From positions 64,001-128,000 of the forward strand of contig CAWAWS010000002.1 of assembly GCA_963785725.1 (NCBI GenBank): 64,000 bases of DNA, given 5' to 3'. The notes beneath the pieces were generated by a model. The model did not search any database. It was not told the origin of the DNA and saw only the letters and a list, made by a program, of their open reading frames with translations. Positions 1 through 64,000 of the stretch are shown here, piece by piece (positions within the stretch are counted from its first letter, which is position 1; each line of letters begins with the position of its first letter). This stretch comes from an uncultured delta proteobacterium. Its GTDB lineage: Bacteria; Myxococcota_A; Polyangia; Palsa-1104. The translations under genes and the position numbers were made by a program.

Positions 1-563
1 TTGGCGTCAGCCGCCTTTTTAAGCCACTGAAGCGCTAGCCGCTCATTCCGACGCACGCCTATCCCTCGGTGATAACAGATCGCAACGTTGTATTCAGCCT
101 CAGGATGACCTTCTATCGCAGCACGTCGATACCAGTGGAAAGCCTTTTTTAAATCCACATCGCGACCAATGCCATACTCGAAGCAGCGGCCTATCGCCGT
201 CGCACTGACACAGTCCCCACCGCGAGCCCCCGCTAAGTAGAAGTCCGCGGCTCGCTTCAGATTCTTCTTCCTGCCCTTCCCTCGTTCGTAACAAACGGCC
301 AAGTCATGATTGGCGTCTGCTAGACCGGACTTCGCTGCCTTGGCGAAAAGGTCCGCCGCGATACGGAAGTTGCGCCTCACACCCAACCCGTGAGCGTACC
401 AGTTGCCGAGTGCATAATTCGATTCGGCAATCCCAGCACGCGCAGACTGCCGCAACAGCAGTAATGCTTCGTGAATATCCTCCTTCGTTCGCTCAGTCTT
501 CGCCGCAAGCAGCTTCGCGCTTTGCAACATTGCTAACGCGTCTTTTCGCGTTATCTTTTTCAC
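1..563 (-). CDS. Sel1-like repeat (SLR) protein, 3'-truncated by window edge; candidate immunity protein of the RHS toxin
   Basis: Not in ORF track (no stop in window). Hand translation from GTG at 563: MKKITRKDALAML...AESNYALGNWYAHGLGVRRNFRIAADLFAKAAKSGLADANHDLAVCYERGKGRKKNLKRAADFYLAGARGG...IGRCFEYGIGRDVDLKKAFHWYRRAAIEGHPEAEYNVAICYHRGIGVRRNERLALQWLKKAADA, i.e. four Sel1 repeats; starts 10 bp after the RHS stop. Confidence 0.9.
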   Translation of the reverse strand, partial: MKKITRKDALAMLQSAKLLAAKTERTKEDIHEALLLLRQSARAGIAESNYALGNWYAHGLGVRRNFRIAADLFAKAAKSGLADANHDLAVCYERGKGRKKNLKRAADFYLAGARGGDCVSATAIGRCFEYGIGRDVDLKKAFHWYRRAAIEGHPEAEYNVAICYHRGIGVRRNERLALQWLKKAADA

Positions 564-572
564 AGATACTCT

Positions 573-3500
573 CTAATCATCGTCTCGCGGAGGCCATGGA
601 CCTTTGTAGTTGTCCGGCTTTCGGCGCGAGTACCCTCTGTTTGCGTCACCCTTCTCACCACCCCGATCACGGTTTTTTCTGGCCTGCCCTTTCTCGTGTT
701 TTCCGAGCGTCGACGGCCGTTTGTTCTTCAAATGCTCCGCGCACGATATTGCCGGCATTTCCGTTGGATCGCCAAATATCGAATCGAGCACGCCCTGGAT
801 TTTGTCACTGAAGGTTTCCTCGATAAGGTAACCGACACCGACGCCCACGACGCCGGAAACGAGCACAGCTCCCGCAGCCAGTATACCACCGCCAGCAGCC
901 CCAGCGGCGCCGCCTTCCAGCCCCGTGCCCACGCTTACACTCGCGGCACCTTCTGCTGCTCCAGGGGCAATGACAATCGGCGGTGGCGGCGGCGGTGGCC
1001 CGGTTACGATAGTGACGCCGCCGAGACCGAACGTGCGTCCAGATGAGTCAATCCAATTCAACGGATCTCCGGCGACGTAGGCACTCAGGTTCGTATCGCC
1101 GCCACCAAATCGCCTTGCATCCTTGGAGAGCCAAGTGCCAGTCGAGCCATCGTAATCACGCGCCCCGAAATGAGTGAGGCCGCAATCCGGGTCAGACATT
1201 CCGCCGGCGAAGCCAAACGCAACTATGGGAGCCGAGCTACTCGACGTGTAGTTTCCAAACGAATCCGCATAGTCAGTGCGCTGTGTGATCGTCCCGTCCT
1301 GAGTGTTGACTAGCAGGCGGACACTGCCCAACTGGTCGGTGACGACGCGATATGTAACGCTGTCCTGGATGACATAGTCGGGAACATTGGGCCGCGTGCC
1401 GTAGACGAAGCGGCTCGTGATGTTGTTGTTGGCGTCGAGCTCGGCCACGATGCGCAGCTGATCGCCGTAGAGCCAGTGGCGTTCGTCGAGCAGCGTCGCC
1501 GGCGACGTCCCCGTGTTCCACTTCTTGCGGCCGATGCGCCGCTGCTGGGCGTCGTAGAGGTACTCGATGCGCGTGTTCTGCCAGCTGACCGCGACCAGGT
1601 TGCCATAGCCGTCCCAGTCGTAGGTCGTCGTCACGCCGCCGGCGACCTTGGTGCGTCGCTGACCTTGCAGCGTATACGTGTACGTCGCGTCGCCGTAGGT
1701 CTGCAGGCGATCTTGCGCGTCGACTTGCATGTTGTTCACCGTGGCGCCGTTTACCGTCGCCGACGTGCGGTTGCCGTTCGGATCGAGCTCGTAGTCTTCG
1801 AGAACGGCGCTGGTGTTGCCGTCGAGCACCTGCCACAAGCGACCGCCAGAGTCGTAGACGTAGTCGCGCACGCTCACGTCGAGAGCGCCACTGCCGGCAT
1901 TGAAGATGCTCTCAGTCTTACGCCGTACGCGGCCCAGGTTGTCGCGCGGCTTGGACTTTGTCGTCGCCCAGTCGTCGTAGGTGACTTGGTAAACGACGTT
2001 GCCCGCCGCGTTCACTGTGTACGTCGCCAGCTCGCCATACTGATTGTAGGTGCGCGCATCGCTGACTTCCCCGAGCGTCGTCGACGTAAGCGCGCCGTTG
2101 ACAGGGTCCGGCGACAGCGTCAGGTCACCCGCCGCCGTCAAGAGGCTATCGCCGTCGTAGGCATAGGTGATGGTGTTGCCGCCGTTGACGCTCTCCGTCA
2201 GGAGACGATGGTCGGAATCGAGCGAACGCGACACCGAGCCCGTCACCGCGCCGCCGCTCCAGCTCTCCGAAAGCGGCGTGGCTCCGGTAGGTCCATAACC
2301 GTAAGCGAGCGTCACTCCCGCCTGGTCGACGACCGTTAGTAAGCGGCCGTAACCCGGATTGGCGGGCGTTCCATTCGAACCCGCCGTGCCCTTCTCGTAC
2401 GTCAGAGTGAAGCTACGCGACGGGTGGCTCAGTGTGCTCAGCCGCCCACGCGAATCGTAATTCGCCGCAACCGGCAGGTCGCCCGGCTGCGCGACCCACG
2501 ACAGGCGGCGGTCGACGTCATACTGATAAGCAGTGATGGTCTGCTCGGGCACGGGCGGTGGCTGATACAGCGCGACCCGGTTCAAGCCGTCGCGCGGCAT
2601 GAGGTGCGCCGTTTTCCCAGGCGGCGTGACGCTATTGACGTTGCCGGCGCCATCGCGCCCCAAGCCAAGAATGCGTGCGCCCGGCAGCGTACTCTGCAAG
2701 AGACGTCCCGCGCCGTCATAGCGATCGTAAGTGACGACGTGTGTGTCATCGTCCGCGGTCAACGAGCTCAGCGTCAAAGACTGCGGCCGACCGCTGCTGC
2801 CGTCAGTCGACTGCGGATAGTAGGACAGCACGAGGCTGCGATCGCCGCGCGTGACCGACTTCAGTCGGCCATCGTCGTCGTAGTTGTAGGCGACGGGAAA
2901 GAACGCAGTAGGTCGCGAATCGACTATGCCAACCGAGGTGAGCCTACCTAGCGTGTTGTATCCGAGCTGAGTCTGCCGAGCCTCCGGCGTGGTGACAGTC
3001 TCGAGCGGTGCAAATGCGCCATTGGGGCAGCGATCGTACTGAGTTGTGTAGGTTCGCCCATTGACGGTGTATTGGTCGTTCTCGGTCCGAAGAATCGTGA
3101 GCGTGGAGCCGTCGCAGGCGACCGGCGCGCCGCAGTCGCTCGCTGCACAAGTGGCAGTCTGAACGGTGCCCGACATCGAGGTCACGGAGTCGCTCGTGCT
3201 AGTGGACGCGCACGCCGAGTCGAGCTGCGCGCCGAAGCGCGGATCATTGCAAGGCTGCGTCGAAGCGATGCTGCCGTCGATCTCCGAGTAAGAGCGGTTG
3301 CCCGAGTTAGCCAGCGTCATCGTCGACACCAGGCGATCGATATCGCCGTCGTCGCTTTGGAAGCGGTCGGTCAGAGTCACGTCACCGCCGCTCGTCGTCA
3401 CTTCGTGCTCGGCGGGCGTATTTCCCGCTGTCGTCACGCGGACGAGCGCCCGGCTCGGGTCGGCCGTGAAGGTTTGCGTGCCACCGCCCGGATCGGCGTC

Positions 3501-6500
3501 GTGCACCAGACGACCGAGGCCGTCGGCGGTGAAGACGTGCGTGTTGCCGCGCGGGTCGGTCTCGCTCGACATCCAGCCAGCCGTAGTGAAGCCGAAGCCG
3601 GTCGACTCGCCGGCTGAATTGTTGACGACCGAGCCGTAGCCATCACTGTCGGGAATGATAGTGGTCCTGTCACCATAAGGCCCAGTGACAACAATCTGCC
3701 CGCCGGAGCGGTCAATCTCGGTCAAAAGCGGAGCGCCGGTGGTCGAATTGAACTGCTGGATCTCCGTGAGCAGACCGTTTACGTGCACGAAGCCGAGGCG
3801 CGGCGCTCCCGTCAAAGCGTCGAGCGTCTGCTGGTGAACGCCGTTGATATCGAAGATGTAAATCTCGCTGCCTTCTTCGGAGGCCACGTATACGGCCTGA
3901 TTCACGGTACTCGGCCGCGGCGTCGTAATGTGGCGTAGACCGGTCTTCGAATTCTGTCCCAAATCCAAGAACTGGATGTCTCCTAACGGACCTTCGGCGA
4001 GTCCCGAAATTCCACCGATGGTGAGGCCCAAGGCCGTGCCCCCATCGCCGCTCGTCGTTCCGTAGAGCTGACCACCCACTGTTTCAAAGGTTCCATCGGG
4101 CCGAATCCGGCGCAGCTTATAGCCGACCTCCTGGGTAAAGTAGATCGAGCCATCGCGAGTGGGTAGCAGCCCAAAGCCAAAGATGGTGTCGATCACCGCG
4201 GCCGCAGCGACGCTGCCATCGGCGGAAGACGCACCATTGTTGACTCTGCTGGTGACATTGATGAGCGCGCCCTCAGGAGTAATTCGCTGAATCGATTGAA
4301 GGCCATTGGACACGAGTAGATAAATGCTGCCATCAGCGGCCCCAGCGACCAACACCACTGATAAGCCGCCGTCGGTCACGGTGTGTGGATTGACCGAGTC
4401 TGGTCCATAGATGGAGCTCATGGAGCCGTCGGCGGCGACCCGTGTGAGGCTGCTTCCATGTGCCGCATAGACGGAGCCGTCGATTCCAGCGCTGATGGAG
4501 CTGGCGTTGCAGATCATGTCGACCCAGCAAGTCGTCCCATTCGCGCTCGGATAGACGGTCACGATGCCAGTGGCGCTGCCGCCTGCCTGGGTTATGACGA
4601 TCTGATAGAGCACGCTACGGACTAAGAGGTACAGCTTGCCGTCATGGTCGGCGGTGAGCTGCCCATCGTAGCTTGGAACGTCGAAGTGAACGCCGTCCTT
4701 CGTGAGCGTGACCGGCGAGATCGTGCCGTATTGGTATTGCCAGAGAACAGTGTTGCCCGCCAAAGGACCGGTGAAATATGTGGCGCCTGACGGCCCTATT
4801 GCGATTCCACTGAGGGCAGCAGTTCCGAATGTCGTCAGCTTTTGATTGGGTCCGCCCGCCAAAGTGTCGATGGTCCATGGCGACTTGGCGTCGGCATGCT
4901 GAGCGCGCCCGCCGCCCGGATAGAGCACATTGCGCTGAATGTCGTAGTGGTGGTAGGCGTCGAGCGTCCAACCGCCGAGACCGACGCTGCGCGCATCATA
5001 CGCGGCCAGCCACGTCGGATACCATTTAGTCCATAGCGTCAGGGTCTGTCGCGTCGCGACGACGTCGGATGTCCCGGCCCGGGTGATGAGCCCATTGCCG
5101 TTATAGCCGAACTGAGAAGTCGTCCCGTAGACCGCGGCGTAGACATAGCCCCAACGGACTTCTGCTTGGAATTCTCCCGACAGTGGACGACCATAAGGAT
5201 CGAGCCCGTCCCAAGTGATAGTAGCGGTGTTGGTCGTCAGATCGATCTGGCTTAGTGGAAGCGTCTGGCTGATAAGCCGTCCAGCGACTTGGACCTGAAC
5301 ATCCAAAGCCAGCATGGTGCTGGGAAAAGTCGACGGACTAAGCGGAATAGTTACCGTGCGTCGCGCGGAGTAAGCCAGCTGTCTGTCGCTGCGATACGAC
5401 AGACCAAAGGGCGTGCCGGGGATCGGCAGCGACTCTCCAAGTGTCTGCGCTTGGCATTCAATGATGGATCCCGCTCGACAAGTCTGGTCATCGGGACTGC
5501 TCAGTACCGCCGGGTTTTCGTCTGGCGGGAAGCAGCTACTGGGATCGGGCGCCGTGCAGTCGGGAACTTGGCTTTGATTGATATCGTAGTCGGAGAAATG
5601 CGGAACGACGACGCGCATGAAGTCGCGATTGACTGCATTGGGATACAGCGCGCCCAAGATCTGCAGCTCTCCTGGCGAGAAATGGTCGTTGTGCGCAGCG
5701 CCGTCGCCGGTGTCGTCGACGGAGGCCACCCCACCGTTGACGGAGAGAATGCGTACGACCGTGCCCGAAGGATGTGCCGTCCAGAAGGCGCTTGCTTCGT
5801 CATAGCCACCGAGCGGCGCCGTCGTACCGACCGAAAACTGTAAGAAGTTGTCTACGTATAGCGGTACGGAGATAGCATTGCCGCTGGCATCGACGAATGT
5901 AGTCGAGGACGGCGTTTCCGTCACGCCGCTGGACGGCTCGACGAAGAAGTTGGCCGCGAAGGTGTAAGCGCTGGTCGGCGGCAGCGTGGACGGCATGGCA
6001 TCCAGATCGCCGTCGCCCTTCGTGTACTCCGTGATGCGAATCGAAGGCTGCGTCAGATCGACCGATCCCGTCGAGTACTGCTGGCGAATGCGGCTGCCCG
6101 GCGGGAACAAGACCGTGATTTGCCGTGCCGAGGAGCCGCTGCCGACGACTTCGCTCTGCACAGCATGATATTGAGTGGCGTCCGTCAGGTCGACTTGCTG
6201 TGCGGCGCCATAAGGAACGAGCGTGATATCGGCCGTCTTCGTGTAGTCCAGCGGACGAACGAAGACCTCGCGAAACACGGACGGATGGTTGATTGCGTCG
6301 ACGCGTACGACCAGCGACTGTCCGCCGTTGACCGCCAGGTCGAACTCGCCGTTGTCGCGCGTCAACGTCTGTCCGTACTCGGGATGATTGCGAACGCTGA
6401 CCGTAGCACCGGCCAAAGGAGCGCCGGCGCGGCTGACAGTCCCGCGCACCACGGCGCCGCGATCGACGCGAATGGTGCTCGGGTCGATCGCACTGCCGTC

Positions 6501-8327
6501 GGCCATCCGCTGCGTGCCGCCTTCGTACACGAAGCGCGTGACGTCGACGAACGAGGAAGACAGACCGGGCGGAATGGCAGTCGGCGTAAACGACGGTACG
6601 TTGGCGCAGCTGCCAATCGGGGCCAGCGTGCACGTGCCCATGTGGTTGGCCATGGCGCAGCTGCCGCAGCCGGTGGGAGCGTGATCGGCGACCGAGTCAT
6701 CCACCGTCGTGCAATCGGAGTTGCAGCAGACTCCGTCTGTGCAAAAGCCGGTACCGCATTGCGACGGGGAAGTGCAAGGGCTGCCCTGCGCGCTCTGCGG
6801 CTGACACACACCGCCATTGCAATAGAAGCCGTTGGCGCACTGTGCGTCACTCGAGCACGACGACGTGCAGGTGGCGGCGCCGCTGCACAAATAGCCGTCA
6901 GCGCAGCTCGACCGTTCCGGCGCTCCCACCGGTGCAGTCATACAAGTACCGAAAGAGCTCGGCAGGTCGCAGCGCTCGCAGCCGTTGGCGCAGGCGCGGT
7001 CGCAGCATAGTCCGTCGGCGGCGAAGCCGGACGCACACGCCGTCGTGGAGCCGGCGGCGCCATTGGTCAACAGTGGCGTGCATGCATTGCCGACTGAGCA
7101 GAAGTAGCCGGTCGGGCAATCGGTGGTGTTACTGCAATGGTCAGGTATACACACTGTTCCACCGACGCAGACCTGGCCGGTGGCGCAGCCGACGCAAGCG
7201 CCCGTCGAGTCGCACGTCTGGCACGGACCGGTGCACGCCGTCGTGCAGAAGCTCGAAGTGCAGCTTCCGCCCGTGCACTGTTGGCTGAAAGTCCCCAAGA
7301 GCGCGGCGCTCCAACTGGGCGGCGTGCTCCCACTCGTCATAGGGGCGGTCAGCTGCCAGACCTCCCCGTTGGCGAGCGCCACGACGCGCATCGGACCGTC
7401 GCCGAAGTAAGAGCTGACCGACGTCGGCGCGGCGGCGAAGCTCCAGTCGAGAAACGGCGGCAAGGCGCTCGAGGGATTGGCGCCGTAGTCGAGGAGCTGG
7501 CTCTGCGTGTTGACGAAGCCGCCCTCGAGCGCGGCGCTGAGCTCGTCGCTGTTTCCGCCCGGCCACCGATTGTTGATGGAGTAGCTGACCAACGATTGCG
7601 TCGCGCCGCCGTTCGGAAAATGCGTGGCCCAGAATTGGCTGTCGCTTGGAATGATGTCAAAGGCCGAGTCGAGATCGACGATGGTCGACGCCGGCCACAG
7701 AGCTTGTTGCAACGTATTCGTCGTCGCCAAGACAACGCAGTTGGAGTCGGCGCCGCCGGCGTTTAGATACTGGCCGGCGACATCCACTGCGGGACCGCCC
7801 GGATCGGTATCGGGCTGTATCAGCACTAACGCCGGCTCGGCGCCGTTCTGCGACACCTCGACGACTGACCCGGTCGGCTGGCGCGACATGATGGCAATGT
7901 TCTGCTTGCCATAGGGATCGCCCCAGGCAGAGAGCGCCTGCACTGGACCAAAGTCGGAGGAGACCGTGAGAATCTTGCTCTGCGTGGCGGCGCCGGCTGT
8001 ATACGCGAGGTCCCACACGTCACCGTCGGCGGCGCCGACGATGGCGTGATTGACGCCGTCGGCGCTTTGATACCCGCTGACCGCGACGAGGTTGGCAATC
8101 GTGGCCAGCGTGCGCTTGCCCGTAGGTCCGATGTCTGCCACTTCGCCCGTCGTCAGACCGACGACCACGTCGTTGGCGTTGATGGCGGCCACCGCGCGCG
8201 GACCGGCGATGATGTCGCTGCCCGAGCCTGCGGTAGCCGGCGTAAGCGAGTGGCCGTTGGCGCTTATGACTGCAGTCGGAACGCCGAGCAGCACCACCAC
8301 AGCCAGTAAGCGGATCGCAAATCTCAT
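573..8327 (-). CDS. Teneurin-like RHS/YD-repeat polymorphic toxin, 2584 aa, secreted
   Basis: Signal peptide; Cys-rich CxDGVCC repeats; carboxypeptidase-regulatory/TTR-like domain (VRGTV...LAGATVSV...GQTLTRDNGEFDLAVNGG); plug-like segment (GSIIECQAQTLGESLPIPGTPFGLSYRSDR); NHL-like propeller; YD repeats; RHS core (FGFAGG...THFGARDYD...YVAGDPLNWIDSSG); variable C-terminus. Confidence 0.93.
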   Translation of the reverse strand: MRFAIRLLAVVVLLGVPTAVISANGHSLTPATAGSGSDIIAGPRAVAAINANDVVVGLTTGEVADIGPTGKRTLATIANLVAVSGYQSADGVNHAIVGAADGDVWDLAYTAGAATQSKILTVSSDFGPVQALSAWGDPYGKQNIAIMSRQPTGSVVEVSQNGAEPALVLIQPDTDPGGPAVDVAGQYLNAGGADSNCVVLATTNTLQQALWPASTIVDLDSAFDIIPSDSQFWATHFPNGGATQSLVSYSINNRWPGGNSDELSAALEGGFVNTQSQLLDYGANPSSALPPFLDWSFAAAPTSVSSYFGDGPMRVVALANGEVWQLTAPMTSGSTPPSWSAALLGTFSQQCTGGSCTSSFCTTACTGPCQTCDSTGACVGCATGQVCVGGTVCIPDHCSNTTDCPTGYFCSVGNACTPLLTNGAAGSTTACASGFAADGLCCDRACANGCERCDLPSSFGTCMTAPVGAPERSSCADGYLCSGAATCTSSCSSDAQCANGFYCNGGVCQPQSAQGSPCTSPSQCGTGFCTDGVCCNSDCTTVDDSVADHAPTGCGSCAMANHMGTCTLAPIGSCANVPSFTPTAIPPGLSSSFVDVTRFVYEGGTQRMADGSAIDPSTIRVDRGAVVRGTVSRAGAPLAGATVSVRNHPEYGQTLTRDNGEFDLAVNGGQSLVVRVDAINHPSVFREVFVRPLDYTKTADITLVPYGAAQQVDLTDATQYHAVQSEVVGSGSSARQITVLFPPGSRIRQQYSTGSVDLTQPSIRITEYTKGDGDLDAMPSTLPPTSAYTFAANFFVEPSSGVTETPSSTTFVDASGNAISVPLYVDNFLQFSVGTTAPLGGYDEASAFWTAHPSGTVVRILSVNGGVASVDDTGDGAAHNDHFSPGELQILGALYPNAVNRDFMRVVVPHFSDYDINQSQVPDCTAPDPSSCFPPDENPAVLSSPDDQTCRAGSIIECQAQTLGESLPIPGTPFGLSYRSDRQLAYSARRTVTIPLSPSTFPSTMLALDVQVQVAGRLISQTLPLSQIDLTTNTATITWDGLDPYGRPLSGEFQAEVRWGYVYAAVYGTTSQFGYNGNGLITRAGTSDVVATRQTLTLWTKWYPTWLAAYDARSVGLGGWTLDAYHHYDIQRNVLYPGGGRAQHADAKSPWTIDTLAGGPNQKLTTFGTAALSGIAIGPSGATYFTGPLAGNTVLWQYQYGTISPVTLTKDGVHFDVPSYDGQLTADHDGKLYLLVRSVLYQIVITQAGGSATGIVTVYPSANGTTCWVDMICNASSISAGIDGSVYAAHGSSLTRVAADGSMSSIYGPDSVNPHTVTDGGLSVVLVAGAADGSIYLLVSNGLQSIQRITPEGALINVTSRVNNGASSADGSVAAAAVIDTIFGFGLLPTRDGSIYFTQEVGYKLRRIRPDGTFETVGGQLYGTTSGDGGTALGLTIGGISGLAEGPLGDIQFLDLGQNSKTGLRHITTPRPSTVNQAVYVASEEGSEIYIFDINGVHQQTLDALTGAPRLGFVHVNGLLTEIQQFNSTTGAPLLTEIDRSGGQIVVTGPYGDRTTIIPDSDGYGSVVNNSAGESTGFGFTTAGWMSSETDPRGNTHVFTADGLGRLVHDADPGGGTQTFTADPSRALVRVTTAGNTPAEHEVTTSGGDVTLTDRFQSDDGDIDRLVSTMTLANSGNRSYSEIDGSIASTQPCNDPRFGAQLDSACASTSTSDSVTSMSGTVQTATCAASDCGAPVACDGSTLTILRTENDQYTVNGRTYTTQYDRCPNGAFAPLETVTTPEARQTQLGYNTLGRLTSVGIVDSRPTAFFPVAYNYDDDGRLKSVTRGDRSLVLSYYPQSTDGSSGRPQSLTLSSLTADDDTHVVTYDRYDGAGRLLQSTLPGARILGLGRDGAGNVNSVTPPGKTAHLMPRDGLNRVALYQPPPVPEQTITAYQYDVDRRLSWVAQPGDLPVAANYDSRGRLSTLSHPSRSFTLTYEKGTAGSNGTPANPGYGRLLTVVDQAGVTLAYGYGPTGATPLSESWSGGAVTGSVSRSLDSDHRLLTESVNGGNTITYAYDGDSLLTAAGDLTLSPDPVNGALTSTTLGEVSDARTYNQYGELATYTVNAAGNVVYQVTYDDWATTKSKPRDNLGRVRRKTESIFNAGSGALDVSVRDYVYDSGGRLWQVLDGNTSAVLEDYELDPNGNRTSATVNGATVNNMQVDAQDRLQTYGDATYTYTLQGQRRTKVAGGVTTTYDWDGYGNLVAVSWQNTRIEYLYDAQQRRIGRKKWNTGTSPATLLDERHWLYGDQLRIVAELDANNNITSRFVYGTRPNVPDYVIQDSVTYRVVTDQLGSVRLLVNTQDGTITQRTDYADSFGNYTSSSSAPIVAFGFAGGMSDPDCGLTHFGARDYDGSTGTWLSKDARRFGGGDTNLSAYVAGDPLNWIDSSGRTFGLGGVTIVTGPPPPPPPIVIAPGAAEGAASVSVGTGLEGGAAGAAGGGILAAGAVLVSGVVGVGVGYLIEETFSDKIQGVLDSIFGDPTEMPAISCAEHLKNKRPSTLGKHEKGQARKNRDRGGEKGDANRGYSRRKPDNYKGPWPPRDDD

Positions 8328-8449
8328 CGTCGAATCTCCACGCGAGCGGACATTTGCGGACTAGTGACAGCGCAAAACGTCGCGTGTTCCTGATTTACAG
8401 GATCCCAATTTCGTATCGAGGCGATCGTGATCACCGCACAACGAGGTTT

Positions 8450-9667
8450 TCACGAAAGTCGCTCGTCGCACTCGTTCTCGACGATTGCTTTAGGGAGCGT
8501 GGATACGCGACCACCACAGCAGTCGAGGCAATCGGGCTGACGAGCTCGCGGCGAGGCGGCGACAGCAGCGTCTCGGGCGAAAGGCCGAGCTCCACTTGCA
8601 TGCGCGCCACGCGATCGCCGTCGATGACGTGCAGCCGCTCGCTTTGACCGAGCGCGATAGCCAGCGCCTCTTGCGTCGGCAGCGCGGGCCAGTCGTTCGT
8701 CCGCGTGTTGCGAGCGGTTCGCGAGCAGCAGCACGGCCACGGCCGGTCGCGGCCGCCTCCGCAACAGGCGCAGCGAGGTCGAGGGATCGCCGGGAAACAG
8801 CGCGCCGAACAGGCCGAGCAAGAGCGCGAGCACGAGCAGCGGCGGGACGCGAGCGTTCGCGCGTGCCATCCGCGTGCGCGGCGCGTCCGCGTCGAGCGTG
8901 ATGACGGCAGGCTGGCTCGGCGTCGTCGGCGCCGCGTCCAAGCGGGCGACGAGCGCGCGCAGCTCGGCCGCGCCCGCGTCGTCGCTGGGCGCCAGTCGTC
9001 GCAGCGCGTCCTCCGCGGCCGCGGTCGTGGCGTAGCGCGCGGCCGGATCGTGCGCCAACAGCGTGCGCGCGATGTCGTCCACGTCGGCGCCGAGCTCCGG
9101 CCGCAAGCGCGAAGGCGCCGCCACCGCGGACTCGCAGATTAGCCGGATGGTCTGCCACTCGTCGTCGCCAAGAAACAGCCGCTGGCCGGTGAGACACTCG
9201 TACAGGACGATGCCGAGCGAGAACTGATCGCTGCGGCTGTCGACCGCCATTCCGCGCGCCTGCTCCGGCGACATTTAGCGCAGCGTGCCTTGCGGAAGCA
9301 GGCCGTGCTCGTTCGTATCGATCGCGTCATCTGGCGGCGTCGGCGCGAGACTATGCGCGACGCCGAAGTCGAGCAGCTTCACCTCGCCCGCTTTCGACAG
9401 CATGACATTCGTCGGATTGACATCGCGGTGGACGAGCTGCAGCGGCTGCCCGGCGCCATCGGTGAGCGCGTGCGCGGAGCCGAGCGCGTCGGCGAGCCGC
9501 GCCGCGATGGCCAGCGCCAGCGACGGCGTCATTGGCGCGCCCGCATCCGCACAGCGCTGCAACAGCTCGCGCAAGGTCAAGCCATCGACGAATTCCAGCG
9601 CCAGGAAATATTCGCCGTCGACTTGCGCGAGCTCGTGGACGCGAACGATCGAAGGATGATGCAGCTG
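8450..9667 (-). pseudogene. Degenerate Hanks-type Ser/Thr protein kinase
   Basis: HPSIVRVHE, HRDVNPTNVM, KLLDFG, GTLR*MSPEQ (TAA at 9275-9277 where Tyr is expected), DQFSLG; no GxGxxG/VAxK N-lobe upstream of ~9667; apparent frameshift near 8690 in the post-TM region. Confidence 0.85.
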
Positions 9668-9773
9668 AAGGGTCCACCTCACGCATCGGACGGGCTGGCG
9701 TCCATCCGCATCTGAGGCATGCGTGAGGCGAACCGAGGCCAGTTGAGGATGCTCGGGGACCGCCGCAGGAAAA

Positions 9774-11492
9774 CTAGCCGGATGCCTCTTCTGTCTCGGG
9801 GGCCCGATTGGTCTCCGCCTGCTGATCCAGTTGCGCCGCGGCCCATTTTTCCTGAGATACGTCATTGGATTGCAGTGCACGCTCCATGGAGAGACTCTCT
9901 TTGTACTCACGGCATTCGGCAGTCATTGTCCAAGACGTCTGACAGCCGATTTTCTCGAGTTCCGCGCGAATTTCCCGAAGTTCGACGCGGAAGAATTCCT
10001 TCCGCGCGTTCACCTTGTTCACTTGCTTGCGCACAAACCGTTTGTGTAGTTGACGTTCAAGCGTCGGCGCGTCATTGCTGCTGATCATCGCATGGACGTC
10101 GAAATCAAAGGGGACGCTTGCATCACCCAACTCGCGGACGCGCTCATTCGGGTCAAGTCGACGGGTGAGCCCAATCTTGTAGACATGCTCCCCGAAGGAG
10201 CCGACATTTGAAATAATGTAAACGTGACCGGCCTTGGTTTGTTGCGCCATCGACAATGCGCGCTGGTTCTTTTCTTCCGCGGCGCGGAGCTTGCCACTTA
10301 GCTCGGCCAGTTGCTGTTCGTATTTCGCCTTTTGCTCGTCAGTAGCCTTGTCAACTTCACGCCTTACTTTCTCCATCGCCTTACGAAGCACCTCTTCTTC
10401 CTTCTCCGCCTCCTTTATCGCGCGTTCGTATTCCTTCTGAGCACGCTCTTCCTCTCGAATGCGCTCCCTCAGGGCGCGCTGCTCCTCTTTTTCTTTCTCT
10501 TTGAGCTCTGTCGCGGCGACGGCCCAGCGCAGCTCATCGAGGCGGACGTTGAGATACTCTGGCGTGATTCGAGCGTTTCGGAATGCAGTCCCGTTGTGGT
10601 TGACGACACTAAAGGCGTCCTTGATCTTCTGCGCGAGTGTTCCGTAGTTGTCGTCACGGACGTCCGCGAGAACCGTGTCGACCTTCCCATTGAAGGCGTC
10701 GAGCACAAATTCGATCGCCGTCGCACGACGATAGGCTTCGGCGTACTCGCACACTGCCGCAGTATGGTCTTTAATCATCTGGCGCATCCGCTCCCGCGCT
10801 AGCTTTAGCCGTTGGCCAGCGTCGGCAAAGCCGAAGTGCTCGGCCAGGTCGTCGAGCACACTATGCGTAGGAACGACATACCGGTCGCCATATCCGTCAA
10901 TGATGTTCTGCATAGCCGCGGCAGTCTGTTCGAGGGCTTTGGCCCTGTGAAGTGCCGCAAATGCGTCGCCCGCGATCTCTTCGGCCCGCTTCTTTGCGAC
11001 TTCGATGATCCGATTTGCCTCGGCACCGGCATTTGCGACCATCGAGTCGGCCTGAAGTTTTGCATTCTGCGCTGCCGTATTCGCGTGCTCGCGTAACGCG
11101 GCGGCTTCAGCCGTCGCCGCTGTGCGCGTGCTCTGTGCCTCCGCAATCAGCGCGGCGAATTGAGATCTGGCGGCCGCAATTGCGGCGTTGGCTCGCTCGC
11201 CAGCGTCGTTAAGCGTCGCAGTCGACTGTGCTGAGGCGCTCGCTGCGACATTCGCCGCACGATGTTCGGCATCCGCAACGAGTTCTGCAGCACGCCGTTC
11301 GGCATCAACTACAGTTTGGTATTTCGCGAGCGAACGTATCTGTGCATCCAGCTCCGAGCTGCGCGTCTCCGCTGCGACGCGCAGCTGTCGTTCGCGTCTC
11401 GCGGCCGCCGATACCTGAGTCGCCTTAAGCGCAATGATGACAGCGACGATGAGCGCTACGATCGCGAGCGCGGCGACGGCCACAACCATCAT
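9774..11492 (-). CDS. Membrane-anchored DUF4041 + GIY-YIG (T5orf172/MUG113) nuclease; SNIPE/PD-lambda-1-like anti-phage protein
   Basis: N-terminal TM helix, long coiled coil, AFNGKVD..., then GHVYIISNVGSFGEHVYKIGLTRRLDPNERVRELGDASVPFDFDVHA...LERQLHKRF...VNKVNARKEFF. Confidence 0.85.
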   Translation of the reverse strand: MMVVAVAALAIVALIVAVIIALKATQVSAAARRERQLRVAAETRSSELDAQIRSLAKYQTVVDAERRAAELVADAEHRAANVAASASAQSTATLNDAGERANAAIAAARSQFAALIAEAQSTRTAATAEAAALREHANTAAQNAKLQADSMVANAGAEANRIIEVAKKRAEEIAGDAFAALHRAKALEQTAAAMQNIIDGYGDRYVVPTHSVLDDLAEHFGFADAGQRLKLARERMRQMIKDHTAAVCEYAEAYRRATAIEFVLDAFNGKVDTVLADVRDDNYGTLAQKIKDAFSVVNHNGTAFRNARITPEYLNVRLDELRWAVAATELKEKEKEEQRALRERIREEERAQKEYERAIKEAEKEEEVLRKAMEKVRREVDKATDEQKAKYEQQLAELSGKLRAAEEKNQRALSMAQQTKAGHVYIISNVGSFGEHVYKIGLTRRLDPNERVRELGDASVPFDFDVHAMISSNDAPTLERQLHKRFVRKQVNKVNARKEFFRVELREIRAELEKIGCQTSWTMTAECREYKESLSMERALQSNDVSQEKWAAAQLDQQAETNRAPETEEASG

Positions 11493-11782
11493 ACTTCCCC
11501 CTGATTCGTCTCAGAACAGAACGGCGGAGCTTTGCTACTTTGATCTTACCTTCGGTGTCGCCGTCGCCGCACGACAAAACTTGGTGTTGGTGGATGTAAG
11601 TGCGTCGCGCACTGCGACGATTCGCCGCATGTTGGTCATCCTCGGCGGCACGCCGGAGATAGGCCGATCTTGTTGCTGGCGCCGTCGAGCGCGCGGAGCT
11701 CGGCTTCGTAGGCGATTGACAGGTCCCGCAAACGAACCTTCGTCGAAGGCGTAGTAATGAAGCGCATGATAGCGTTGAGCCC

Positions 11783-12511
11783 ATGATTAGCCTTGATGGC
11801 AAGTCGGCACTGTTGGGCTACGTGCAGACGCTCGTTCACGTGCATCTCGGCGAAAGCGTCGACGCGTGCATTCGCGCCAGCCGCTTCGCGGCATCACCCG
11901 AGCGAGGCCGTCGTCCTCGTGAGCCGCGCTTCGCATGCGCGAGTGTGATCCATGGATTCGCGGCGCTTGAAGCCGCCACGGCAATGTTCCGATTCGAGTT
12001 ATTCGAGAACACAGAAGGCTTTCACTCATACAAAGGCAACGCTGCCGAACCGCGCGTCGCGAAGCTGCTCGAGGACTGGACGAATCGGCGCTGCTCGCTC
12101 CGGCGGCGCTGCGAGTTTCTCATGGAAGCGCGTGGCGAGAAACTCGATAGCCCGCTTGGGGAGGCCGTAATGGACGTGACCTTACTCCGTAATATGCTTG
12201 CGCACGGCTACGCAATGCCGGGACTCATGCTCTGGGACGATGCAGCGCAGCCGGAGATCGAAGTCGTGCACGACACGTCGAAGTTCGTGCGACTCTCGTT
12301 CTCCAGGCCAGATCAGCTCACCGTCGGCGATGCCCGCACCGCCCTCGAAGTCTTTCTTCGAGCAGCCCATGCCGTCACGCACGCTTTCGGACATGTTCTC
12401 GGCTTTACGAGCTATGAGGCCTACGAAGGGGGGCGCCCTCTGCACATCGGAGGCGGGGACGCCATAGAGCCGGTGGATACGATCCTCGCGGTCGTCGATA
12501 ACGTGAAGTAG
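11783..12511 (+). CDS. Hypothetical protein with HEPN-like motif (putative RNase)
   Basis: 242 aa; helical N-part FAALEA and RNMLAH (RxxxxH) motif; located in defence-like block. Confidence 0.5.
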   Translation: MISLDGKSALLGYVQTLVHVHLGESVDACIRASRFAASPERGRRPREPRFACASVIHGFAALEAATAMFRFELFENTEGFHSYKGNAAEPRVAKLLEDWTNRRCSLRRRCEFLMEARGEKLDSPLGEAVMDVTLLRNMLAHGYAMPGLMLWDDAAQPEIEVVHDTSKFVRLSFSRPDQLTVGDARTALEVFLRAAHAVTHAFGHVLGFTSYEAYEGGRPLHIGGGDAIEPVDTILAVVDNVK

Positions 12512-12612
12512 CACCCCACCGACTGACGGGCTGGCCCGGCGCTGGATAGGGTAGTAATTTCATGGCGATGAGTCGCAGCTGACTGCAGAGCTGCAGGTAG
12601 CCGCGATCTCGG

Positions 12613-12618
12613 TATAAT
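12613..12618 (+). promoter_or_regulatory. Putative sigma70 -10 box for the three-gene operon
   Basis: Perfect TATAAT 30 bp upstream of ATG 12649; -35 is poor. Confidence 0.35.
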
Positions 12619-12648
12619 GCGGAATTCAAGCGATCGGAAGCCAAGCCA

Positions 12649-13305
12649 ATGACAGAACTTTCTCCTCAAATCGACGGCCTGTCCATAGTTCTTGTTGGGT
12701 CGTTCAACCCGCAGATATTTCAACCAGCCTGGTTCGGTAGCGCTGAGTTGATTAGGAAGCAAGAGGCTGAGGCCGCAACTATCGAATTGATTCATCCGGA
12801 AGTGTGTACGTTCAGAACCGATTGGTTTCATTTGGCAGTCACTCGCGAACGATTTGCGATCTCTACCGTCCAACAGAGTGCCTATGAACCCATGCGTGAT
12901 CTCGTGCTCGAAACATTCAAGTTGCTGAAACATACTCCGTTAACGCAGATGGGCATCAACAGGGATCGTCATTTCACAAGTCGTTCGAAGGACGAGTGGC
13001 ATGCGATTGGTCATCGACTTGCGCCGAAAGAGGTCTGGGCTCCGCTCCTAGAAAAGCCTGGCCTCTTATCCCTGGCGATTCAGGGCGAAAGAACCGACGG
13101 AAATAGAGGTAGGACTGTCGTGAAAGTAGAACCTTCTGTGCAGGTGGTTCCCGGCCTCTATGTGAATGTAAATGATCACTTCGATCCGCCGACCGATGAG
13201 ACTCAGACAACCTGTGAAGGATTGATGGGCATCTTGGCGAAGTCTTGGTCTGAGATAATGGTCAGGGCGCAATCCATATCGTCAGCTCTTGCAGTGCTCT
13301 CGTGA
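12649..13305 (+). CDS. Conserved-looking hypothetical protein (possibly TIGR04255-like alpha/beta fold), gene 1 of three-gene operon
   Basis: 218 aa; SIVLVGSFNPQIFQPAWF, LKHTPLTQMGINRDRHF, LYVNVNDHF motifs; overlaps next gene by GTGA. Confidence 0.7.
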   Translation: MTELSPQIDGLSIVLVGSFNPQIFQPAWFGSAELIRKQEAEAATIELIHPEVCTFRTDWFHLAVTRERFAISTVQQSAYEPMRDLVLETFKLLKHTPLTQMGINRDRHFTSRSKDEWHAIGHRLAPKEVWAPLLEKPGLLSLAIQGERTDGNRGRTVVKVEPSVQVVPGLYVNVNDHFDPPTDETQTTCEGLMGILAKSWSEIMVRAQSISSALAVLS

Positions 13306-13892
13306 CGGTTGTGGATAGGTATGCACCGTACCAGGTTCGCGGTACTGGCACCGAGGATAGACCGGTTTTGCCCAGCACGGCGTCGAGCCCCCGCATAACC
13401 GCGAATCCTGTCCTCGTTTACATAGACGAACTGGTAGCACAGCCGGTATCGTCGCCTGCCGAACAAGCCAGTCGGGGAAGCAGAACTAGCTATCGGCCGC
13501 TCAGCGAGAAGCTCAGCCGACATTCGGTCGTCGTTAGTCCGAAGGCTGTTCAACTCGCGCAGGACCGATTTATCTCTCTGCAAAAATGGGAAGGAGTCGT
13601 GACGGCGATCGACGAGCAGACATTTTGGGCTCACCTAATCGACTTGACCCAAGGGGGAGCCGATGAAGAAGCGGAGTTGTTCGTAGACGACGTGACTGAC
13701 GATGATCGTGCACTATTGCAAATTGGCGCGGGATTTTATTGGAACATCGGATATCGCGACAATGCTCACAACGGTAACAGAATCAGGGCATCGGAAATTC
13801 GCTTTAAGCGAGTGCCGCCAGTCAGCGCTCAGGAGTATGATAGCGCATTATCTCGAGCGCGTCACCTCAGTGACCTGCTCGACTGGAAGTAA
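13302..13892 (+). CDS. Hypothetical protein, disordered N-terminus plus small beta-rich C-terminal domain, gene 2 of operon
   Basis: 196 aa; Pro/Ser-rich first half; LQKWEGVVTAIDEQTFWAHLIDL...EEAELFVDDV...LLQIGAGFYWNIGY...SEIRFKR; stop abuts next ATG. Confidence 0.7.
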   Translation: MTVVDRYAPYQVRGTGTEDRPVLPSTASSPRITANPVLVYIDELVAQPVSSPAEQASRGSRTSYRPLSEKLSRHSVVVSPKAVQLAQDRFISLQKWEGVVTAIDEQTFWAHLIDLTQGGADEEAELFVDDVTDDDRALLQIGAGFYWNIGYRDNAHNGNRIRASEIRFKRVPPVSAQEYDSALSRARHLSDLLDWK

Positions 13893-14978
13893 ATGGCGGA
13901 GATTCAGATCTCGGTCTTCGGACCAGGTTACGGCGAGTGCATTCTTTTGGGTCTCGGCGAAGGCTGGATCATTGTAGACTCCTGTCTGAACGAGCAAAAA
14001 CAGGCGGCGGCAATCGACTACCTGCGGTCAATCGGCAGCGATCCTGCTACTGAAGTTCTGCATGTTATCGCCACGCATTGGCATGATGATCATATTGGAG
14101 GACTGGCGGAAGTCGTGCGGGCGTGTCCGTCTGCTCAGTTCTGGTGCTCCGGAGCGCTCAAGCGTGAGGAATTTCTAGCTCTGACTCAGGTTCGACCAGC
14201 CCAGCGGTTGAAGTCCGGGGTGCAAGAATTCAGCGAAATACTGTCTATTCTTGAGACGAGAGCAAATCTCAATCAGCCGAACCATCGACCCCATTTTGCA
14301 TTCTGTGATCGCCGACTTTGGCACCGCCCGGCAACAGCAACAGTTCCTGAATGCGAAATCTTTGCGCTTTCACCATCTGACGACGCGCAGTTAGCTGGCT
14401 ACCGCGAAATTGCCGCTCTTTTGGAACAAACTAAGTTGGTGGGTGCATCCACTAAGATACCTTCTATCAACCCAAACCATGTAGCAGTCGTTCTTTGGAT
14501 TCGAGTGGGCACTGACGTCGCTTTGCTGCTCGGATCCGACCTCGAAGAGACGCGAAATCCGGCTCAGGGTTGGAGTGCAATTCTTGCGTCGAGCGGCAGG
14601 CCCAAGCAGCCCGCGTCTCTTTTTAAAGTTCCCCATCACGGCTCTAGAACCGGACACCTAGACGGTGTTTGGTCGAGTATGTTGACCGCCGAGCCAATTT
14701 CTCTGTTGACGCCATTTGTCCGCGGGAGTGTCAAACTGCCGACGACGAGCGATGCGAATCGAATTTGTTCGCTGACCCCCCACGCCTTTGTTAGTGCACA
14801 ACCGTCCCCGAAAGCCAAAAGGCGTCCTGCTCAGGTTGCGCGAACTATCCAAAATGCCGCGCGCGTTCTCCGGGCGCTTCCATCCATGGGGCAGATCATT
14901 GCTCGACGGAACGGCGACAAGTGGGCAACCGAGCTATCCGGAGGGGCGGTTGCGTTAGCTCAGTTGGCTAAGAAATAA
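13893..14978 (+). CDS. Soluble ComEC/Rec2-type metallo-beta-lactamase-fold hydrolase (putative nuclease), gene 3 of operon
   Basis: GYGECILL, IIVDS, THWHDDHIGG (HxHxDH), LLGSDLE, FKVPHHGS; no TM or competence domain. Confidence 0.85.
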   Translation: MAEIQISVFGPGYGECILLGLGEGWIIVDSCLNEQKQAAAIDYLRSIGSDPATEVLHVIATHWHDDHIGGLAEVVRACPSAQFWCSGALKREEFLALTQVRPAQRLKSGVQEFSEILSILETRANLNQPNHRPHFAFCDRRLWHRPATATVPECEIFALSPSDDAQLAGYREIAALLEQTKLVGASTKIPSINPNHVAVVLWIRVGTDVALLLGSDLEETRNPAQGWSAILASSGRPKQPASLFKVPHHGSRTGHLDGVWSSMLTAEPISLLTPFVRGSVKLPTTSDANRICSLTPHAFVSAQPSPKAKRRPAQVARTIQNAARVLRALPSMGQIIARRNGDKWATELSGGAVALAQLAKK

Positions 14979-15016
14979 CTCACTAGTCAAAGCTCGTTCA
15001 TGAGTGGGATTCAAGG

Positions 15017-15448
15017 ATGCTTCTAAAGCGCATCATCGCGTTGACGGTCTTGACCGCCGCCGGCTGCTTCTCGCCGAAATACGGCGGCGGCGAATTCCAA
15101 TGCGCCGCCGCTCTCCAGACCACGACCGTGACGTTCACGGTTCGGCTCTGGCAGTCGCAAACGAGCATGGCGACCTCCGACCTGCTCTTCGTAGTGCAGG
15201 TACTAGAAGAGTTGCGGGAAGAGCTAGGCCTATCGGAATCGCTCGTCGGTTCGACGCGACCCTTCATTCTGGTCGAAGACGTCGCCGCTCACGTCATCGA
15301 TATCGGCTTCCATATCGAGCTATCCGCGAGCTTTGACGAAATCAAGGCCGCGATGGCTGCGAGAACCAACGAATATTCCGAAATTGATTGGGTCGATAAG
15401 AGCGATATCGATCAGTTTTGCAAAGCGAAGGACGTCCTCCCTGTCTAG
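15017..15448 (+). CDS. Probable chimeric remnant: lipoprotein N-terminus joined to a NUDIX-like fragment
   Basis: Lipobox LTAAGC then FSPKYGGGEFQC; later VLEELREELGL resembles the end of a NUDIX box; composition shifts mid-ORF. Confidence 0.35.
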   Translation: MLLKRIIALTVLTAAGCFSPKYGGGEFQCAAALQTTTVTFTVRLWQSQTSMATSDLLFVVQVLEELREELGLSESLVGSTRPFILVEDVAAHVIDIGFHIELSASFDEIKAAMAARTNEYSEIDWVDKSDIDQFCKAKDVLPV

Positions 15449-15506
15449 TTAGCGCTACTAAAGGGCAACGGCTTAGCGACCGCTCGTTAGCAGAGTTGCC
15501 GCAAGA

Positions 15507-16133
15507 TCACTTCGCAGAGTGACCCGTCGACTGGAATAATTGCGAACGCACAAAGTCCGCCATGATGAGCGAATAGATCGGCTGCATGTACGTCGAGCCC
15601 TTCTTGGCCGTCCTGAAGCAGAGGTCGAGCTGATTCGTCTTCGTCTTCTCGACGATGTCTTCCATGTTCGCGTGGCTCGTGCTCTGCAGCTTAGGGAACG
15701 TCGCTATCGCGAACTGCACCTCGGGCTCGCCATTCTTCACCGACGTCCACGCCGGCCCCCCAGAGTCGGCGCCACAGCCAATGTTACCGTCGGCCTCGCC
15801 CGCTTCAGCCGTCGCCGGAAGATGGTTCTTGAGCCAATCGACAAACGCTTTCCGCTTGTGCGCAGGCTGCGGCGCGAGCTTGAAGTTCACCATGACGACT
15901 TTGCCGTCCGCGACTTCAATCGTCGCCGAATCGAACGGCGCTGACAGCGTCAACGTCTTGTCGTCATCCAGTTTGACACCAGCGCTCGCCAGCGCAGCAC
16001 TGCACGCCTGAAAGGCCGTTCCCGGCAGACAATTGGCAAGCGCCTGCGCCGACTTATTCCCCTCGGCGGCATTCACGATCGTCCCGCCTAATCCGACTAC
16101 AGCAACGATTGTCAGTCTAGCGATCACGGTCAT
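15507..16133 (-). CDS. Secreted hypothetical protein, candidate immunity to the upstream amidase
   Basis: Sec signal (MTVIARLTIVAVVGLGGTIVNA-A), four Cys; overlaps upstream gene by 17 bp. Confidence 0.65.
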   Translation of the reverse strand: MTVIARLTIVAVVGLGGTIVNAAEGNKSAQALANCLPGTAFQACSAALASAGVKLDDDKTLTLSAPFDSATIEVADGKVVMVNFKLAPQPAHKRKAFVDWLKNHLPATAEAGEADGNIGCGADSGGPAWTSVKNGEPEVQFAIATFPKLQSTSHANMEDIVEKTKTNQLDLCFRTAKKGSTYMQPIYSLIMADFVRSQLFQSTGHSAK

Positions 16134-18351
16134 TCCCCTTTTGGTGAGAAGAGCGGTCTTCGGTCTCTTTCATCCATTTGGGCTCGTCTCCGCCCGTGTC
16201 GGGAGCAGCCGCGCCACCAAGCTCGGGCGGTCGGCCCCAACCTTTGAATCCCGAGGTGACCTTACCAGAACCGTCGACGGTAATCTTGTGAACCTTCGAC
16301 GTCACTTGATCCGACGCGTTGCCCTCGACGGTCACGACGGTGACCTCGGTTTCGGTTTTGTGCACGCCGACAATGATGCCGACGTGGCCAGACTTCGCCG
16401 AATGCTCCTGCCAGAAGACGTCGCCAGCGCGGATGTCCAGCTGGCTCGTCGATTTGATAGCCTTGTCGTCGTAGTCCTGCTCTTTCCCGGCTTTTCCTTC
16501 TTGGAAGTCGCCGCCGTACTCTTTGTCTTTCTTGCCGTGCTTCCTCTTCGTGTGCTCGTCACCAGTCATCCGGTAGTAGGCACCGCCTTCGCCCTTCGCC
16601 GCCATCTGCGCCAGCCGATCGGGGACGTCGAGCGAGAACGCCAGGCTCGGCGTCTTGATGCCGGCGCGACGATAGACGTACGTCGCGAAGCTTCCGCACC
16701 ACGGAATGCCCGCGTGCGGATCCACGCCAACTTGCGCGATGTACGTCTCGATCGGCCCCAGCTCCGAGGTCTCGGTGACGCGATGGCCTTTCTTCCCCTT
16801 CGTCTCGGTAAAGGTCGCAATCTTCTGCGCGCCAGCGCGATCGTCGTTGGTGCCACCTTTGGCGCCTTCGACGTGACCTTCGTGCGCGGCCTGCGCTCCC
16901 TGCGCCGTGCGGCCGCCAGAGTCGTCTTTCATGATGTCGTCGATCGAACGCTTGTCGCCGCGATGCAGCTCGTAGTACGCGGCCGCGACGACGCCTTCGG
17001 GCGTCGCGGGAAACACCGGCACGACATGACCGTCGTGAAGAACCTGGTCGCCCGCGCCGAGCGCCTGATTCTTGCCGCCGTCGTGCGCAGCATTGCCCGC
17101 ACCGGCGAGCATCGGAGCACCGGCCGCGCCCGCCGCGTGCGGCGCCTCGGCATTGCCAGGCTTCGCGTTGCGCAGACGATCCATCAAGCCAATGGCTTGC
17201 GACGTCATTCCACCATGCGCTTGCGCGTACGCCGCCAGCTCGCCGACCGCCGCCTCCGGATCGAGCTGTCCCGCTTGAATGCGTTTCTCGAGTTCCGCCG
17301 TCTTCTGCTCTACCGTTTCGCCCGCAGCTGCACTGCTCGCGGGCGCACCTGCTGATCCATTCGCGGCTGCGTTCTTCGGCTGCCCCGCCAAGGATTCCTT
17401 GGACGCGTTTGGATGATGACCGCCATGGCCGTGGCCGTGCCCGGACCCTGCTGGCGCTTCGTGTGCGCTCGTCAGCGTCGCGTTGGCACCGCCCGCACCG
17501 CCACCGGCGGGTTTGGCCGCGCCGCCTTTGACGGCCAGCTCTTGCGCGATTGGCTGCAGCAGCTGCTTGAAAGCGCCGACTACCTGGTCGACGTGCGACT
17601 GCCAATTGGCGTCCTGCTCGCTGAGGAACGCCAGGCCGGCTTTCACAGCAGGGTTGCCTTCGACGAGCGCCGACTTGATCGCACCGTCGGCGTCGAAGAT
17701 ACGTAATCGAGCTTGGTTGACGACTTCCAGTCCGCCGTCCGAGCCGGGCAAAACGTCGGCTGCCAGAACCGGCGTCAACATCTCGTAGGCGTCGGTCAAC
17801 GGCACACGACGAACCGGCGCAGCGTCTTCCTTGTCCGTCTTGCTGGCGGGCGTCTCATCCTCAGCGGCGCCACCGCCAGCCTCACGCGCCTCGTCAGCCT
17901 CGCTCGCCTGCCCAGAAGCAGCCAGGGAGGCTGGGCTAGACGCTGGCTTCGCGCCAGCCGCCGCACCGGAACTCGGCGCCGCATCTTTTTCACCGCTGGC
18001 GGCTTCCTGTGCGCCCTCCCCGCTAGCCTGATCGACGGGAGACTTGGGCGCAGACTCTTCGGCGACTCTCGCCGTCTCCGGCCCGATCTTGCCGTCAGCT
18101 TTCAACCCATGTTCACGCTGCCAAGCGCGAACCGCATTGATCGTGAGCGGGTCGATACCGGTCGCAGCGAGAAACCTCGCCGCGAGATCTGGATGCTGGT
18201 CGCGATTGTATTTGCGTGCCGCGCGTATGGCCCTCAGCCGCTGAATCTGCTGTGGCGTGAACTTGCCGCCGACGAGGTCGCCCTCTTCGCTCGGACCCCG
18301 AGCAGCGTCATCGCCAGTCGACTTCTGCTGACCCTGAAGCCTGTCAGCCAT
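16117..18351 (-). CDS. Peptidoglycan-binding + CHAP-domain amidase (putative antibacterial effector)
   Basis: AVRAWQREHGLKADGKIGPET (PG_binding_1); C-terminal PWCGSFATYVY...GDVF...SGHVGII...TVEGNAS (CHAP Cys/His/Glu); no signal peptide. Confidence 0.8.
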   Translation of the reverse strand: MADRLQGQQKSTGDDAARGPSEEGDLVGGKFTPQQIQRLRAIRAARKYNRDQHPDLAARFLAATGIDPLTINAVRAWQREHGLKADGKIGPETARVAEESAPKSPVDQASGEGAQEAASGEKDAAPSSGAAAGAKPASSPASLAASGQASEADEAREAGGGAAEDETPASKTDKEDAAPVRRVPLTDAYEMLTPVLAADVLPGSDGGLEVVNQARLRIFDADGAIKSALVEGNPAVKAGLAFLSEQDANWQSHVDQVVGAFKQLLQPIAQELAVKGGAAKPAGGGAGGANATLTSAHEAPAGSGHGHGHGGHHPNASKESLAGQPKNAAANGSAGAPASSAAAGETVEQKTAELEKRIQAGQLDPEAAVGELAAYAQAHGGMTSQAIGLMDRLRNAKPGNAEAPHAAGAAGAPMLAGAGNAAHDGGKNQALGAGDQVLHDGHVVPVFPATPEGVVAAAYYELHRGDKRSIDDIMKDDSGGRTAQGAQAAHEGHVEGAKGGTNDDRAGAQKIATFTETKGKKGHRVTETSELGPIETYIAQVGVDPHAGIPWCGSFATYVYRRAGIKTPSLAFSLDVPDRLAQMAAKGEGGAYYRMTGDEHTKRKHGKKDKEYGGDFQEGKAGKEQDYDDKAIKSTSQLDIRAGDVFWQEHSAKSGHVGIIVGVHKTETEVTVVTVEGNASDQVTSKVHKITVDGSGKVTSGFKGWGRPPELGGAAAPDTGGDEPKWMKETEDRSSHQKGNDRDR

Positions 18352-18574
18352 GTCTCGCGCACCTAAGATTCATCACGCGTCGCCCCCTCAATGTTATCGG
18401 CAACGGCCACCAAAAGTTGCGTTTGCGAATGCCATTATCCCCTCTGCGTCCGCTCAACTCCTTCGAATACTCAGACGTAATTCGGAACGGATTTCGTCAA
18501 TAATTCTCGACAAGAATAATTCGCGACCTAATCCCGTGGCGCTGTAATCGCGACGATCCAACTCGATGCGAGCG

Positions 18575-19492
18575 TCAGGCAATGAACTCGACCAAGAGCG
18601 CCCACGGATGCGGTTTCGCGACGCTGCCCTTAGGCTCGATCTGCATGAAACCGCGCCACAATTCACTACCGTGTCGACGAGGGCGGTGAACCTCGTCACA
18701 TTTGGTCTGACCAATCACGAGCACACGCTCAGGTTCGTCGGGAATGTCGTGTGTGGTGATCACACGGATGACGAGGCTGACATCCGTCTGCTGCGTCCAG
18801 GCGGCTTGCAACCGTCGCGTCTGCTCAACCGTCGTGGTGAGGACGGTCAGCGACATCGGGTTTTCGAGCGTCCCGATGTGCCGCAGAATCTCGAAGCGCG
18901 AGCCGTCCTGATGGCGGATTCCGAGGACCAGCCCGTCGGTGTAGCTGAGTCCCCGCGTCGCATGCACGCGCCCGGTTACGCAGAACCGTTCGCCCGCGAC
19001 GCTCGACGGCGACGAGAACACGCGCACCAAATCCGTCGCGCCGAACAATGGAAGCGCACCGTGCTCGGTCTCGATCTGCGGAGCTGCCCCGAGCCGACGC
19101 TCCTCATTGACGTAGGCATCGAGGCTCGAGCGCGGCGGAATGTTCGCGGTCGACTTCGGCATAACGGCGGACGCCGGCGCGAGTTCCTCGACGAGCAGCT
19201 CGCGATAGTCGACATCGAGCGCGGGATGCGACGCGATGCTGCGCACGGTCCGAAGCTGGCTCCATTCGCGCCGTCCCGATTCGAGGTCCATCACCGTCGA
19301 AGGGTCGACACCGACGGCGAACGCCAACGCGCGCACCGATAGCTCGGCGTCCTCGCGCAGCTTCCTCAGCTTTGCGCTGTCGACGCGCAGCCTCTGAACG
19401 CCCGCGGCTTTGCGTCCACGCGCCGTTTTGGTCCGCTTGCCGCTGCGTTTCTTCGTGCTCAAGATGCCCGCATGAAGCCGTAGCAGTTTCAT
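18575..19492 (-). CDS. XRE-family HTH regulator with unknown C-terminal domain
   Basis: KLRKLREDAELSVRALAFAVGVDPSTVMDLESGR; start reassigned to ATG 19492 because the longer ORF overlaps the divergent gene. Confidence 0.8.
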   Translation of the reverse strand: MKLLRLHAGILSTKKRSGKRTKTARGRKAAGVQRLRVDSAKLRKLREDAELSVRALAFAVGVDPSTVMDLESGRREWSQLRTVRSIASHPALDVDYRELLVEELAPASAVMPKSTANIPPRSSLDAYVNEERRLGAAPQIETEHGALPLFGATDLVRVFSSPSSVAGERFCVTGRVHATRGLSYTDGLVLGIRHQDGSRFEILRHIGTLENPMSLTVLTTTVEQTRRLQAAWTQQTDVSLVIRVITTHDIPDEPERVLVIGQTKCDEVHRPRRHGSELWRGFMQIEPKGSVAKPHPWALLVEFIA

Positions 19493-19611
19493 ACAGTTGT
19501 GGCAATTGCACGGTTCACGAACCCGTACAGATCCGTACGCCGATGCCTCCACAGGCACACAGCGAATTTCGCGCGATCGCCTATACCGGAACGACTCCGA
19601 GGAGCGTGCCG

Positions 19612-20223
19612 ATGAGCGATGTCGATCCCAATTCCACGAGTTCCCGAACCTATCCGTTGGCCTTTGACGCGAACGGCGAGCCGCTCGACGTGCCGTCACA
19701 TGCCGTCGCTTGGCGCGTGCGCAAGCTAGCGAAAAAGGCTGGTCGGCCCAAGGTCATCTTCGACGCCGAGACGGGCCGTCCGATGGAGCTACCGCTCGCC
19801 GCCAGTTTCGACGACTTCGCGGCCCACGTCGACGAGCAGGGCCGCTATCGCATCGAAGCCGTCGATGCCCAAGGGCGCTTCATTCCCGGCTGCGTCGCGG
19901 TTACCGAGCTGGCGTTCGGCGAGAAGGACGACGACGAGGTCGAGACGAATCAGAAGCCAGCCGACACGCAGCAGCTCATGCAGCTCGTCGCCGAGCTCGT
20001 GAAGACGAACGCGCGCGTCATGGAAGCGATGGCGTCGGCGTTCGGACAGGTTCGCCCGACGGAACATCAGCAGCCGCAGCCGGTGATCGTCGCGTCGCCC
20101 GAGCATGCGAGCAATCCGATGGAATCAATCACGGCGATCCTGCAGATGCTCAAGGGCTGGAACGACCAGCGGCCGACAGGTGGACCCGCAGTCCTGGCGC
20201 AGAATCCGCAGGCGTCCTCGTAA
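19612..20223 (+). CDS. Hypothetical protein, first gene of the integrase operon
   Basis: GAGGAG RBS before ATG 19612; AWRVRK...GRPKVIF...GRYRIEAVDAQGR beta-rich N-domain, helical C-part. Confidence 0.7.
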   Translation: MSDVDPNSTSSRTYPLAFDANGEPLDVPSHAVAWRVRKLAKKAGRPKVIFDAETGRPMELPLAASFDDFAAHVDEQGRYRIEAVDAQGRFIPGCVAVTELAFGEKDDDEVETNQKPADTQQLMQLVAELVKTNARVMEAMASAFGQVRPTEHQQPQPVIVASPEHASNPMESITAILQMLKGWNDQRPTGGPAVLAQNPQASS

Positions 20224-20226
20224 CTC

Positions 20227-21372
20227 ATGCCGCGTCAGACGCAGCGGGCGGCGAAGAGAACCGCCACGCGTGGACGTCCGCTCAAGCCGTCCCGTCGTGT
20301 CATGCGCCGTCAGCTCGACGACGAGAGAGACGACGACATCGACGAGCAGTCGGATCAGACGAGGAATTCAAGATCAATCGAGGCGGCGCCGTCGACCGCG
20401 GTCGTCGCCAACACAAAGGAGCCTGAGTCGATGCTGGCGCAGCTGGCCGAGAACGAGATCGTGAAGATAGCAACGCCGCTCGTCGGTGCCGCGGGTGGGG
20501 CGCTCGCTATCACCGTCGCCACCGAGCGTTACGGTGTCAAACGCGAGGTCGCCACGTTTGGTGGGGCGGCGCTCGCGTTGGCGGCTGCGCAGAGCGTGAC
20601 GGGCTTCCCGCGCGACCTACTGCAAGCGGCAGCGACGGCCGGCGTCTGCCTCGGCGTCGTCGAGCTGCTGCAAACGCTGCGGCCCTCGTGGCTCTATCGT
20701 CAGCCGGTCGCGCACGAGCCCGAGCATCGGCAAGCCGCGCCGCCGCCCGATGCGATCACGCGCTCTGATTTGCAACAAGCCATGGCCGAGCTGCTGAAAC
20801 GGAATCAGGCGGATCAAGTCGAGCGCGATAAAGCGCAGGCCGCGCAGCTGCAAGAGGTGCAGTCGTTGGTTCGCGATCTCGTGACGCAGCTGCGCGACGC
20901 ACAGAGTGAGGTCCAGCGCCTGCGCGCGGCCGAGGCCGCCTATCTGCACGAACGCGAGGTCGCTGCGGCAGAAGCCGTCATTGCTCGCAATGCCGCCGCA
21001 TACGATGCATGCTCGTTCGGCGCTGACGAGGCCGCGAGCTTCGAAACGCAGGATGATTCGGCGAATGCCACCATCGATGCGGGCATGGGCTCGGCAGACG
21101 AGCCGGCGACGGCGGCGCCGATCGAAGAGACAGCATCGCCGCCGGTCACGACTCCCGATGGCGTGACAATTCCGCCGGACGTCGTCGATCACTTCGGGGC
21201 GATCTACGCGCTGCTCGATGCGGACGAGCGGCAGCGGTTATCGTCGGTCGTGGCGCAGCTGCCCAAGTCGCAGCTGGCCATGGCTGAAGCGCAGCTCATG
21301 CAGATGGACCCGCAAGCCGCGGTCGACTATCTGCGCACGACGCTGTTTCCCTCGCTCGGGTTGCCGTCGTGA
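20227..21372 (+). CDS. Hypothetical membrane-associated coiled-coil protein
   Basis: Three Gly/Ala-rich hydrophobic helices followed by coiled coil and small helical C-domain; 3 bp after upstream stop, GTGA overlap with next gene. Confidence 0.7.
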   Translation: MPRQTQRAAKRTATRGRPLKPSRRVMRRQLDDERDDDIDEQSDQTRNSRSIEAAPSTAVVANTKEPESMLAQLAENEIVKIATPLVGAAGGALAITVATERYGVKREVATFGGAALALAAAQSVTGFPRDLLQAAATAGVCLGVVELLQTLRPSWLYRQPVAHEPEHRQAAPPPDAITRSDLQQAMAELLKRNQADQVERDKAQAAQLQEVQSLVRDLVTQLRDAQSEVQRLRAAEAAYLHEREVAAAEAVIARNAAAYDACSFGADEAASFETQDDSANATIDAGMGSADEPATAAPIEETASPPVTTPDGVTIPPDVVDHFGAIYALLDADERQRLSSVVAQLPKSQLAMAEAQLMQMDPQAAVDYLRTTLFPSLGLPS

Positions 21373-21971
21373 AACAGGAGAGTGCGAAACCGGCCGAAGC
21401 TCGCGCGGACCTGCGCGTCTTGGACGACGCCCAGCTCGTCCGCGCGACAATGTCGCACGACCAGGCCGCGTGGCGCGAGCTCATGCGACGTCACTCGAGT
21501 GCGCTCCGTGAGGCGGCGCGCGAGGCGGGCGATGGTCTCAGCGACGCCGACGCCGATGACGTCGTCGCCGACCTCTGGCTGTCGCTCGTCGAGAACGACA
21601 TGCGGCGACTGCGCACCTTCGATCCGTCGCGTGGCGCGGCGTTGCTGTCGTGGCTGACGATTCGGCTGTCGCAGCTCGCCTTCGACCGCGAGCGTCGTCG
21701 CGAGGCTGAGCCGGAGACCGTCACGCTTGATGACGTGAAGCGCGTGCCCGATCCCGGTCCAGCTCCCGAATCGGCCGACCGGACGCTCCTGCGCGTCGAA
21801 GAGGTCGCCCGTCGCTGGGGACTCGATCGCAAGACGGTCTACGGCATGATCGAGCGCGGCGAGATAACCGCCCGCCGCTGCGGCCGTCTTGTGCGAATAC
21901 CACGTAAGGTGATAGAATTATTTGAGTCGCAAGCCAACGTCGCGCCGGAAAGGCATATCAAATGCCGGTGA
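21369..21971 (+). CDS. Fusion of ECF sigma region-2-like domain and excisionase-type HTH (HTH_17)
   Basis: DDAQLV...DQAAWRELMRRH...DADDVVADLWL...FDPSRGAALLSWL (sigma2) then LLRVEEVARRWGLDRKTVYGMIERGEITARRCGRLVRIP (Xis-like); overlaps integrase by 10 bp. Confidence 0.8.
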   Translation: MKQESAKPAEARADLRVLDDAQLVRATMSHDQAAWRELMRRHSSALREAAREAGDGLSDADADDVVADLWLSLVENDMRRLRTFDPSRGAALLSWLTIRLSQLAFDRERRREAEPETVTLDDVKRVPDPGPAPESADRTLLRVEEVARRWGLDRKTVYGMIERGEITARRCGRLVRIPRKVIELFESQANVAPERHIKCR

Positions 21972-23197
21972 GACGCAATTCACGCAAGAAGTGGATCTAT
22001 CGGACGATCGTCAAGCTGCGGGACGGGAGCAAAGTGCGGATCTTCGGAACGCCCGAACGCAATACGAGGGAGTCGGCCGAGCAGGCCGAGCGCGATCATA
22101 TCGATCGCGTGCAGAATCCCGTTGCGCTGCCCGTCGAGAAAAGGAAGGTGCCAACTTTCGCAGAATGGTTTTGGGGAGCGAACGCGGACGCCAAAGAGCC
22201 GTCGGGCCGATTCTGGCGCGAGTGGGTCATCGCCGAGAAGAACAAGCCGAGCGAGATGGAAGCGAAGAAATCGATATATACGCATCATCTGAAATCGGCT
22301 TTCGGCAATATGCCGTTAGACGATATCGGCGTGGTGTCCATCGCGCAGTTTCGGGCGAAGCTCGTCGAGGCGAAGAAGTCGGGCAAACGCATCAACAACA
22401 TCCTGGCGGTCTTGTCCAAGGCGCTGCGATATGCGGCGGACGCGGGCGAGATTGCGACGGCGCCGAAAGTCGGGCTGCGGAAGTTGGAGCGGCCCGAAAT
22501 CGAGTATTGGGAGTTCGAGGAGTACGCGCGGATTCTCAGTGCGGCCAGGCGCGAGGGCGAAGAGTGGTATGTCGCCGTCTGCTTGGCGGGCGAAGCTGGA
22601 TTGCGCGTCGGCGAGATTAAGGCGCTGCGTTGGGAGCACCTCGACCTCGTGGCTGGGACGCTGACGGTCAGCGAGCAGACGCGGCACGGCATCACCGGGA
22701 CGCCCAAGGGCGGGCGCCGGCGTGTCGTGCCGATGACTGCCACGCTGATCGCGGCGCTCAGGACGCTGTCGGTCGTGCGCGTCGGCTACGTGGCGCGCAA
22801 TCTCGACGGCTCGCAGCTGACCGATGGACAGACGACGCACGCGATCCGGCGCATCATCCGGCGCGCGGGTCTCGCCGAGCGTGGCTGGCACTCACTGCGC
22901 CACAGCTTCGGGACGCACGCGGCGCTGCTGGGGGTGAACCCCTGGCGGCTGCAGGCGTGGATGGGTCACGGTCGGATCGACGAGACCATGATCTACGTCC
23001 ACGTCGCCAGCGTTCACCATCGGCCGCTACCCGACGCGCTTCGTGCCGCTTCAGGCCAGGACGACCCCGATCGTCGGCTCCTGTTTCTGATGGGCCGGCG
23101 AGCGTCCGTGACATGGACGGACGTGGCATCCGATGCCACGCGCGATCGGCGTGGCACCCACGTGGCACCCGACGGAGAAGCGATCGTGCAGCACTAA
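21962..23197 (+). CDS. Tyrosine recombinase / phage-type integrase
   Basis: AGLRVGEI (R), TPKGG (K), HSLRHSF (HxxR), MGH, TMIY (Y); ends 41 bp from the tRNA 3' end. Confidence 0.95.
   Translation: MPVRRNSRKKWIYRTIVKLRDGSKVRIFGTPERNTRESAEQAERDHIDRVQNPVALPVEKRKVPTFAEWFWGANADAKEPSGRFWREWVIAEKNKPSEMEAKKSIYTHHLKSAFGNMPLDDIGVVSIAQFRAKLVEAKKSGKRINNILAVLSKALRYAADAGEIATAPKVGLRKLERPEIEYWEFEEYARILSAARREGEEWYVAVCLAGEAGLRVGEIKALRWEHLDLVAGTLTVSEQTRHGITGTPKGGRRRVVPMTATLIAALRTLSVVRVGYVARNLDGSQLTDGQTTHAIRRIIRRAGLAERGWHSLRHSFGTHAALLGVNPWRLQAWMGHGRIDETMIYVHVASVHHRPLPDALRAASGQDDPDRRLLFLMGRRASVTWTDVASDATRDRRGTHVAPDGEAIVQH
23150..23170 (+). repeat. Direct repeat CGTGGCACCC x2, candidate integrase arm-type sites
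   Basis: cgtggcaccc-a-cgtggcaccc about 70-90 bp from the tRNA 3' end; related palindrome gtggcatccgatgccac just upstream. Confidence 0.45.
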
Positions 23198-23199
23198 AG

Positions 23200-23231
23200 A
23201 AAAAGGCCCTAAACCTGACGGCTTAGGGCCT
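23200..23231 (-). terminator. Intrinsic terminator downstream of tRNA-Gly
   Basis: Minus strand AGGCCCTAA-gccgtcaggt-TTAGGGCCT followed by T-run. Confidence 0.75.
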
Positions 23232-23238
23232 AAATATC

Positions 23239-23313
23239 TGGAGCGGGAGACGGGACTTGAACCCGCGACGTCCACCTTGGCAAGGTGGCACTCTACCACT
23301 GAGTTACTCCCGC
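23239..23313 (-). tRNA. tRNA-Gly (GCC)
   Basis: GCGGGAGTAACTCAGTGGTAGAGTGCCACCTTGCCAAGGTGGACGTCGCGGGTTCAAGTCCCGTCTCCCGCTCCA; cloverleaf, anticodon GCC, encoded CCA. Confidence 0.98.
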
Positions 23314-23345
23314 AAATTGTCAGCGAACTGCTTGGAACGGGTGAA

Positions 23346-23374
23346 GTTCTAGTCCGGGGCCCCTTGGGTGTCAA
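23346..23374 (-). promoter_or_regulatory. sigma70-type promoter of tRNA-Gly
   Basis: TTGACA-17 bp-TAGAAC on minus strand. Confidence 0.65.
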
Positions 23375-23467
23375 GCAATTTTGCCGCGCCTTTTTCCACC
23401 GTTCACACCCTCGCGAATTCACCCCGCCGCGCCCGCTTTCGCCCCCGCGTCCACCGCCAACGCCGCG

Positions 23468-23533
23468 GCGAACGGCCCGCCAATCGAACCCTCCGCCACC
23501 GCGAACGGCCCGCCAATCGAACCGTCCGCCACC
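23468..23533. repeat. 33-bp tandem duplication
   Basis: gcgaacggcccgccaatcgaacc(c/g)tccgccacc twice, one mismatch. Confidence 0.85.
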
Positions 23534-23588
23534 GCCACCGCTATCGCCCGCCGCCGCCACGTCCGCACCGCGCGTTCACCAACGCCAC

Positions 23589-24290
23589 CTACGCCGGCAA
23601 GTCGAACAGCAGCAGCTCGCCGCCCTCTTGCGACGTCAGCGTGACCGCCTCCTCCCGCTCGATCGCCACGCCGTCTCCCGCCGCCACGCGCTGCCCGTTC
23701 ACCTCCGCCACGCCCTTGACGACGTGCAGCCACCCCTTCCGCCCGGCCGCGAACCCGTGCCTGACACTCGCGCCATCCGCCAACAGCGTCGCGTACAGCC
23801 GCGCGTCCTGCTGAATCCGCACCGACCCGTCGGCGCCGTCCGGCGAGCCGACCAGGCGCAGCTTGCCGCGCTTGTCGTCGTCGCTGAAGAACTTCTGCTC
23901 GTAACCCGACGGCAGCCCACTCTTCGACGGCATGATCCAGATCTGCAGGAAATGCACCGGCTCCGTCTTCGACGCGTTGTACTCCGCGTGCGTCACGCCC
24001 GGCCCGGCGCTCATGCGCTGCACGTCGCCCGGCTTGATGACCGAGCCGTTGCCGATGTTGTCCTTGTGCGACAGCGCGCCCTCGATGACGTACGAAATGA
24101 TCTCCATGTCGCGGTGTCCATGCGGCGGAAAGCCACCGCCGCCGGCGACGGTATCGTCGTTGATGACGCGCAGCGGCCCGAAGCCCATGTGCCGCGGATC
24201 GTGATAGTCCGCGAACGAAAAGGTGTGATGCGAATCGAGCCAGCCGTGATTGGCGTGCCCGCGATCGTCGGCTTTGCGAATGGTCAACAT
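23589..24290 (-). CDS. Pirin family protein (YhhW-like)
   Basis: RGHANHGWLDSHHTFSFADYHDP...GFPPHGHRDMEI...MSAGPGVTHAEYN...FLQIWI; start at ATG 24290 after GGAG RBS. Confidence 0.95.
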   Translation of the reverse strand: MLTIRKADDRGHANHGWLDSHHTFSFADYHDPRHMGFGPLRVINDDTVAGGGGFPPHGHRDMEIISYVIEGALSHKDNIGNGSVIKPGDVQRMSAGPGVTHAEYNASKTEPVHFLQIWIMPSKSGLPSGYEQKFFSDDDKRGKLRLVGSPDGADGSVRIQQDARLYATLLADGASVRHGFAAGRKGWLHVVKGVAEVNGQRVAAGDGVAIEREEAVTLTSQEGGELLLFDLPA

Positions 24291-24432
24291 GGGGTTCTCC
24301 TCCCAAGAAAGTGTGTCGTTTCGAGGCGCCTTTTGCTGCCGCCCTTCGTGAGACACAACATGCGATTGTTCTGCCTGTCGCACTAGATCCGTAATCCTGG
24401 AATCACTGTCCTACCCATGGAACAATGGCGCC

Positions 24433-25390
24433 ATGGATCTGAATGAGCTGCTCGTCTTTACGCGCGTCGTGCAGTCGGGCAGCTTCACCGCCGCCGCCAA
24501 GCAGCTCGACATGCCGAAGTCGAGCGTCAGCCGCAAAGTCTCCGAGCTCGAGGACCGCATCGGCGCCCGCCTCCTGCAGCGTACGACGCGTCAGCTCGGC
24601 CTCACCGACGCCGGCCGCATCTACTTCGAATACAGCGCGCGCATCGTGGCGCAGATCGAAGAGGCCGACCAAGCGGTCAACCGCATGCAGTCGACGCCGC
24701 GCGGCCTCTTGCGCGTGACGGCGCCGCTTGTCATTCGCGATGCTGGGTCCGATCGTGGCCGAGTTCCTCGAGCGCAACAGCGACGTGCAGGTCGAGCTCA
24801 TGTGCACCGATCGCGCGGTCGACCTCATCGAAGAGGGCTTCGACCTGGCCATTCGCGCGGGCAAGCTGGAGGATTCGACGCTGGTCGCGCGCAACTTGGG
24901 CGCGCTCAAGCGCGTGCTCGTCGCCGCACCCGGCTACTGCAAGCGACACGGCACGCCCAAAGCGCCCGCCGATCTGGCGACGCACGCCTGCATCACCTTC
25001 GGCGCCGGCGCCCAACCCAACGTCTGGACGCTCTACGACGGCGATCGTCCCGTCGACGTGCGCGTCACGTCGCGGCTCGTCGTCAACGACTTCGACATGA
25101 TGGGCGACGCCGCGCGCGCCGCGCTGGGCATCGCGTACATGCCGGAATACGTGTGCGCGCACGATCTGGCCGCCGGCCGCTTGCGCCACGTCCTGCCGCG
25201 CTGGTGCTCGGCGGAGGCGCCGGTGCAAGCGCTCTATCCGACGGCGCGCCACCTCTCGCCGAAGGTGGCGACGTTCCTCGACCTCGTGCGCGAGCGCTTC
25301 AGCCTGAAATTGCCGCGCCGCCCGCAGCCGCCGACGGCGACGACGCGCACGCCAAAGCGGGGAGCCTCGAAGAGGCGCGAAAAACACTGA
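24433..25390 (+). CDS. LysR-family regulator, one frameshift near 24730
   Basis: MDLNELLVFTRVVQSGSFTAAAKQLDMPKSSVSRKVSELEDRIGARLLQRTTR HTH; substrate domain (VDLIEEGFDLAIR) continues in another frame; divergent from pirin. Confidence 0.9.
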
Positions 25391-25436
25391 AGTGGATGGT
25401 TGAGCGAAAGAACGCAGCCGCGAAGGCGCGAACGGG

Positions 25437-27446
25437 TCAGGCCGCTTTTTTCGGCTTTTCGCGCACGCGCAGCGGAATGACGGTCATCGGCAACCCCTTC
25501 CACTGCAGCCGCCGCTCGACCTGATACGCCGTCTCGTTGTGCAAGATCCGCTGCGTCCACGTCTCGCGCTTCCACATCAGCTTGCCGGCAAAGAACATGA
25601 CGCGCGGAAACTTCGTCGACAGATCGAGACAGACGCGCGTGATCTCGTCGGCGGGATCGATGCCGACGCCCGTCGCCGACGTCGCGTTCCAGCCGAGCCG
25701 CCGCGCCAACGCGACATACTTCGCCAGGTTCGTCTCGACGTTCTCTTGCAGCGCGCGAATCTCCTCGGCGCCCTTGAACGTGCCCGAGTCGACGACGGCC
25801 ACCGACACGAAGACGATGTTGTTGAAGTAGTTGGGGACCATCTTGTGGATGGCGAGCATCGAGTGGATGCCGAGGCCGCCGTATTGACCGACGAGCAAGG
25901 CCGCCGTCGGCTGGCGCGGATCGGGCTCGCCGCCGGCGTGGTCGACGCTCGGCAGATCCTCGAACTCGGCGTTGAGCTCGATGAGCCGGCGCGACACGCT
26001 GCGATAATGGCGGCGCACGTTGATGCAGATCGCGATGGCGACGCCGGTGATGACGATGGTGAGCCACGCGCCCTGGCTGAACTTCTCGATGACGGTGACG
26101 GTCAAGATGCCGGCGCACAAGACGGCGCCGATGACGTGGATGAAGATCTTGCGCCACCAGCCGGGATGTTTCGCCCGATGCTGGAACCAAAAGCGCGTCA
26201 TGCCGACGTTCGACAGCGTGAAGCCGACGAAGACGTTGATGGCGTACATGACGACGAGCGCGTCCACTTTGCCGCCCATGGCGACGAGCACGGCGATGGC
26301 GCCGAGGCCCATCAGCACGACGCCGTCCTTCGTCGTCAGGCGATCCGAGAGCGAGGCGAAGCGATGCGGTAGCCAGGAGTCGACGGCCATGTTGGCCATG
26401 ACGCGCGGGCCGTCGATGAAGCCGGTCTGCGCGGCGACGAAGAGCAGCGCGCCCTCGGACGCCAGCGTCGCGTAGACGAACCACTTGCCGACGGCGAGAC
26501 CGCCGAGGTGCCACTCGCCGGCGAAGGCGTTGACGAGCACGGCGTTGAGCGTCTGCCCTTCGACGGGATGCACGGCGAAGAGCAGGTAGCAGACCATGAT
26601 GCCCGTCGCCGTGAACGCCAGCGAGACGGCCATGTAGACCATCGTCCGCTTGCCGGTCTCGACGCGCGGCTCGCGCATGATCTGCAGGCCGTTGGACACC
26701 GCTTCGATGCCGGTGTACGTGCCGCCGCCCATCGAATAGGCGCGCAAGAACACCAGCAACAGGCCGCCGACACCGAGCGTGGCCACGCCTTCGTGCACGC
26801 CCGTCGACACGCCGTGGATGAGCTCGGGCGCGCGGCCGCCGTGCTGCATGAGGCCGCCGATGATGAGCACGAGATGCGTGATGCAGAAGATGAGGAAGAT
26901 CGGAATCAGCGCCTTGACCGACTCCTTGACGCCGCGCAGGTTGAGGACGATGAGCGCCACCAGCACGAAGATCTCGACCGGCAGCTTGGCGCCTTGGAAG
27001 CGCTCGAGCCCGCCCATGCTGAAGACGGCGTCGCCGCCCGAGGCGATCGACACGGTGACGGTGAGGACATAGTCGACGAGCAGCGCACAGCCGGAGATGA
27101 CGCCGGCGTGGCTGCCGAGGAGCTTGGTGGCCACGACGTAGCCGCCGCCGCCCGTCGGAAACTGCTCGATGACGCGGCTATAGGCCCAGCTGATGATGAA
27201 GACCGTGAAGCACGTCGCGAGCGCCAAGAAGACGGCGAGGTAGGTGTGCTGGCCGAGCGCGCGGAACGACTCGTCGGGGCCGTACGAAGACGATGACAGC
27301 CCGTCCGCGCCCAGGCCAATCCAGGCCAAGAACGGGATGAGCGCCATCTTGTGGAAGATGCCGGGGTCCTGCACGCTGCGCGGCGCACCGAAGACGGCGC
27401 GGCGGACGCGGCCCAAGGCGCTTTTGGGAAGCTTGTCGCTGGTCAT
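25437..27446 (-). CDS. kimA: KimA/YdaO-like APC-family potassium transporter
   Basis: GADGLSSSSYGPDE, GGGGYVVATKLLG, LLVDYVLTV, TGIEAVSNG, about 12 TM helices plus cytosolic C-domain; preceded by ydaO-type riboswitch. Confidence 0.8.
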   Translation of the reverse strand: MTSDKLPKSALGRVRRAVFGAPRSVQDPGIFHKMALIPFLAWIGLGADGLSSSSYGPDESFRALGQHTYLAVFLALATCFTVFIISWAYSRVIEQFPTGGGGYVVATKLLGSHAGVISGCALLVDYVLTVTVSIASGGDAVFSMGGLERFQGAKLPVEIFVLVALIVLNLRGVKESVKALIPIFLIFCITHLVLIIGGLMQHGGRAPELIHGVSTGVHEGVATLGVGGLLLVFLRAYSMGGGTYTGIEAVSNGLQIMREPRVETGKRTMVYMAVSLAFTATGIMVCYLLFAVHPVEGQTLNAVLVNAFAGEWHLGGLAVGKWFVYATLASEGALLFVAAQTGFIDGPRVMANMAVDSWLPHRFASLSDRLTTKDGVVLMGLGAIAVLVAMGGKVDALVVMYAINVFVGFTLSNVGMTRFWFQHRAKHPGWWRKIFIHVIGAVLCAGILTVTVIEKFSQGAWLTIVITGVAIAICINVRRHYRSVSRRLIELNAEFEDLPSVDHAGGEPDPRQPTAALLVGQYGGLGIHSMLAIHKMVPNYFNNIVFVSVAVVDSGTFKGAEEIRALQENVETNLAKYVALARRLGWNATSATGVGIDPADEITRVCLDLSTKFPRVMFFAGKLMWKRETWTQRILHNETAYQVERRLQWKGLPMTVIPLRVREKPKKAA

Positions 27447-27469
27447 GACGCTCCATGAGGCGCGCCGTT

Positions 27470-27597
27470 CCCGCGCGTCCTTCCGAAGCCGGCGAGGTTA
27501 GCTGACGGGCTGGGAGGGGAAGGTCTCCCGCGCTCGACGCGCTTTGCCCCGACTACCTGGGTCCCCCGCTCGTTCGCGTCTGACGTCCGCGCGCGAT
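27470..27597 (-). ncRNA. c-di-AMP riboswitch (ydaO/yuaA class)
   Basis: Minus strand ...AACGAGCGGGGGACCCA...GGGGCAAA...GGGAG...CTCCCAGCCCGTCAGCTAACCTCGCCGGC..., matching the hallmark GGGGGA.CCA and CCCGUCAGCUAACCUCG motifs, in the kimA leader. Confidence 0.85.
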
Positions 27598-27611
27598 TAG
27601 GCTTAGCGCGC

Positions 27612-27640
27612 AAGATGCAATTGACGCGCGGCGCTGTCAA
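27612..27640 (-). promoter_or_regulatory. sigma70-type promoter of the riboswitch-kimA transcript
   Basis: TTGACA (27640-27635)-17 bp-CATCTT, placing the start site just before the riboswitch. Confidence 0.6.
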
Positions 27641-27678
27641 GGCGACGACGACGATTTGCCCGTCGCTGAGCGCGCAAA

Positions 27679-27726
27679 CATTGCATCCTGCAATGGCGAC
27701 TGGAGTTGGCGCGTTGCAAGCTGCAA
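27679..27726. promoter_or_regulatory. Two TTGCA-N3-TGCAA palindromes, candidate regulator sites
   Basis: cattgcatcctgcaatg (27679-27695) and ttgcaagctgcaa (27714-27726), 33 bp apart. Confidence 0.4.
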
Positions 27727-27840
27727 TACGACTCGATTGAGCAGCGGATTTGACGTTGCAAGGTCAGGCGCGGACCGTGCGGCTACAGCTCGGACATGAC
27801 TGTCGCGGTCGCCGGTCGCGACCGCTGAAAGACGACGCGG

Positions 27841-29034
27841 CTACCGGCGCCGGCGACGCTGTCCGCGCACGACGATCGCGGCCAGCGCCAACAGGACGAA
27901 CGCCAGCGCCCACGGCGACGACGCGGCCGCGCCGCCGATGCTGCAGCCGTGCGACTTCGTCGGCGCCGTCGACCCGCCGCCCATGTCGTTGCCCGTCGCC
28001 AGCGTCGGGCCCACCGCGACGACCGGCGACGGCGTGGCGTTGCCGTAGTTGTCGACGGCGAGGACTTCGATCTGGTGCGACTTGCCGGGATCGAGCAGCA
28101 GCTTCGCGTTATTCGAGACGGCCGACGCCGAGCCGCACACGAAGCGCTGATCGAGCGACGCGAACGTGCCCGTCGCCGGCGTCTTGGCGGGCGAGACTTT
28201 GAGCGGCTGCCCCAGCGTGCCACCGGTCGGGATCTGGCGCCGCTCGATGCCCGTCGGCAGGCAGATCGAGTAGCTCGCCGGCGTCGTGTAGATGTCCTCG
28301 GGATTGCCCTCTGCGTCGGCGCACAGGAGCTGAAAGCTGGTCGGGCTGAACGACGTCTGCGGCGGCAACGTCCACGAGACCTCCACGCCGCCGGTCACCG
28401 ACCCCGTGTTGGCGGTCGCCTGCACCGCGGACACGGCCGTCGGCGGCTGCGAATTCTCCGTGAGATCCGTGAGCGTGCACGACGCCATCGGCTGCATCGG
28501 GTCGTTGTAAATGAAGACGTAGATGCTGTTGCTGAGCGTGATCGGCGCGCAGACATGGGTCACCGGCGCGTACAGCGACTGCGCCGGAATCGGGATGTGT
28601 ATGGTCAGGCCGGCGGGGCTCGCCGTCGTGAAGTCCTCGAAGTTTGGGATGCCGACCGTGAGCTTCTCGCACGCGGTCTGTCCGGCTGTCGTGCGCGTCG
28701 CGTAGTCGTCGCAGCCGGCGCCGACCCAGACCTCGACGGTGGCCGGCGTGTCGGCGTTGCCGAACGCCGATGTCAATTGGATCTCGAGCGCGATGTCTTG
28801 TGTGGCGCATTGGCACTCGGCCGCGCCAAACACGTACGGAACCGACGCCTGCTGCACCGACTCGTACCCGCCGTTGCCATCGGGGATGGCGAGCCCGACG
28901 GTTCCGGCGAGTGTCCCGCCGCTCGCGTCGGTGCCGCTGCAGGTGCCGCTCATTTGCGGGACTGGGAGGGCCAACGCCGTCGCCGGCGCCAGCGTGATCG
29001 CGGTCAATAAAACGAGGACGTTGGATTTTCGCAT
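27841..29034 (-). CDS. Secreted Cys-containing protein with MYXO-CTERM sorting signal
   Basis: Signal peptide MRKSNVLVLLTAITLAPATALA; FN3-like segment; C-terminal HGCSIGG...WALAFVLLALAAIVVRGQRRRRR. Confidence 0.8.
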   Translation of the reverse strand: MRKSNVLVLLTAITLAPATALALPVPQMSGTCSGTDASGGTLAGTVGLAIPDGNGGYESVQQASVPYVFGAAECQCATQDIALEIQLTSAFGNADTPATVEVWVGAGCDDYATRTTAGQTACEKLTVGIPNFEDFTTASPAGLTIHIPIPAQSLYAPVTHVCAPITLSNSIYVFIYNDPMQPMASCTLTDLTENSQPPTAVSAVQATANTGSVTGGVEVSWTLPPQTSFSPTSFQLLCADAEGNPEDIYTTPASYSICLPTGIERRQIPTGGTLGQPLKVSPAKTPATGTFASLDQRFVCGSASAVSNNAKLLLDPGKSHQIEVLAVDNYGNATPSPVVAVGPTLATGNDMGGGSTAPTKSHGCSIGGAAASSPWALAFVLLALAAIVVRGQRRRRR

Positions 29035-29081
29035 GACGCCTCGCAGAGCAAACACGAGGCCAATCGTCATCGTGTGACTTA

Positions 29082-29241
29082 GAGCGGGCCCTCAAAACCT
29101 GTGACCGAGCCAGGCCGAGCGCGGAGCGCGGGCTGCGAGGCGCGACGAGGGAAGATACCGGTGTGTATCTGACCGAGCAGCAACGAAGCAGACCGCGCCC
29201 GCAGCCGGCTTGGCGACCGAACAGGTTTTGAGGGCCCGCTC
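29082..29241. mobile_element. MITE-like element with 21-bp perfect terminal inverted repeats and TTA target duplication
   Basis: gagcgggccctcaaaacctgt (29082-29102) / acaggttttgagggcccgctc (29221-29241), flanked on both sides by TTA; no ORF. Confidence 0.8.
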
Positions 29242-32781
<3,540 letters not shown>

Positions 32782-32939
32782 GCTCACCCATGTACATGCC
32801 CGGGTTGTGGACATGCGCTGGCAAAATCGCCTGTGATGTAAATCGTCAGCTGCGGCGGCAGATTATGAGCGAGCGTTCGCGTTTGACCACAGCGTAATGC
32901 ACAGATTCTCAACAGCCCCGTTCGTGGTACCTTCTGGCC

Positions 32940-34619
32940 GTGACTTCGTGGCGTCTCGCGCCCCTGTTGATGGTGGCGCTGGCCGGCTGCGGCGGCAGTA
33001 AGTCGTCGCCCGTCGACGGCGGGCCGCCGTTGGCGCTCGACGTCTGGCCGCCCGACGGCGCCGGCGCGCAGCTCGGCTTGGCCTACGGCGCCGTCGACAA
33101 GCTGCAGGTGCGCTATCACACGGCCGATGACGCGTCCAAGCCGATCGCCGGCGCGGTCGTGCACTACTCGATCTTCATGGATCCCGCGGGCTCGACGCTG
33201 ACGTCGGATCACGGCGTGACCGATGACAACGGCATCGCCACGGTGACGTTGACGGCGGGCCAGGCCGAAGCCTCCTTCGTCGTCGCGGCGACGGCCACGA
33301 ACGCGGCCGAGGTCGATTTCGGCATCACCGTATCCAAGCTGGCGTTCGTGGAGCTCGACGTGCAGCTGGCCTGGTCGGGCACGGCCGCCGATACGACGCT
33401 GCGCGCGCAGCTGTACACGACGTCCAGCTGCGCCACGCTCTTGCCGACGCTGCCGACGCTGCCGATGGCGCTGCGCTCGATCGTGCAAGTGGGCTCGAAC
33501 GCGACGACGCTGAAGTTCATCAAGCTGGCGTCGGAGAGCTACGCGGTCGCGGCCAGCGCCGAGGACAAAGTGTCGGGACAGCTCGTCGGCTACGCCTGCG
33601 TCGACGTGGGCGCGGGCTTGGTGCCGCCGGGCACGACGTCGACGCTGCCGTTGACGCTGGCGCCGGTCGTGGCGTCGCCGCTCGGCAGCTATACGCTGAC
33701 GTCGCAGCTGACGCCGACGGCGGCGCGCGTCGCGGCGGTGCTGGCGCCGTGGAAGCCGCTCGGCTGCACGACGAACGCGGCGCAGCTGCTGCTCGACGCC
33801 ATCGAGGCGACCTCGCCGGCGCTGGCGACGCAGCTCGAGGCGCACCGCTCGCCCGCCGGCGCCGACGGCTGCCGGCCGACGACGAGCGCGCTCGACGGCC
33901 CGCTGCAGGCGCTCCTGACGACGCCGTCGGCGAGCGTCAAAGACCCGCCGGCGCTGCATCTCGGCGACATCTACGCCGACCTGCAGTCGATCGTCGGCGC
34001 GGCCACGCTGACGTCGACGCTGGCGGTGACCGCGGCGGGCGCGAGCAGCTTCGCCGCCGAGCACACGCTCGGGTCGCTGGCGCTGGCCGTCAACGCGCAG
34101 AGCCAGTCGTACGACCTCGTGCACTTGGGTGAGCCGATCATCGACGTCGCCAACATCCCGCTCGGCTATGACGGCACGACGCTGATGCTGGGCGAGCATG
34201 GCTTTACGCTCGGCTGGCCGGTCCTGTGGCTGCAAGGGCTGTCCGACCTGTCGATCGCCGTGCGCGTGCCGGCGCTGGCGACCGCGACGGCGCCGCTGTC
34301 GCCGACGGTGCCGCAGCTCATCGACGCCACCGTGGCCGCCGCCATGCGCAACGGCAAGAGCGACTGCGCCGCCGTCAGCGATCTCGTCTGCAGCATCGTC
34401 GGCGGCAGCTGCGACGTCACCGCCGCCTGCACGAGCGCCAAGAGCGCCATCGCCGCCGGCTTGGTCGCGCCGCTGGCGCCCGAGAGCGGCATCGACCTCG
34501 ACTGGACCGGCAGCGCCACCGTCGCCGCCGGCAGCGACTTGACGGTCGCGACGATCGGCGGCGGCGTGTGGATGTCCTCGTCGCTGGCCAGCGGCACCTT
34601 CACGGGAAAGCGCAACTGA
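32940..34619 (+). CDS. Lipoprotein with Ig-like (Big-1-like) domain
   Basis: Lipobox LAGC; GVTDDNGIATVTLTAG; paired Cys. Confidence 0.75.
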   Translation: MTSWRLAPLLMVALAGCGGSKSSPVDGGPPLALDVWPPDGAGAQLGLAYGAVDKLQVRYHTADDASKPIAGAVVHYSIFMDPAGSTLTSDHGVTDDNGIATVTLTAGQAEASFVVAATATNAAEVDFGITVSKLAFVELDVQLAWSGTAADTTLRAQLYTTSSCATLLPTLPTLPMALRSIVQVGSNATTLKFIKLASESYAVAASAEDKVSGQLVGYACVDVGAGLVPPGTTSTLPLTLAPVVASPLGSYTLTSQLTPTAARVAAVLAPWKPLGCTTNAAQLLLDAIEATSPALATQLEAHRSPAGADGCRPTTSALDGPLQALLTTPSASVKDPPALHLGDIYADLQSIVGAATLTSTLAVTAAGASSFAAEHTLGSLALAVNAQSQSYDLVHLGEPIIDVANIPLGYDGTTLMLGEHGFTLGWPVLWLQGLSDLSIAVRVPALATATAPLSPTVPQLIDATVAAAMRNGKSDCAAVSDLVCSIVGGSCDVTAACTSAKSAIAAGLVAPLAPESGIDLDWTGSATVAAGSDLTVATIGGGVWMSSSLASGTFTGKRN

Positions 34620-35005
34620 TGGGCCACCCGACGCTCGACAATACCGGTCCGGCGCCGGTCATCGACGAGGACGATCAGCGCCCAGGCCCGGAAAAGCGGC
34701 GCCATCGACGCGTCGAAGTGGGCGTGCGCTGCTGGCTGACGAACGATCGCCACACCGTCTATTTGCGCTTGCACGATCTGTCGCTCGGCGGCCTGTCGGT
34801 GCGCGCGCACCTGCCGTTCATGCCGTCCGGCCGCGTCGACGTCGGCCTCGAGCTGCCGGGCGGCCGCAAAGTGCGCGCGCGCGGCGAGATCGTCTGGGTG
34901 CGCACGCACGACGGGGCGACGGCGGCGCCGGGCCCGCTCATGGGCGCGCGCTTCGTCGAGTTTACCGAAGGTGAGTCGGACCTGAATTCGCTGCTGGACG
35001 CTTAG
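34619..35005 (+). CDS. PilZ domain protein (c-di-GMP receptor)
   Basis: EKRRHRR (RxxxR) and DLSLGG (DxSxxG); ATG overlaps upstream TGA. Confidence 0.88.
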   Translation: MGHPTLDNTGPAPVIDEDDQRPGPEKRRHRRVEVGVRCWLTNDRHTVYLRLHDLSLGGLSVRAHLPFMPSGRVDVGLELPGGRKVRARGEIVWVRTHDGATAAPGPLMGARFVEFTEGESDLNSLLDA

Positions 35006-37167
35006 AACTTGAAGGTGAGACCGGCGCGACCGTAGACCTGCGGATCCTGCGCCGGGAAGATCGAGGAGAACTTCGCCGTCAACGCCTGGCGCTGACCGAC
35101 GGGATCGCCTTCGAAGAGCAAGAAGATGTTCACGTTCTCCGTCACCGCGATCTCGAGCACCGCCTGCAGCATGAAGCGGCCACCGACGAAGCGCGTGCGC
35201 GGATCCTGCGACACGTTGGCCACGCTGGCCGGCGCCGGCAGCATCGCGCCGTTGGCGCCGGCCATGCCGTCGCGCGCTTTGCAGGCGTTCATCTCGTTGT
35301 GATAGGTGCTCGAGTCGCCGACGTCTTTGTCCTGCGCGCTGGCGTCGGCGCTGATGTCGCCGTAGGTCGGGCAGTTCTTGTCGCTGTAGACCTGCAAGTA
35401 CGGATGCGCCGTGAAGCGGACGATGTCGCCGAAGAGGAGCGAGATCGGCAGGCCGAGCTCGAAGATGAAGTCGTTGCGATGGGTGGGGCCGCCGCCGCCG
35501 CCGATGAAGGTGTCGACGCCGATGGCGACCGGGCCCGCCTGCACGAACTGCAGCTTGGCGTGCGCGCCGCCTTCGGTGAAGTAGCCGATCGTGCGCAGCT
35601 CGATGCCGGCGTCCATGCCGATCCAGTTCCAGCGAAACGCGCCGACGGTGAGGCGAATCTGACCGAAGGGCACGAAGCCGCCGGCGATGTCGGCCGTGAA
35701 GCGCGCCGGGTCGATGGCGACGGCGGAGAACGACGACATGCCGCGCATGCGCCGCGCCAGCTCTTCGCGCGAGTGGCCGTGATGCAGCGGCGCCAGGTCG
35801 GCGGCCAGGATCTTCTGCTCGCCGCCGTCGATGTGGAACGGCTGCTTGGCGTCGGAGAAGCCGGGCTGGCGCACCTCGATGAAGTGCTCGCCCGCCGGCA
35901 CGTTGTCCAGCTGCAGCGGCGTCTTGCCGACGATCTGTCCGTCGAGCATGACGGTGGCGCCGGCGACGTTGGACAAGATCTTGATCGATCCCGACGAGTT
36001 GAGCTCGGCCGACAGCGTCGTCGGCTGCGTGGGATCGAGGTCGACCTCGCGCTTCCACTCGGCGTAGCCGCGCGCGCGCACGCTGACGAAGTGCTTACCG
36101 GGCGCCATGTCGTTGTGATCGAACGGCGCCGGACCGGCCGACGCGCCGTCGATGAAGACCTCGGCGTTCGGCACCGGCGTCACGACGCGCAGCCGCGCCA
36201 TCTGCGGCACCGCCGGCTGCGCCGTCATGTCGGCGCGCACGACGCGCTGCTCGCCGGCGGCAATCGTGACGTCGAGCGGCTGCGGCGCGAAGCCTTTGGC
36301 ATGCACCTCGACGATGTGCTGCCCCGCCGGCACGTTCGGGATCGAGCTGTTGACGTTGCCCGCCAGCTGGCCGTCGATCCACACTTCGGCGCCGGGCTGG
36401 GCCGAGATGACGCGCAACGTGCCCGTCGGCGGCGCCGCCGGCGTCAGCTGCGCCTGCACTTTGAGCTGCTGGCTGCCGACGACGGTCACCACCTGCTTCC
36501 ACGACAGCGGATCCTTGCGCACCTCGACGTTGTGCTGCCCTTCGGTCAGGTCGCTCACCAAGGCCGGCGTCGTGTCGCGCTTCTGCCCGTCGACGTAGAC
36601 ATCGGCGCCCGGCACGTCCGACGTCACCAAGAGCGCGCCCTTCTTCACCGCCTGCTGCAGGTCGATCACCATCTGCCGCTGATCGCCTTCGCCGACGTCG
36701 GCCGTGTCGCTGTAGTCGTTGAACCCGGGCTTCGAAATCTTGATGGCGTGCTTGCCGGCCGACACCTCCACGCGCGCCGGCACGTTGCCGACCGGCGCGC
36801 CGTCGACGAACAGCTGCGCGCCGGTGGCCGCGTCGTTGCCGCTCGACGCGCGCACGTCGAGCACCGCCGGCCGCGCCTGCCGATCGAGCGTGAAGATGAA
36901 CCCTTCGGAGCGCGTCACCGTGATCGGCTTTTCGATCGTGCGAAAGCCGGGCAGCTCCAAGATGATCTTGTACGTGCCGCGCGGCAGCCGAATCGTCGCC
37001 GGCGTGTAGCCTTTGATGCCGGCCTCTTTGGCGTCGATGTAGATCGCCGCCTGCTGTGGCTGCGAGTCGATCTTGATGCGCATCTTGTGCGGCGACTGCG
37101 CGGCGGCGACTCCGCTCACGAGCATGACTAGGAAGGCGATAGGCGTCAGGCGAATCGGAGCTCGCAT
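35002..37167 (-). CDS. Multi-PEGA domain protein with C-terminal outer-membrane beta-barrel-like domain
   Basis: Signal peptide; about six repeats of S.xPGAxVxxDG...G.TP...GxHxVxV; ends YGRAGLTFKF (terminal Phe). Confidence 0.85.
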   Translation of the reverse strand: MRAPIRLTPIAFLVMLVSGVAAAQSPHKMRIKIDSQPQQAAIYIDAKEAGIKGYTPATIRLPRGTYKIILELPGFRTIEKPITVTRSEGFIFTLDRQARPAVLDVRASSGNDAATGAQLFVDGAPVGNVPARVEVSAGKHAIKISKPGFNDYSDTADVGEGDQRQMVIDLQQAVKKGALLVTSDVPGADVYVDGQKRDTTPALVSDLTEGQHNVEVRKDPLSWKQVVTVVGSQQLKVQAQLTPAAPPTGTLRVISAQPGAEVWIDGQLAGNVNSSIPNVPAGQHIVEVHAKGFAPQPLDVTIAAGEQRVVRADMTAQPAVPQMARLRVVTPVPNAEVFIDGASAGPAPFDHNDMAPGKHFVSVRARGYAEWKREVDLDPTQPTTLSAELNSSGSIKILSNVAGATVMLDGQIVGKTPLQLDNVPAGEHFIEVRQPGFSDAKQPFHIDGGEQKILAADLAPLHHGHSREELARRMRGMSSFSAVAIDPARFTADIAGGFVPFGQIRLTVGAFRWNWIGMDAGIELRTIGYFTEGGAHAKLQFVQAGPVAIGVDTFIGGGGGPTHRNDFIFELGLPISLLFGDIVRFTAHPYLQVYSDKNCPTYGDISADASAQDKDVGDSSTYHNEMNACKARDGMAGANGAMLPAPASVANVSQDPRTRFVGGRFMLQAVLEIAVTENVNIFLLFEGDPVGQRQALTAKFSSIFPAQDPQVYGRAGLTFKF

Positions 37168-37199
37168 GGGGCGAGCGTAGCCGACGGTGACGGTGAAGA

Positions 37200-38987
37200 T
37201 CAACCGGCGGTCGTAGCCGTGGTCGAGCGGCGCGCATGGCCGACCCAGCGCACGACCGAGGCGACGATGATGACCGCGGTACAGCCCATGAGCGAAATCG
37301 AGAGGCCGGCGTCGAGCCAGCCGGCGAAGGTGTGCAGCTTCAGGTAGTTGTTTACCGTCGACAAATAGGCGGCGGTGAGCGTCGTCGTGGCGATGAAGAC
37401 GAGCGGAATGACCGTGATGGGGGCGTAGCGCGCTTTGCCGGTGTTGATGAGCATCGTCGTGCCGACGCACAAGGCCGTCGTCGCCAGGAGCTGGTTGGCG
37501 ATGCCGAGCAGCGGCCACAAGGTCGAGATCGATCCCGTGCGCAGAAAGCCGCCCCAGCCGATGACCACGAGCGCCGAGGCGATGAGCGTGCCCGGCTGCC
37601 AATCGTGCCTTAAGAAGCGCGGCTCGACTTTACCGAGCAGCTCCTGCAGCAAGAAGCGGGCGACGCGCGTGCCGGCGTCGACGGTGGTCAAGATGAAGAC
37701 GGCCTCGAACATGACGATGAAGTGGTACCAATAGGCCAGCAGCGTCTTCATGCCGGGCAGGCCGCTGAAGATCTTGGCGATGCCGACGGCGAGCGAGACC
37801 GAGCCGGCGGTGCGACCGCGCAGATCCTCGCCGATGGCCTGCATCATCGCGTCGAGATCGACCGTCTGCAGGTGCATGAGCGCGAACTTGGCGGGCGAGA
37901 CGTTGATGGCGAAGTAGTCGGCTTTGTAGAGCGAGGCGGCGGCGATGAGCGACGTGACGCCGACCAAGCCCTCGACGAGCATGGCGCCGTAGCCGATGGC
38001 GCGCGCGTCCGACTCCTTGTCGATCATCTTGGGCGTCGTGCCCGAGGCGATGAGCGAGTGAAAGCCGGAGATGGCGCCGCAGGCGATGGTAATGAATACG
38101 AATGGGAATACTTTGCCGGGGATGATGGGACCTTTGCCGTGCACGAACTCGGTGACGGCGTCCATCTTCAGCTCGGGGTTCACGATCATGATGCCGACGA
38201 TGACGATGGCCAGCGTCCCCAATTTCATATAGGCCGACAAGTAATCGCGCGGCACGAGCAAGAGCCAAACCGGCAATACCGACGCCGCAAAACCGTATAT
38301 GCAAATCAGGTAAATCAACGAGTTTTGTGAATACTTGAAATAGTGCGCGAAGTCGGAGGCGGCGACGAAGCGGCCGCCCCACACGGCGACGAAGAGGCCG
38401 ATGACGCCGAGGATGGTGGCGTTGCGGATGGCGCCGTGGCCTTTGCCGCGCATGCCGAGGCCCATGACGAAGGCGATGGGGATGGTCATGCCGATGGTGA
38501 AGGTGGCCCACGCCGACTCGGCCAGGATGTTGACGACGGCGAAGCCCATGGCGGCGATGGCGACGATGACGGTGAAGAAGATGGCGATGGCGGCGACCGT
38601 GCCGGCGGCCGGGCTGATCTCCTCGCGCGCGATCTCGGCGAGCGACTTGCCGTCGCGGCGAATGGAGGCGGTCAGGATGACGAAGTCGTGCACGGCGCCG
38701 CCGAGCGTGACGCCGACGAGGATCCACAGAAGGCCGGGCAGGAAGCCGAACTGCGTCGCCAACACCGGGCCGATGAGCGGGCCGGCGCCGGTGATGGCCG
38801 CGAAGTGGTGGCCGAAGAGCACCCACTTGTTGGTGGCGACGAAGTCTTTGCCATCGGCGAGGCGATGGGCCGGCGTCGGTCGCGCGTCGTCGAGCGCCAG
38901 CACCTTGGCCGCGATGAACGCGGAGTAGAAGCGGTAGGCGATGGTCAGCACGCACAGCGTGACCACCATGATGGGCAGGGCGTGCAT
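37200..38987 (-). CDS. cstA: Carbon starvation protein CstA (peptide/pyruvate transporter)
   Basis: [58 protein letters not shown]. Confidence 0.95.
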
Positions 38988-39078
38988 GCGCGGGTTGTAA
39001 CACGAGGCCTCGTTGGGTTGCGATCAAGTCAACGAGGCGCCACACGGACGTCACGCTGGCGATGGTACGCGGCTGTTC

Positions 39079-40701
39079 ATGCGTCGATACGCGATGGCGA
39101 GCGCCCTCTTCGTCTGCGCCGGCTGGGTCACGGCCGGCTGCGGCGATCATCATGCGAGCGGCGGCGGCGCTGATCTGGCGACGGGCGCGGGCGGCAACGG
39201 CGGCGTCGACCTGGCGCTCGCGAACGGTGGCGACATGCCCGCGCCGGCTGCCGATGACATGAGCGTCGCCGACGACATGACGGCGCCCGTCGGACCCGGC
39301 GACGACATGACGCCGCCGGTCGCCGGTCCCGACATGACGCCGCTCGCGAGCCCCGACATGACGACGAGCGGCAGCGGCGCCATCGCCTGCCCCTACACGA
39401 CCACTACCGACGGGCAAGCGCACCTCCTGGCGACCTTCGTGCTGCCGCCGACCTCGATGAAGCTGATGGACACCTATCTGACCGACGCCCAGCTCGCGGA
39501 CGCGCTCACCAACGGCGCGTTGACGGTCACCGCGCCCAGCCTCGGCTCGGGGCTCGATTACGGCGGCGGCTGCCCGGGCACGTTCTTCGGTATCGGCGAT
39601 CGCGGCATCAACGGCGACAGCAACCAGACCAACGGCGTCAGCTTCCCGCTGCCCGCGTATACGCCGATGATCGCGACCTTCGACGCCAACGAGGACGCGA
39701 GCCTGGCCATCGACAGCGTCATCGATCTCGCCGACAGCGCCGGCACGCCCGCCACCGGCATCTGCAACGACACCAACGACGAAGTGCCCTACCTGACGGC
39801 GACGAGCACGACGCCGCTGCCGTACGACCAAGACGGCCTCGATCCCGAAGACGTCCGCAAGCTGCCGAGCGGCGACTTCCTCATCAGCGAAGAATACGCG
39901 ACCAGCATCGCGCTCATCGACGGCAAGACGGGCGCCGTCAAAGTGCGCTACACGCCGGCGAGCGAGGTCTTGCCGGCGGCGACATATCCGATCGCGCCCA
40001 TTTTGCCGGCGATTTACGCCAGCCGCCGGCTCAATAAAGGCTTCGAAGGGCTCGCCGTCACGCCCGACGGCCACACCGCCTACGCGATCCTGCAGACGCC
40101 GATGGGCGACGACTCGACGACCGAGTTCGCCGCCAGCTTGGTCAACCGCATCTTGCGCATCGATCACGTCGACGACCCGGCCAATGCCGTCGCGTCGGCC
40201 GAGTACATCGTCTTGCATCAGGCGGTGGCGACTGCGTTCCCGGCGCAGAAGACGAAGCAGAACAAAGTGTTCTTCAACTCGGCGACCTGGCTCGCCAACG
40301 ACAAGCTGCTCGTGCTCGAGCGCGCCAGCGGCAACAAAGCGCCGGAAACGGGACGGCTCTACCTCGTCGTCGTCGACGTGAGCGCGGCGACGAACATGCT
40401 GGCCGCGCCGGTGCCGGCGTACGAGTCGACGCTGTCGCCCGAGAGCCTCGCCAGCGGCAAAGGCTACGCCGCGCTCGGCATCACGCCGGCCGCGACGAGC
40501 TACGTCTTCGACAGCGACACGACGCCCGGCTTCATCACGACGCCGACCAACGGCTTGGTCTCGCCCGACAAGCTCGAGGGCCTCGCCATCATCAACAGCT
40601 CGACCGTCGCCATCGCCAACGACAACGACTTCGGCATCACCAACGCGAGCGACCCGTCGCGGCTGTGGATCCTGAAGCTCGCGCAGCCCTTGCCGCAATA
40701 A
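39079..40701 (+). CDS. Lipoprotein, esterase-like activity of phytase family (beta-propeller)
   Basis: Lipobox TAGC, DM-repeat linker, GDRG, GLDPEDV, ISEEY, RRLNKGFEGLA, DKLEGLA, ANDNDFG. Confidence 0.85.
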   Translation: MRRYAMASALFVCAGWVTAGCGDHHASGGGADLATGAGGNGGVDLALANGGDMPAPAADDMSVADDMTAPVGPGDDMTPPVAGPDMTPLASPDMTTSGSGAIACPYTTTTDGQAHLLATFVLPPTSMKLMDTYLTDAQLADALTNGALTVTAPSLGSGLDYGGGCPGTFFGIGDRGINGDSNQTNGVSFPLPAYTPMIATFDANEDASLAIDSVIDLADSAGTPATGICNDTNDEVPYLTATSTTPLPYDQDGLDPEDVRKLPSGDFLISEEYATSIALIDGKTGAVKVRYTPASEVLPAATYPIAPILPAIYASRRLNKGFEGLAVTPDGHTAYAILQTPMGDDSTTEFAASLVNRILRIDHVDDPANAVASAEYIVLHQAVATAFPAQKTKQNKVFFNSATWLANDKLLVLERASGNKAPETGRLYLVVVDVSAATNMLAAPVPAYESTLSPESLASGKGYAALGITPAATSYVFDSDTTPGFITTPTNGLVSPDKLEGLAIINSSTVAIANDNDFGITNASDPSRLWILKLAQPLPQ

Positions 40702-40764
40702 CTGCTACTCCGCTGGACGCGCCCGGCCACTTGCGAGCGGCGGCGCGTCCAGCGGTATTCCCTT

Positions 40765-42300
40765 TTAGACCGGCAACACCGCGCGCTTGCGCGGATACCG
40801 CGCCAGCCGCTTGCCGCGCGACGCCTCCAGCCGCCGCAACAGCTCCTCGCGCAGCTGATCGCCGACGATGATGCCGTCGATGTGCAGATCCGCCGCCAGC
40901 TTGTACAAGTCGACGTCCTGCCGATACTGCTCGCGCAGCTGCTCGACGAACGCCGGCCGCTCCGCTTCCGGCTTCTCTTGGATCTTGTTGTAGTACACCG
41001 CGTTCACCGCCGCTTCCGGCCCCATGACCGCGATCGACGCCTGCGGCAGCGCCAACGTCGCGTCGGGCTCGAAGCCGGGACCGCACATCGCGTAGAGGCC
41101 GGCGCCGTAGGCCTTGCGCAAGACCACGCAGAACTTGGGCACGCTGGCGTCGGCGACGGCGGAGATCATCTTGGCGCCGTGGCGAATGATGCCTTGGCGC
41201 TCGACCGCTTTGCCGATCATGAAGCCGGGCACGTCGGCCAAGAACACCAGCGGAATCTCGAACGCGTCGCACAGCCAGATGAAGCGCGCCGCCTTGTCCG
41301 CCGAGTCGACGAAGAGCACGCCGCCCTTCCACTTCGGCTGCGACGCCACGATGCCGACGACCTCGCCGTTCATCCGCGCGAAGCCGGTCACGAGCTCGCG
41401 CGCGAACAGCTTCTTGAGCTCGAAGAACGAGCCTTCGTCGACGATCGTCTCGATGACGTCGACGATGTTGAAGGCCTGGTTGTGATTGGCCGGCATGATC
41501 TCGTCGATGCGCTTGCCGGCGCGCGGCGCTTTGGGCGCGATGGCCTGCGGCTTCTCGCCCGCGCGCTGCGGCAGATACGCCAGATACGCGCGCGCCTTGT
41601 CGATGACCTCGAGCTCCGTCTTCGCCAACAGGTCGCCGCAGCCGGAGACCTCGCAGTGCATGCGCGCGCCGCCCATCTCCTCGAGCGTCACCTTCTCGCC
41701 GATGACCATCTCGGCCATGCGCGGCGAGCCGAGGTACATGGACGCGTTCTTCTCGACCATGAACACGACGTCGCAGAACGCCGGAATGTACGCGCCGCCC
41801 GCCGCCGACGGCCCGAACAAGAGGCAAATCTGCGGAATCGCGCCCGACAGATGCACCTGGTTGTTGAAGATGCGACCGGCGTGGCGACGCCCGGGAAACA
41901 TGTCGAGCTGATCGGTGATGCGCGCGCCCGCCGAGTCGACGAGGTAGATGAGCGGCACGCCGAGCCGCCCCGCCTGCTCCTGAATGCGCACGATCTTCTC
42001 GACGGTGCGCGCGCCCCACGAGCCGGCTTTGACGGTCGAGTCGTTGGCCATGACGGCGACGGTGCGGCCGTGAATCTTGCCCAATCCCGTGACGACGCCG
42101 TCGGCCGGCAGATCGGCCGCGCCGTTGTTCGCGAGCAGCCCGTCCTCGACGAAGTCGCGCCCGTCGTCGTCGAACAGGCGGCGCAAGCGCTCGCGCACGA
42201 ACAGCTTGCCCTCCTCGCGATTCTTGGCCTGATACTTCTCGGCGCCGCCGCGCTTGACCTGCTCGACGAGCGCTGCCAATTCCTCGGGCTTATGGGGCAT
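40765..42300 (-). CDS. Acyl-CoA carboxylase carboxyl transferase (beta) subunit
   Basis: PADGVVTG, DSTVKAGSWG, DSAGAR, AAGGAY, EEMGGA, DVPGFMIG, RKAYGAG. Confidence 0.93.
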   Translation of the reverse strand: MPHKPEELAALVEQVKRGGAEKYQAKNREEGKLFVRERLRRLFDDDGRDFVEDGLLANNGAADLPADGVVTGLGKIHGRTVAVMANDSTVKAGSWGARTVEKIVRIQEQAGRLGVPLIYLVDSAGARITDQLDMFPGRRHAGRIFNNQVHLSGAIPQICLLFGPSAAGGAYIPAFCDVVFMVEKNASMYLGSPRMAEMVIGEKVTLEEMGGARMHCEVSGCGDLLAKTELEVIDKARAYLAYLPQRAGEKPQAIAPKAPRAGKRIDEIMPANHNQAFNIVDVIETIVDEGSFFELKKLFARELVTGFARMNGEVVGIVASQPKWKGGVLFVDSADKAARFIWLCDAFEIPLVFLADVPGFMIGKAVERQGIIRHGAKMISAVADASVPKFCVVLRKAYGAGLYAMCGPGFEPDATLALPQASIAVMGPEAAVNAVYYNKIQEKPEAERPAFVEQLREQYRQDVDLYKLAADLHIDGIIVGDQLREELLRRLEASRGKRLARYPRKRAVLPV

Positions 42301-42362
42301 GGGCCGCTTTTGTAGCCGCCGCTGGCACGCGCGTCAAATGCCGAAGTCGATGACGCGGGCGG

Positions 42363-43343
42363 CTAAAAGTCGATTTCGGTGCCGGCGTTGGCGTCGCGCG
42401 CGGCGCGATAACACAGCTCGGCGGCGACGAGGTCCTGCCACGCCAAGCCGACGGCGGCGAAGATGGTGATCTCGTCGGCGCTTTCGCGTCCGCGTTGACG
42501 GCCGGCCAAGACTTCGCCGAGCTCGGCGTGGATGACGCCGCCGTCGAAGTCGCCCGCGCGCGCGCCGACGTTGAGCGCGCCGTCGGTCAGCGCCAAGGCC
42601 CGATCGTCGACGATGACTTTGGCGGCGCGCACCAACTCCGGCGCCAGCTCCACCTTGCCCGGCTCGTCGGCGCCGAACGCCGAGACGTGCGCGCCGGCGG
42701 CGACGAGCGACAAGTCGAGAATGGGCGCGCGGCTCGTCGTCACCGCGATGACGATGTCGGCGCCGTCGCAGGCCGCGCGCGTCGACTCGGCGGCGCCGGC
42801 GTCTACGCCGAGGCTGCGCGTCAGCTCGCTGGCCAGCTGCGCCGAGCGCGTCGCCACCGGATCGTAGATGCGCACGCGCCCGAGCCGTCCGGTCGCCTGC
42901 AGCGCGCCCAAGTGCCACGTGCCTTGCACGCCGGCGCCGAGCAGCGCCACCGTCGACGCCTCCGGCCGCGCCAGCATCGTCACGCCGAGCGCGCCCGCCG
43001 CCGCCGTGCGCATCGCCGTCAACAGCGACGACTCGACGATGGCCCGCAGCGCGCCCGTCTCGCGCTCGATGAGCAGCACGGCGCCGCGCAAGAACGGCAA
43101 GCCCAGCGCCGGATTGGCCAGCGTCTTGGCGTTGACCTTGACCGTGTAGCAGTCGTAGCCCGAGAGCACGCCGGGAAAGTTGACGACGACCGTCGCGCCG
43201 TCGGCGATCTGCGCCCGCGCGCGCTGCGGCGCCGGCTGCATCGGCTCGGTCGAATGGCGAATGTAGGCATCGCCCATCGCCGACGCCAGCGCCGGCATCG
43301 CCAGGTGCCGCGCCACGTCCGCCCGCGACAGAAGCAGCGTCAC
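42363..43343 (-). CDS. Ornithine cyclodeaminase / mu-crystallin family protein
   Basis: LTAMRTAAAGA, GAGVQG, GADEPGKVEL, VGLAWQD. Confidence 0.9.
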   Translation of the reverse strand: MTLLLSRADVARHLAMPALASAMGDAYIRHSTEPMQPAPQRARAQIADGATVVVNFPGVLSGYDCYTVKVNAKTLANPALGLPFLRGAVLLIERETGALRAIVESSLLTAMRTAAAGALGVTMLARPEASTVALLGAGVQGTWHLGALQATGRLGRVRIYDPVATRSAQLASELTRSLGVDAGAAESTRAACDGADIVIAVTTSRAPILDLSLVAAGAHVSAFGADEPGKVELAPELVRAAKVIVDDRALALTDGALNVGARAGDFDGGVIHAELGEVLAGRQRGRESADEITIFAAVGLAWQDLVAAELCYRAARDANAGTEIDF

Positions 43344-44128
43344 GGCTTCTTCGCCGGCTTGCCCGCCGTCTTGCTCGCCTGGGCCGCCTTGATCTGCGCC
43401 GTCCGCGAGCTCTCGACTGCTTTGACCACCTTCGGCTTCGGCACCGGCATCTTCGGCTTGGCCGCGACTTTGACCTTCGGCATTTTCTTCTTCGGCAGCG
43501 CCTTGAGCCGCGCCTGCGCATAGCGCTCGGCATCCTCGTCCGACTCGAACGGCTCGTCATCCTCGTCGTCGTCGGGAGCGACGGCGGCCGCGATCGGCGC
43601 CGCCTTGACGGTCAGCTCGATCGGCCGCGTCTCGTCCGCTTCGCCACGCTTGGCGCGCTGATAACGAATGTCGACGATCGTCAGCTCGCGCGACCCGGCG
43701 TGCCATTTGACGACGAAGCTCTCGTCGAGCTGCTTGCCGATGAGCGCGTGGCCGATGGGCGACTTCCAGGAAATGCGCCCGTGCTCCGCCTCCACCTCGT
43801 CGACGCCGACGATCTGATAGACGTGGCTCTCGCCTTCGTCGTCCTCGACCTCGACCCAGGCGCCGAAGAACACGCGATCTTTGCGCGACTGGTCGGCCTC
43901 GACGACCTGCACGAACTCGAGCCGCCGCTTCAAAAAGCCGAGGCGCCGATCGATCTCGCGCAGGCGGCGCTTGCCGTAAATATAGGCGGCATTCTCCGAG
44001 CGATCGCCTTCGGCGGCGGCGTCCGACACCTCGCGCACGATGCGCGGCCGCTCGACGACGGCCAGCTCCGTCAGCTCGTCGACGAGCCGCTTGTAACCAT
44101 CCGGCGTGATGTAATTCTTTTCCGCCAT
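43340..44128 (-). CDS. greB: Transcription elongation factor GreB with acidic and Lys/Ala-rich C-terminal tail
   Basis: NYITPDGY, AAEGDRSENAAYIYGKRRLREIDRRL, VFFGAWV, ISWKSPIGHAL. Confidence 0.92.
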   Translation of the reverse strand: MAEKNYITPDGYKRLVDELTELAVVERPRIVREVSDAAAEGDRSENAAYIYGKRRLREIDRRLGFLKRRLEFVQVVEADQSRKDRVFFGAWVEVEDDEGESHVYQIVGVDEVEAEHGRISWKSPIGHALIGKQLDESFVVKWHAGSRELTIVDIRYQRAKRGEADETRPIELTVKAAPIAAAVAPDDDEDDEPFESDEDAERYAQARLKALPKKKMPKVKVAAKPKMPVPKPKVVKAVESSRTAQIKAAQASKTAGKPAKKP

Positions 44129-44184
44129 TTGTCCGTTAGCTTTTATCCGAATTCTGCGTTAATGGCTAAAGGCTGGCGCCGACG

Positions 44185-45000
44185 ATGATGAGCCGCGACG
44201 ACATTCTCGATTCGCTGACCGAGCTCGGCTTCTCGACCAACGAGGCGCGCGCTTACAAGGGACTCTTGATGGAGAGCCCGGCCACCGGCTACGAAATCGC
44301 CCAGCGCGCCGGCATTCCGCGCTCCGCCATCTACGCGGTCTTGAAGCGCCTCGAAGACGACGGCCTCGTCGCCCGCGTCGAAGAGACGCCCGCTCGCTAC
44401 GCGCCGTTGCCGCCGTCGGATCTGCTCGGCGTGTTGCGCCGCCGTTTTCAGCATTCGCTCGAGGCGCTCGACGGCAGCCTGCGTCGCCTGCGCCCGCCGC
44501 CGCCGCCCGTCGATCTGTGGAACGTCACCGGCTACGCCGAGGTGCTCGATCGCGCCGAGTCGCTGATTCACACGGCCGAAAAATACATCTTTTGCAGCCT
44601 GTGGAAGCGCGAGTCGCTGCGGCTCAAGGCGGCCTTGGAAGCGGCGGCGCGCCGCAAGGTCAAGATCATCACCTTCAGCTTCTGCGCGCTCGACGACCTG
44701 CCGGGCAAAGTCTACAGCTATCGGCTCGACGAAGAGGACTTGGAGGCGTTCTGGCGCCACAAGCTCATCCTCGTCGTCGATCACGCCCGCACGTTGATGG
44801 GTGGCGCCGAGCTGGAGTCGTCGGAAGCGGTCGTCACCGGCCATCCGGCGATCACCGAAGTGGCGCTCAACAACATCGCGCTCGACGTGACGCTCTTCGG
44901 CCAACGGCAAAAAGTCGACACCACGCCGTCGATGGTCGAGATGCTCGGCGATCGCCTAGGCTCCCTAGACCCGCTCTTCAACAAAGCCAAAAAGTCCTAA
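44185..45000 (+). CDS. TrmB-family transcriptional regulator
   Basis: LTELGFSTNEARAYKGLL...TGYEIAQRAGIPRSAIYAVLKRL. Confidence 0.9.
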   Translation: MMSRDDILDSLTELGFSTNEARAYKGLLMESPATGYEIAQRAGIPRSAIYAVLKRLEDDGLVARVEETPARYAPLPPSDLLGVLRRRFQHSLEALDGSLRRLRPPPPPVDLWNVTGYAEVLDRAESLIHTAEKYIFCSLWKRESLRLKAALEAAARRKVKIITFSFCALDDLPGKVYSYRLDEEDLEAFWRHKLILVVDHARTLMGGAELESSEAVVTGHPAITEVALNNIALDVTLFGQRQKVDTTPSMVEMLGDRLGSLDPLFNKAKKS

Positions 45001-45030
45001 CGTCGCAGCCCTAAACCGTCGCGCTCGCCG

Positions 45031-45154
45031 AGTAAAACGTCGTGAGCGGCGCAAGCGCAAGGCGGAGCGAGAAACGGAGCGGAGCGGGCTCTGTGCCCGT
45101 GAGCACCGTATCGCAGCGACAACGCCGCGATTGCGTCGCTCACGACGTTTTACT
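45031..45154. repeat. MITE/REP-like palindromic element between convergent genes
   Basis: agtaaaacgtcgtgagcggcgcaa (45031-45054) / ttgcgtcgctcacgacgttttact (45131-45154), 24-bp inverted repeat with one mismatch. Confidence 0.7.
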
Positions 45155-46034
45155 GTTTGATGGTGCCGGTGCCGCCGACGCTGCCGACGGTGCTGGTGCC
45201 GCCCGAGACGTCGATGGCGAAGCGCGCGGCGTTGGCGGTGGCGTAGATGGCGACGCGGCCGCCGCCGCCGCCGCCGCCGTTCTTGCCGGCGCCGCGACCG
45301 CCGCGGGCCAAGATCTGGCCGCCGCCGAACACCGTGTCGGCTTCGATGAGCACGCTGCCGCCGGCGCCGCCGCCGGCCGCGTCGCCGCTGCCGTCGAGGC
45401 CGTTGGCACTGATGAGCGTCAACAAGTTGAGCGAGCTGCAGGCCAGCTCGATGACACCGCCGCCGTTGCCGCCCGTGTCGCCGCCGCCGCCCGAGCCGGG
45501 CTCGCGCGGGTAGGCGCTGTCGCCGAAGGGCGCGCCGCCGCCGCAGACGCCGGGGTCGGCGCCGCCGCCGCCGTAGCCGCCGCCGGACGCGCCGGCGTCG
45601 TTGGCGCAGCCGCCGCCGGCGCCGACGCCGGTCTCGGCCAAGTCGCCGCCGCCGTTGGCCTGCAGCGTGCCCGCGATGCTGATGCTGTTGGCGCAGGCGA
45701 AGAACTGCGTGGCGTTGACGGTGGCGGTGATGGTCAGGCGATCGTACGCGTGGCAGCCGCTGACGCTGGCGCCCGACAAGTTGATGTCGCCCTCGTTGCT
45801 GGCCGGGACGCACGGCAGCTTGGCGCAGGCCGCCGGCAACACCGGGCCGCCGTCGACGAGGGTGACGCCGCCGTCGCCGACGATGCCGCTCAAATCGCCG
45901 TTGTCGCCGCTGAGATCTTGGCCGGGGACGAAGATGCCGCCGCCGTCACGGCCGAGGTCGCTGCCGCCGTACGGCAACGCGAAGACGTCGCTACAGCCGG
46001 CGCAAAAGAGCACGAGCGCCCAGCTGCGGCCCAT
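45150..46034 (-). CDS. Glycine-rich lipoprotein
   Basis: Lipobox FCAGC; GGGxGG repeats (GGNGGGVIEL, GGGAGGSVLI, GGGGGRVAI). Confidence 0.75.
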   Translation of the reverse strand: MGRSWALVLFCAGCSDVFALPYGGSDLGRDGGGIFVPGQDLSGDNGDLSGIVGDGGVTLVDGGPVLPAACAKLPCVPASNEGDINLSGASVSGCHAYDRLTITATVNATQFFACANSISIAGTLQANGGGDLAETGVGAGGGCANDAGASGGGYGGGGADPGVCGGGAPFGDSAYPREPGSGGGGDTGGNGGGVIELACSSLNLLTLISANGLDGSGDAAGGGAGGSVLIEADTVFGGGQILARGGRGAGKNGGGGGGGRVAIYATANAARFAIDVSGGTSTVGSVGGTGTIKQ

Positions 46035-46036
46035 CG

Positions 46037-47929
46037 TCACTTGCCGAGACGCGCCGATCCGGTGGCGCCGAGACGTGCTTCGTCGGCATAGCGGCCGTGC
46101 GGCTGGACCTGCAAGTAGCGCTGGTAGGCGGTGTTCGCTTCGCCTTGGCGACCGAGCGCGTGCAGGCAGCGCGCGGCGCCGATGAGCGCCTGCTGCGCGC
46201 GCGGACCGTGACCGGCCGCGACCGCCTGCAAGTGCGGCACGGCGCCCGCGCAATCGCCGAGACGATCGCGGCGCGCGCCGGCGAGGAACAGATGCGCGTC
46301 ATCGGCGTGCGGCGCTGACGGGAAACGGCGCAGATAATCCTCGAGCGCTTCCAGGCCCGCGCGCGTATCGCCGCCCGACAGCAGCGACTCGCCGCGACGG
46401 AACGCGGCCTCTTCGGCGAAGATGCCGTGGGCGAAACGGCGCTCGCTCTCGCCGTACGCGACGGCAGCGCGCAGCGGATCGCCCATGTCGTGGCCGAACG
46501 TCTGCGCCAACAGGAACTGCGCCTGCTCGGCTTCGGGACCATCCGAGCGCGCGACGCCGATGAGCAGCGGCAGCGCGCGCTCGGGCCGATGCGCCAGCCG
46601 CTCCGCCTGCGCTTGCAGGAGCGCCGCGCGATCGAGCTGGACGCGGGGCGCGTGGCCGGCGCGCAGCAGCTGCAAACGCGAAATGGCGCGATCGTACGCG
46701 CCGGCAAGGACTTCGGCTCGGGCGCGACCGAGGGCGTCGCGCGCGGCTTGGTTGGCGTCGGCGCGCGGCTGTGCGCTCGGCGCCTCGGCCGCGTGCCCCG
46801 CGGTCGGTGGCGGCTCGTCGATCGACAGCTCGAGCATCTCGGCGCGGAACAGCGTCGGCGTGCCCGCGCCGACGTCGACGCGCTCTTCGACCGGCAGGTG
46901 CCCTTCGGCGCGCACGCGCACGGCGTGACTGCCCGGCGCCACCGCCAACGACAGCGGCGCGCGACCATAATCGACGCCATCGACGGCGACCGTGGCGTCG
47001 GCGACGTCGGCGAACACATCGAGGCTCTCGGTCGGTCCCGAGGCGAGCGTCATGTCGAGCGCGCTCAGGCGCAACGCCGACTCGGCCGACAGCGCGCCCG
47101 GCGCCGTCGCGCCCGCCGCGAGCTGCGTCCCGGCCGGCACTTCGATGATGCGACCGGCGACGGCCACCCGCACGCGGCCGCGATCGCAGGCGACCTGCGT
47201 GCCCGCGGCCGACGAATCGACGAAGAAGCGCGTCCCGTGCACGCTGACCCGCGCATCGGCCGTCGCCACGATGAGCTCGGCGCCCGCCGCCAACGGATCG
47301 ACGTCGAGGACGACCGTGCCGCGCTCGAGCGTCAGCTGGCGCAGCTTGGTCAGGCTCGTCGACAGCTGCACGCGCGCACCGGTGGCGCCGCCCTCGACGG
47401 CCACGCGCGCGCCGCCCCACGTCGCCAAGACGCGGCCTTGAGGCGCGATGGTGAGCCAGCCGCGCGTCGGCACGACCATCTTGGCTTCGGCCACGGCATG
47501 ATCGTCGCCCAATTCGACGTCGGCCACGCCCTGCCGCGCGGCGATGGCGAAGCCGACATTGTCGCCGCCGCTGGCCACGGCTTCGTGACCCGCGCGCTGC
47601 GGATGCTTGAACGCCATCATCAACGCGAAGCCCGCTAGCGCGCTGGCGCACGCCGCCAGCGTCAGCCGCGACCACACCGGCCGCCGCCGCTCGAGGCGCC
47701 GGCGCACCGCCGTGATGTCTGCTTGCCGCATGAACGGCGGCTCCGCCGGCGGCTCCAGCGCCTCATGCACCGCGTCGATGCGCGCCATGGCCCGGCGACA
47801 GCGCTGGCAGCCGTCGACGTGATCGCCGATCCAACCCGCAGCCTCGGGCAACAGACGGCCGGCGCGAAACGCGAACAGCGCCTCCTCGGTCGGACCGCCT
47901 ACGTGAACGACTGGCGCGCCCGCGCTCAT
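46037..47929 (-). CDS. Anti-sigma factor with zinc-finger-like N-terminus, FecR, PEGA and TPR domains
   Basis: HVDGCQRC (HxxxCxxC), TM helix, VSVHGTRFFV (FecR), PEGA, TPR; ATGA overlap with sigma gene. Confidence 0.85.
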   Translation of the reverse strand: MSAGAPVVHVGGPTEEALFAFRAGRLLPEAAGWIGDHVDGCQRCRRAMARIDAVHEALEPPAEPPFMRQADITAVRRRLERRRPVWSRLTLAACASALAGFALMMAFKHPQRAGHEAVASGGDNVGFAIAARQGVADVELGDDHAVAEAKMVVPTRGWLTIAPQGRVLATWGGARVAVEGGATGARVQLSTSLTKLRQLTLERGTVVLDVDPLAAGAELIVATADARVSVHGTRFFVDSSAAGTQVACDRGRVRVAVAGRIIEVPAGTQLAAGATAPGALSAESALRLSALDMTLASGPTESLDVFADVADATVAVDGVDYGRAPLSLAVAPGSHAVRVRAEGHLPVEERVDVGAGTPTLFRAEMLELSIDEPPPTAGHAAEAPSAQPRADANQAARDALGRARAEVLAGAYDRAISRLQLLRAGHAPRVQLDRAALLQAQAERLAHRPERALPLLIGVARSDGPEAEQAQFLLAQTFGHDMGDPLRAAVAYGESERRFAHGIFAEEAAFRRGESLLSGGDTRAGLEALEDYLRRFPSAPHADDAHLFLAGARRDRLGDCAGAVPHLQAVAAGHGPRAQQALIGAARCLHALGRQGEANTAYQRYLQVQPHGRYADEARLGATGSARLGK

Positions 47930-48537
47930 TGCCGTCCCCCGTCGATCGGCTTCGTCATCAGCTTGCCGCGCGCCGTGCGCAGCCGCCGCTTCACCGTGCG
48001 CGTCGAGCAGTCGAGCACCGCCGCCACGTCTTCGAGCGGCAGATCTTCCACTTCGTGCAGCACGAACGCCGCCCGCTCCTCGGCGCCCAGTTGATCGAGC
48101 GCGGCGCGCGCCGACATGACCGCGCGGCCCCGATCGAGCAGCTCGTCGGGCGTCCGCGAGCCTTGCGGCAGCGTCGCCTCCTCGGCGTCGCGGCGGAACC
48201 AGCTGCGCACGCGATCGTAACGGCGCGCGCGCGCGACGACGCGGTGGCAGATGCCGAACACGAACGTCGAGACGCGCGAACGACCTTCGAAGCCATCGAT
48301 CGAGCGACACACCTGCTCGAGCGACGACTGCACCAAATCCTCGTGCTGCTCGCGATCGCGCGGCGTCGCCAGCCGATAGACGATGCGATAGATCGACGGA
48401 TAGAGCGCGGTCATGAGCAGGTTGAGCGCGGCCGGATCGCCGGCCCGATGCCGCTCGACCAGCGCGGCCAGCTGCGGCTCGGGATCGCCGGCCGCTAACG
48501 TCGCAGGGCGTTTTTGCGTTCTATCCACGAGCTGCAT
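47926..48537 (-). CDS. ECF RNA polymerase sigma factor
   Basis: EDLVQ...FEGRSRVSTFVFGI; RAAFVLHEVEDLPLEDVAAVL...TVKRRLRTAR. Confidence 0.92.
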   Translation of the reverse strand: MQLVDRTQKRPATLAAGDPEPQLAALVERHRAGDPAALNLLMTALYPSIYRIVYRLATPRDREQHEDLVQSSLEQVCRSIDGFEGRSRVSTFVFGICHRVVARARRYDRVRSWFRRDAEEATLPQGSRTPDELLDRGRAVMSARAALDQLGAEERAAFVLHEVEDLPLEDVAAVLDCSTRTVKRRLRTARGKLMTKPIDGGRQ

Positions 48538-48622
48538 GCCTCCAGTGAGTATCTCAGCGCACCAACAAGGGCCACGCTGCTGCCATCTCTGCGAGCGAGC
48601 GGAGTATAGCGAATTTCATACG

Positions 48623-49825
48623 TTATGGTGTGTCTTGTGCGTTCGATGTCGGCGCCCGTCGCAGGGTCGGTCGACCCCACGACAGCCCGAGCGTGATCTC
48701 GGCCACGGCGCGCGAAAACTCGGCCACCGTCGTCGGTCCCAGCGTCACTTTCTCGTCGGTGACGGCCAAGGTCACGTCGAGCCCGATGACCAGCGACAGC
48801 GCGCCCGCGAGCCGGAACGACAGCCGCGGCCCGATGACGAGCGCGAACGACGCCACGGCGTGCCGGCCGTCGCCGTGGGCGTCGGTGGAGAGGACGACGA
48901 GCGCCGGGCCGGCCGTGGCGTCGAACGCGACCGCGCCGCCGGAAACGCCGACGCCGGCGCGCGCGGCCAAGGCGGCGCGAAAGAAGCCGAGCGCGTGGCC
49001 GTCGAGCGTCTGGTCGGCCCCAGCCAGCGACAGCGTGCCGCCGAGCCGCAAGACCCCGCGCGTCCACAGGATCCGCGCCGCGCCACCATATAACGAAGGG
49101 TTGTCGGCGCCAAAGCCGACGATGGCGGTGGCGGCGGCGTCGAGCGACAGTCGCTCGGCCGGCGGCGCCGACGGCCGGCGGAGGCGAGCCGCCGCCTCGC
49201 GTTCGGCCGCCTCTTGCCGATCGGCCGTGCGCGCCAGCTGCTCCTGCCGCGAACGCTCGGCGGCGAGCCGCTTTTGCACGGCGTCTTCGTCCTCGTCTTG
49301 CGGGCGCGGCGGCGCCGTCACCGTCGGGTGCTCGGCGACGATCGGCGCCGGCGGCGGCGGCGGCACCGGCTGCGGCGGAATCGGCGCCGGCTGCGTCTCG
49401 GGCGGTGCCGCTTTGGGCGCGCCGTGCGGCGCCAGCACGTCGGGAAACTCGGCCGTCAAGACGTCGGAGACCAAGAGCGACAAGCTCTCCGCCAAATCCT
49501 CGGCGTCGCGATAGGGGATCTCCGCTCGTCGCTGCGCGCGCGTCTTGCCGGCGCCGCTGACTTCGACGAGGCAGCGGGCGATGTGCTTGTTGCCGACGAA
49601 GAGGCAGCTCGCCTGCGCCTCGGCGTCGGCCGGCGCGGTCACGGTCAGCGTCGAGCCGAGCTGGCGCAGGGCGACCGCGACGTGCGCCGCCGCCGCCGAC
49701 TGCAGCTGCGCCGGCCCGTGGCCGTCGACGTTGACGCCGCGCCAGCGCACCCGCGCGCCGCCCGTTTCGGCGGCGAAGCTGCTGCCGCCCACCACGAGGC
49801 AGGCGAGCATGAACCAGCGCCGCAC
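48623..49825 (-). CDS. Secreted hypothetical protein with Pro-rich linker and beta-rich C-terminus
   Basis: Signal peptide MRRWFMLACLVVGGSSFA; amphipathic beta strands at C-terminus. Confidence 0.65.
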   Translation of the reverse strand: MRRWFMLACLVVGGSSFAAETGGARVRWRGVNVDGHGPAQLQSAAAAHVAVALRQLGSTLTVTAPADAEAQASCLFVGNKHIARCLVEVSGAGKTRAQRRAEIPYRDAEDLAESLSLLVSDVLTAEFPDVLAPHGAPKAAPPETQPAPIPPQPVPPPPPAPIVAEHPTVTAPPRPQDEDEDAVQKRLAAERSRQEQLARTADRQEAAEREAAARLRRPSAPPAERLSLDAAATAIVGFGADNPSLYGGAARILWTRGVLRLGGTLSLAGADQTLDGHALGFFRAALAARAGVGVSGGAVAFDATAGPALVVLSTDAHGDGRHAVASFALVIGPRLSFRLAGALSLVIGLDVTLAVTDEKVTLGPTTVAEFSRAVAEITLGLSWGRPTLRRAPTSNAQDTP

Positions 49826-49864
49826 GCGCGCACGATAGCATGTCGTCGGTGCTACATTGCGCCC

Positions 49865-50914
49865 GTGCGCGCCCTTCCCTGCCTGCTCCTCCTGATATTA
49901 TTCGCTCGTCCCGCTTTCGCCGATGACCTCGTCATGCACTCCGAGCGCAACCTGGCGCCCGAGCAGTGCTTGCAGCTGCCGGCGGCCGACGTCGCCACGC
50001 GCTGCCCGGGCATGGGCGGTCGTCTCCTCTTCGTCGGCGGGACGCGCTACGCCATCGTCGAGCGCTACGAGCCCAAGCGTTCCACTTCGTGGTGCGACGA
50101 AGGCGACGGCCACTGGCGCTGCCGCCGCGTCGTCGTCCTCGACCGCGAATTGCGCGGCGCGCGGCGACGAAATCCGCAAGCCTACGTGACCGCCGGCGAG
50201 CTCTTGCGCCTCGTCGCCACCGCGCCGTCGTTCAAGGTCGGCGACGAGCTGGGCGCGCTCTTCGCCGGCGCCGAACGCCGCCGCAGCTGCATCGAGTCGC
50301 CGAAGATCGGCTGCGCCATCGAGGCCGCGCGGCTCAAAGTCTACGGACCGACGGGCGCGCCGCTCATCAAGCGGCGGCTGTGGCTCGTCGAGGATGCCGA
50401 TGGACCGCTCTTGCAGTGCGCCGATCAGACGCTGACCCGCTGCGACGCGCTCGATGCCGCCGGCTGGTTGGCGCTGGCCATCACACTGCGGCCGTCGTCG
50501 CAGGCGCCGGCCGGCCCGCCACCCGAGATCGACGTGCCCGACGTGCGCGCCGACCAGCGCAAGCTGCCGCCCGGCGACGTGCTCGCCGCCGCCGATGCCG
50601 CCGACACGCCCGCCGGCGCGCTCGATCCCTACGTCAAGCCGAAGTCGACGCGGTCGTTGCCGAGCGCGCCCTCGCGCGCCGACGCCGCCAAGCTGGCCCA
50701 GGCGCTCGACCAGCACGGCCGCGCCTGCCTCGAAGCCGACCGCTCCACCGTCGAGCTCACGCTCACCGGCGACGGCAACGTCATGGCGCTCGCCGTCGAC
50801 GGCGCCGGCCAGGGAGGGCCGCACGACTGCCTCTTGGCCACGGCGCGCAAGCTGCCGCTGCCGCGCTTTGCCAGCGCCACCTGGCGAATGACGGCCCTCG
50901 TTCGCAAGAAGTAG
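49865..50914 (+). CDS. Secreted Cys-rich hypothetical protein
   Basis: GTG start, signal peptide VRALPCLLLLILFARPAFA; C-terminal C...CL...PRF segment resembling AgmX/PglI C-terminal-type domains. Confidence 0.6.
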   Translation: MRALPCLLLLILFARPAFADDLVMHSERNLAPEQCLQLPAADVATRCPGMGGRLLFVGGTRYAIVERYEPKRSTSWCDEGDGHWRCRRVVVLDRELRGARRRNPQAYVTAGELLRLVATAPSFKVGDELGALFAGAERRRSCIESPKIGCAIEAARLKVYGPTGAPLIKRRLWLVEDADGPLLQCADQTLTRCDALDAAGWLALAITLRPSSQAPAGPPPEIDVPDVRADQRKLPPGDVLAAADAADTPAGALDPYVKPKSTRSLPSAPSRADAAKLAQALDQHGRACLEADRSTVELTLTGDGNVMALAVDGAGQGGPHDCLLATARKLPLPRFASATWRMTALVRKK

Positions 50915-50974
50915 CCGTTTTTGCGTCATTTCCTGCGAGCCGAAGCACCCCACGTCGTGCTATAGGAGACGGCC

Positions 50975-51316
50975 ATGGCCGAGAAGCTTGCGCAGGGTCA
51001 GGAGAAATTTGGCGCCGACGAGCGCAAATGGCGCGATGTCGGTGCCGGGTTGAGCGTGCTCGACTTGAACGAGGAGAACGGACGGCGGCTCCAGCTCGTC
51101 CGCATCACGCCCAACGGCCGCATGCTGGCGCACAAGCACGTCGGCACCGAGGTCATGTACGTCGTGCGTGGCTCGCTCACCGTCGACGGCGCGCGCCTGA
51201 AGGCCGGCGATGTCCTCGTCGCGCCGCCCAACACGGTGCACCGCGAGACGTGGAGCGCCGAGGGCTGCGAGCTGGTCCTCGAGTGCTCGCCCGACGACGA
51301 GCTGCTCCGCTCCTAA
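50975..51316 (+). CDS. Cupin domain protein
   Basis: AHKHVGTEVMYVVRG, GDVLVAPPNTVH; GGAG RBS. Confidence 0.85.
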   Translation: MAEKLAQGQEKFGADERKWRDVGAGLSVLDLNEENGRRLQLVRITPNGRMLAHKHVGTEVMYVVRGSLTVDGARLKAGDVLVAPPNTVHRETWSAEGCELVLECSPDDELLRS

Positions 51317-51587
51317 CTTCCTGCGACTCATGGCGATTGCCGAGCGTCGACCGTTGGCGTCGACGCTTGGTCGCGCCGTTACGACGAAGGCGCGCGCGAG
51401 CAGAGATAGGCTCGCCGTTGCCAGTGACGCCGATTGCAGCTCGGCGCCGAGCGACGGCGGCCTGCCGGTCCAGGCGCTCGTGTGATCGCGTGAGGTTGCG
51501 CGCAGCCCGCGAAGCCGAGCGCGAAGGAAAGCAAGGCGGTGAGCTATCAACCGCTGAATGACAGCGACCTTCTCGCAACGAGACGAG

Positions 51588-52391
51588 TTAGATGCACTTG
51601 CCGACGCAGGGCGGATTCGGAATCGTGGGCGGCAGAACGCAATGGCCTGCGCCCGTGTCGGAAGAACAGTACAGCCTGCCGTTGCACTGACCGCAGCTGT
51701 GCGGGATGTTGCAATCATCGACGACCTCACCGCAGTTGGCCGTTCCGCACCAGTCTGCTTTGGTCGTCTCTTTGGGGATGCACTGGTAGCTCGCGAGCTT
51801 GGCGAAATCCCCCGGGTCGAGAGTGATGTCCAAGCCGGGCTCGTTGCCGCCGGTGCCGAGCGGGACGTCGACGCTGCCGACCTGTCCGACGCCCTCGTCG
51901 CCGCCCTGAACCGGGAGCGCCGCCGGGATGATGCCACCGCCCGACGGCGCCGGTGTCGGCGCCGCCGGAACGAACGGGATCGTTCCCGGCATCGTCTGGA
52001 AGTAGCTCAGCTGTGCCGGCGCCAGCGAACAGTACCAGAGCTTGTCCGCGAACACCTGGGCCGGCGTCGCCTTTAGATCCGTGGCATACGCAAAGTCGGT
52101 ACTCTGCGCGAAGCCGATGGCCAGAAGGTTGAAGATACCGGTGTCCGGGTCGGCCGGAGTCGGCGTCGTGACGAGGTAGCCGGCCGTTCCGAGGTCCGCC
52201 CACGGGTTGTCGGAGCAATTGTAGACGCCGTTCGCTTCCCACATGATCGTGCAGAGCGGATTCTCGGCGGTGTTGCAGTCCGGAACGCCTCCTCCTCCCC
52301 TCACGATAACTGCAGAAGTGCTGCTACTCGTGGGCGAAACGGCACAGCCGGCAGCAACGAAAAAGACGAGGACGCTAGCGAAGGCGCGCAT
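51588..52391 (-). CDS. Cys-rich lipoprotein, paralogue A
   Basis: AGGAG RBS; lipobox AAGC; NPWA...GYLV; GQVG..VPLGTG; ends PPCVGKCI. Confidence 0.75.
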   Translation of the reverse strand: MRAFASVLVFFVAAGCAVSPTSSSTSAVIVRGGGGVPDCNTAENPLCTIMWEANGVYNCSDNPWADLGTAGYLVTTPTPADPDTGIFNLLAIGFAQSTDFAYATDLKATPAQVFADKLWYCSLAPAQLSYFQTMPGTIPFVPAAPTPAPSGGGIIPAALPVQGGDEGVGQVGSVDVPLGTGGNEPGLDITLDPGDFAKLASYQCIPKETTKADWCGTANCGEVVDDCNIPHSCGQCNGRLYCSSDTGAGHCVLPPTIPNPPCVGKCI

Positions 52392-52426
52392 GGTTCTCCT
52401 GAGCGGACGAATGTGCGACAGGACAT

Positions 52427-52442
52427 AGCAAGTCTGTTGCCG
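52427..52442 (-). promoter_or_regulatory. sigma54 (-24/-12) promoter of paralogue A
   Basis: CGGCAACAGACTTGCT (GG-N10-GC); IHF-like CAACGACTTA at 52462-52471. Confidence 0.6.
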
Positions 52443-52726
52443 ATCACAGCGCCAAGCGGCACAACGACTTACGCGCGACCTGTAGCTGACTGAGCTACGG
52501 AAATCGGAGAGCTGGCTGACGAAACAGCCTCGCGGTTATCGGTGAAAACGAGCGGTTCACTACAGCTCGATGACGACACACGGGAGACGAATTTGCCGCT
52601 GCTGGGCGGCTCGCTTCGTCGACGGAATCGGGCCGATTGAGCGGTGGCGACGAGGCGAAGGAGCTGCGTGCGGAGAATCGAGCGAGCGGCGCACCGCGTG
52701 GTTTTGCGCGCGTTAGGATGTCGTCG

Positions 52727-53275
52727 TCAGATGCAGTCGCCGTGGCAGGTTATTGGCGGCGTCGTGACTGGCGGCGTCGTGACGGTCGGCGTCGCGCGAC
52801 ATGCGGCCAACGGCGCTAGCGAGGCCGGGCCGTCGCAGACGATCTTGCACGGATTGTTGCCCGTGCCGTCGATGGGCACGAGACCGCCGCCGCCGACCTG
52901 TCCGATCTGGACGCTGATCTGCGACCTGCAGCTGGCGGGAAGCGCCGCCGGACAGGAGAGCGAGTACGCCAGATATTGCTTCAGCGCGGCGCAGTCGGTG
53001 ACGAACGGCTGCCACGACGCCGGCTTCGTCAGCGTCGCGTCGTAGCCGAAGAGGACAAAGCCGCTTCCCGACGGTACCGGAACGATATAGCCCGGCGCTT
53101 GACCGGCCCAAGGGTTGTACGCCGGATCCGTAATCACCGGCGCTTCCTCGCAGGTGTCGACGCAGGAAATCGCCGTGTCGGCGGCGGTCGTCGAGCCTTC
53201 GGGCGCGCTTTCCGGCGGCAAACAACCGATGACGGCGAAAGCGAACGTGGACAGCGTCAGCAGGCGAAGGCGCAT
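52727..53275 (-). CDS. Cys-rich lipoprotein, paralogue B
   Basis: GGAGG RBS; lipobox VIGC; NPWA...GYIV; GQVG...VPIDGTG; ends ITCHGDCI. Confidence 0.75.
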   Translation of the reverse strand: MRLRLLTLSTFAFAVIGCLPPESAPEGSTTAADTAISCVDTCEEAPVITDPAYNPWAGQAPGYIVPVPSGSGFVLFGYDATLTKPASWQPFVTDCAALKQYLAYSLSCPAALPASCRSQISVQIGQVGGGGLVPIDGTGNNPCKIVCDGPASLAPLAACRATPTVTTPPVTTPPITCHGDCI

Positions 53276-53357
53276 CGTTCCTCCGAATTCGTTGGGCGAC
53301 AACGCGTGCGCTGGATCAAACGAGCGAATCCAGCTGCAGCAGCGTGTGCGCTGGCAA

Positions 53358-53373
53358 AGCAAGACCGCGGCCA
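53358..53373 (-). promoter_or_regulatory. sigma54 (-24/-12) promoter of paralogue B
   Basis: TGGCCGCGGTCTTGCT (GG-N10-GC). Confidence 0.55.
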
Positions 53374-53446
53374 CGACGCGCACCGCGCCGTTTCAGCTGC
53401 TTGCCGGATTGCTGTGGCTGCGCGAGCTACGGATTCCGACGGCGGT

Positions 53447-56141
53447 CTACTGAAACAGGAGGACGTAGCGGGTCCAGCTTCTAGCGTCTTTTTGTAGCCG
53501 CGCCAGCCGCTCGTCGCGCAGCGCCACCGGCGGCGATTCGCCGTGCGCGATGCGCGCGAGCACGGCGTCGAAGAAGGCGCCGGCGTTGGCGTCGGGGATC
53601 GCCTCCGACGACGCGAAGACCGCGCGCGCGCCGGCGACGATGAGCGCCATCGGCAAGCCCCACGGCTCGTGCAGATAGGGCGCGGCGCGGCCGGCGTTGC
53701 AAGCCGCGAGGACGACGAGCGGGCGATTGCGCAGCGGCTGCTTCTCGAGATCGGCGGCCGTGAGCGCGAAGTTTCCCGCGGCGTCGGGCGAGAGCGCCAG
53801 GAGCCACGTGTCCGACAAGTCGAGATCGATGAGGCCGTGGGCGTTGAACTCAATCTCGCCGGCGTCGCCGAGCTCGGCCAGCGCGCGTTTCGGCGTGGCG
53901 TCGGCGCCGGCGAGCGTGCGCACGCCGTCGGCGCGCGTCGTCCACGGAAACAGCCGCGGCAGGCTCAGCGTCGGCGGCGGCAAGACGTCGGTGACGACGA
54001 GGCGCGGCGCGGCCGGGGACGGATTCGCCTTCGGCGGCGCGTCAGGCGCGTGACCGAGCCGATAGCTCCAGGCGATGTCCGGCGGCAAGAGCTCGGGCCG
54101 ACCGTTCACCGGCGCCAGCGCGTACACGGCCACTTCGGGGCACGTCGCCAACACCGCACGCACCGCCGGCGGCACCAGCTGCGCGGCGTCGATCGCGGGG
54201 TTGGTGCGCACCTCGTAGTGACCGACGGCGGCGCCGCCGGCGGCGCGCGCGGCGACGACGAGGCGCGCGTCGTCGAGGGCGACGCCGAGCGCGCAGCCCT
54301 GCCCTGCCTTGGCTTCGGCTTCCTGCGCCAGCGTGTCGAGCGCGCCGTCGAAGTCGCCACGGCGACCGGCGTCGACGGCGAGCATTTGATAGGCGAAGGT
54401 GCGCGCTTTTTTGGCGTCGGCGTCGAGGCCGGCGCGCGCGGGCGTCATCGCCGGCGCCAGCAGCTTCATCGCCGCCGGCCGATCGCTGCGCAACGACAAG
54501 CGCGCCAACATGACGTCGGCCAGCCGTTGCTGGCTCGGCGTCAGCGACGGACGCGCCGCTTGCAGCTCGGCGGGCACGGTCTTGGCTTGCGGCGTGTCGC
54601 GACCGGCCAAGTAGAGGCTCGTCACCAAATCCGTGTTCAACAGCGCCACCGAATGATCGCACGCGGGCGTCTCCGCCAATTCGCGCGCGGCGCCGTCGAA
54701 ATCGAGCTTGAAGACGTCCTCGACGCCGAAGGCGAGGTGCGACGTGCGATGACCGACGCAGCTCTCGGGAGCGCGCAGCATGCCTTCGGTCAAATAGGCG
54801 CGCATGAGCGAGAAGTCGTTGCGATAGCGCGCGACTTGGCCGAGGAGAAAGATGACGATGGTCTCGGCGAAGCGCGGCACCAGGCCGGCGCGTCGGCTCG
54901 AGGCGATGGTGGCGAGCGCCCAGCGCCGGGAGACGCTGGTGCGATGGCGCTCTTGCTCGTTACTGGCGAGCTGCTTCTCCATGTCGGCGCAGCGATAGTC
55001 GAGGTGGTGCTGATTGCAGGCGTCGACGGCGGCGGTGAGCTCGGTGACGGCAGCGTCGAAGTCGCCGCGCGCGGCGGCGACGGCGGCTTCGCTCTGCGCC
55101 AGCCTGGCCTGCCACCACGGATCGCCGTTGCGCGCGACGAGCTGACGCAGGAGCGCGAGCATCGGCCGGGCTCGTGCGGTTGAAGAGGACGAGGCTGCCG
55201 AGCATGAGGTCGTCGGCGTGCGCCTTGGTGATGGCCGCGAAGAATTCGGCCAGCTCGGCCGGCGGCACCGCCGGCGGCGACGTCGGCATCAGCATGTAGC
55301 GCGCGTAACGCGGACCGAGCGTGGCGCGCGCCGCGGGCGCCTCCTTGGCGATGCGATCGATCCACGTCGCCAGCGTCGCGTCGCCGAAGATGCCGTCGAG
55401 CTTCACGGCCAAGGGACGCAGCTCCTGCAGCCGCTGCACCGACTGCGCCGAACGCGCGGCGTGGTAGAAATAGTGGCGCACCATGCTCGGCGCGCGCCGC
55501 ACGACGTCGTCGCCCGGCAGCGGCCCGCCGGTGATCATCGGCTTGGCGGCGGCGATGTCGGCGGCGGTGCTCTTGAGGCGCGCGCTCCAGCCGTCCTTGA
55601 GCGCCGCCGAACGGGCGCGCGCTTCGTCGGCCCAGCCCGGCTCGGCGAGCGCGGCGACCGCGTCGAACGACTGCGCGGCGGCGAGCGGCAGCTCCAGCGC
55701 CACCAAGGCCAGCGCCCGATTCCAGAGCGCGCGTGAATGCTTCGGCGCGTGCGCGAGGACGGCGTCGAGCTGCTCCAGCGCTTCGTCGACGTTGCCGCGC
55801 ATCAGCGTCGCGAGCGCGCGGTCGGCGGCGACGTCGTCGGACTTGGGCGCGCGCTCGAGCGCTTCGGCGGCGCGCCCGAGATCGCCGGCCACGAGCGACG
55901 CCGCGCCCACGCCGTGCCAATCGCCGGCGTCGGACAGGCGCGCCACCGCCGCCAGCGGCACCGACTCGCGCGCGTCCTTGTGGTCGGCGAGGCCTCCATC
56001 GAGCGGGCGCCAACGATCGAGCGCGGCGTAGCTGAGCCGAGCCGCGAGCGCGCGTTTGGGCGCCGTCACGAGCGGCTCGTCGCGATGACAGCTCGCGAGG
56101 CACAGCGAGATTGCGGCAGCGAGCGTCACGAAGCGCAGCAT
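53447..56141 (-). CDS. TPR + CHAT (caspase-like) protease lipoprotein, one frameshift near 55165
   Basis: Lipobox LASC; TPR (ALWNRALAL); CHAT dyad IEFNAHG and LVVLAAC; split over ORFs 54960-56141 and 53447-55162. Confidence 0.8.
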
Positions 56142-56205
56142 GTGCGCTATGAATCGTTCGTTCCGCCGCCCAAAATCAAGCGGCGATTGTGTTTACGAAG
56201 ATCGG

Positions 56206-57096
56206 CTACAGCGCCGCGCGGACTTTGCGCTCTTCTTCGCTGAGCTCGTAGATGCGCTTCAACAACGCGTCGGCGATGCGCTTGTGCGACGAGAGGCGGT
56301 TGCCGAACTTCTTGAACGGCGACAGATCGATGGGCTCGCCGAAGACGGCGATGACGCGCTTGGTGCCGGCGAAGTTGCCTTTGACGTCGGCGACGATGTC
56401 GTTCGAGAGGCCGTGGATGAACGCGGGCACGACGATCGGCCACGCGTCCATGACCAGCTTGCCGACGCCCGGCTGTGCCGGCAGCGGCTGATAGGGATCG
56501 TCGTTCTTGTTGCGCGTGCCTTCCGGATGAAACCCGACGAGCACCTGGCCTTTGTGCAGCTCGGCGACGACGCGCTCGAGCGCCCACTTGTTGAAGTCGG
56601 CCTTCTGCGGCTCGCGAAAGAACGGCGGAAACATGCGCCCGCCGCCGATGAACAGGTTCACGAGCACGCCGAGCGCGCTTTGATAGAAGAAATCGGCGCG
56701 CACCGGACACAACACCGGCTGACGCAGCGGCGTGTGACGATGCAAGAGCAGCATCAACATGTAGAGATCGAAGAAGCTGCGATGGTTCGAGACGAGGACG
56801 ATGCCGTCCGAGTACTTCAAGCCCTGCAGCCGCTCGAGACCGACGGGAATCATCATGTTGCGCGAGCCGACGGTCATCCAGCCGGCGCCGATGGTGCGCA
56901 GCCAGCGCTCGGTCAGCGGCAGCGCGCGCCGATGCAGGAAATCCATGGCGCGGAAGGCGGTGCGCTCGAACGGCGCCAACAATTCGATCGGCGGCGCGAG
57001 CGAGAGCGCTGCGTCGTCGTGCGGCGGCTGCGTGATCGGCGTCTTCGTCGTCGGCATCGGGCTGGCCGGCATCTCGAATTCCAAAGTAGCCTTCAA
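56206..57096 (-). CDS. Lysophospholipid acyltransferase (PlsC family)
   Basis: SNHRSFFD (HxxxxD), FHPEGTR. Confidence 0.9.
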   Translation of the reverse strand: MKATLEFEMPASPMPTTKTPITQPPHDDAALSLAPPIELLAPFERTAFRAMDFLHRRALPLTERWLRTIGAGWMTVGSRNMMIPVGLERLQGLKYSDGIVLVSNHRSFFDLYMLMLLLHRHTPLRQPVLCPVRADFFYQSALGVLVNLFIGGGRMFPPFFREPQKADFNKWALERVVAELHKGQVLVGFHPEGTRNKNDDPYQPLPAQPGVGKLVMDAWPIVVPAFIHGLSNDIVADVKGNFAGTKRVIAVFGEPIDLSPFKKFGNRLSSHKRIADALLKRIYELSEEERKVRAAL

Positions 57097-57253
57097 TTAA
57101 CCAAACGGTCAACCCAGAAAGCGCAGCGAAAGCGTGGCCATTTCTCGGGTAACGATCGCGCGCTCGGTGGCATCGGCGGCGACCGTCACGCGCGCGGTCG
57201 GACCAATCGGGCGCTTGTGCGGACGGTGAGAAAGTGCAATACGCATTGGGAAG

Positions 57254-57943
57254 ATGGCCTCGGCCCATGCGATGAATGCGCGACGATCGGCGGCGTTTTA
57301 CGACGTCGACGGCACGCTCATCAAGACCAACATCGTGCACGCGTTCGGCTGGTATGCGCGGCATCAGCCGACGCTGACGGGATCGATCGTCAAGTCGGCC
57401 AAGACGCTCTTGTCGACGCCGGTCTTCGCGGTCGCCGACAAGCTGTCGCGCAAAGTGTTCAATCAGCTCTTCTATGGTTATTACGCGGGCGAGCCGGAAG
57501 ATCGGCTGATCGTGCTCGCCGAAGAGCTCTTCGAAGACACGATCAAGCCGAGCATCTTTCCGCGGGCGCGCGATCTCATCGAGCAGTCGCGGCGCGCCGG
57601 CTGTCGCCAGGTGTTGGTGTCGGGCGGGCTCGACTTCACCGTTAGACCGCTGGCGCGCTATTTGGGCGTCGACGACTTCATTACCAATACCCTCGAGTTC
57701 GAGAACGGCTATGCCACAGGCCATCTCGGTAAGCCGTTCGTAGCCGGCGCGACTAAAGCGGTCATCATGCGCGACTACGCGGCCAAGCATGATATCGACC
57801 TAGCCGCTTCTTACGCCTATTCCGATTCGTACTCCGACTATCCAATGCTCGCCGTGGTCGGCCATCCGACTGCGGTAAACCCCGATTGGAGACTGAAAGC
57901 GACCGCTCGTTCTTACGACTGGCCAGTCCTAGACTTGCGGTAA
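57254..57943 (+). CDS. HAD-IB hydrolase (ElbB-like)
   Basis: [25 protein letters not shown]. Confidence 0.88.
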
Positions 57944-58018
57944 CTGACAGACAACTGCCCTGCGGGCCGTATTGGCAGCAAGGGGCAATCATTCTGCGAG
58001 CCCGATCAGGCTCAAGGA

Positions 58019-59656
58019 ATGGGAAAGCCAGGAACTATAAAGATGCGCGCAATTCGTCCACGTAGCCGTGGCGCCGCTGATGAGAGCGTCGTCACCATCG
58101 ACACCGACTCCGCACCCCGCATTCTCTTTTACGGCGAAGACTTCCTCTGCGAGGATCTGCCGGTCGGCACGCGCGTGATCTATCCGCGTGCGCCGCTCGC
58201 CGGCCTGCCCAATGTGCGCGCGGCGATTCGCTATGCGCTGCACCATCCCGAAGGCGACATGGAGCCGCTGCACGCGCTCTTGACGCCGGGGATGAAGGTG
58301 ACGATCGCCGTCGACGACGTGTCGCTGCCCTTGCCGCCGATGAAGCGGCCCGACGTGCGCGAGGTGATCCTCGACATCGTCCTCGAGATGCTCGCCGACC
58401 ACGGCGTCGACGACATTCACATCATCATCGCGACCTCGCTGCACCGCCGCATGCACGACTGGGAAGTCAAGCGCATGGTCGGCGACAAGGTCTACAACGC
58501 TTACTGGCCCGATAAGCTTTACAACCACGACGCCTGCGATCCCGACGGGATGGTCACGCTCGGCAAGACGCGCCACGGCGAAGTCGTCGAGACCAACAAG
58601 CGCGCCGCCGACAGCGACCTCGTCATTTACGTCAACATCAACTTAGTGCCGATGGACGGCGGGCATAAGTCGGTCGGCGTCGGGCTTTGCGGTTACGAGT
58701 CGCTCAAGGCGCATCACACGCCGAAAGCGATCGTCAATTCGAACTCGTTCATGGATCCGGATAACTCGGAGCTCGCGCATTCGGTGCATCGCATCGGGCG
58801 TGTGTGCGAGCAGCACATGAAAGTGTTCCATATCGAGACCGCGCTCAACTCCAAGATGTTCGATGGACCGTTGTCGTTCTTGATGAAGAACGAAGACGAC
58901 TTCACCGAAATGGACCGACTGACATTCGAAGGTTTGCAGTGGACACTAAAGCGCACTCCTCGTGCGCTGCGCCGTGAAATCTTCATGCGCGTGCCGTCGC
59001 CTTATGAAGTCATCGCCGTGCACGCGGGCTCGGCCGAACCGACGCACGCCAAAGTGTTGGCGAAGAATTACGAGCAATATGCGGTTCCCGTCGAAGGCCA
59101 GGCGGATATCCTGATCTCGGGTATTCCGTATATCTCGCCTTACAACGTCAATTCAAAGGCGCTCAATCCCTTGCTCGTGCAGGTGATGGCGCTTGGTTAT
59201 TTCTTTCATATGTATCGCCATAAGCCGCTGCTCAAAGAAGGCGGTGTCTTGATCGTGACGCATCCCTGTTCCGATCAGTTCGATCCGGTGCATCACCCGT
59301 CGTATATCGAGTTCTTCAATCGACTGCTGCCGGAAACGCGCGACGCGTACACGTTGGAAAAGAAGTATCAGGACGAGTTCGCGTTCAATCCGTCCTATGT
59401 CGAGATGTATCGCCGCGGCAACGCCTATCACGGCGCGCATCCGTTCTTCATGTGGTATTGGGGCCAGAAAGGCCGCGAGCATTGCGGCAAGATCATCGTC
59501 GTCGGCAGCGATAACGCCACCGTGCCCAAGCTGCTCGGCTGGGAGCGCGCCGAGACGCTGGCCGAAGCGATCGCCATGGGCCGCTCGCACATGGGCCGCT
59601 CGGCGCAGATCACGATGTTGCATCACCCGCCCATCGTCATCAGCGACGTTCGCTAA
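58019..59656 (+). CDS. LarA/lactate-racemase-domain protein (ElbC-like)
   Basis: [34 protein letters not shown]. Confidence 0.8.
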
Positions 59657-59665
59657 GGAGCGTCC

Positions 59666-62600
59666 ATGCTGCAAAAGGCACAACTGCCGCCGCTCGACGT
59701 CGGCGAGACGCTCGCGGGCAAGCGCATTCTCTTCGTCGGCGCCACTGGCTTCGTCGGCAAAGTGGCGCTCTCGATGTTCCTCTGTCGCTATCCGGCGCTG
59801 GGCAAGCTGTTCGTGCTCGTGCGTCCGGGCGCCGGCTCGTCGTCGGACGACCGCTTCTTCACGAAAATAGCGGCGTCGCCGACGTTCGATCCGATTCGCG
59901 AGCGCTGGGGCGAAGGCACCGACGCGTTCCTGCGCGAAAAATGCGTGCCGCTGGCCGGCGACGTCTCGCGACCCTTATTGAACTTCAATGAGGAGACCTT
60001 AGCGAAGATCGGCAAGCTCGACGCCATCATCAACTGCGCGGGATTGGTGTCATTCAATCCGTCGTTGGAGACCGCACTACGCATCAACGTCTTAGGGCCG
60101 AAGCATGTGCTGGAAGTGGCGCGGCGCACCGGCGCGTCGGTGGTGCACATCTCGACCTGCTTCGTGGCCGGCAATCGCGACGGCGAAGTGTGGGAAGACG
60201 AGCCGCTGGTCGGCTATTTCCCGCGTAAAGATCGCGGCCACGGCGCGCAGACCGACACCTTGCGCGACGACGACTTCTCGGTCGAGCTCGAGATCGCCGA
60301 CTGCCAGCGCATCATCGATCAAATCAAGAGCCGCGCCGACGACCGCGCGCACGTCTCCGAGTTCCGCGATCGCGGCGCCGCGCGGCTCAAGAGCGAAGGC
60401 CGCGACGCCGACGACGAGCGCACGCTCAAAATCGCCGTCCAGCGCGAGCGCAAAGTGTGGGTGGCCGAGAAGCTCACCGATCTCGGCATGGAGCGCGCGC
60501 AACATTGGGGCTGGCCCAACACGTACACGTACACGAAGTCGCTCGGCGATCAGGTGTGCGCGCAAGCGGGCGACGTGCGCGCCTGCATCGTGCGGCCGGC
60601 GATCGTCGAATCGTCGGTGCGCTATCCGTTCGAAGGCTGGAACGAGGGCTTCACGACGTCGGCGCCGCTGGCGTTCATGAGCATCAAAGGCCATCGCACC
60701 TATCCGGCCGGCGACAAGGCGACGCTCGACATCATCCCCGTCGACATGGTGGCCGCGGGGCTCATCATGGCGACGGCGGCGACCATCGCGGGGCAGAACG
60801 AGCTCGTCTATCAGCTCGGCTCGTCGGACGTGAACCCGCTGTACATGAAGCGCGCCGTCGAGCTGCTCGGCCTGCACAAGCGCCGCTATTTCCAAGAGCG
60901 CAACGACAAGGACGAAGGCTCGAAGCTCCTCAACATCGTGCTGTCGCGGATGGAGCCGGTCGCCGTCTCGCGCGAGCGTTACGAGAGCGCGTCGGCGCCG
61001 CTGTGGCTGTCGCTGGCCGAGCGCGCGACCAAGCTGATCGACGACTACACGCCGCGCTGGGGCGCGCCGCGTTTGGCCGGCATGGCCGAGCACATGAAGA
61101 CGCGCCTTGGCCAAGTCTCACAGGTGGCCAAGCAGACGAACGAGCTGTTTCAGCTGTTCATGCCGTTCATCTACGAGCGCGAATACGTCTTCCGCTGCGA
61201 CAACATTCGCGCGCTCTATGCGCGCTTGACGCCGGCCGATCAGGCGCTCCTGCGCTGGGATCCCGAGCAGCTGAGCTGGCGCCATTACTGGCTCGACATT
61301 CACATGCGCGCCCTCGAGAAGTGGGTCTTCCCCAACCTCGAGGAGGAGTTCAAGCAGCGTCCGAAGGCGGTCTACACCTATCGCGATCTGCTCGAGATGT
61401 TCGACGCGACGACGAAGCACCATCGTCATCGCACCGCCATGCGCCTCTTGCCGCATCCCGACAGCTTGTCGGAGCCGCATCGCTACACCTACGCCGACCT
61501 GCAGGACATGGCCGATCGCGTCGCCGCGATGCTGCGCGAGCGCGGCGTCATCCCCGGCGACAAGGTCATGCTGCTCGCCGAGAATCGGCCCGAGTGGGGC
61601 ATCACCTACTTCGGCATTTTGAAGGCGGGCGCGGTCGTGGTGCCGGTCGATTGGCAGTCGACGGCGGACGAAGTGCAGAACCTCGTCGGCTGGGCGCGCG
61701 CCAAAGCGATCGTCCTCAGCGACAAAGTGCGCGACCGGCTGAGCGCGTTCAACGGCGAATTCGCCGCGGCGCAGATCATCCGCTTCGACGATCTCTTGCA
61801 CGAAGAGCCCAAAGTCTCGGCGGCGGCGCTCGTGCATCATCCGAAGGCGGACGACCTCGCGTCGCTCATTTTCACGTCGGGAACGACGGGGCGGCCCAAG
61901 GGCGTCATGCTGTCGCATCGCAACTTCTCGTCGCTGTTGTCGAAGCTCGCGGGCGTGTTCGACATCGACAAGCACGACGGTCTCTTGTCGGTCTTGCCGC
62001 TGCATCACACCTTCGAGTTCACGGCGGGCCTGCTCATGCCGCTCATGCGCGGCGCGCAGATCACCTATCTCGACGAAGTCGACGCCGACGCGCTCACGCA
62101 CGCCTTCGAGAGCGGCAACATCACCGGCATGGTCGGCGTGCCCGCGCTGTGGCAGCTGTTCCAGCGCAAGATCGAGAAGTCGGTCGCCGACTCGGGGCCG
62201 TGGGCCAAGCGCATCTTCGACCTGCTCATCGACGCCAACCGCAAGCTGCGCGATCGCGTGCCGCCGGCGCTCGACAGCTTGATGCTGCTCAACTGGGGAC
62301 GCCTCTTCTTCTGGCCGGTGCATCAGAAGTTCGGCGGACGGCTGCGCCTGCTCATCTCGGGCGGCTCGGCGCTGCCGACCGACACGATGAAGACGCTGCG
62401 CGGCCTCGGCTTCAACCTGTTCGAAGGCTACGGCTTGACCGAAGCCTCGCCGGTGTTGACGGTCAATCGACCGGGCACGCGCCTTCTGCCCGGCGCCGTC
62501 GGTGAGCCGCTGCCGGGCATCGACGTGCGCATCGACAACCCCGATGCGCGCGGTGTCGGCGAGGTCGTGGCCTCGGGACCGAACGTCATGCTCGGCTACT

Positions 62601-64000
62601 TCGAGAACCCCGAGGCGACCAAAGAGGTCATCGGCGGCGACGGCTGGCTGCACACCGGCGATCTCGGCCGCTTCGACGACGAAGGCCGCTTGTACATCGT
62701 CGGCCGCAAGAAGGAGATGATCCTCGGACCGTCGGGCGAGAACGTCTATCCCGACGAGCTCGAGGACGCCTACCGCGAGTCGCCGTACATCAAGGAGCTG
62801 TCGATCGTCGGCTTGCCGGCGGAGAGCGGCGGCGAAACGGTGGCGATGATGCTCGTGCCCGAGTACGAGCCGTCGGGCGAAGAGCTGTCGCGCGAGGTGA
62901 TTCGCGAGCGCGTGATGGAGCACGTCAAAGGCGTGTCGGCGAAGCTGCCGCTCTACAAACGCGTCAAGCTCGTGCATTTGACCGACGTCGAGCTGCCGAA
63001 GACGGCGACGCGCAAGGTGAAGCGCAAGCTCGTCGTCGAGGAGATGCAGAAGCTCGAGCGGCTGAAAAAGCGCGCCGAAGAGACGCGCAAGACGGCCGCC
63101 GCATCCGGTGAGGGCGACGACGTCTGGATTCTCGCGCTGGTGGCGACGGTGGCCAATAAGCCGCGCGACAAGGTCTACGGCGCCGCGCGCATGGAAGAGC
63201 TCGGCTTCGACTCGCTCATGTACACCGAGCTCGGCGTGGCGCTGGAGGCGGCGGGCGTGGCCGTGCCCGACGCCGGCAACACCGACTTGACCGGCGTCGA
63301 GACCGTCGACGACCTGGCCAAGCTGGTGCGCGCGTGGGGCTACGCCGACAAGAAGCCCAAGAAGAAGACGAAGGCGCTCAAGGCGGCCGAGGACAACGAC
63401 GACGCCAACGAGATCCACGTGCCCGAGATGGTGGCGACGATGGGCCGGCAAGCGCTGACGTGGGGCCAGCGCGCGCTCTACGAGCGGCTGTTCGAGACGA
63501 CGGTGACGGGACGCGCGAACATCCCGGGAAACACCAGCTTCCTCGTCGCGGCCAATCACGCGAGCCACCTCGACATGGGCCTCGTCAAGCACGCGCTCGG
63601 CGATTGGGGCGCGCACCTCGTGGCGCTGGCGGCGAAGGATTACTTCTTCGAGGATCCGATCAAGCGCGCCTACTTCGAGAACTTCACGAACTTGGTGCCG
63701 ATGGATCGCCACGGCTCGCTTGCGCGAATCCTTGCGCCTCGCCTCCGAGGTCATGAAGCAGGGCTACATTTTGCTGATCTTCCCCGAGGGAACGCGGTCG
63801 ACCAACGGCGTGATGGTCGACTTCAAGCCGTCGATTGGCTACCTGTCGCTGGCCAACAAAGTGGACGTGCTGCCGATGTATCTCGACGGCACGTTCGGCG
63901 CGCTGCCCAAAGGCAGCGTGCTGCCGAAGCATCGCGAGATCGCGGCGCACATCGGGCCGCTCATCACCTACGAGCAGCTGAAGAAGGCGACCGAAGGCAT
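59666..64000 (+). CDS. elbD: Multidomain ether-lipid enzyme: fatty acyl reductase + acyl-CoA synthetase + carrier + acyltransferase; runs off window, frameshift near 63720
   Basis: Absent from ORF track (no stop). [27 protein letters not shown] (FAR), [18 protein letters not shown] (AMP-binding), LGFDSL (phosphopantetheine site), [15 protein letters not shown]. Confidence 0.88.

Follow-up and report, generated by a model that had tools for sequence, protein, structure and literature searches.

Besides their role in excision, excisionases are known to act as repressors or activators, and to our knowledge it is mostly unclear how they communicate with RNA polymerase. BldC of Streptomyces is an Xis-like protein that serves as a transcription regulator, and on the integrative element Tn916 the sigma-like gene orf7 lies upstream of xis and int within one transcription unit. 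In sigma factors, the pairing of region 2 with the beta-prime clamp helices is textbook knowledge backed by solved structures, and the usual region-2.2 motif reads D-x-x-Q-E/D-x-F. The winged-helix excisionases, which include Pukovnik/L5 Xis, the GIsul2 excisionase and RdfS of ICEMlSymR7A, are small single-domain proteins of about 55-100 aa. According to the accessible part of one report, RdfS binds attP as well as promoters and has an added N-terminal helix that is required for excision (PMC11963761). The available portions of two further papers describe AlpA, a winged-helix regulator, as binding RNA polymerase directly (PMC9371919, PMC7969949), and sigma-like genes are noted on Tn916-like and other conjugative transposons in the accessible text of another (PMC3158075).

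In this study, we analysed a window (the whole stretch of DNA, 64,000 nucleotides in length) that encodes a 200-aa protein, here called sigma2-Xis, and compared it with these systems. It shares the fold of the winged-helix excisionases at residues 138-191 (Z 7.5-8.3) and, as in those systems, is encoded directly upstream of and overlapping a tyrosine integrase beside a tRNA att site; unlike them, it has an extra domain of 105 residues. In RdfS, too, the winged helix is extended on its N-terminal side, by one helix as far as the accessible part of its source goes, whereas sigma2-Xis has a whole ECF sigma region 2 there. The region-2 fold is common to sigma2-Xis and the ECF (group 4) sigmas (E. 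coli sigmaE, CnrH and the host-phylum clade), a signature is shared with the host-phylum clade, and docking on the clamp helices is predicted for sigma2-Xis; where those sigmas carry region 4, sigma2-Xis has a non-sigma winged helix at variable spacing. AlpA of Pseudomonas aeruginosa, which the portions cited present as a small prophage-type winged-helix DNA binder and direct polymerase binder, has no sigma-2 domain, and sigma2-Xis has no PF05930 match. BldC is the best fold match of the C-terminal domain, yet it is a single-domain, chromosomal protein with no integrase linkage. The sigma-like protein and Xis of Tn916 are separate, and the domain recognised there, by the accessible part of the source, is a region-4 type HTH, whereas here region 2 is fused to Xis.

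Architecture of the sigma2-Xis gene

The features of the locus are listed in Table 1. The sigma2-Xis gene starts with GTG, the earliest start codon behind an in-frame stop, and this start shares 4 bp with the stop of the upstream ORF (orf381). At its other end the gene overlaps the integrase ORF by 10 bp, as the sequence-only reading had reported, and the final three tail codons double as the opening integrase codons.

Table 1. Coordinates of the features at the sigma2-Xis locus (positions in the window)
Feature	Position	Strand	Remarks
Body of the 23.8-kb tRNA-Gly island	1..23265	.	Left end 574 bp before the window
cI-like HTH_31 repressor candidate, divergent	18575..19699	-	Homologues in element A and L002
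orf283, first gene of four-gene operon	19372..20223	+	True start probably near 19615; homologue in L015
orf381, conserved upstream partner	20227..21372	+	Hydrophobic segments and a coiled-coil-like stretch
sigma2-Xis gene	21369..21971	+	200 aa
ECF sigma region-2 domain, residues 13-118	21405..21722	+	Pfam, sigma-factor models, fold match, non-fused relatives
Inter-domain linker, residues 119-137	21723..21779	+	About 20 aa; low pLDDT, length variable across the family
Excisionase-type winged helix-turn-helix, residues 138-191	21780..21941	+	HTH_17, TIGR01764, fold matches
Conserved C-terminal tail, residues 186-200	21924..21968	+	F-E-S-Q-A-S-V-x-P-E-R...C-R
Tyrosine integrase	21962..23197	+	411 aa; Phage_integrase 86.9 bits, Phage_int_SAM_3 (Pfam); phrog_1
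CGTGGCAYCC repeat cluster	23122..23170	.	Candidate arm-type integrase sites
Hairpin then T-run	23204..23231	-	Island-supplied terminator for the tRNA
att core, 27 bp	23239..23265	.	Equals 3' end of tRNA-Gly; exact second copy 574 bp before window start (L034 19426-19452)
tRNA-Gly (GCC), integration target	23239..23313	-	

The Pfam search matched sigma2-Xis to Sigma70_r2 (26.5 bits, cut-off 24, residues 39-112) and to HTH_17 (40.6 bits, cut-off 27, residues 140-185), and neither a region-4 model (Sigma70_r4 or r4_2) nor Phage_AlpA (PF05930) was among the matches at E<=1. In NCBIfam, TIGR01764 'excise' scored 40.5 bits against a cut-off of 28.8. Twelve sigma-factor models, 11 PRK models and the superfamily TIGR02937, matched at residues 8-147 only, all far under their whole-protein cut-offs; TIGR02937 gave 28.5 bits against 42.9 and was covered at model positions 2-74 of 165 only.

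The AF2 model of the protein had a mean pLDDT of 85.9. Fold comparison with this model showed that residues 18-117 matched region 2 of E. coli sigmaE (4lup) with Z 11.3 and rmsd 2.2 over 91 of 91 residues, and that no part of the sigma-2 fold up to and including helix 2.4 is missing. Residues 138-191 matched BldC (Z 8.9, rmsd 0.9 over 50 residues), Pukovnik Xis (Z 8.3, rmsd 1.2 over 52), the GIsul2 excisionase (Z 7.5) and RdfS (8dgl), and the C-terminal domain had a sequence match to 4j2n. PHROG 66 carries the name 'excisionase and transcriptional regulator'. The Pfam score for Sigma70_r2 is marginal when taken alone, and it was the fold, together with profile matches to genuine ECF sigma factors, that identified the N-terminal domain as sigma-2. 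These results confirmed that sigma2-Xis is an ECF sigma region 2 followed by an Xis-type winged helix in place of region 4, the arrangement that had been read from the sequence beforehand.

Conservation of the fusion and integrity of the reading frame

The family contains 48 near-full-length homologues, with 48 of 49 matches spanning 79% or more of the query and showing identities of 45-92%. About 27 representative clusters show the sigma2-HTH_17 combination. A precomputed Sigma70_r2 hit was present for only 5 of these 48, most homologues lying under the Pfam threshold. An independent metagenome contig of 1464 nt covers positions 21352-22812 with 115 substitutions and zero gaps, and fused sigma2-Xis paralogues are present elsewhere in the same genome. 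The possibility that two genes were merged by a frameshift in the assembly or by a stop that was missed draws on frame errors in this assembly, in which rpoC is split over five or more frame pieces and one match contains 2 TGA, and on one low-depth contig (3.47) with a 2-nt insertion behind 21682 that would break the frame in that variant. Against it stand the homologues from many contigs and sources, the paralogues and the gap-free contig, and this extremely improbable reading is refuted for practical purposes. Because of the 48 homologues and the gap-free independent contig, we conclude that the fusion is not an assembly error and that sigma2-Xis is one conserved gene. Sigma70_r2 similarity and a single undivided gene, on which the sequence-only reading had staked its proposal, were thus both found.

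Scans of viral contigs with the sigma2-Xis family alignment and with the wider A2 alignment found no relative, and tblastn of sigma2-Xis against phage and plasmid collections gave no match. A search of 401 phylum genomes for the full-length form of the A2 type gave partial matches only. The protein atlas gave leads below 0.9 only, all of them sigma-2-only clusters. The sequencing runs listed as containing the sequence included no RNA run, and its share was small in all of them. No description of the fusion was found in paper searches, whose coverage was of journals other than subscription ones, and the main text of the ECF re-classification paper does not mention the family (no 'excisionase', 'HTH_17' or 'integrase'). 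The fusion is conserved, and we found no earlier description of it.

Origin and conservation of the sigma-2 domain

Among the 401 phylum genomes, the best matches outside the family itself were confined to profile positions of about 5-136, and 14 of 19 such best-matching proteins scanned from other genomes had a region-4 match at E<=1e-4. Profile matches to proteins with both region 2 and region 4 reached E 1e-15 to 1e-20. The signature D-M-x-x-L-R-x-F-x-P-x-R-G...S-W is common to the sigma2-Xis family and the non-fused ECF relatives, and an E-P-x-x-V-x-L segment behind the sigma-2 domain is kept not only in the family but also in the wider A2 family and the sister ECF clade. By these profile comparisons, the closest non-fused relatives of the sigma-2 part are ordinary ECF sigma factors of the same phylum.

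The sigma-2 domain is not decaying: it averages 59% identity to the query, where the C-terminal domain averages 74%, and residues W70, L81 and L96 do not vary in the family. Conservation is lowest (0.42) in the linker and in helix 2.4b, the second half of helix 2.4, and the distance from W95-L96 to the winged helix ranges from 21 to 50 residues, with 21-26 in 6 of 49 members. In the family, a small residue replaces the glutamine of the region-2.2 motif. Two clusters, P0064 (sigma-2 then an integrase catalytic domain) and P0059, were considered as evidence of direct cooperation between sigma-2 and integrase and were rejected because each is a single cluster, possibly a deletion or frameshift product.

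Linkage to the integrase and boundaries of the island

The order sigma2-Xis then integrase was found in 9 of 9 loci having downstream DNA (the window, element A (L034/L006), L007, L001, L002, L012, L013, L014 and L016), a count that excludes a tenth locus, L015, which ends too early to show the integrase. Three such modules are present in this one genome. Among phages, the integrase has distant relatives only, at no more than 27% identity. In L017 and L019, the winged helix and tail recur in open frames of just 88-89 codons, each located immediately before an integrase that is 68% or 66% identical, respectively, to the window integrase, and stand-alone winged-helix forms of 63-91 aa share 64-76% identity with the C-terminal part of sigma2-Xis. 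Because these related integrases have only the short winged-helix form upstream, the sigma-2 domain is an add-on to a putative recombination directionality factor (RDF). No other Xis candidate was found among the genes of the sigma2-Xis operon, and context and homology point to RDF activity of sigma2-Xis itself.

Contigs of related elements diverge past 23263-23269, that is, at the att core. The 27-bp core has two copies only in C2:44001-128000, and the same search did not find the left boundary of the neighbouring element A. Exact direct copies of CGTGGCAYCC start at 23122, 23150 and 23161, with an inverted 1-mismatch copy at 23131-23140; these three are the only exact matches in the 64-kb window, and all lie inside the cluster. 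The other att arm holds two near-copies 11 bp apart (L034 19590 and 19601). The repeats are present in both arms and resemble integrase arm sites more than Xis sites, and the search for Xis-specific binding sites returned only these candidate repeats.

No phage structural or conjugation genes were recognisable on the island, and a scan of 18300-23500 for sigma-70-type promoters gave 0 sites. Homologues of orf381 were found in L013, L014 and L015, and a similar protein in L007. Pfam showed no recognisable anti-sigma domain in orf381, and the protein atlas gave nothing usable for it.

Predicted docking on RNA polymerase

Residues 1-130 of sigma2-Xis were modelled in complex with the genome's own beta-prime clamp-helix fragment. 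The complex, a textbook-like pair, reached a score of 0.78, and the best of 3 controls 0.13; among reference cases, 116 of 157 solved complexes attained the mark that it passed, as did 2 of 215 mismatched pairs. Separate runs shared at least 89% of contacts, with a partner pLDDT of at least 77, and the modelled contacts joined helices 27-39 and 58-75 of sigma2-Xis to both coiled-coil helices of the beta-prime fragment. The predicted interface residues were no better conserved than the rest of the sigma-2 domain (0.60 vs 0.64, one-sided Mann-Whitney p = 0.75). Because the pair is a textbook one, passing the mark may mirror likeness to known complexes, not retained binding. This one structure prediction suggests that sigma2-Xis can bind polymerase; the contact predicted here would differ in mode from that of AlpA.

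Discussion

The analysis established the fused architecture, along with the conservation of the fusion, the order of the genes and the limits of the island; beyond this, we considered what the protein does. We put the chances at about even that sigma2-Xis is the excisionase of the island and also docks on RNA polymerase. It would then act as the RDF of the 23.8-kb tRNA-Gly integrative island, its C-terminal winged helix and tail binding an att arm and driving excision together with the overlapping tyrosine integrase. The N-terminal ECF sigma region 2, probably derived from the sigma clade of the host phylum, would retain its beta-prime clamp-helix surface, and sigma2-Xis could fill the sigma site of core RNA polymerase. 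sigma2-Xis may thereby tie island excision to transcription. The likely outcome would be such a coupling, with polymerase recruited to or held at Xis-bound DNA, or else a displacement of host sigma factors, and this outcome of docking is speculative. The sequence-only reading had suggested a protein that links excision to transcription: the excision side is well supported by the order in all nine loci and the short Xis forms upstream of related integrases, while the transcription side is backed by one in-silico clamp-helix fit.

The other readings differ in what they make of the sigma-2 domain. If sigma2-Xis were a genuine alternative sigma factor, sigma-2 would bind core and melt the -10 element, the Xis winged helix in place of region 4 would read an upstream element, and the holoenzyme would start island transcription, with the excision role secondary or absent. 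The full fold through helix 2.4, the real ECF sigmas as closest non-fused relatives, the conserved E-P-x-x-V-x-L segment and the docking model, of a textbook-like pair whose interface shows no extra conservation, argue for this; but the protein has no region 4, hence no known beta-flap contact, its variable domain spacing is hard to fit to a fixed -10/-35 geometry, helix 2.4b and the linker are poorly kept, short natural forms without sigma-2 hold the same position beside related integrases, and no promoter motif was found, the sigma-70 scan being empty. We regard this reading as unlikely, and the earlier proposal of a hybrid sigma factor with new upstream specificity found no support beyond the docking model. 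An RDF that is also a sigma subunit, in which the winged helix stands in for region 4 and the molecule that bends the att arm also initiates transcription at that site, such as across the newly joined attP, is unlikely as well.

A plain excisionase would keep its sigma-2-like domain off the polymerase and use it for oligomerisation on DNA, for integrase contact, or as an anti-sigma-like handle restraining excision. The N-terminal addition of RdfS, essential for excision, can act via oligomerisation according to the accessible part of its report (PMC11963761), and the same reading would suit the lack of extra conservation at the predicted interface, the loss of the region-2.2 glutamine and the conserved membrane-type orf381, an upstream neighbour with translational coupling in the window and in L013, L014 and L015, with its similar protein in L007. 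It has to face the full sigma-2 fold and the signature common to working ECF sigmas, a docking model that beats the controls, and the lack of a recognisable anti-sigma domain in orf381, and we consider it conceivable though doubtful. It seems very unlikely that sigma2-Xis solely regulates transcription, as an activator or antiterminator of the integrase operon in the manner of AlpA, with the true RDF elsewhere or unneeded. AlpA-type winged-helix proteins bind polymerase and activate prophage or cell-death genes, as the available portions of the sources state, and the name of PHROG 66 includes 'transcriptional regulator'; however, PF05930 was not matched, the best C-terminal matches include the proven excisionases Pukovnik Xis, RdfS and GIsul2 Xis, and the operon offers no second Xis candidate.

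If the RDF did serve as a sigma subunit, it would represent a new class of the sigma-70 family with a non-sigma DNA-reading head, and site-specific recombination would be mechanically linked to transcription initiation. As an excisionase that docks on polymerase, sigma2-Xis would have the polymerase-docking module of a sigma factor built in, in a fusion kept on dozens of elements of soil bacteria, with integrases of at least two types. Should the docking prove real, short Xis and sigma2-Xis beside 66-68% identical integrases would form natural pairs with and without the module, region 2 would be reusable outside sigma factors, and an integrated element would have a simple route to time excision with its own transcription.

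Domain architecture and fold of the sigma2-Xis protein

We compared the product of the sigma2-Xis gene with the Pfam and NCBIfam models. The results showed that Sigma70_r2 (residues 39-112, 26.5 bits, curated cut-off 24) and HTH_17 (residues 140-185, 40.6 bits, curated cut-off 27) both matched above their Pfam cut-offs, and that no Pfam region-4 model matched, even at E <= 1. In NCBIfam, the excisionase domain model TIGR01764 matched at 40.5 bits, and 12 sigma-factor models (11 PRK models and TIGR02937) matched only within residues 8-147, all well under their whole-protein cut-offs. These results bear out the sequence-only reading, which had described sigma region 2 joined to an Xis/HTH_17 domain in place of region 4; the 10-bp overlap with the integrase that it reported was likewise found in the ORF coordinates. 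Because region 4 is absent, in contrast to the ECF sigma family, the protein was not placed in that family. Judged by domain and context, it is a recombination directionality factor (RDF) of the winged-helix kind.

The gene starts at GTG, the earliest start codon of its frame, and shares 4 bp (GTGA) there with the stop of the upstream ORF. The final three codons of its tail double as the opening codons of the integrase, which accounts for part of the tail conservation.

An AlphaFold2 model was made from the 49-row family alignment (mean pLDDT 85.9); pLDDT was low only at residues 1-10, in the linker (about 121-139) and in the final ten residues. In VIA-align, residues 18-117 matched Escherichia coli sigmaE region 2 with bound -10 DNA (4lup) with an rmsd of 2.2 over 91/91 residues and a Z of 11.3, a value which for a helical domain falls in the range against which the tool cautions; many further ECF sigma factors ranked after it. 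We assigned the sigma-2 fold because the sequence profile agrees with the structural match and this match spans the entire target domain. Residues 138-191 gave Z 8.9 with BldC (rmsd 0.9 over 50 residues), 8.3 with mycobacteriophage Pukovnik Xis (1.2 over 52 residues) and 7.5 with the GIsul2 excisionase, and the RdfS excisionase (8dgl) was among the Foldseek matches; all four have a winged-helix fold like that of the C-terminal domain. Foldseek E-values for the entire two-domain model were weak (best 2.3e-3). A profile search of PDB sequences again returned both classes, Pukovnik Xis Gp37 and the ECF sigma CnrH.

The combination is apparently undescribed so far. No description of a sigma-2-excisionase fusion was found in the main texts of openly accessible papers, and the paper that re-classifies the ECF sigmas does not use the words 'excisionase', 'HTH_17' or 'integrase' in its main text. 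Tn916 orf7, upstream of xis, is one of the sigma-like genes of conjugative transposons. Sigma-like genes, recognised by a region-4 type helix-turn-helix, are noted on conjugative transposons with xis and int (PMC3158075).

Homologues and integrity of the fused gene

A word-indexed search gave 49 proteins at E <= 1e-3, all of soil-type metagenome or MAG origin; those bearing a name are called 'excisionase family DNA binding protein'. Almost all (48/49) were 158-251 aa long, 45-92% identical and covered 79-100% of the query. W70, L81 and L96 in the N-terminal part and ten winged-helix residues were invariant, and mean identity to the query was 74% in the C-terminal domain and 59% in the sigma-2 domain. 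The sequence-only reading had considered two separate genes or a missed stop between the domains; the homologues were instead these 48 near-full-length fusions, and a 1464-nt contig from another public run, covering 21352-22812, had 115 substitutions and not a single gap, which leaves the fused frame unbroken in a relative about 92% identical. A low-depth contig (3.47) had a 2-nt insertion behind 21682.

The rpoC gene of the assembly (G000:C6:189097-193165; L035, L036) lies in several frame pieces, and one match contains two TGA codons. Indel errors are thus present in the assembly and lone broken genes are to be read with care, so the homologues outweigh the assembly itself as evidence for the fused gene.

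Gene order in related loci

Using tblastn with the window proteins, we found that an integrase begins where the sigma2-Xis gene ends in loci L001, L002, L006/L034, L012, L013, L014 and L016. Both genes are broken into several frame pieces in L002, and the sequence of L015 stops 60 nt beyond the sigma2-Xis gene. The order held in all nine loci with downstream DNA, including the three modules of this genome: the window, element A and contig C20. Homologues of orf381 lie upstream in L013, L014 and L015.

Element A (L034 16520-19452, or C2:60520-63452 in contig numbering) sits directly against the left att copy of the island. It has a cI-like gene, a 204-aa sigma2-HTH_17 paralogue (HTH_17 48.1 bits) and an integrase 58% identical to that of the window; its left boundary was looked for and not found. 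The island and element A are related elements in tandem at a single tRNA-Gly site. In the C20 module (L007, G000:C20:1-3139), an orf381-like membrane-type protein precedes a protein whose sigma-2 domain is 40% identical and whose winged helix is divergent and below Pfam detection; a different tyrosine integrase (34.5 bits) follows.

The tRNA-Gly island

The second copy of the 27-bp repeat lies 574 bp left of the window start and is the sole other copy in C2:44001-128000. The pair therefore marks the limits of a 23.8-kb island, whose third-position GC is lower than that of its flank. Contigs of related elements from other runs continue through the end of the integrase and through the core and diverge at 23263-23269, where the repeat ends. 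The three exact CGTGGCAYCC copies are the only ones in the 64-kb window; the other arm has two near-copies 11 bp apart (L034 19590-19610). Since repeats with the 11-bp spacing are present in both arms, they are candidate arm-type integrase sites and probably not Xis sites.

Features of the island (window positions unless marked L034, the DNA directly left of the window)
Feature	Position	Strand	Remark
sigma2-Xis gene	21369..21971	plus	200 aa
Tyrosine integrase	21962..23197		next ORF; Phage_integrase 86.9 bits
CGTGGCAYCC, three exact copies	23122-23170		within integrase 3' end
Hairpin with T-run	23204-23231	minus	predicted terminator of tRNA-Gly
tRNA-Gly (GCC)	23239..23313	minus	42 bp beyond integrase stop
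27-bp repeat	23239-23265		tRNA-Gly 3' end; exact second copy at L034 19426-19452
YD-shell/teneurin-like protein	573-8327	minus	2584 aa; largest cargo gene
Ser/Thr protein kinase domain, split	8450..9274 + 9275..9910	minus	two adjacent ORFs
DUF4041 + T5orf172/MUG113 (GIY-YIG-like) protein	9774-11492	minus	strong PHROG 1847 match
Metallo-beta-lactamase-fold protein			cargo
Peptidoglycan-binding protein			cargo; 744 aa

The operon order is orf283, orf381, sigma2-Xis and integrase (gaps +3, -4 and -10 bp), with sigma2-Xis as its third gene and a cI-like HTH_31 gene divergent from it. None of the island genes was recognised as a phage structural or conjugation gene. The largest cargo ORF combines a YD-shell (Rhs-like) region with a teneurin-type TTR domain. 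The split kinase is either a broken gene or an assembly frameshift. Proteins of the DUF4041-T5orf172 type are frequent on mobile elements and in defence islands.

Origin of the sigma-2 domain

In L017 and L019, the frames upstream of the integrases (68% and 66% identical) are closed by stops at 88-89 codons and encode only the winged helix and a sigma2-Xis-type tail. An exhaustive search found stand-alone forms of 63-91 aa, 64-76% identical to residues ~130-200 of sigma2-Xis. By these comparisons, the sigma-2 domain is an addition to an existing kind of Xis.

Among the best 73 representatives, a sigma-2-like N-terminus was followed by HTH_17 above the Pfam cut-off in 21 (25 with sub-threshold matches), and region 4 was present in two; among the next 77, HTH_17 followed a sigma-2-like N-terminus in two and region 4 was present in 26. 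A wider family (A2, 220-255 aa) has this sigma-2 signature and HTH_17 as well, with an extra helix in a longer linker. By these counts and this family, a sigma-2 domain of this type occurs first with HTH_17 and, at greater distance, in ordinary ECF sigma factors. Two single clusters lack the winged helix and pass from this sigma-2 domain straight into an integrase, at its catalytic domain in P0064 and at an arm-binding-like N-terminus in P0059; both may have arisen from sigma2-Xis-integrase modules by deletion or frameshift.

Of 401 genomes of the phylum, 70 had matches to the family profile at E <= 1e-8; the matches listed outside this genome covered profile positions ~5-160 or the C-terminal part alone. 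We scanned 19 top proteins of other genomes and 5 of this genome. Region 4 matched at E <= 1e-4 in 14 of the 19, which are therefore normal ECF sigma factors. They share with the sigma2-Xis family the signature D-M-x-x-L-R-x-F-x-P-x-R-G...S-W and the E/R-P segment behind the domain. The simplest history would be that an integrative-element Xis gained region 2 and the linker start from an ECF sigma of the host group. In the alignment (query residues 140-165), K-T-V-Y is common to the family's HTH_17 helix and the recognition helix in region 4 of the sister ECF sigmas; the two helix-turn-helix motifs may agree here by chance or through shared ancestry.

Predicted polymerase docking and possible function

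We modelled sigma2-Xis residues 1-130, with the family alignment, together with the part of the beta-prime fragment from this genome that contains the clamp coiled coil (residues 30-140). The median score over three runs was 0.78, compared with 0.13 for the best of three controls; 116 of 157 solved complexes and 2 of 215 mismatched pairs reach that mark. The runs concurred in at least 89% of contacts, with a partner pLDDT of at least 77. Predicted contacts involved helices 27-39 and 58-75 (region 2.1/2.2 equivalents) and segment 115-123 of sigma2-Xis, and both helices of the coiled coil. Sigma-2 on the clamp helices is a solved textbook pair, so this result indicates likeness to a known pair and not retained binding. 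The predicted interface residues were no more conserved than the remaining domain (0.60 vs 0.64, p = 0.75).

The conservation result speaks against a full sigma role. In addition, a small residue stands in the family where the usual region-2.2 motif has glutamine, and conservation is lowest in the linker and the second half of helix 2.4 (0.42). The spacing from W95-L96 to the winged helix varies from 21 to 50 residues and is 21-26 in 6 of 49 members, a length that poorly suits a sigma spanning -10 and -35. We consider a true sigma factor unlikely, and equally so the boldest reading still standing, in which the excisionase would itself be a sigma subunit. Only somewhat less unlikely is a plain RDF that now uses its sigma-2-like domain to oligomerise, to contact the integrase or as the point of control for an anti-sigma-like partner. 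In RdfS, a winged-helix RDF, an added N-terminal helix gives oligomerisation and is needed for excision; the protein binds promoters as well as attP (PMC11963761). A role as an AlpA-like regulator only is distinctly improbable; AlpA makes direct contact with polymerase after recognising a DNA element (PMC9371919, PMC7969949). An artefact is scarcely credible, and sigma2-Xis is a real, conserved domain combination.

We give about an even chance to an RDF that uses its sigma-2 domain on the polymerase. The C-terminal winged helix and tail would act as the RDF of the island; the tail of lambda Xis contacts integrase, and by analogy the remaining tail may do the same here. By seating the same protein on the clamp helices of beta-prime in core polymerase, the sigma-2 domain would couple excision of the island with transcription.
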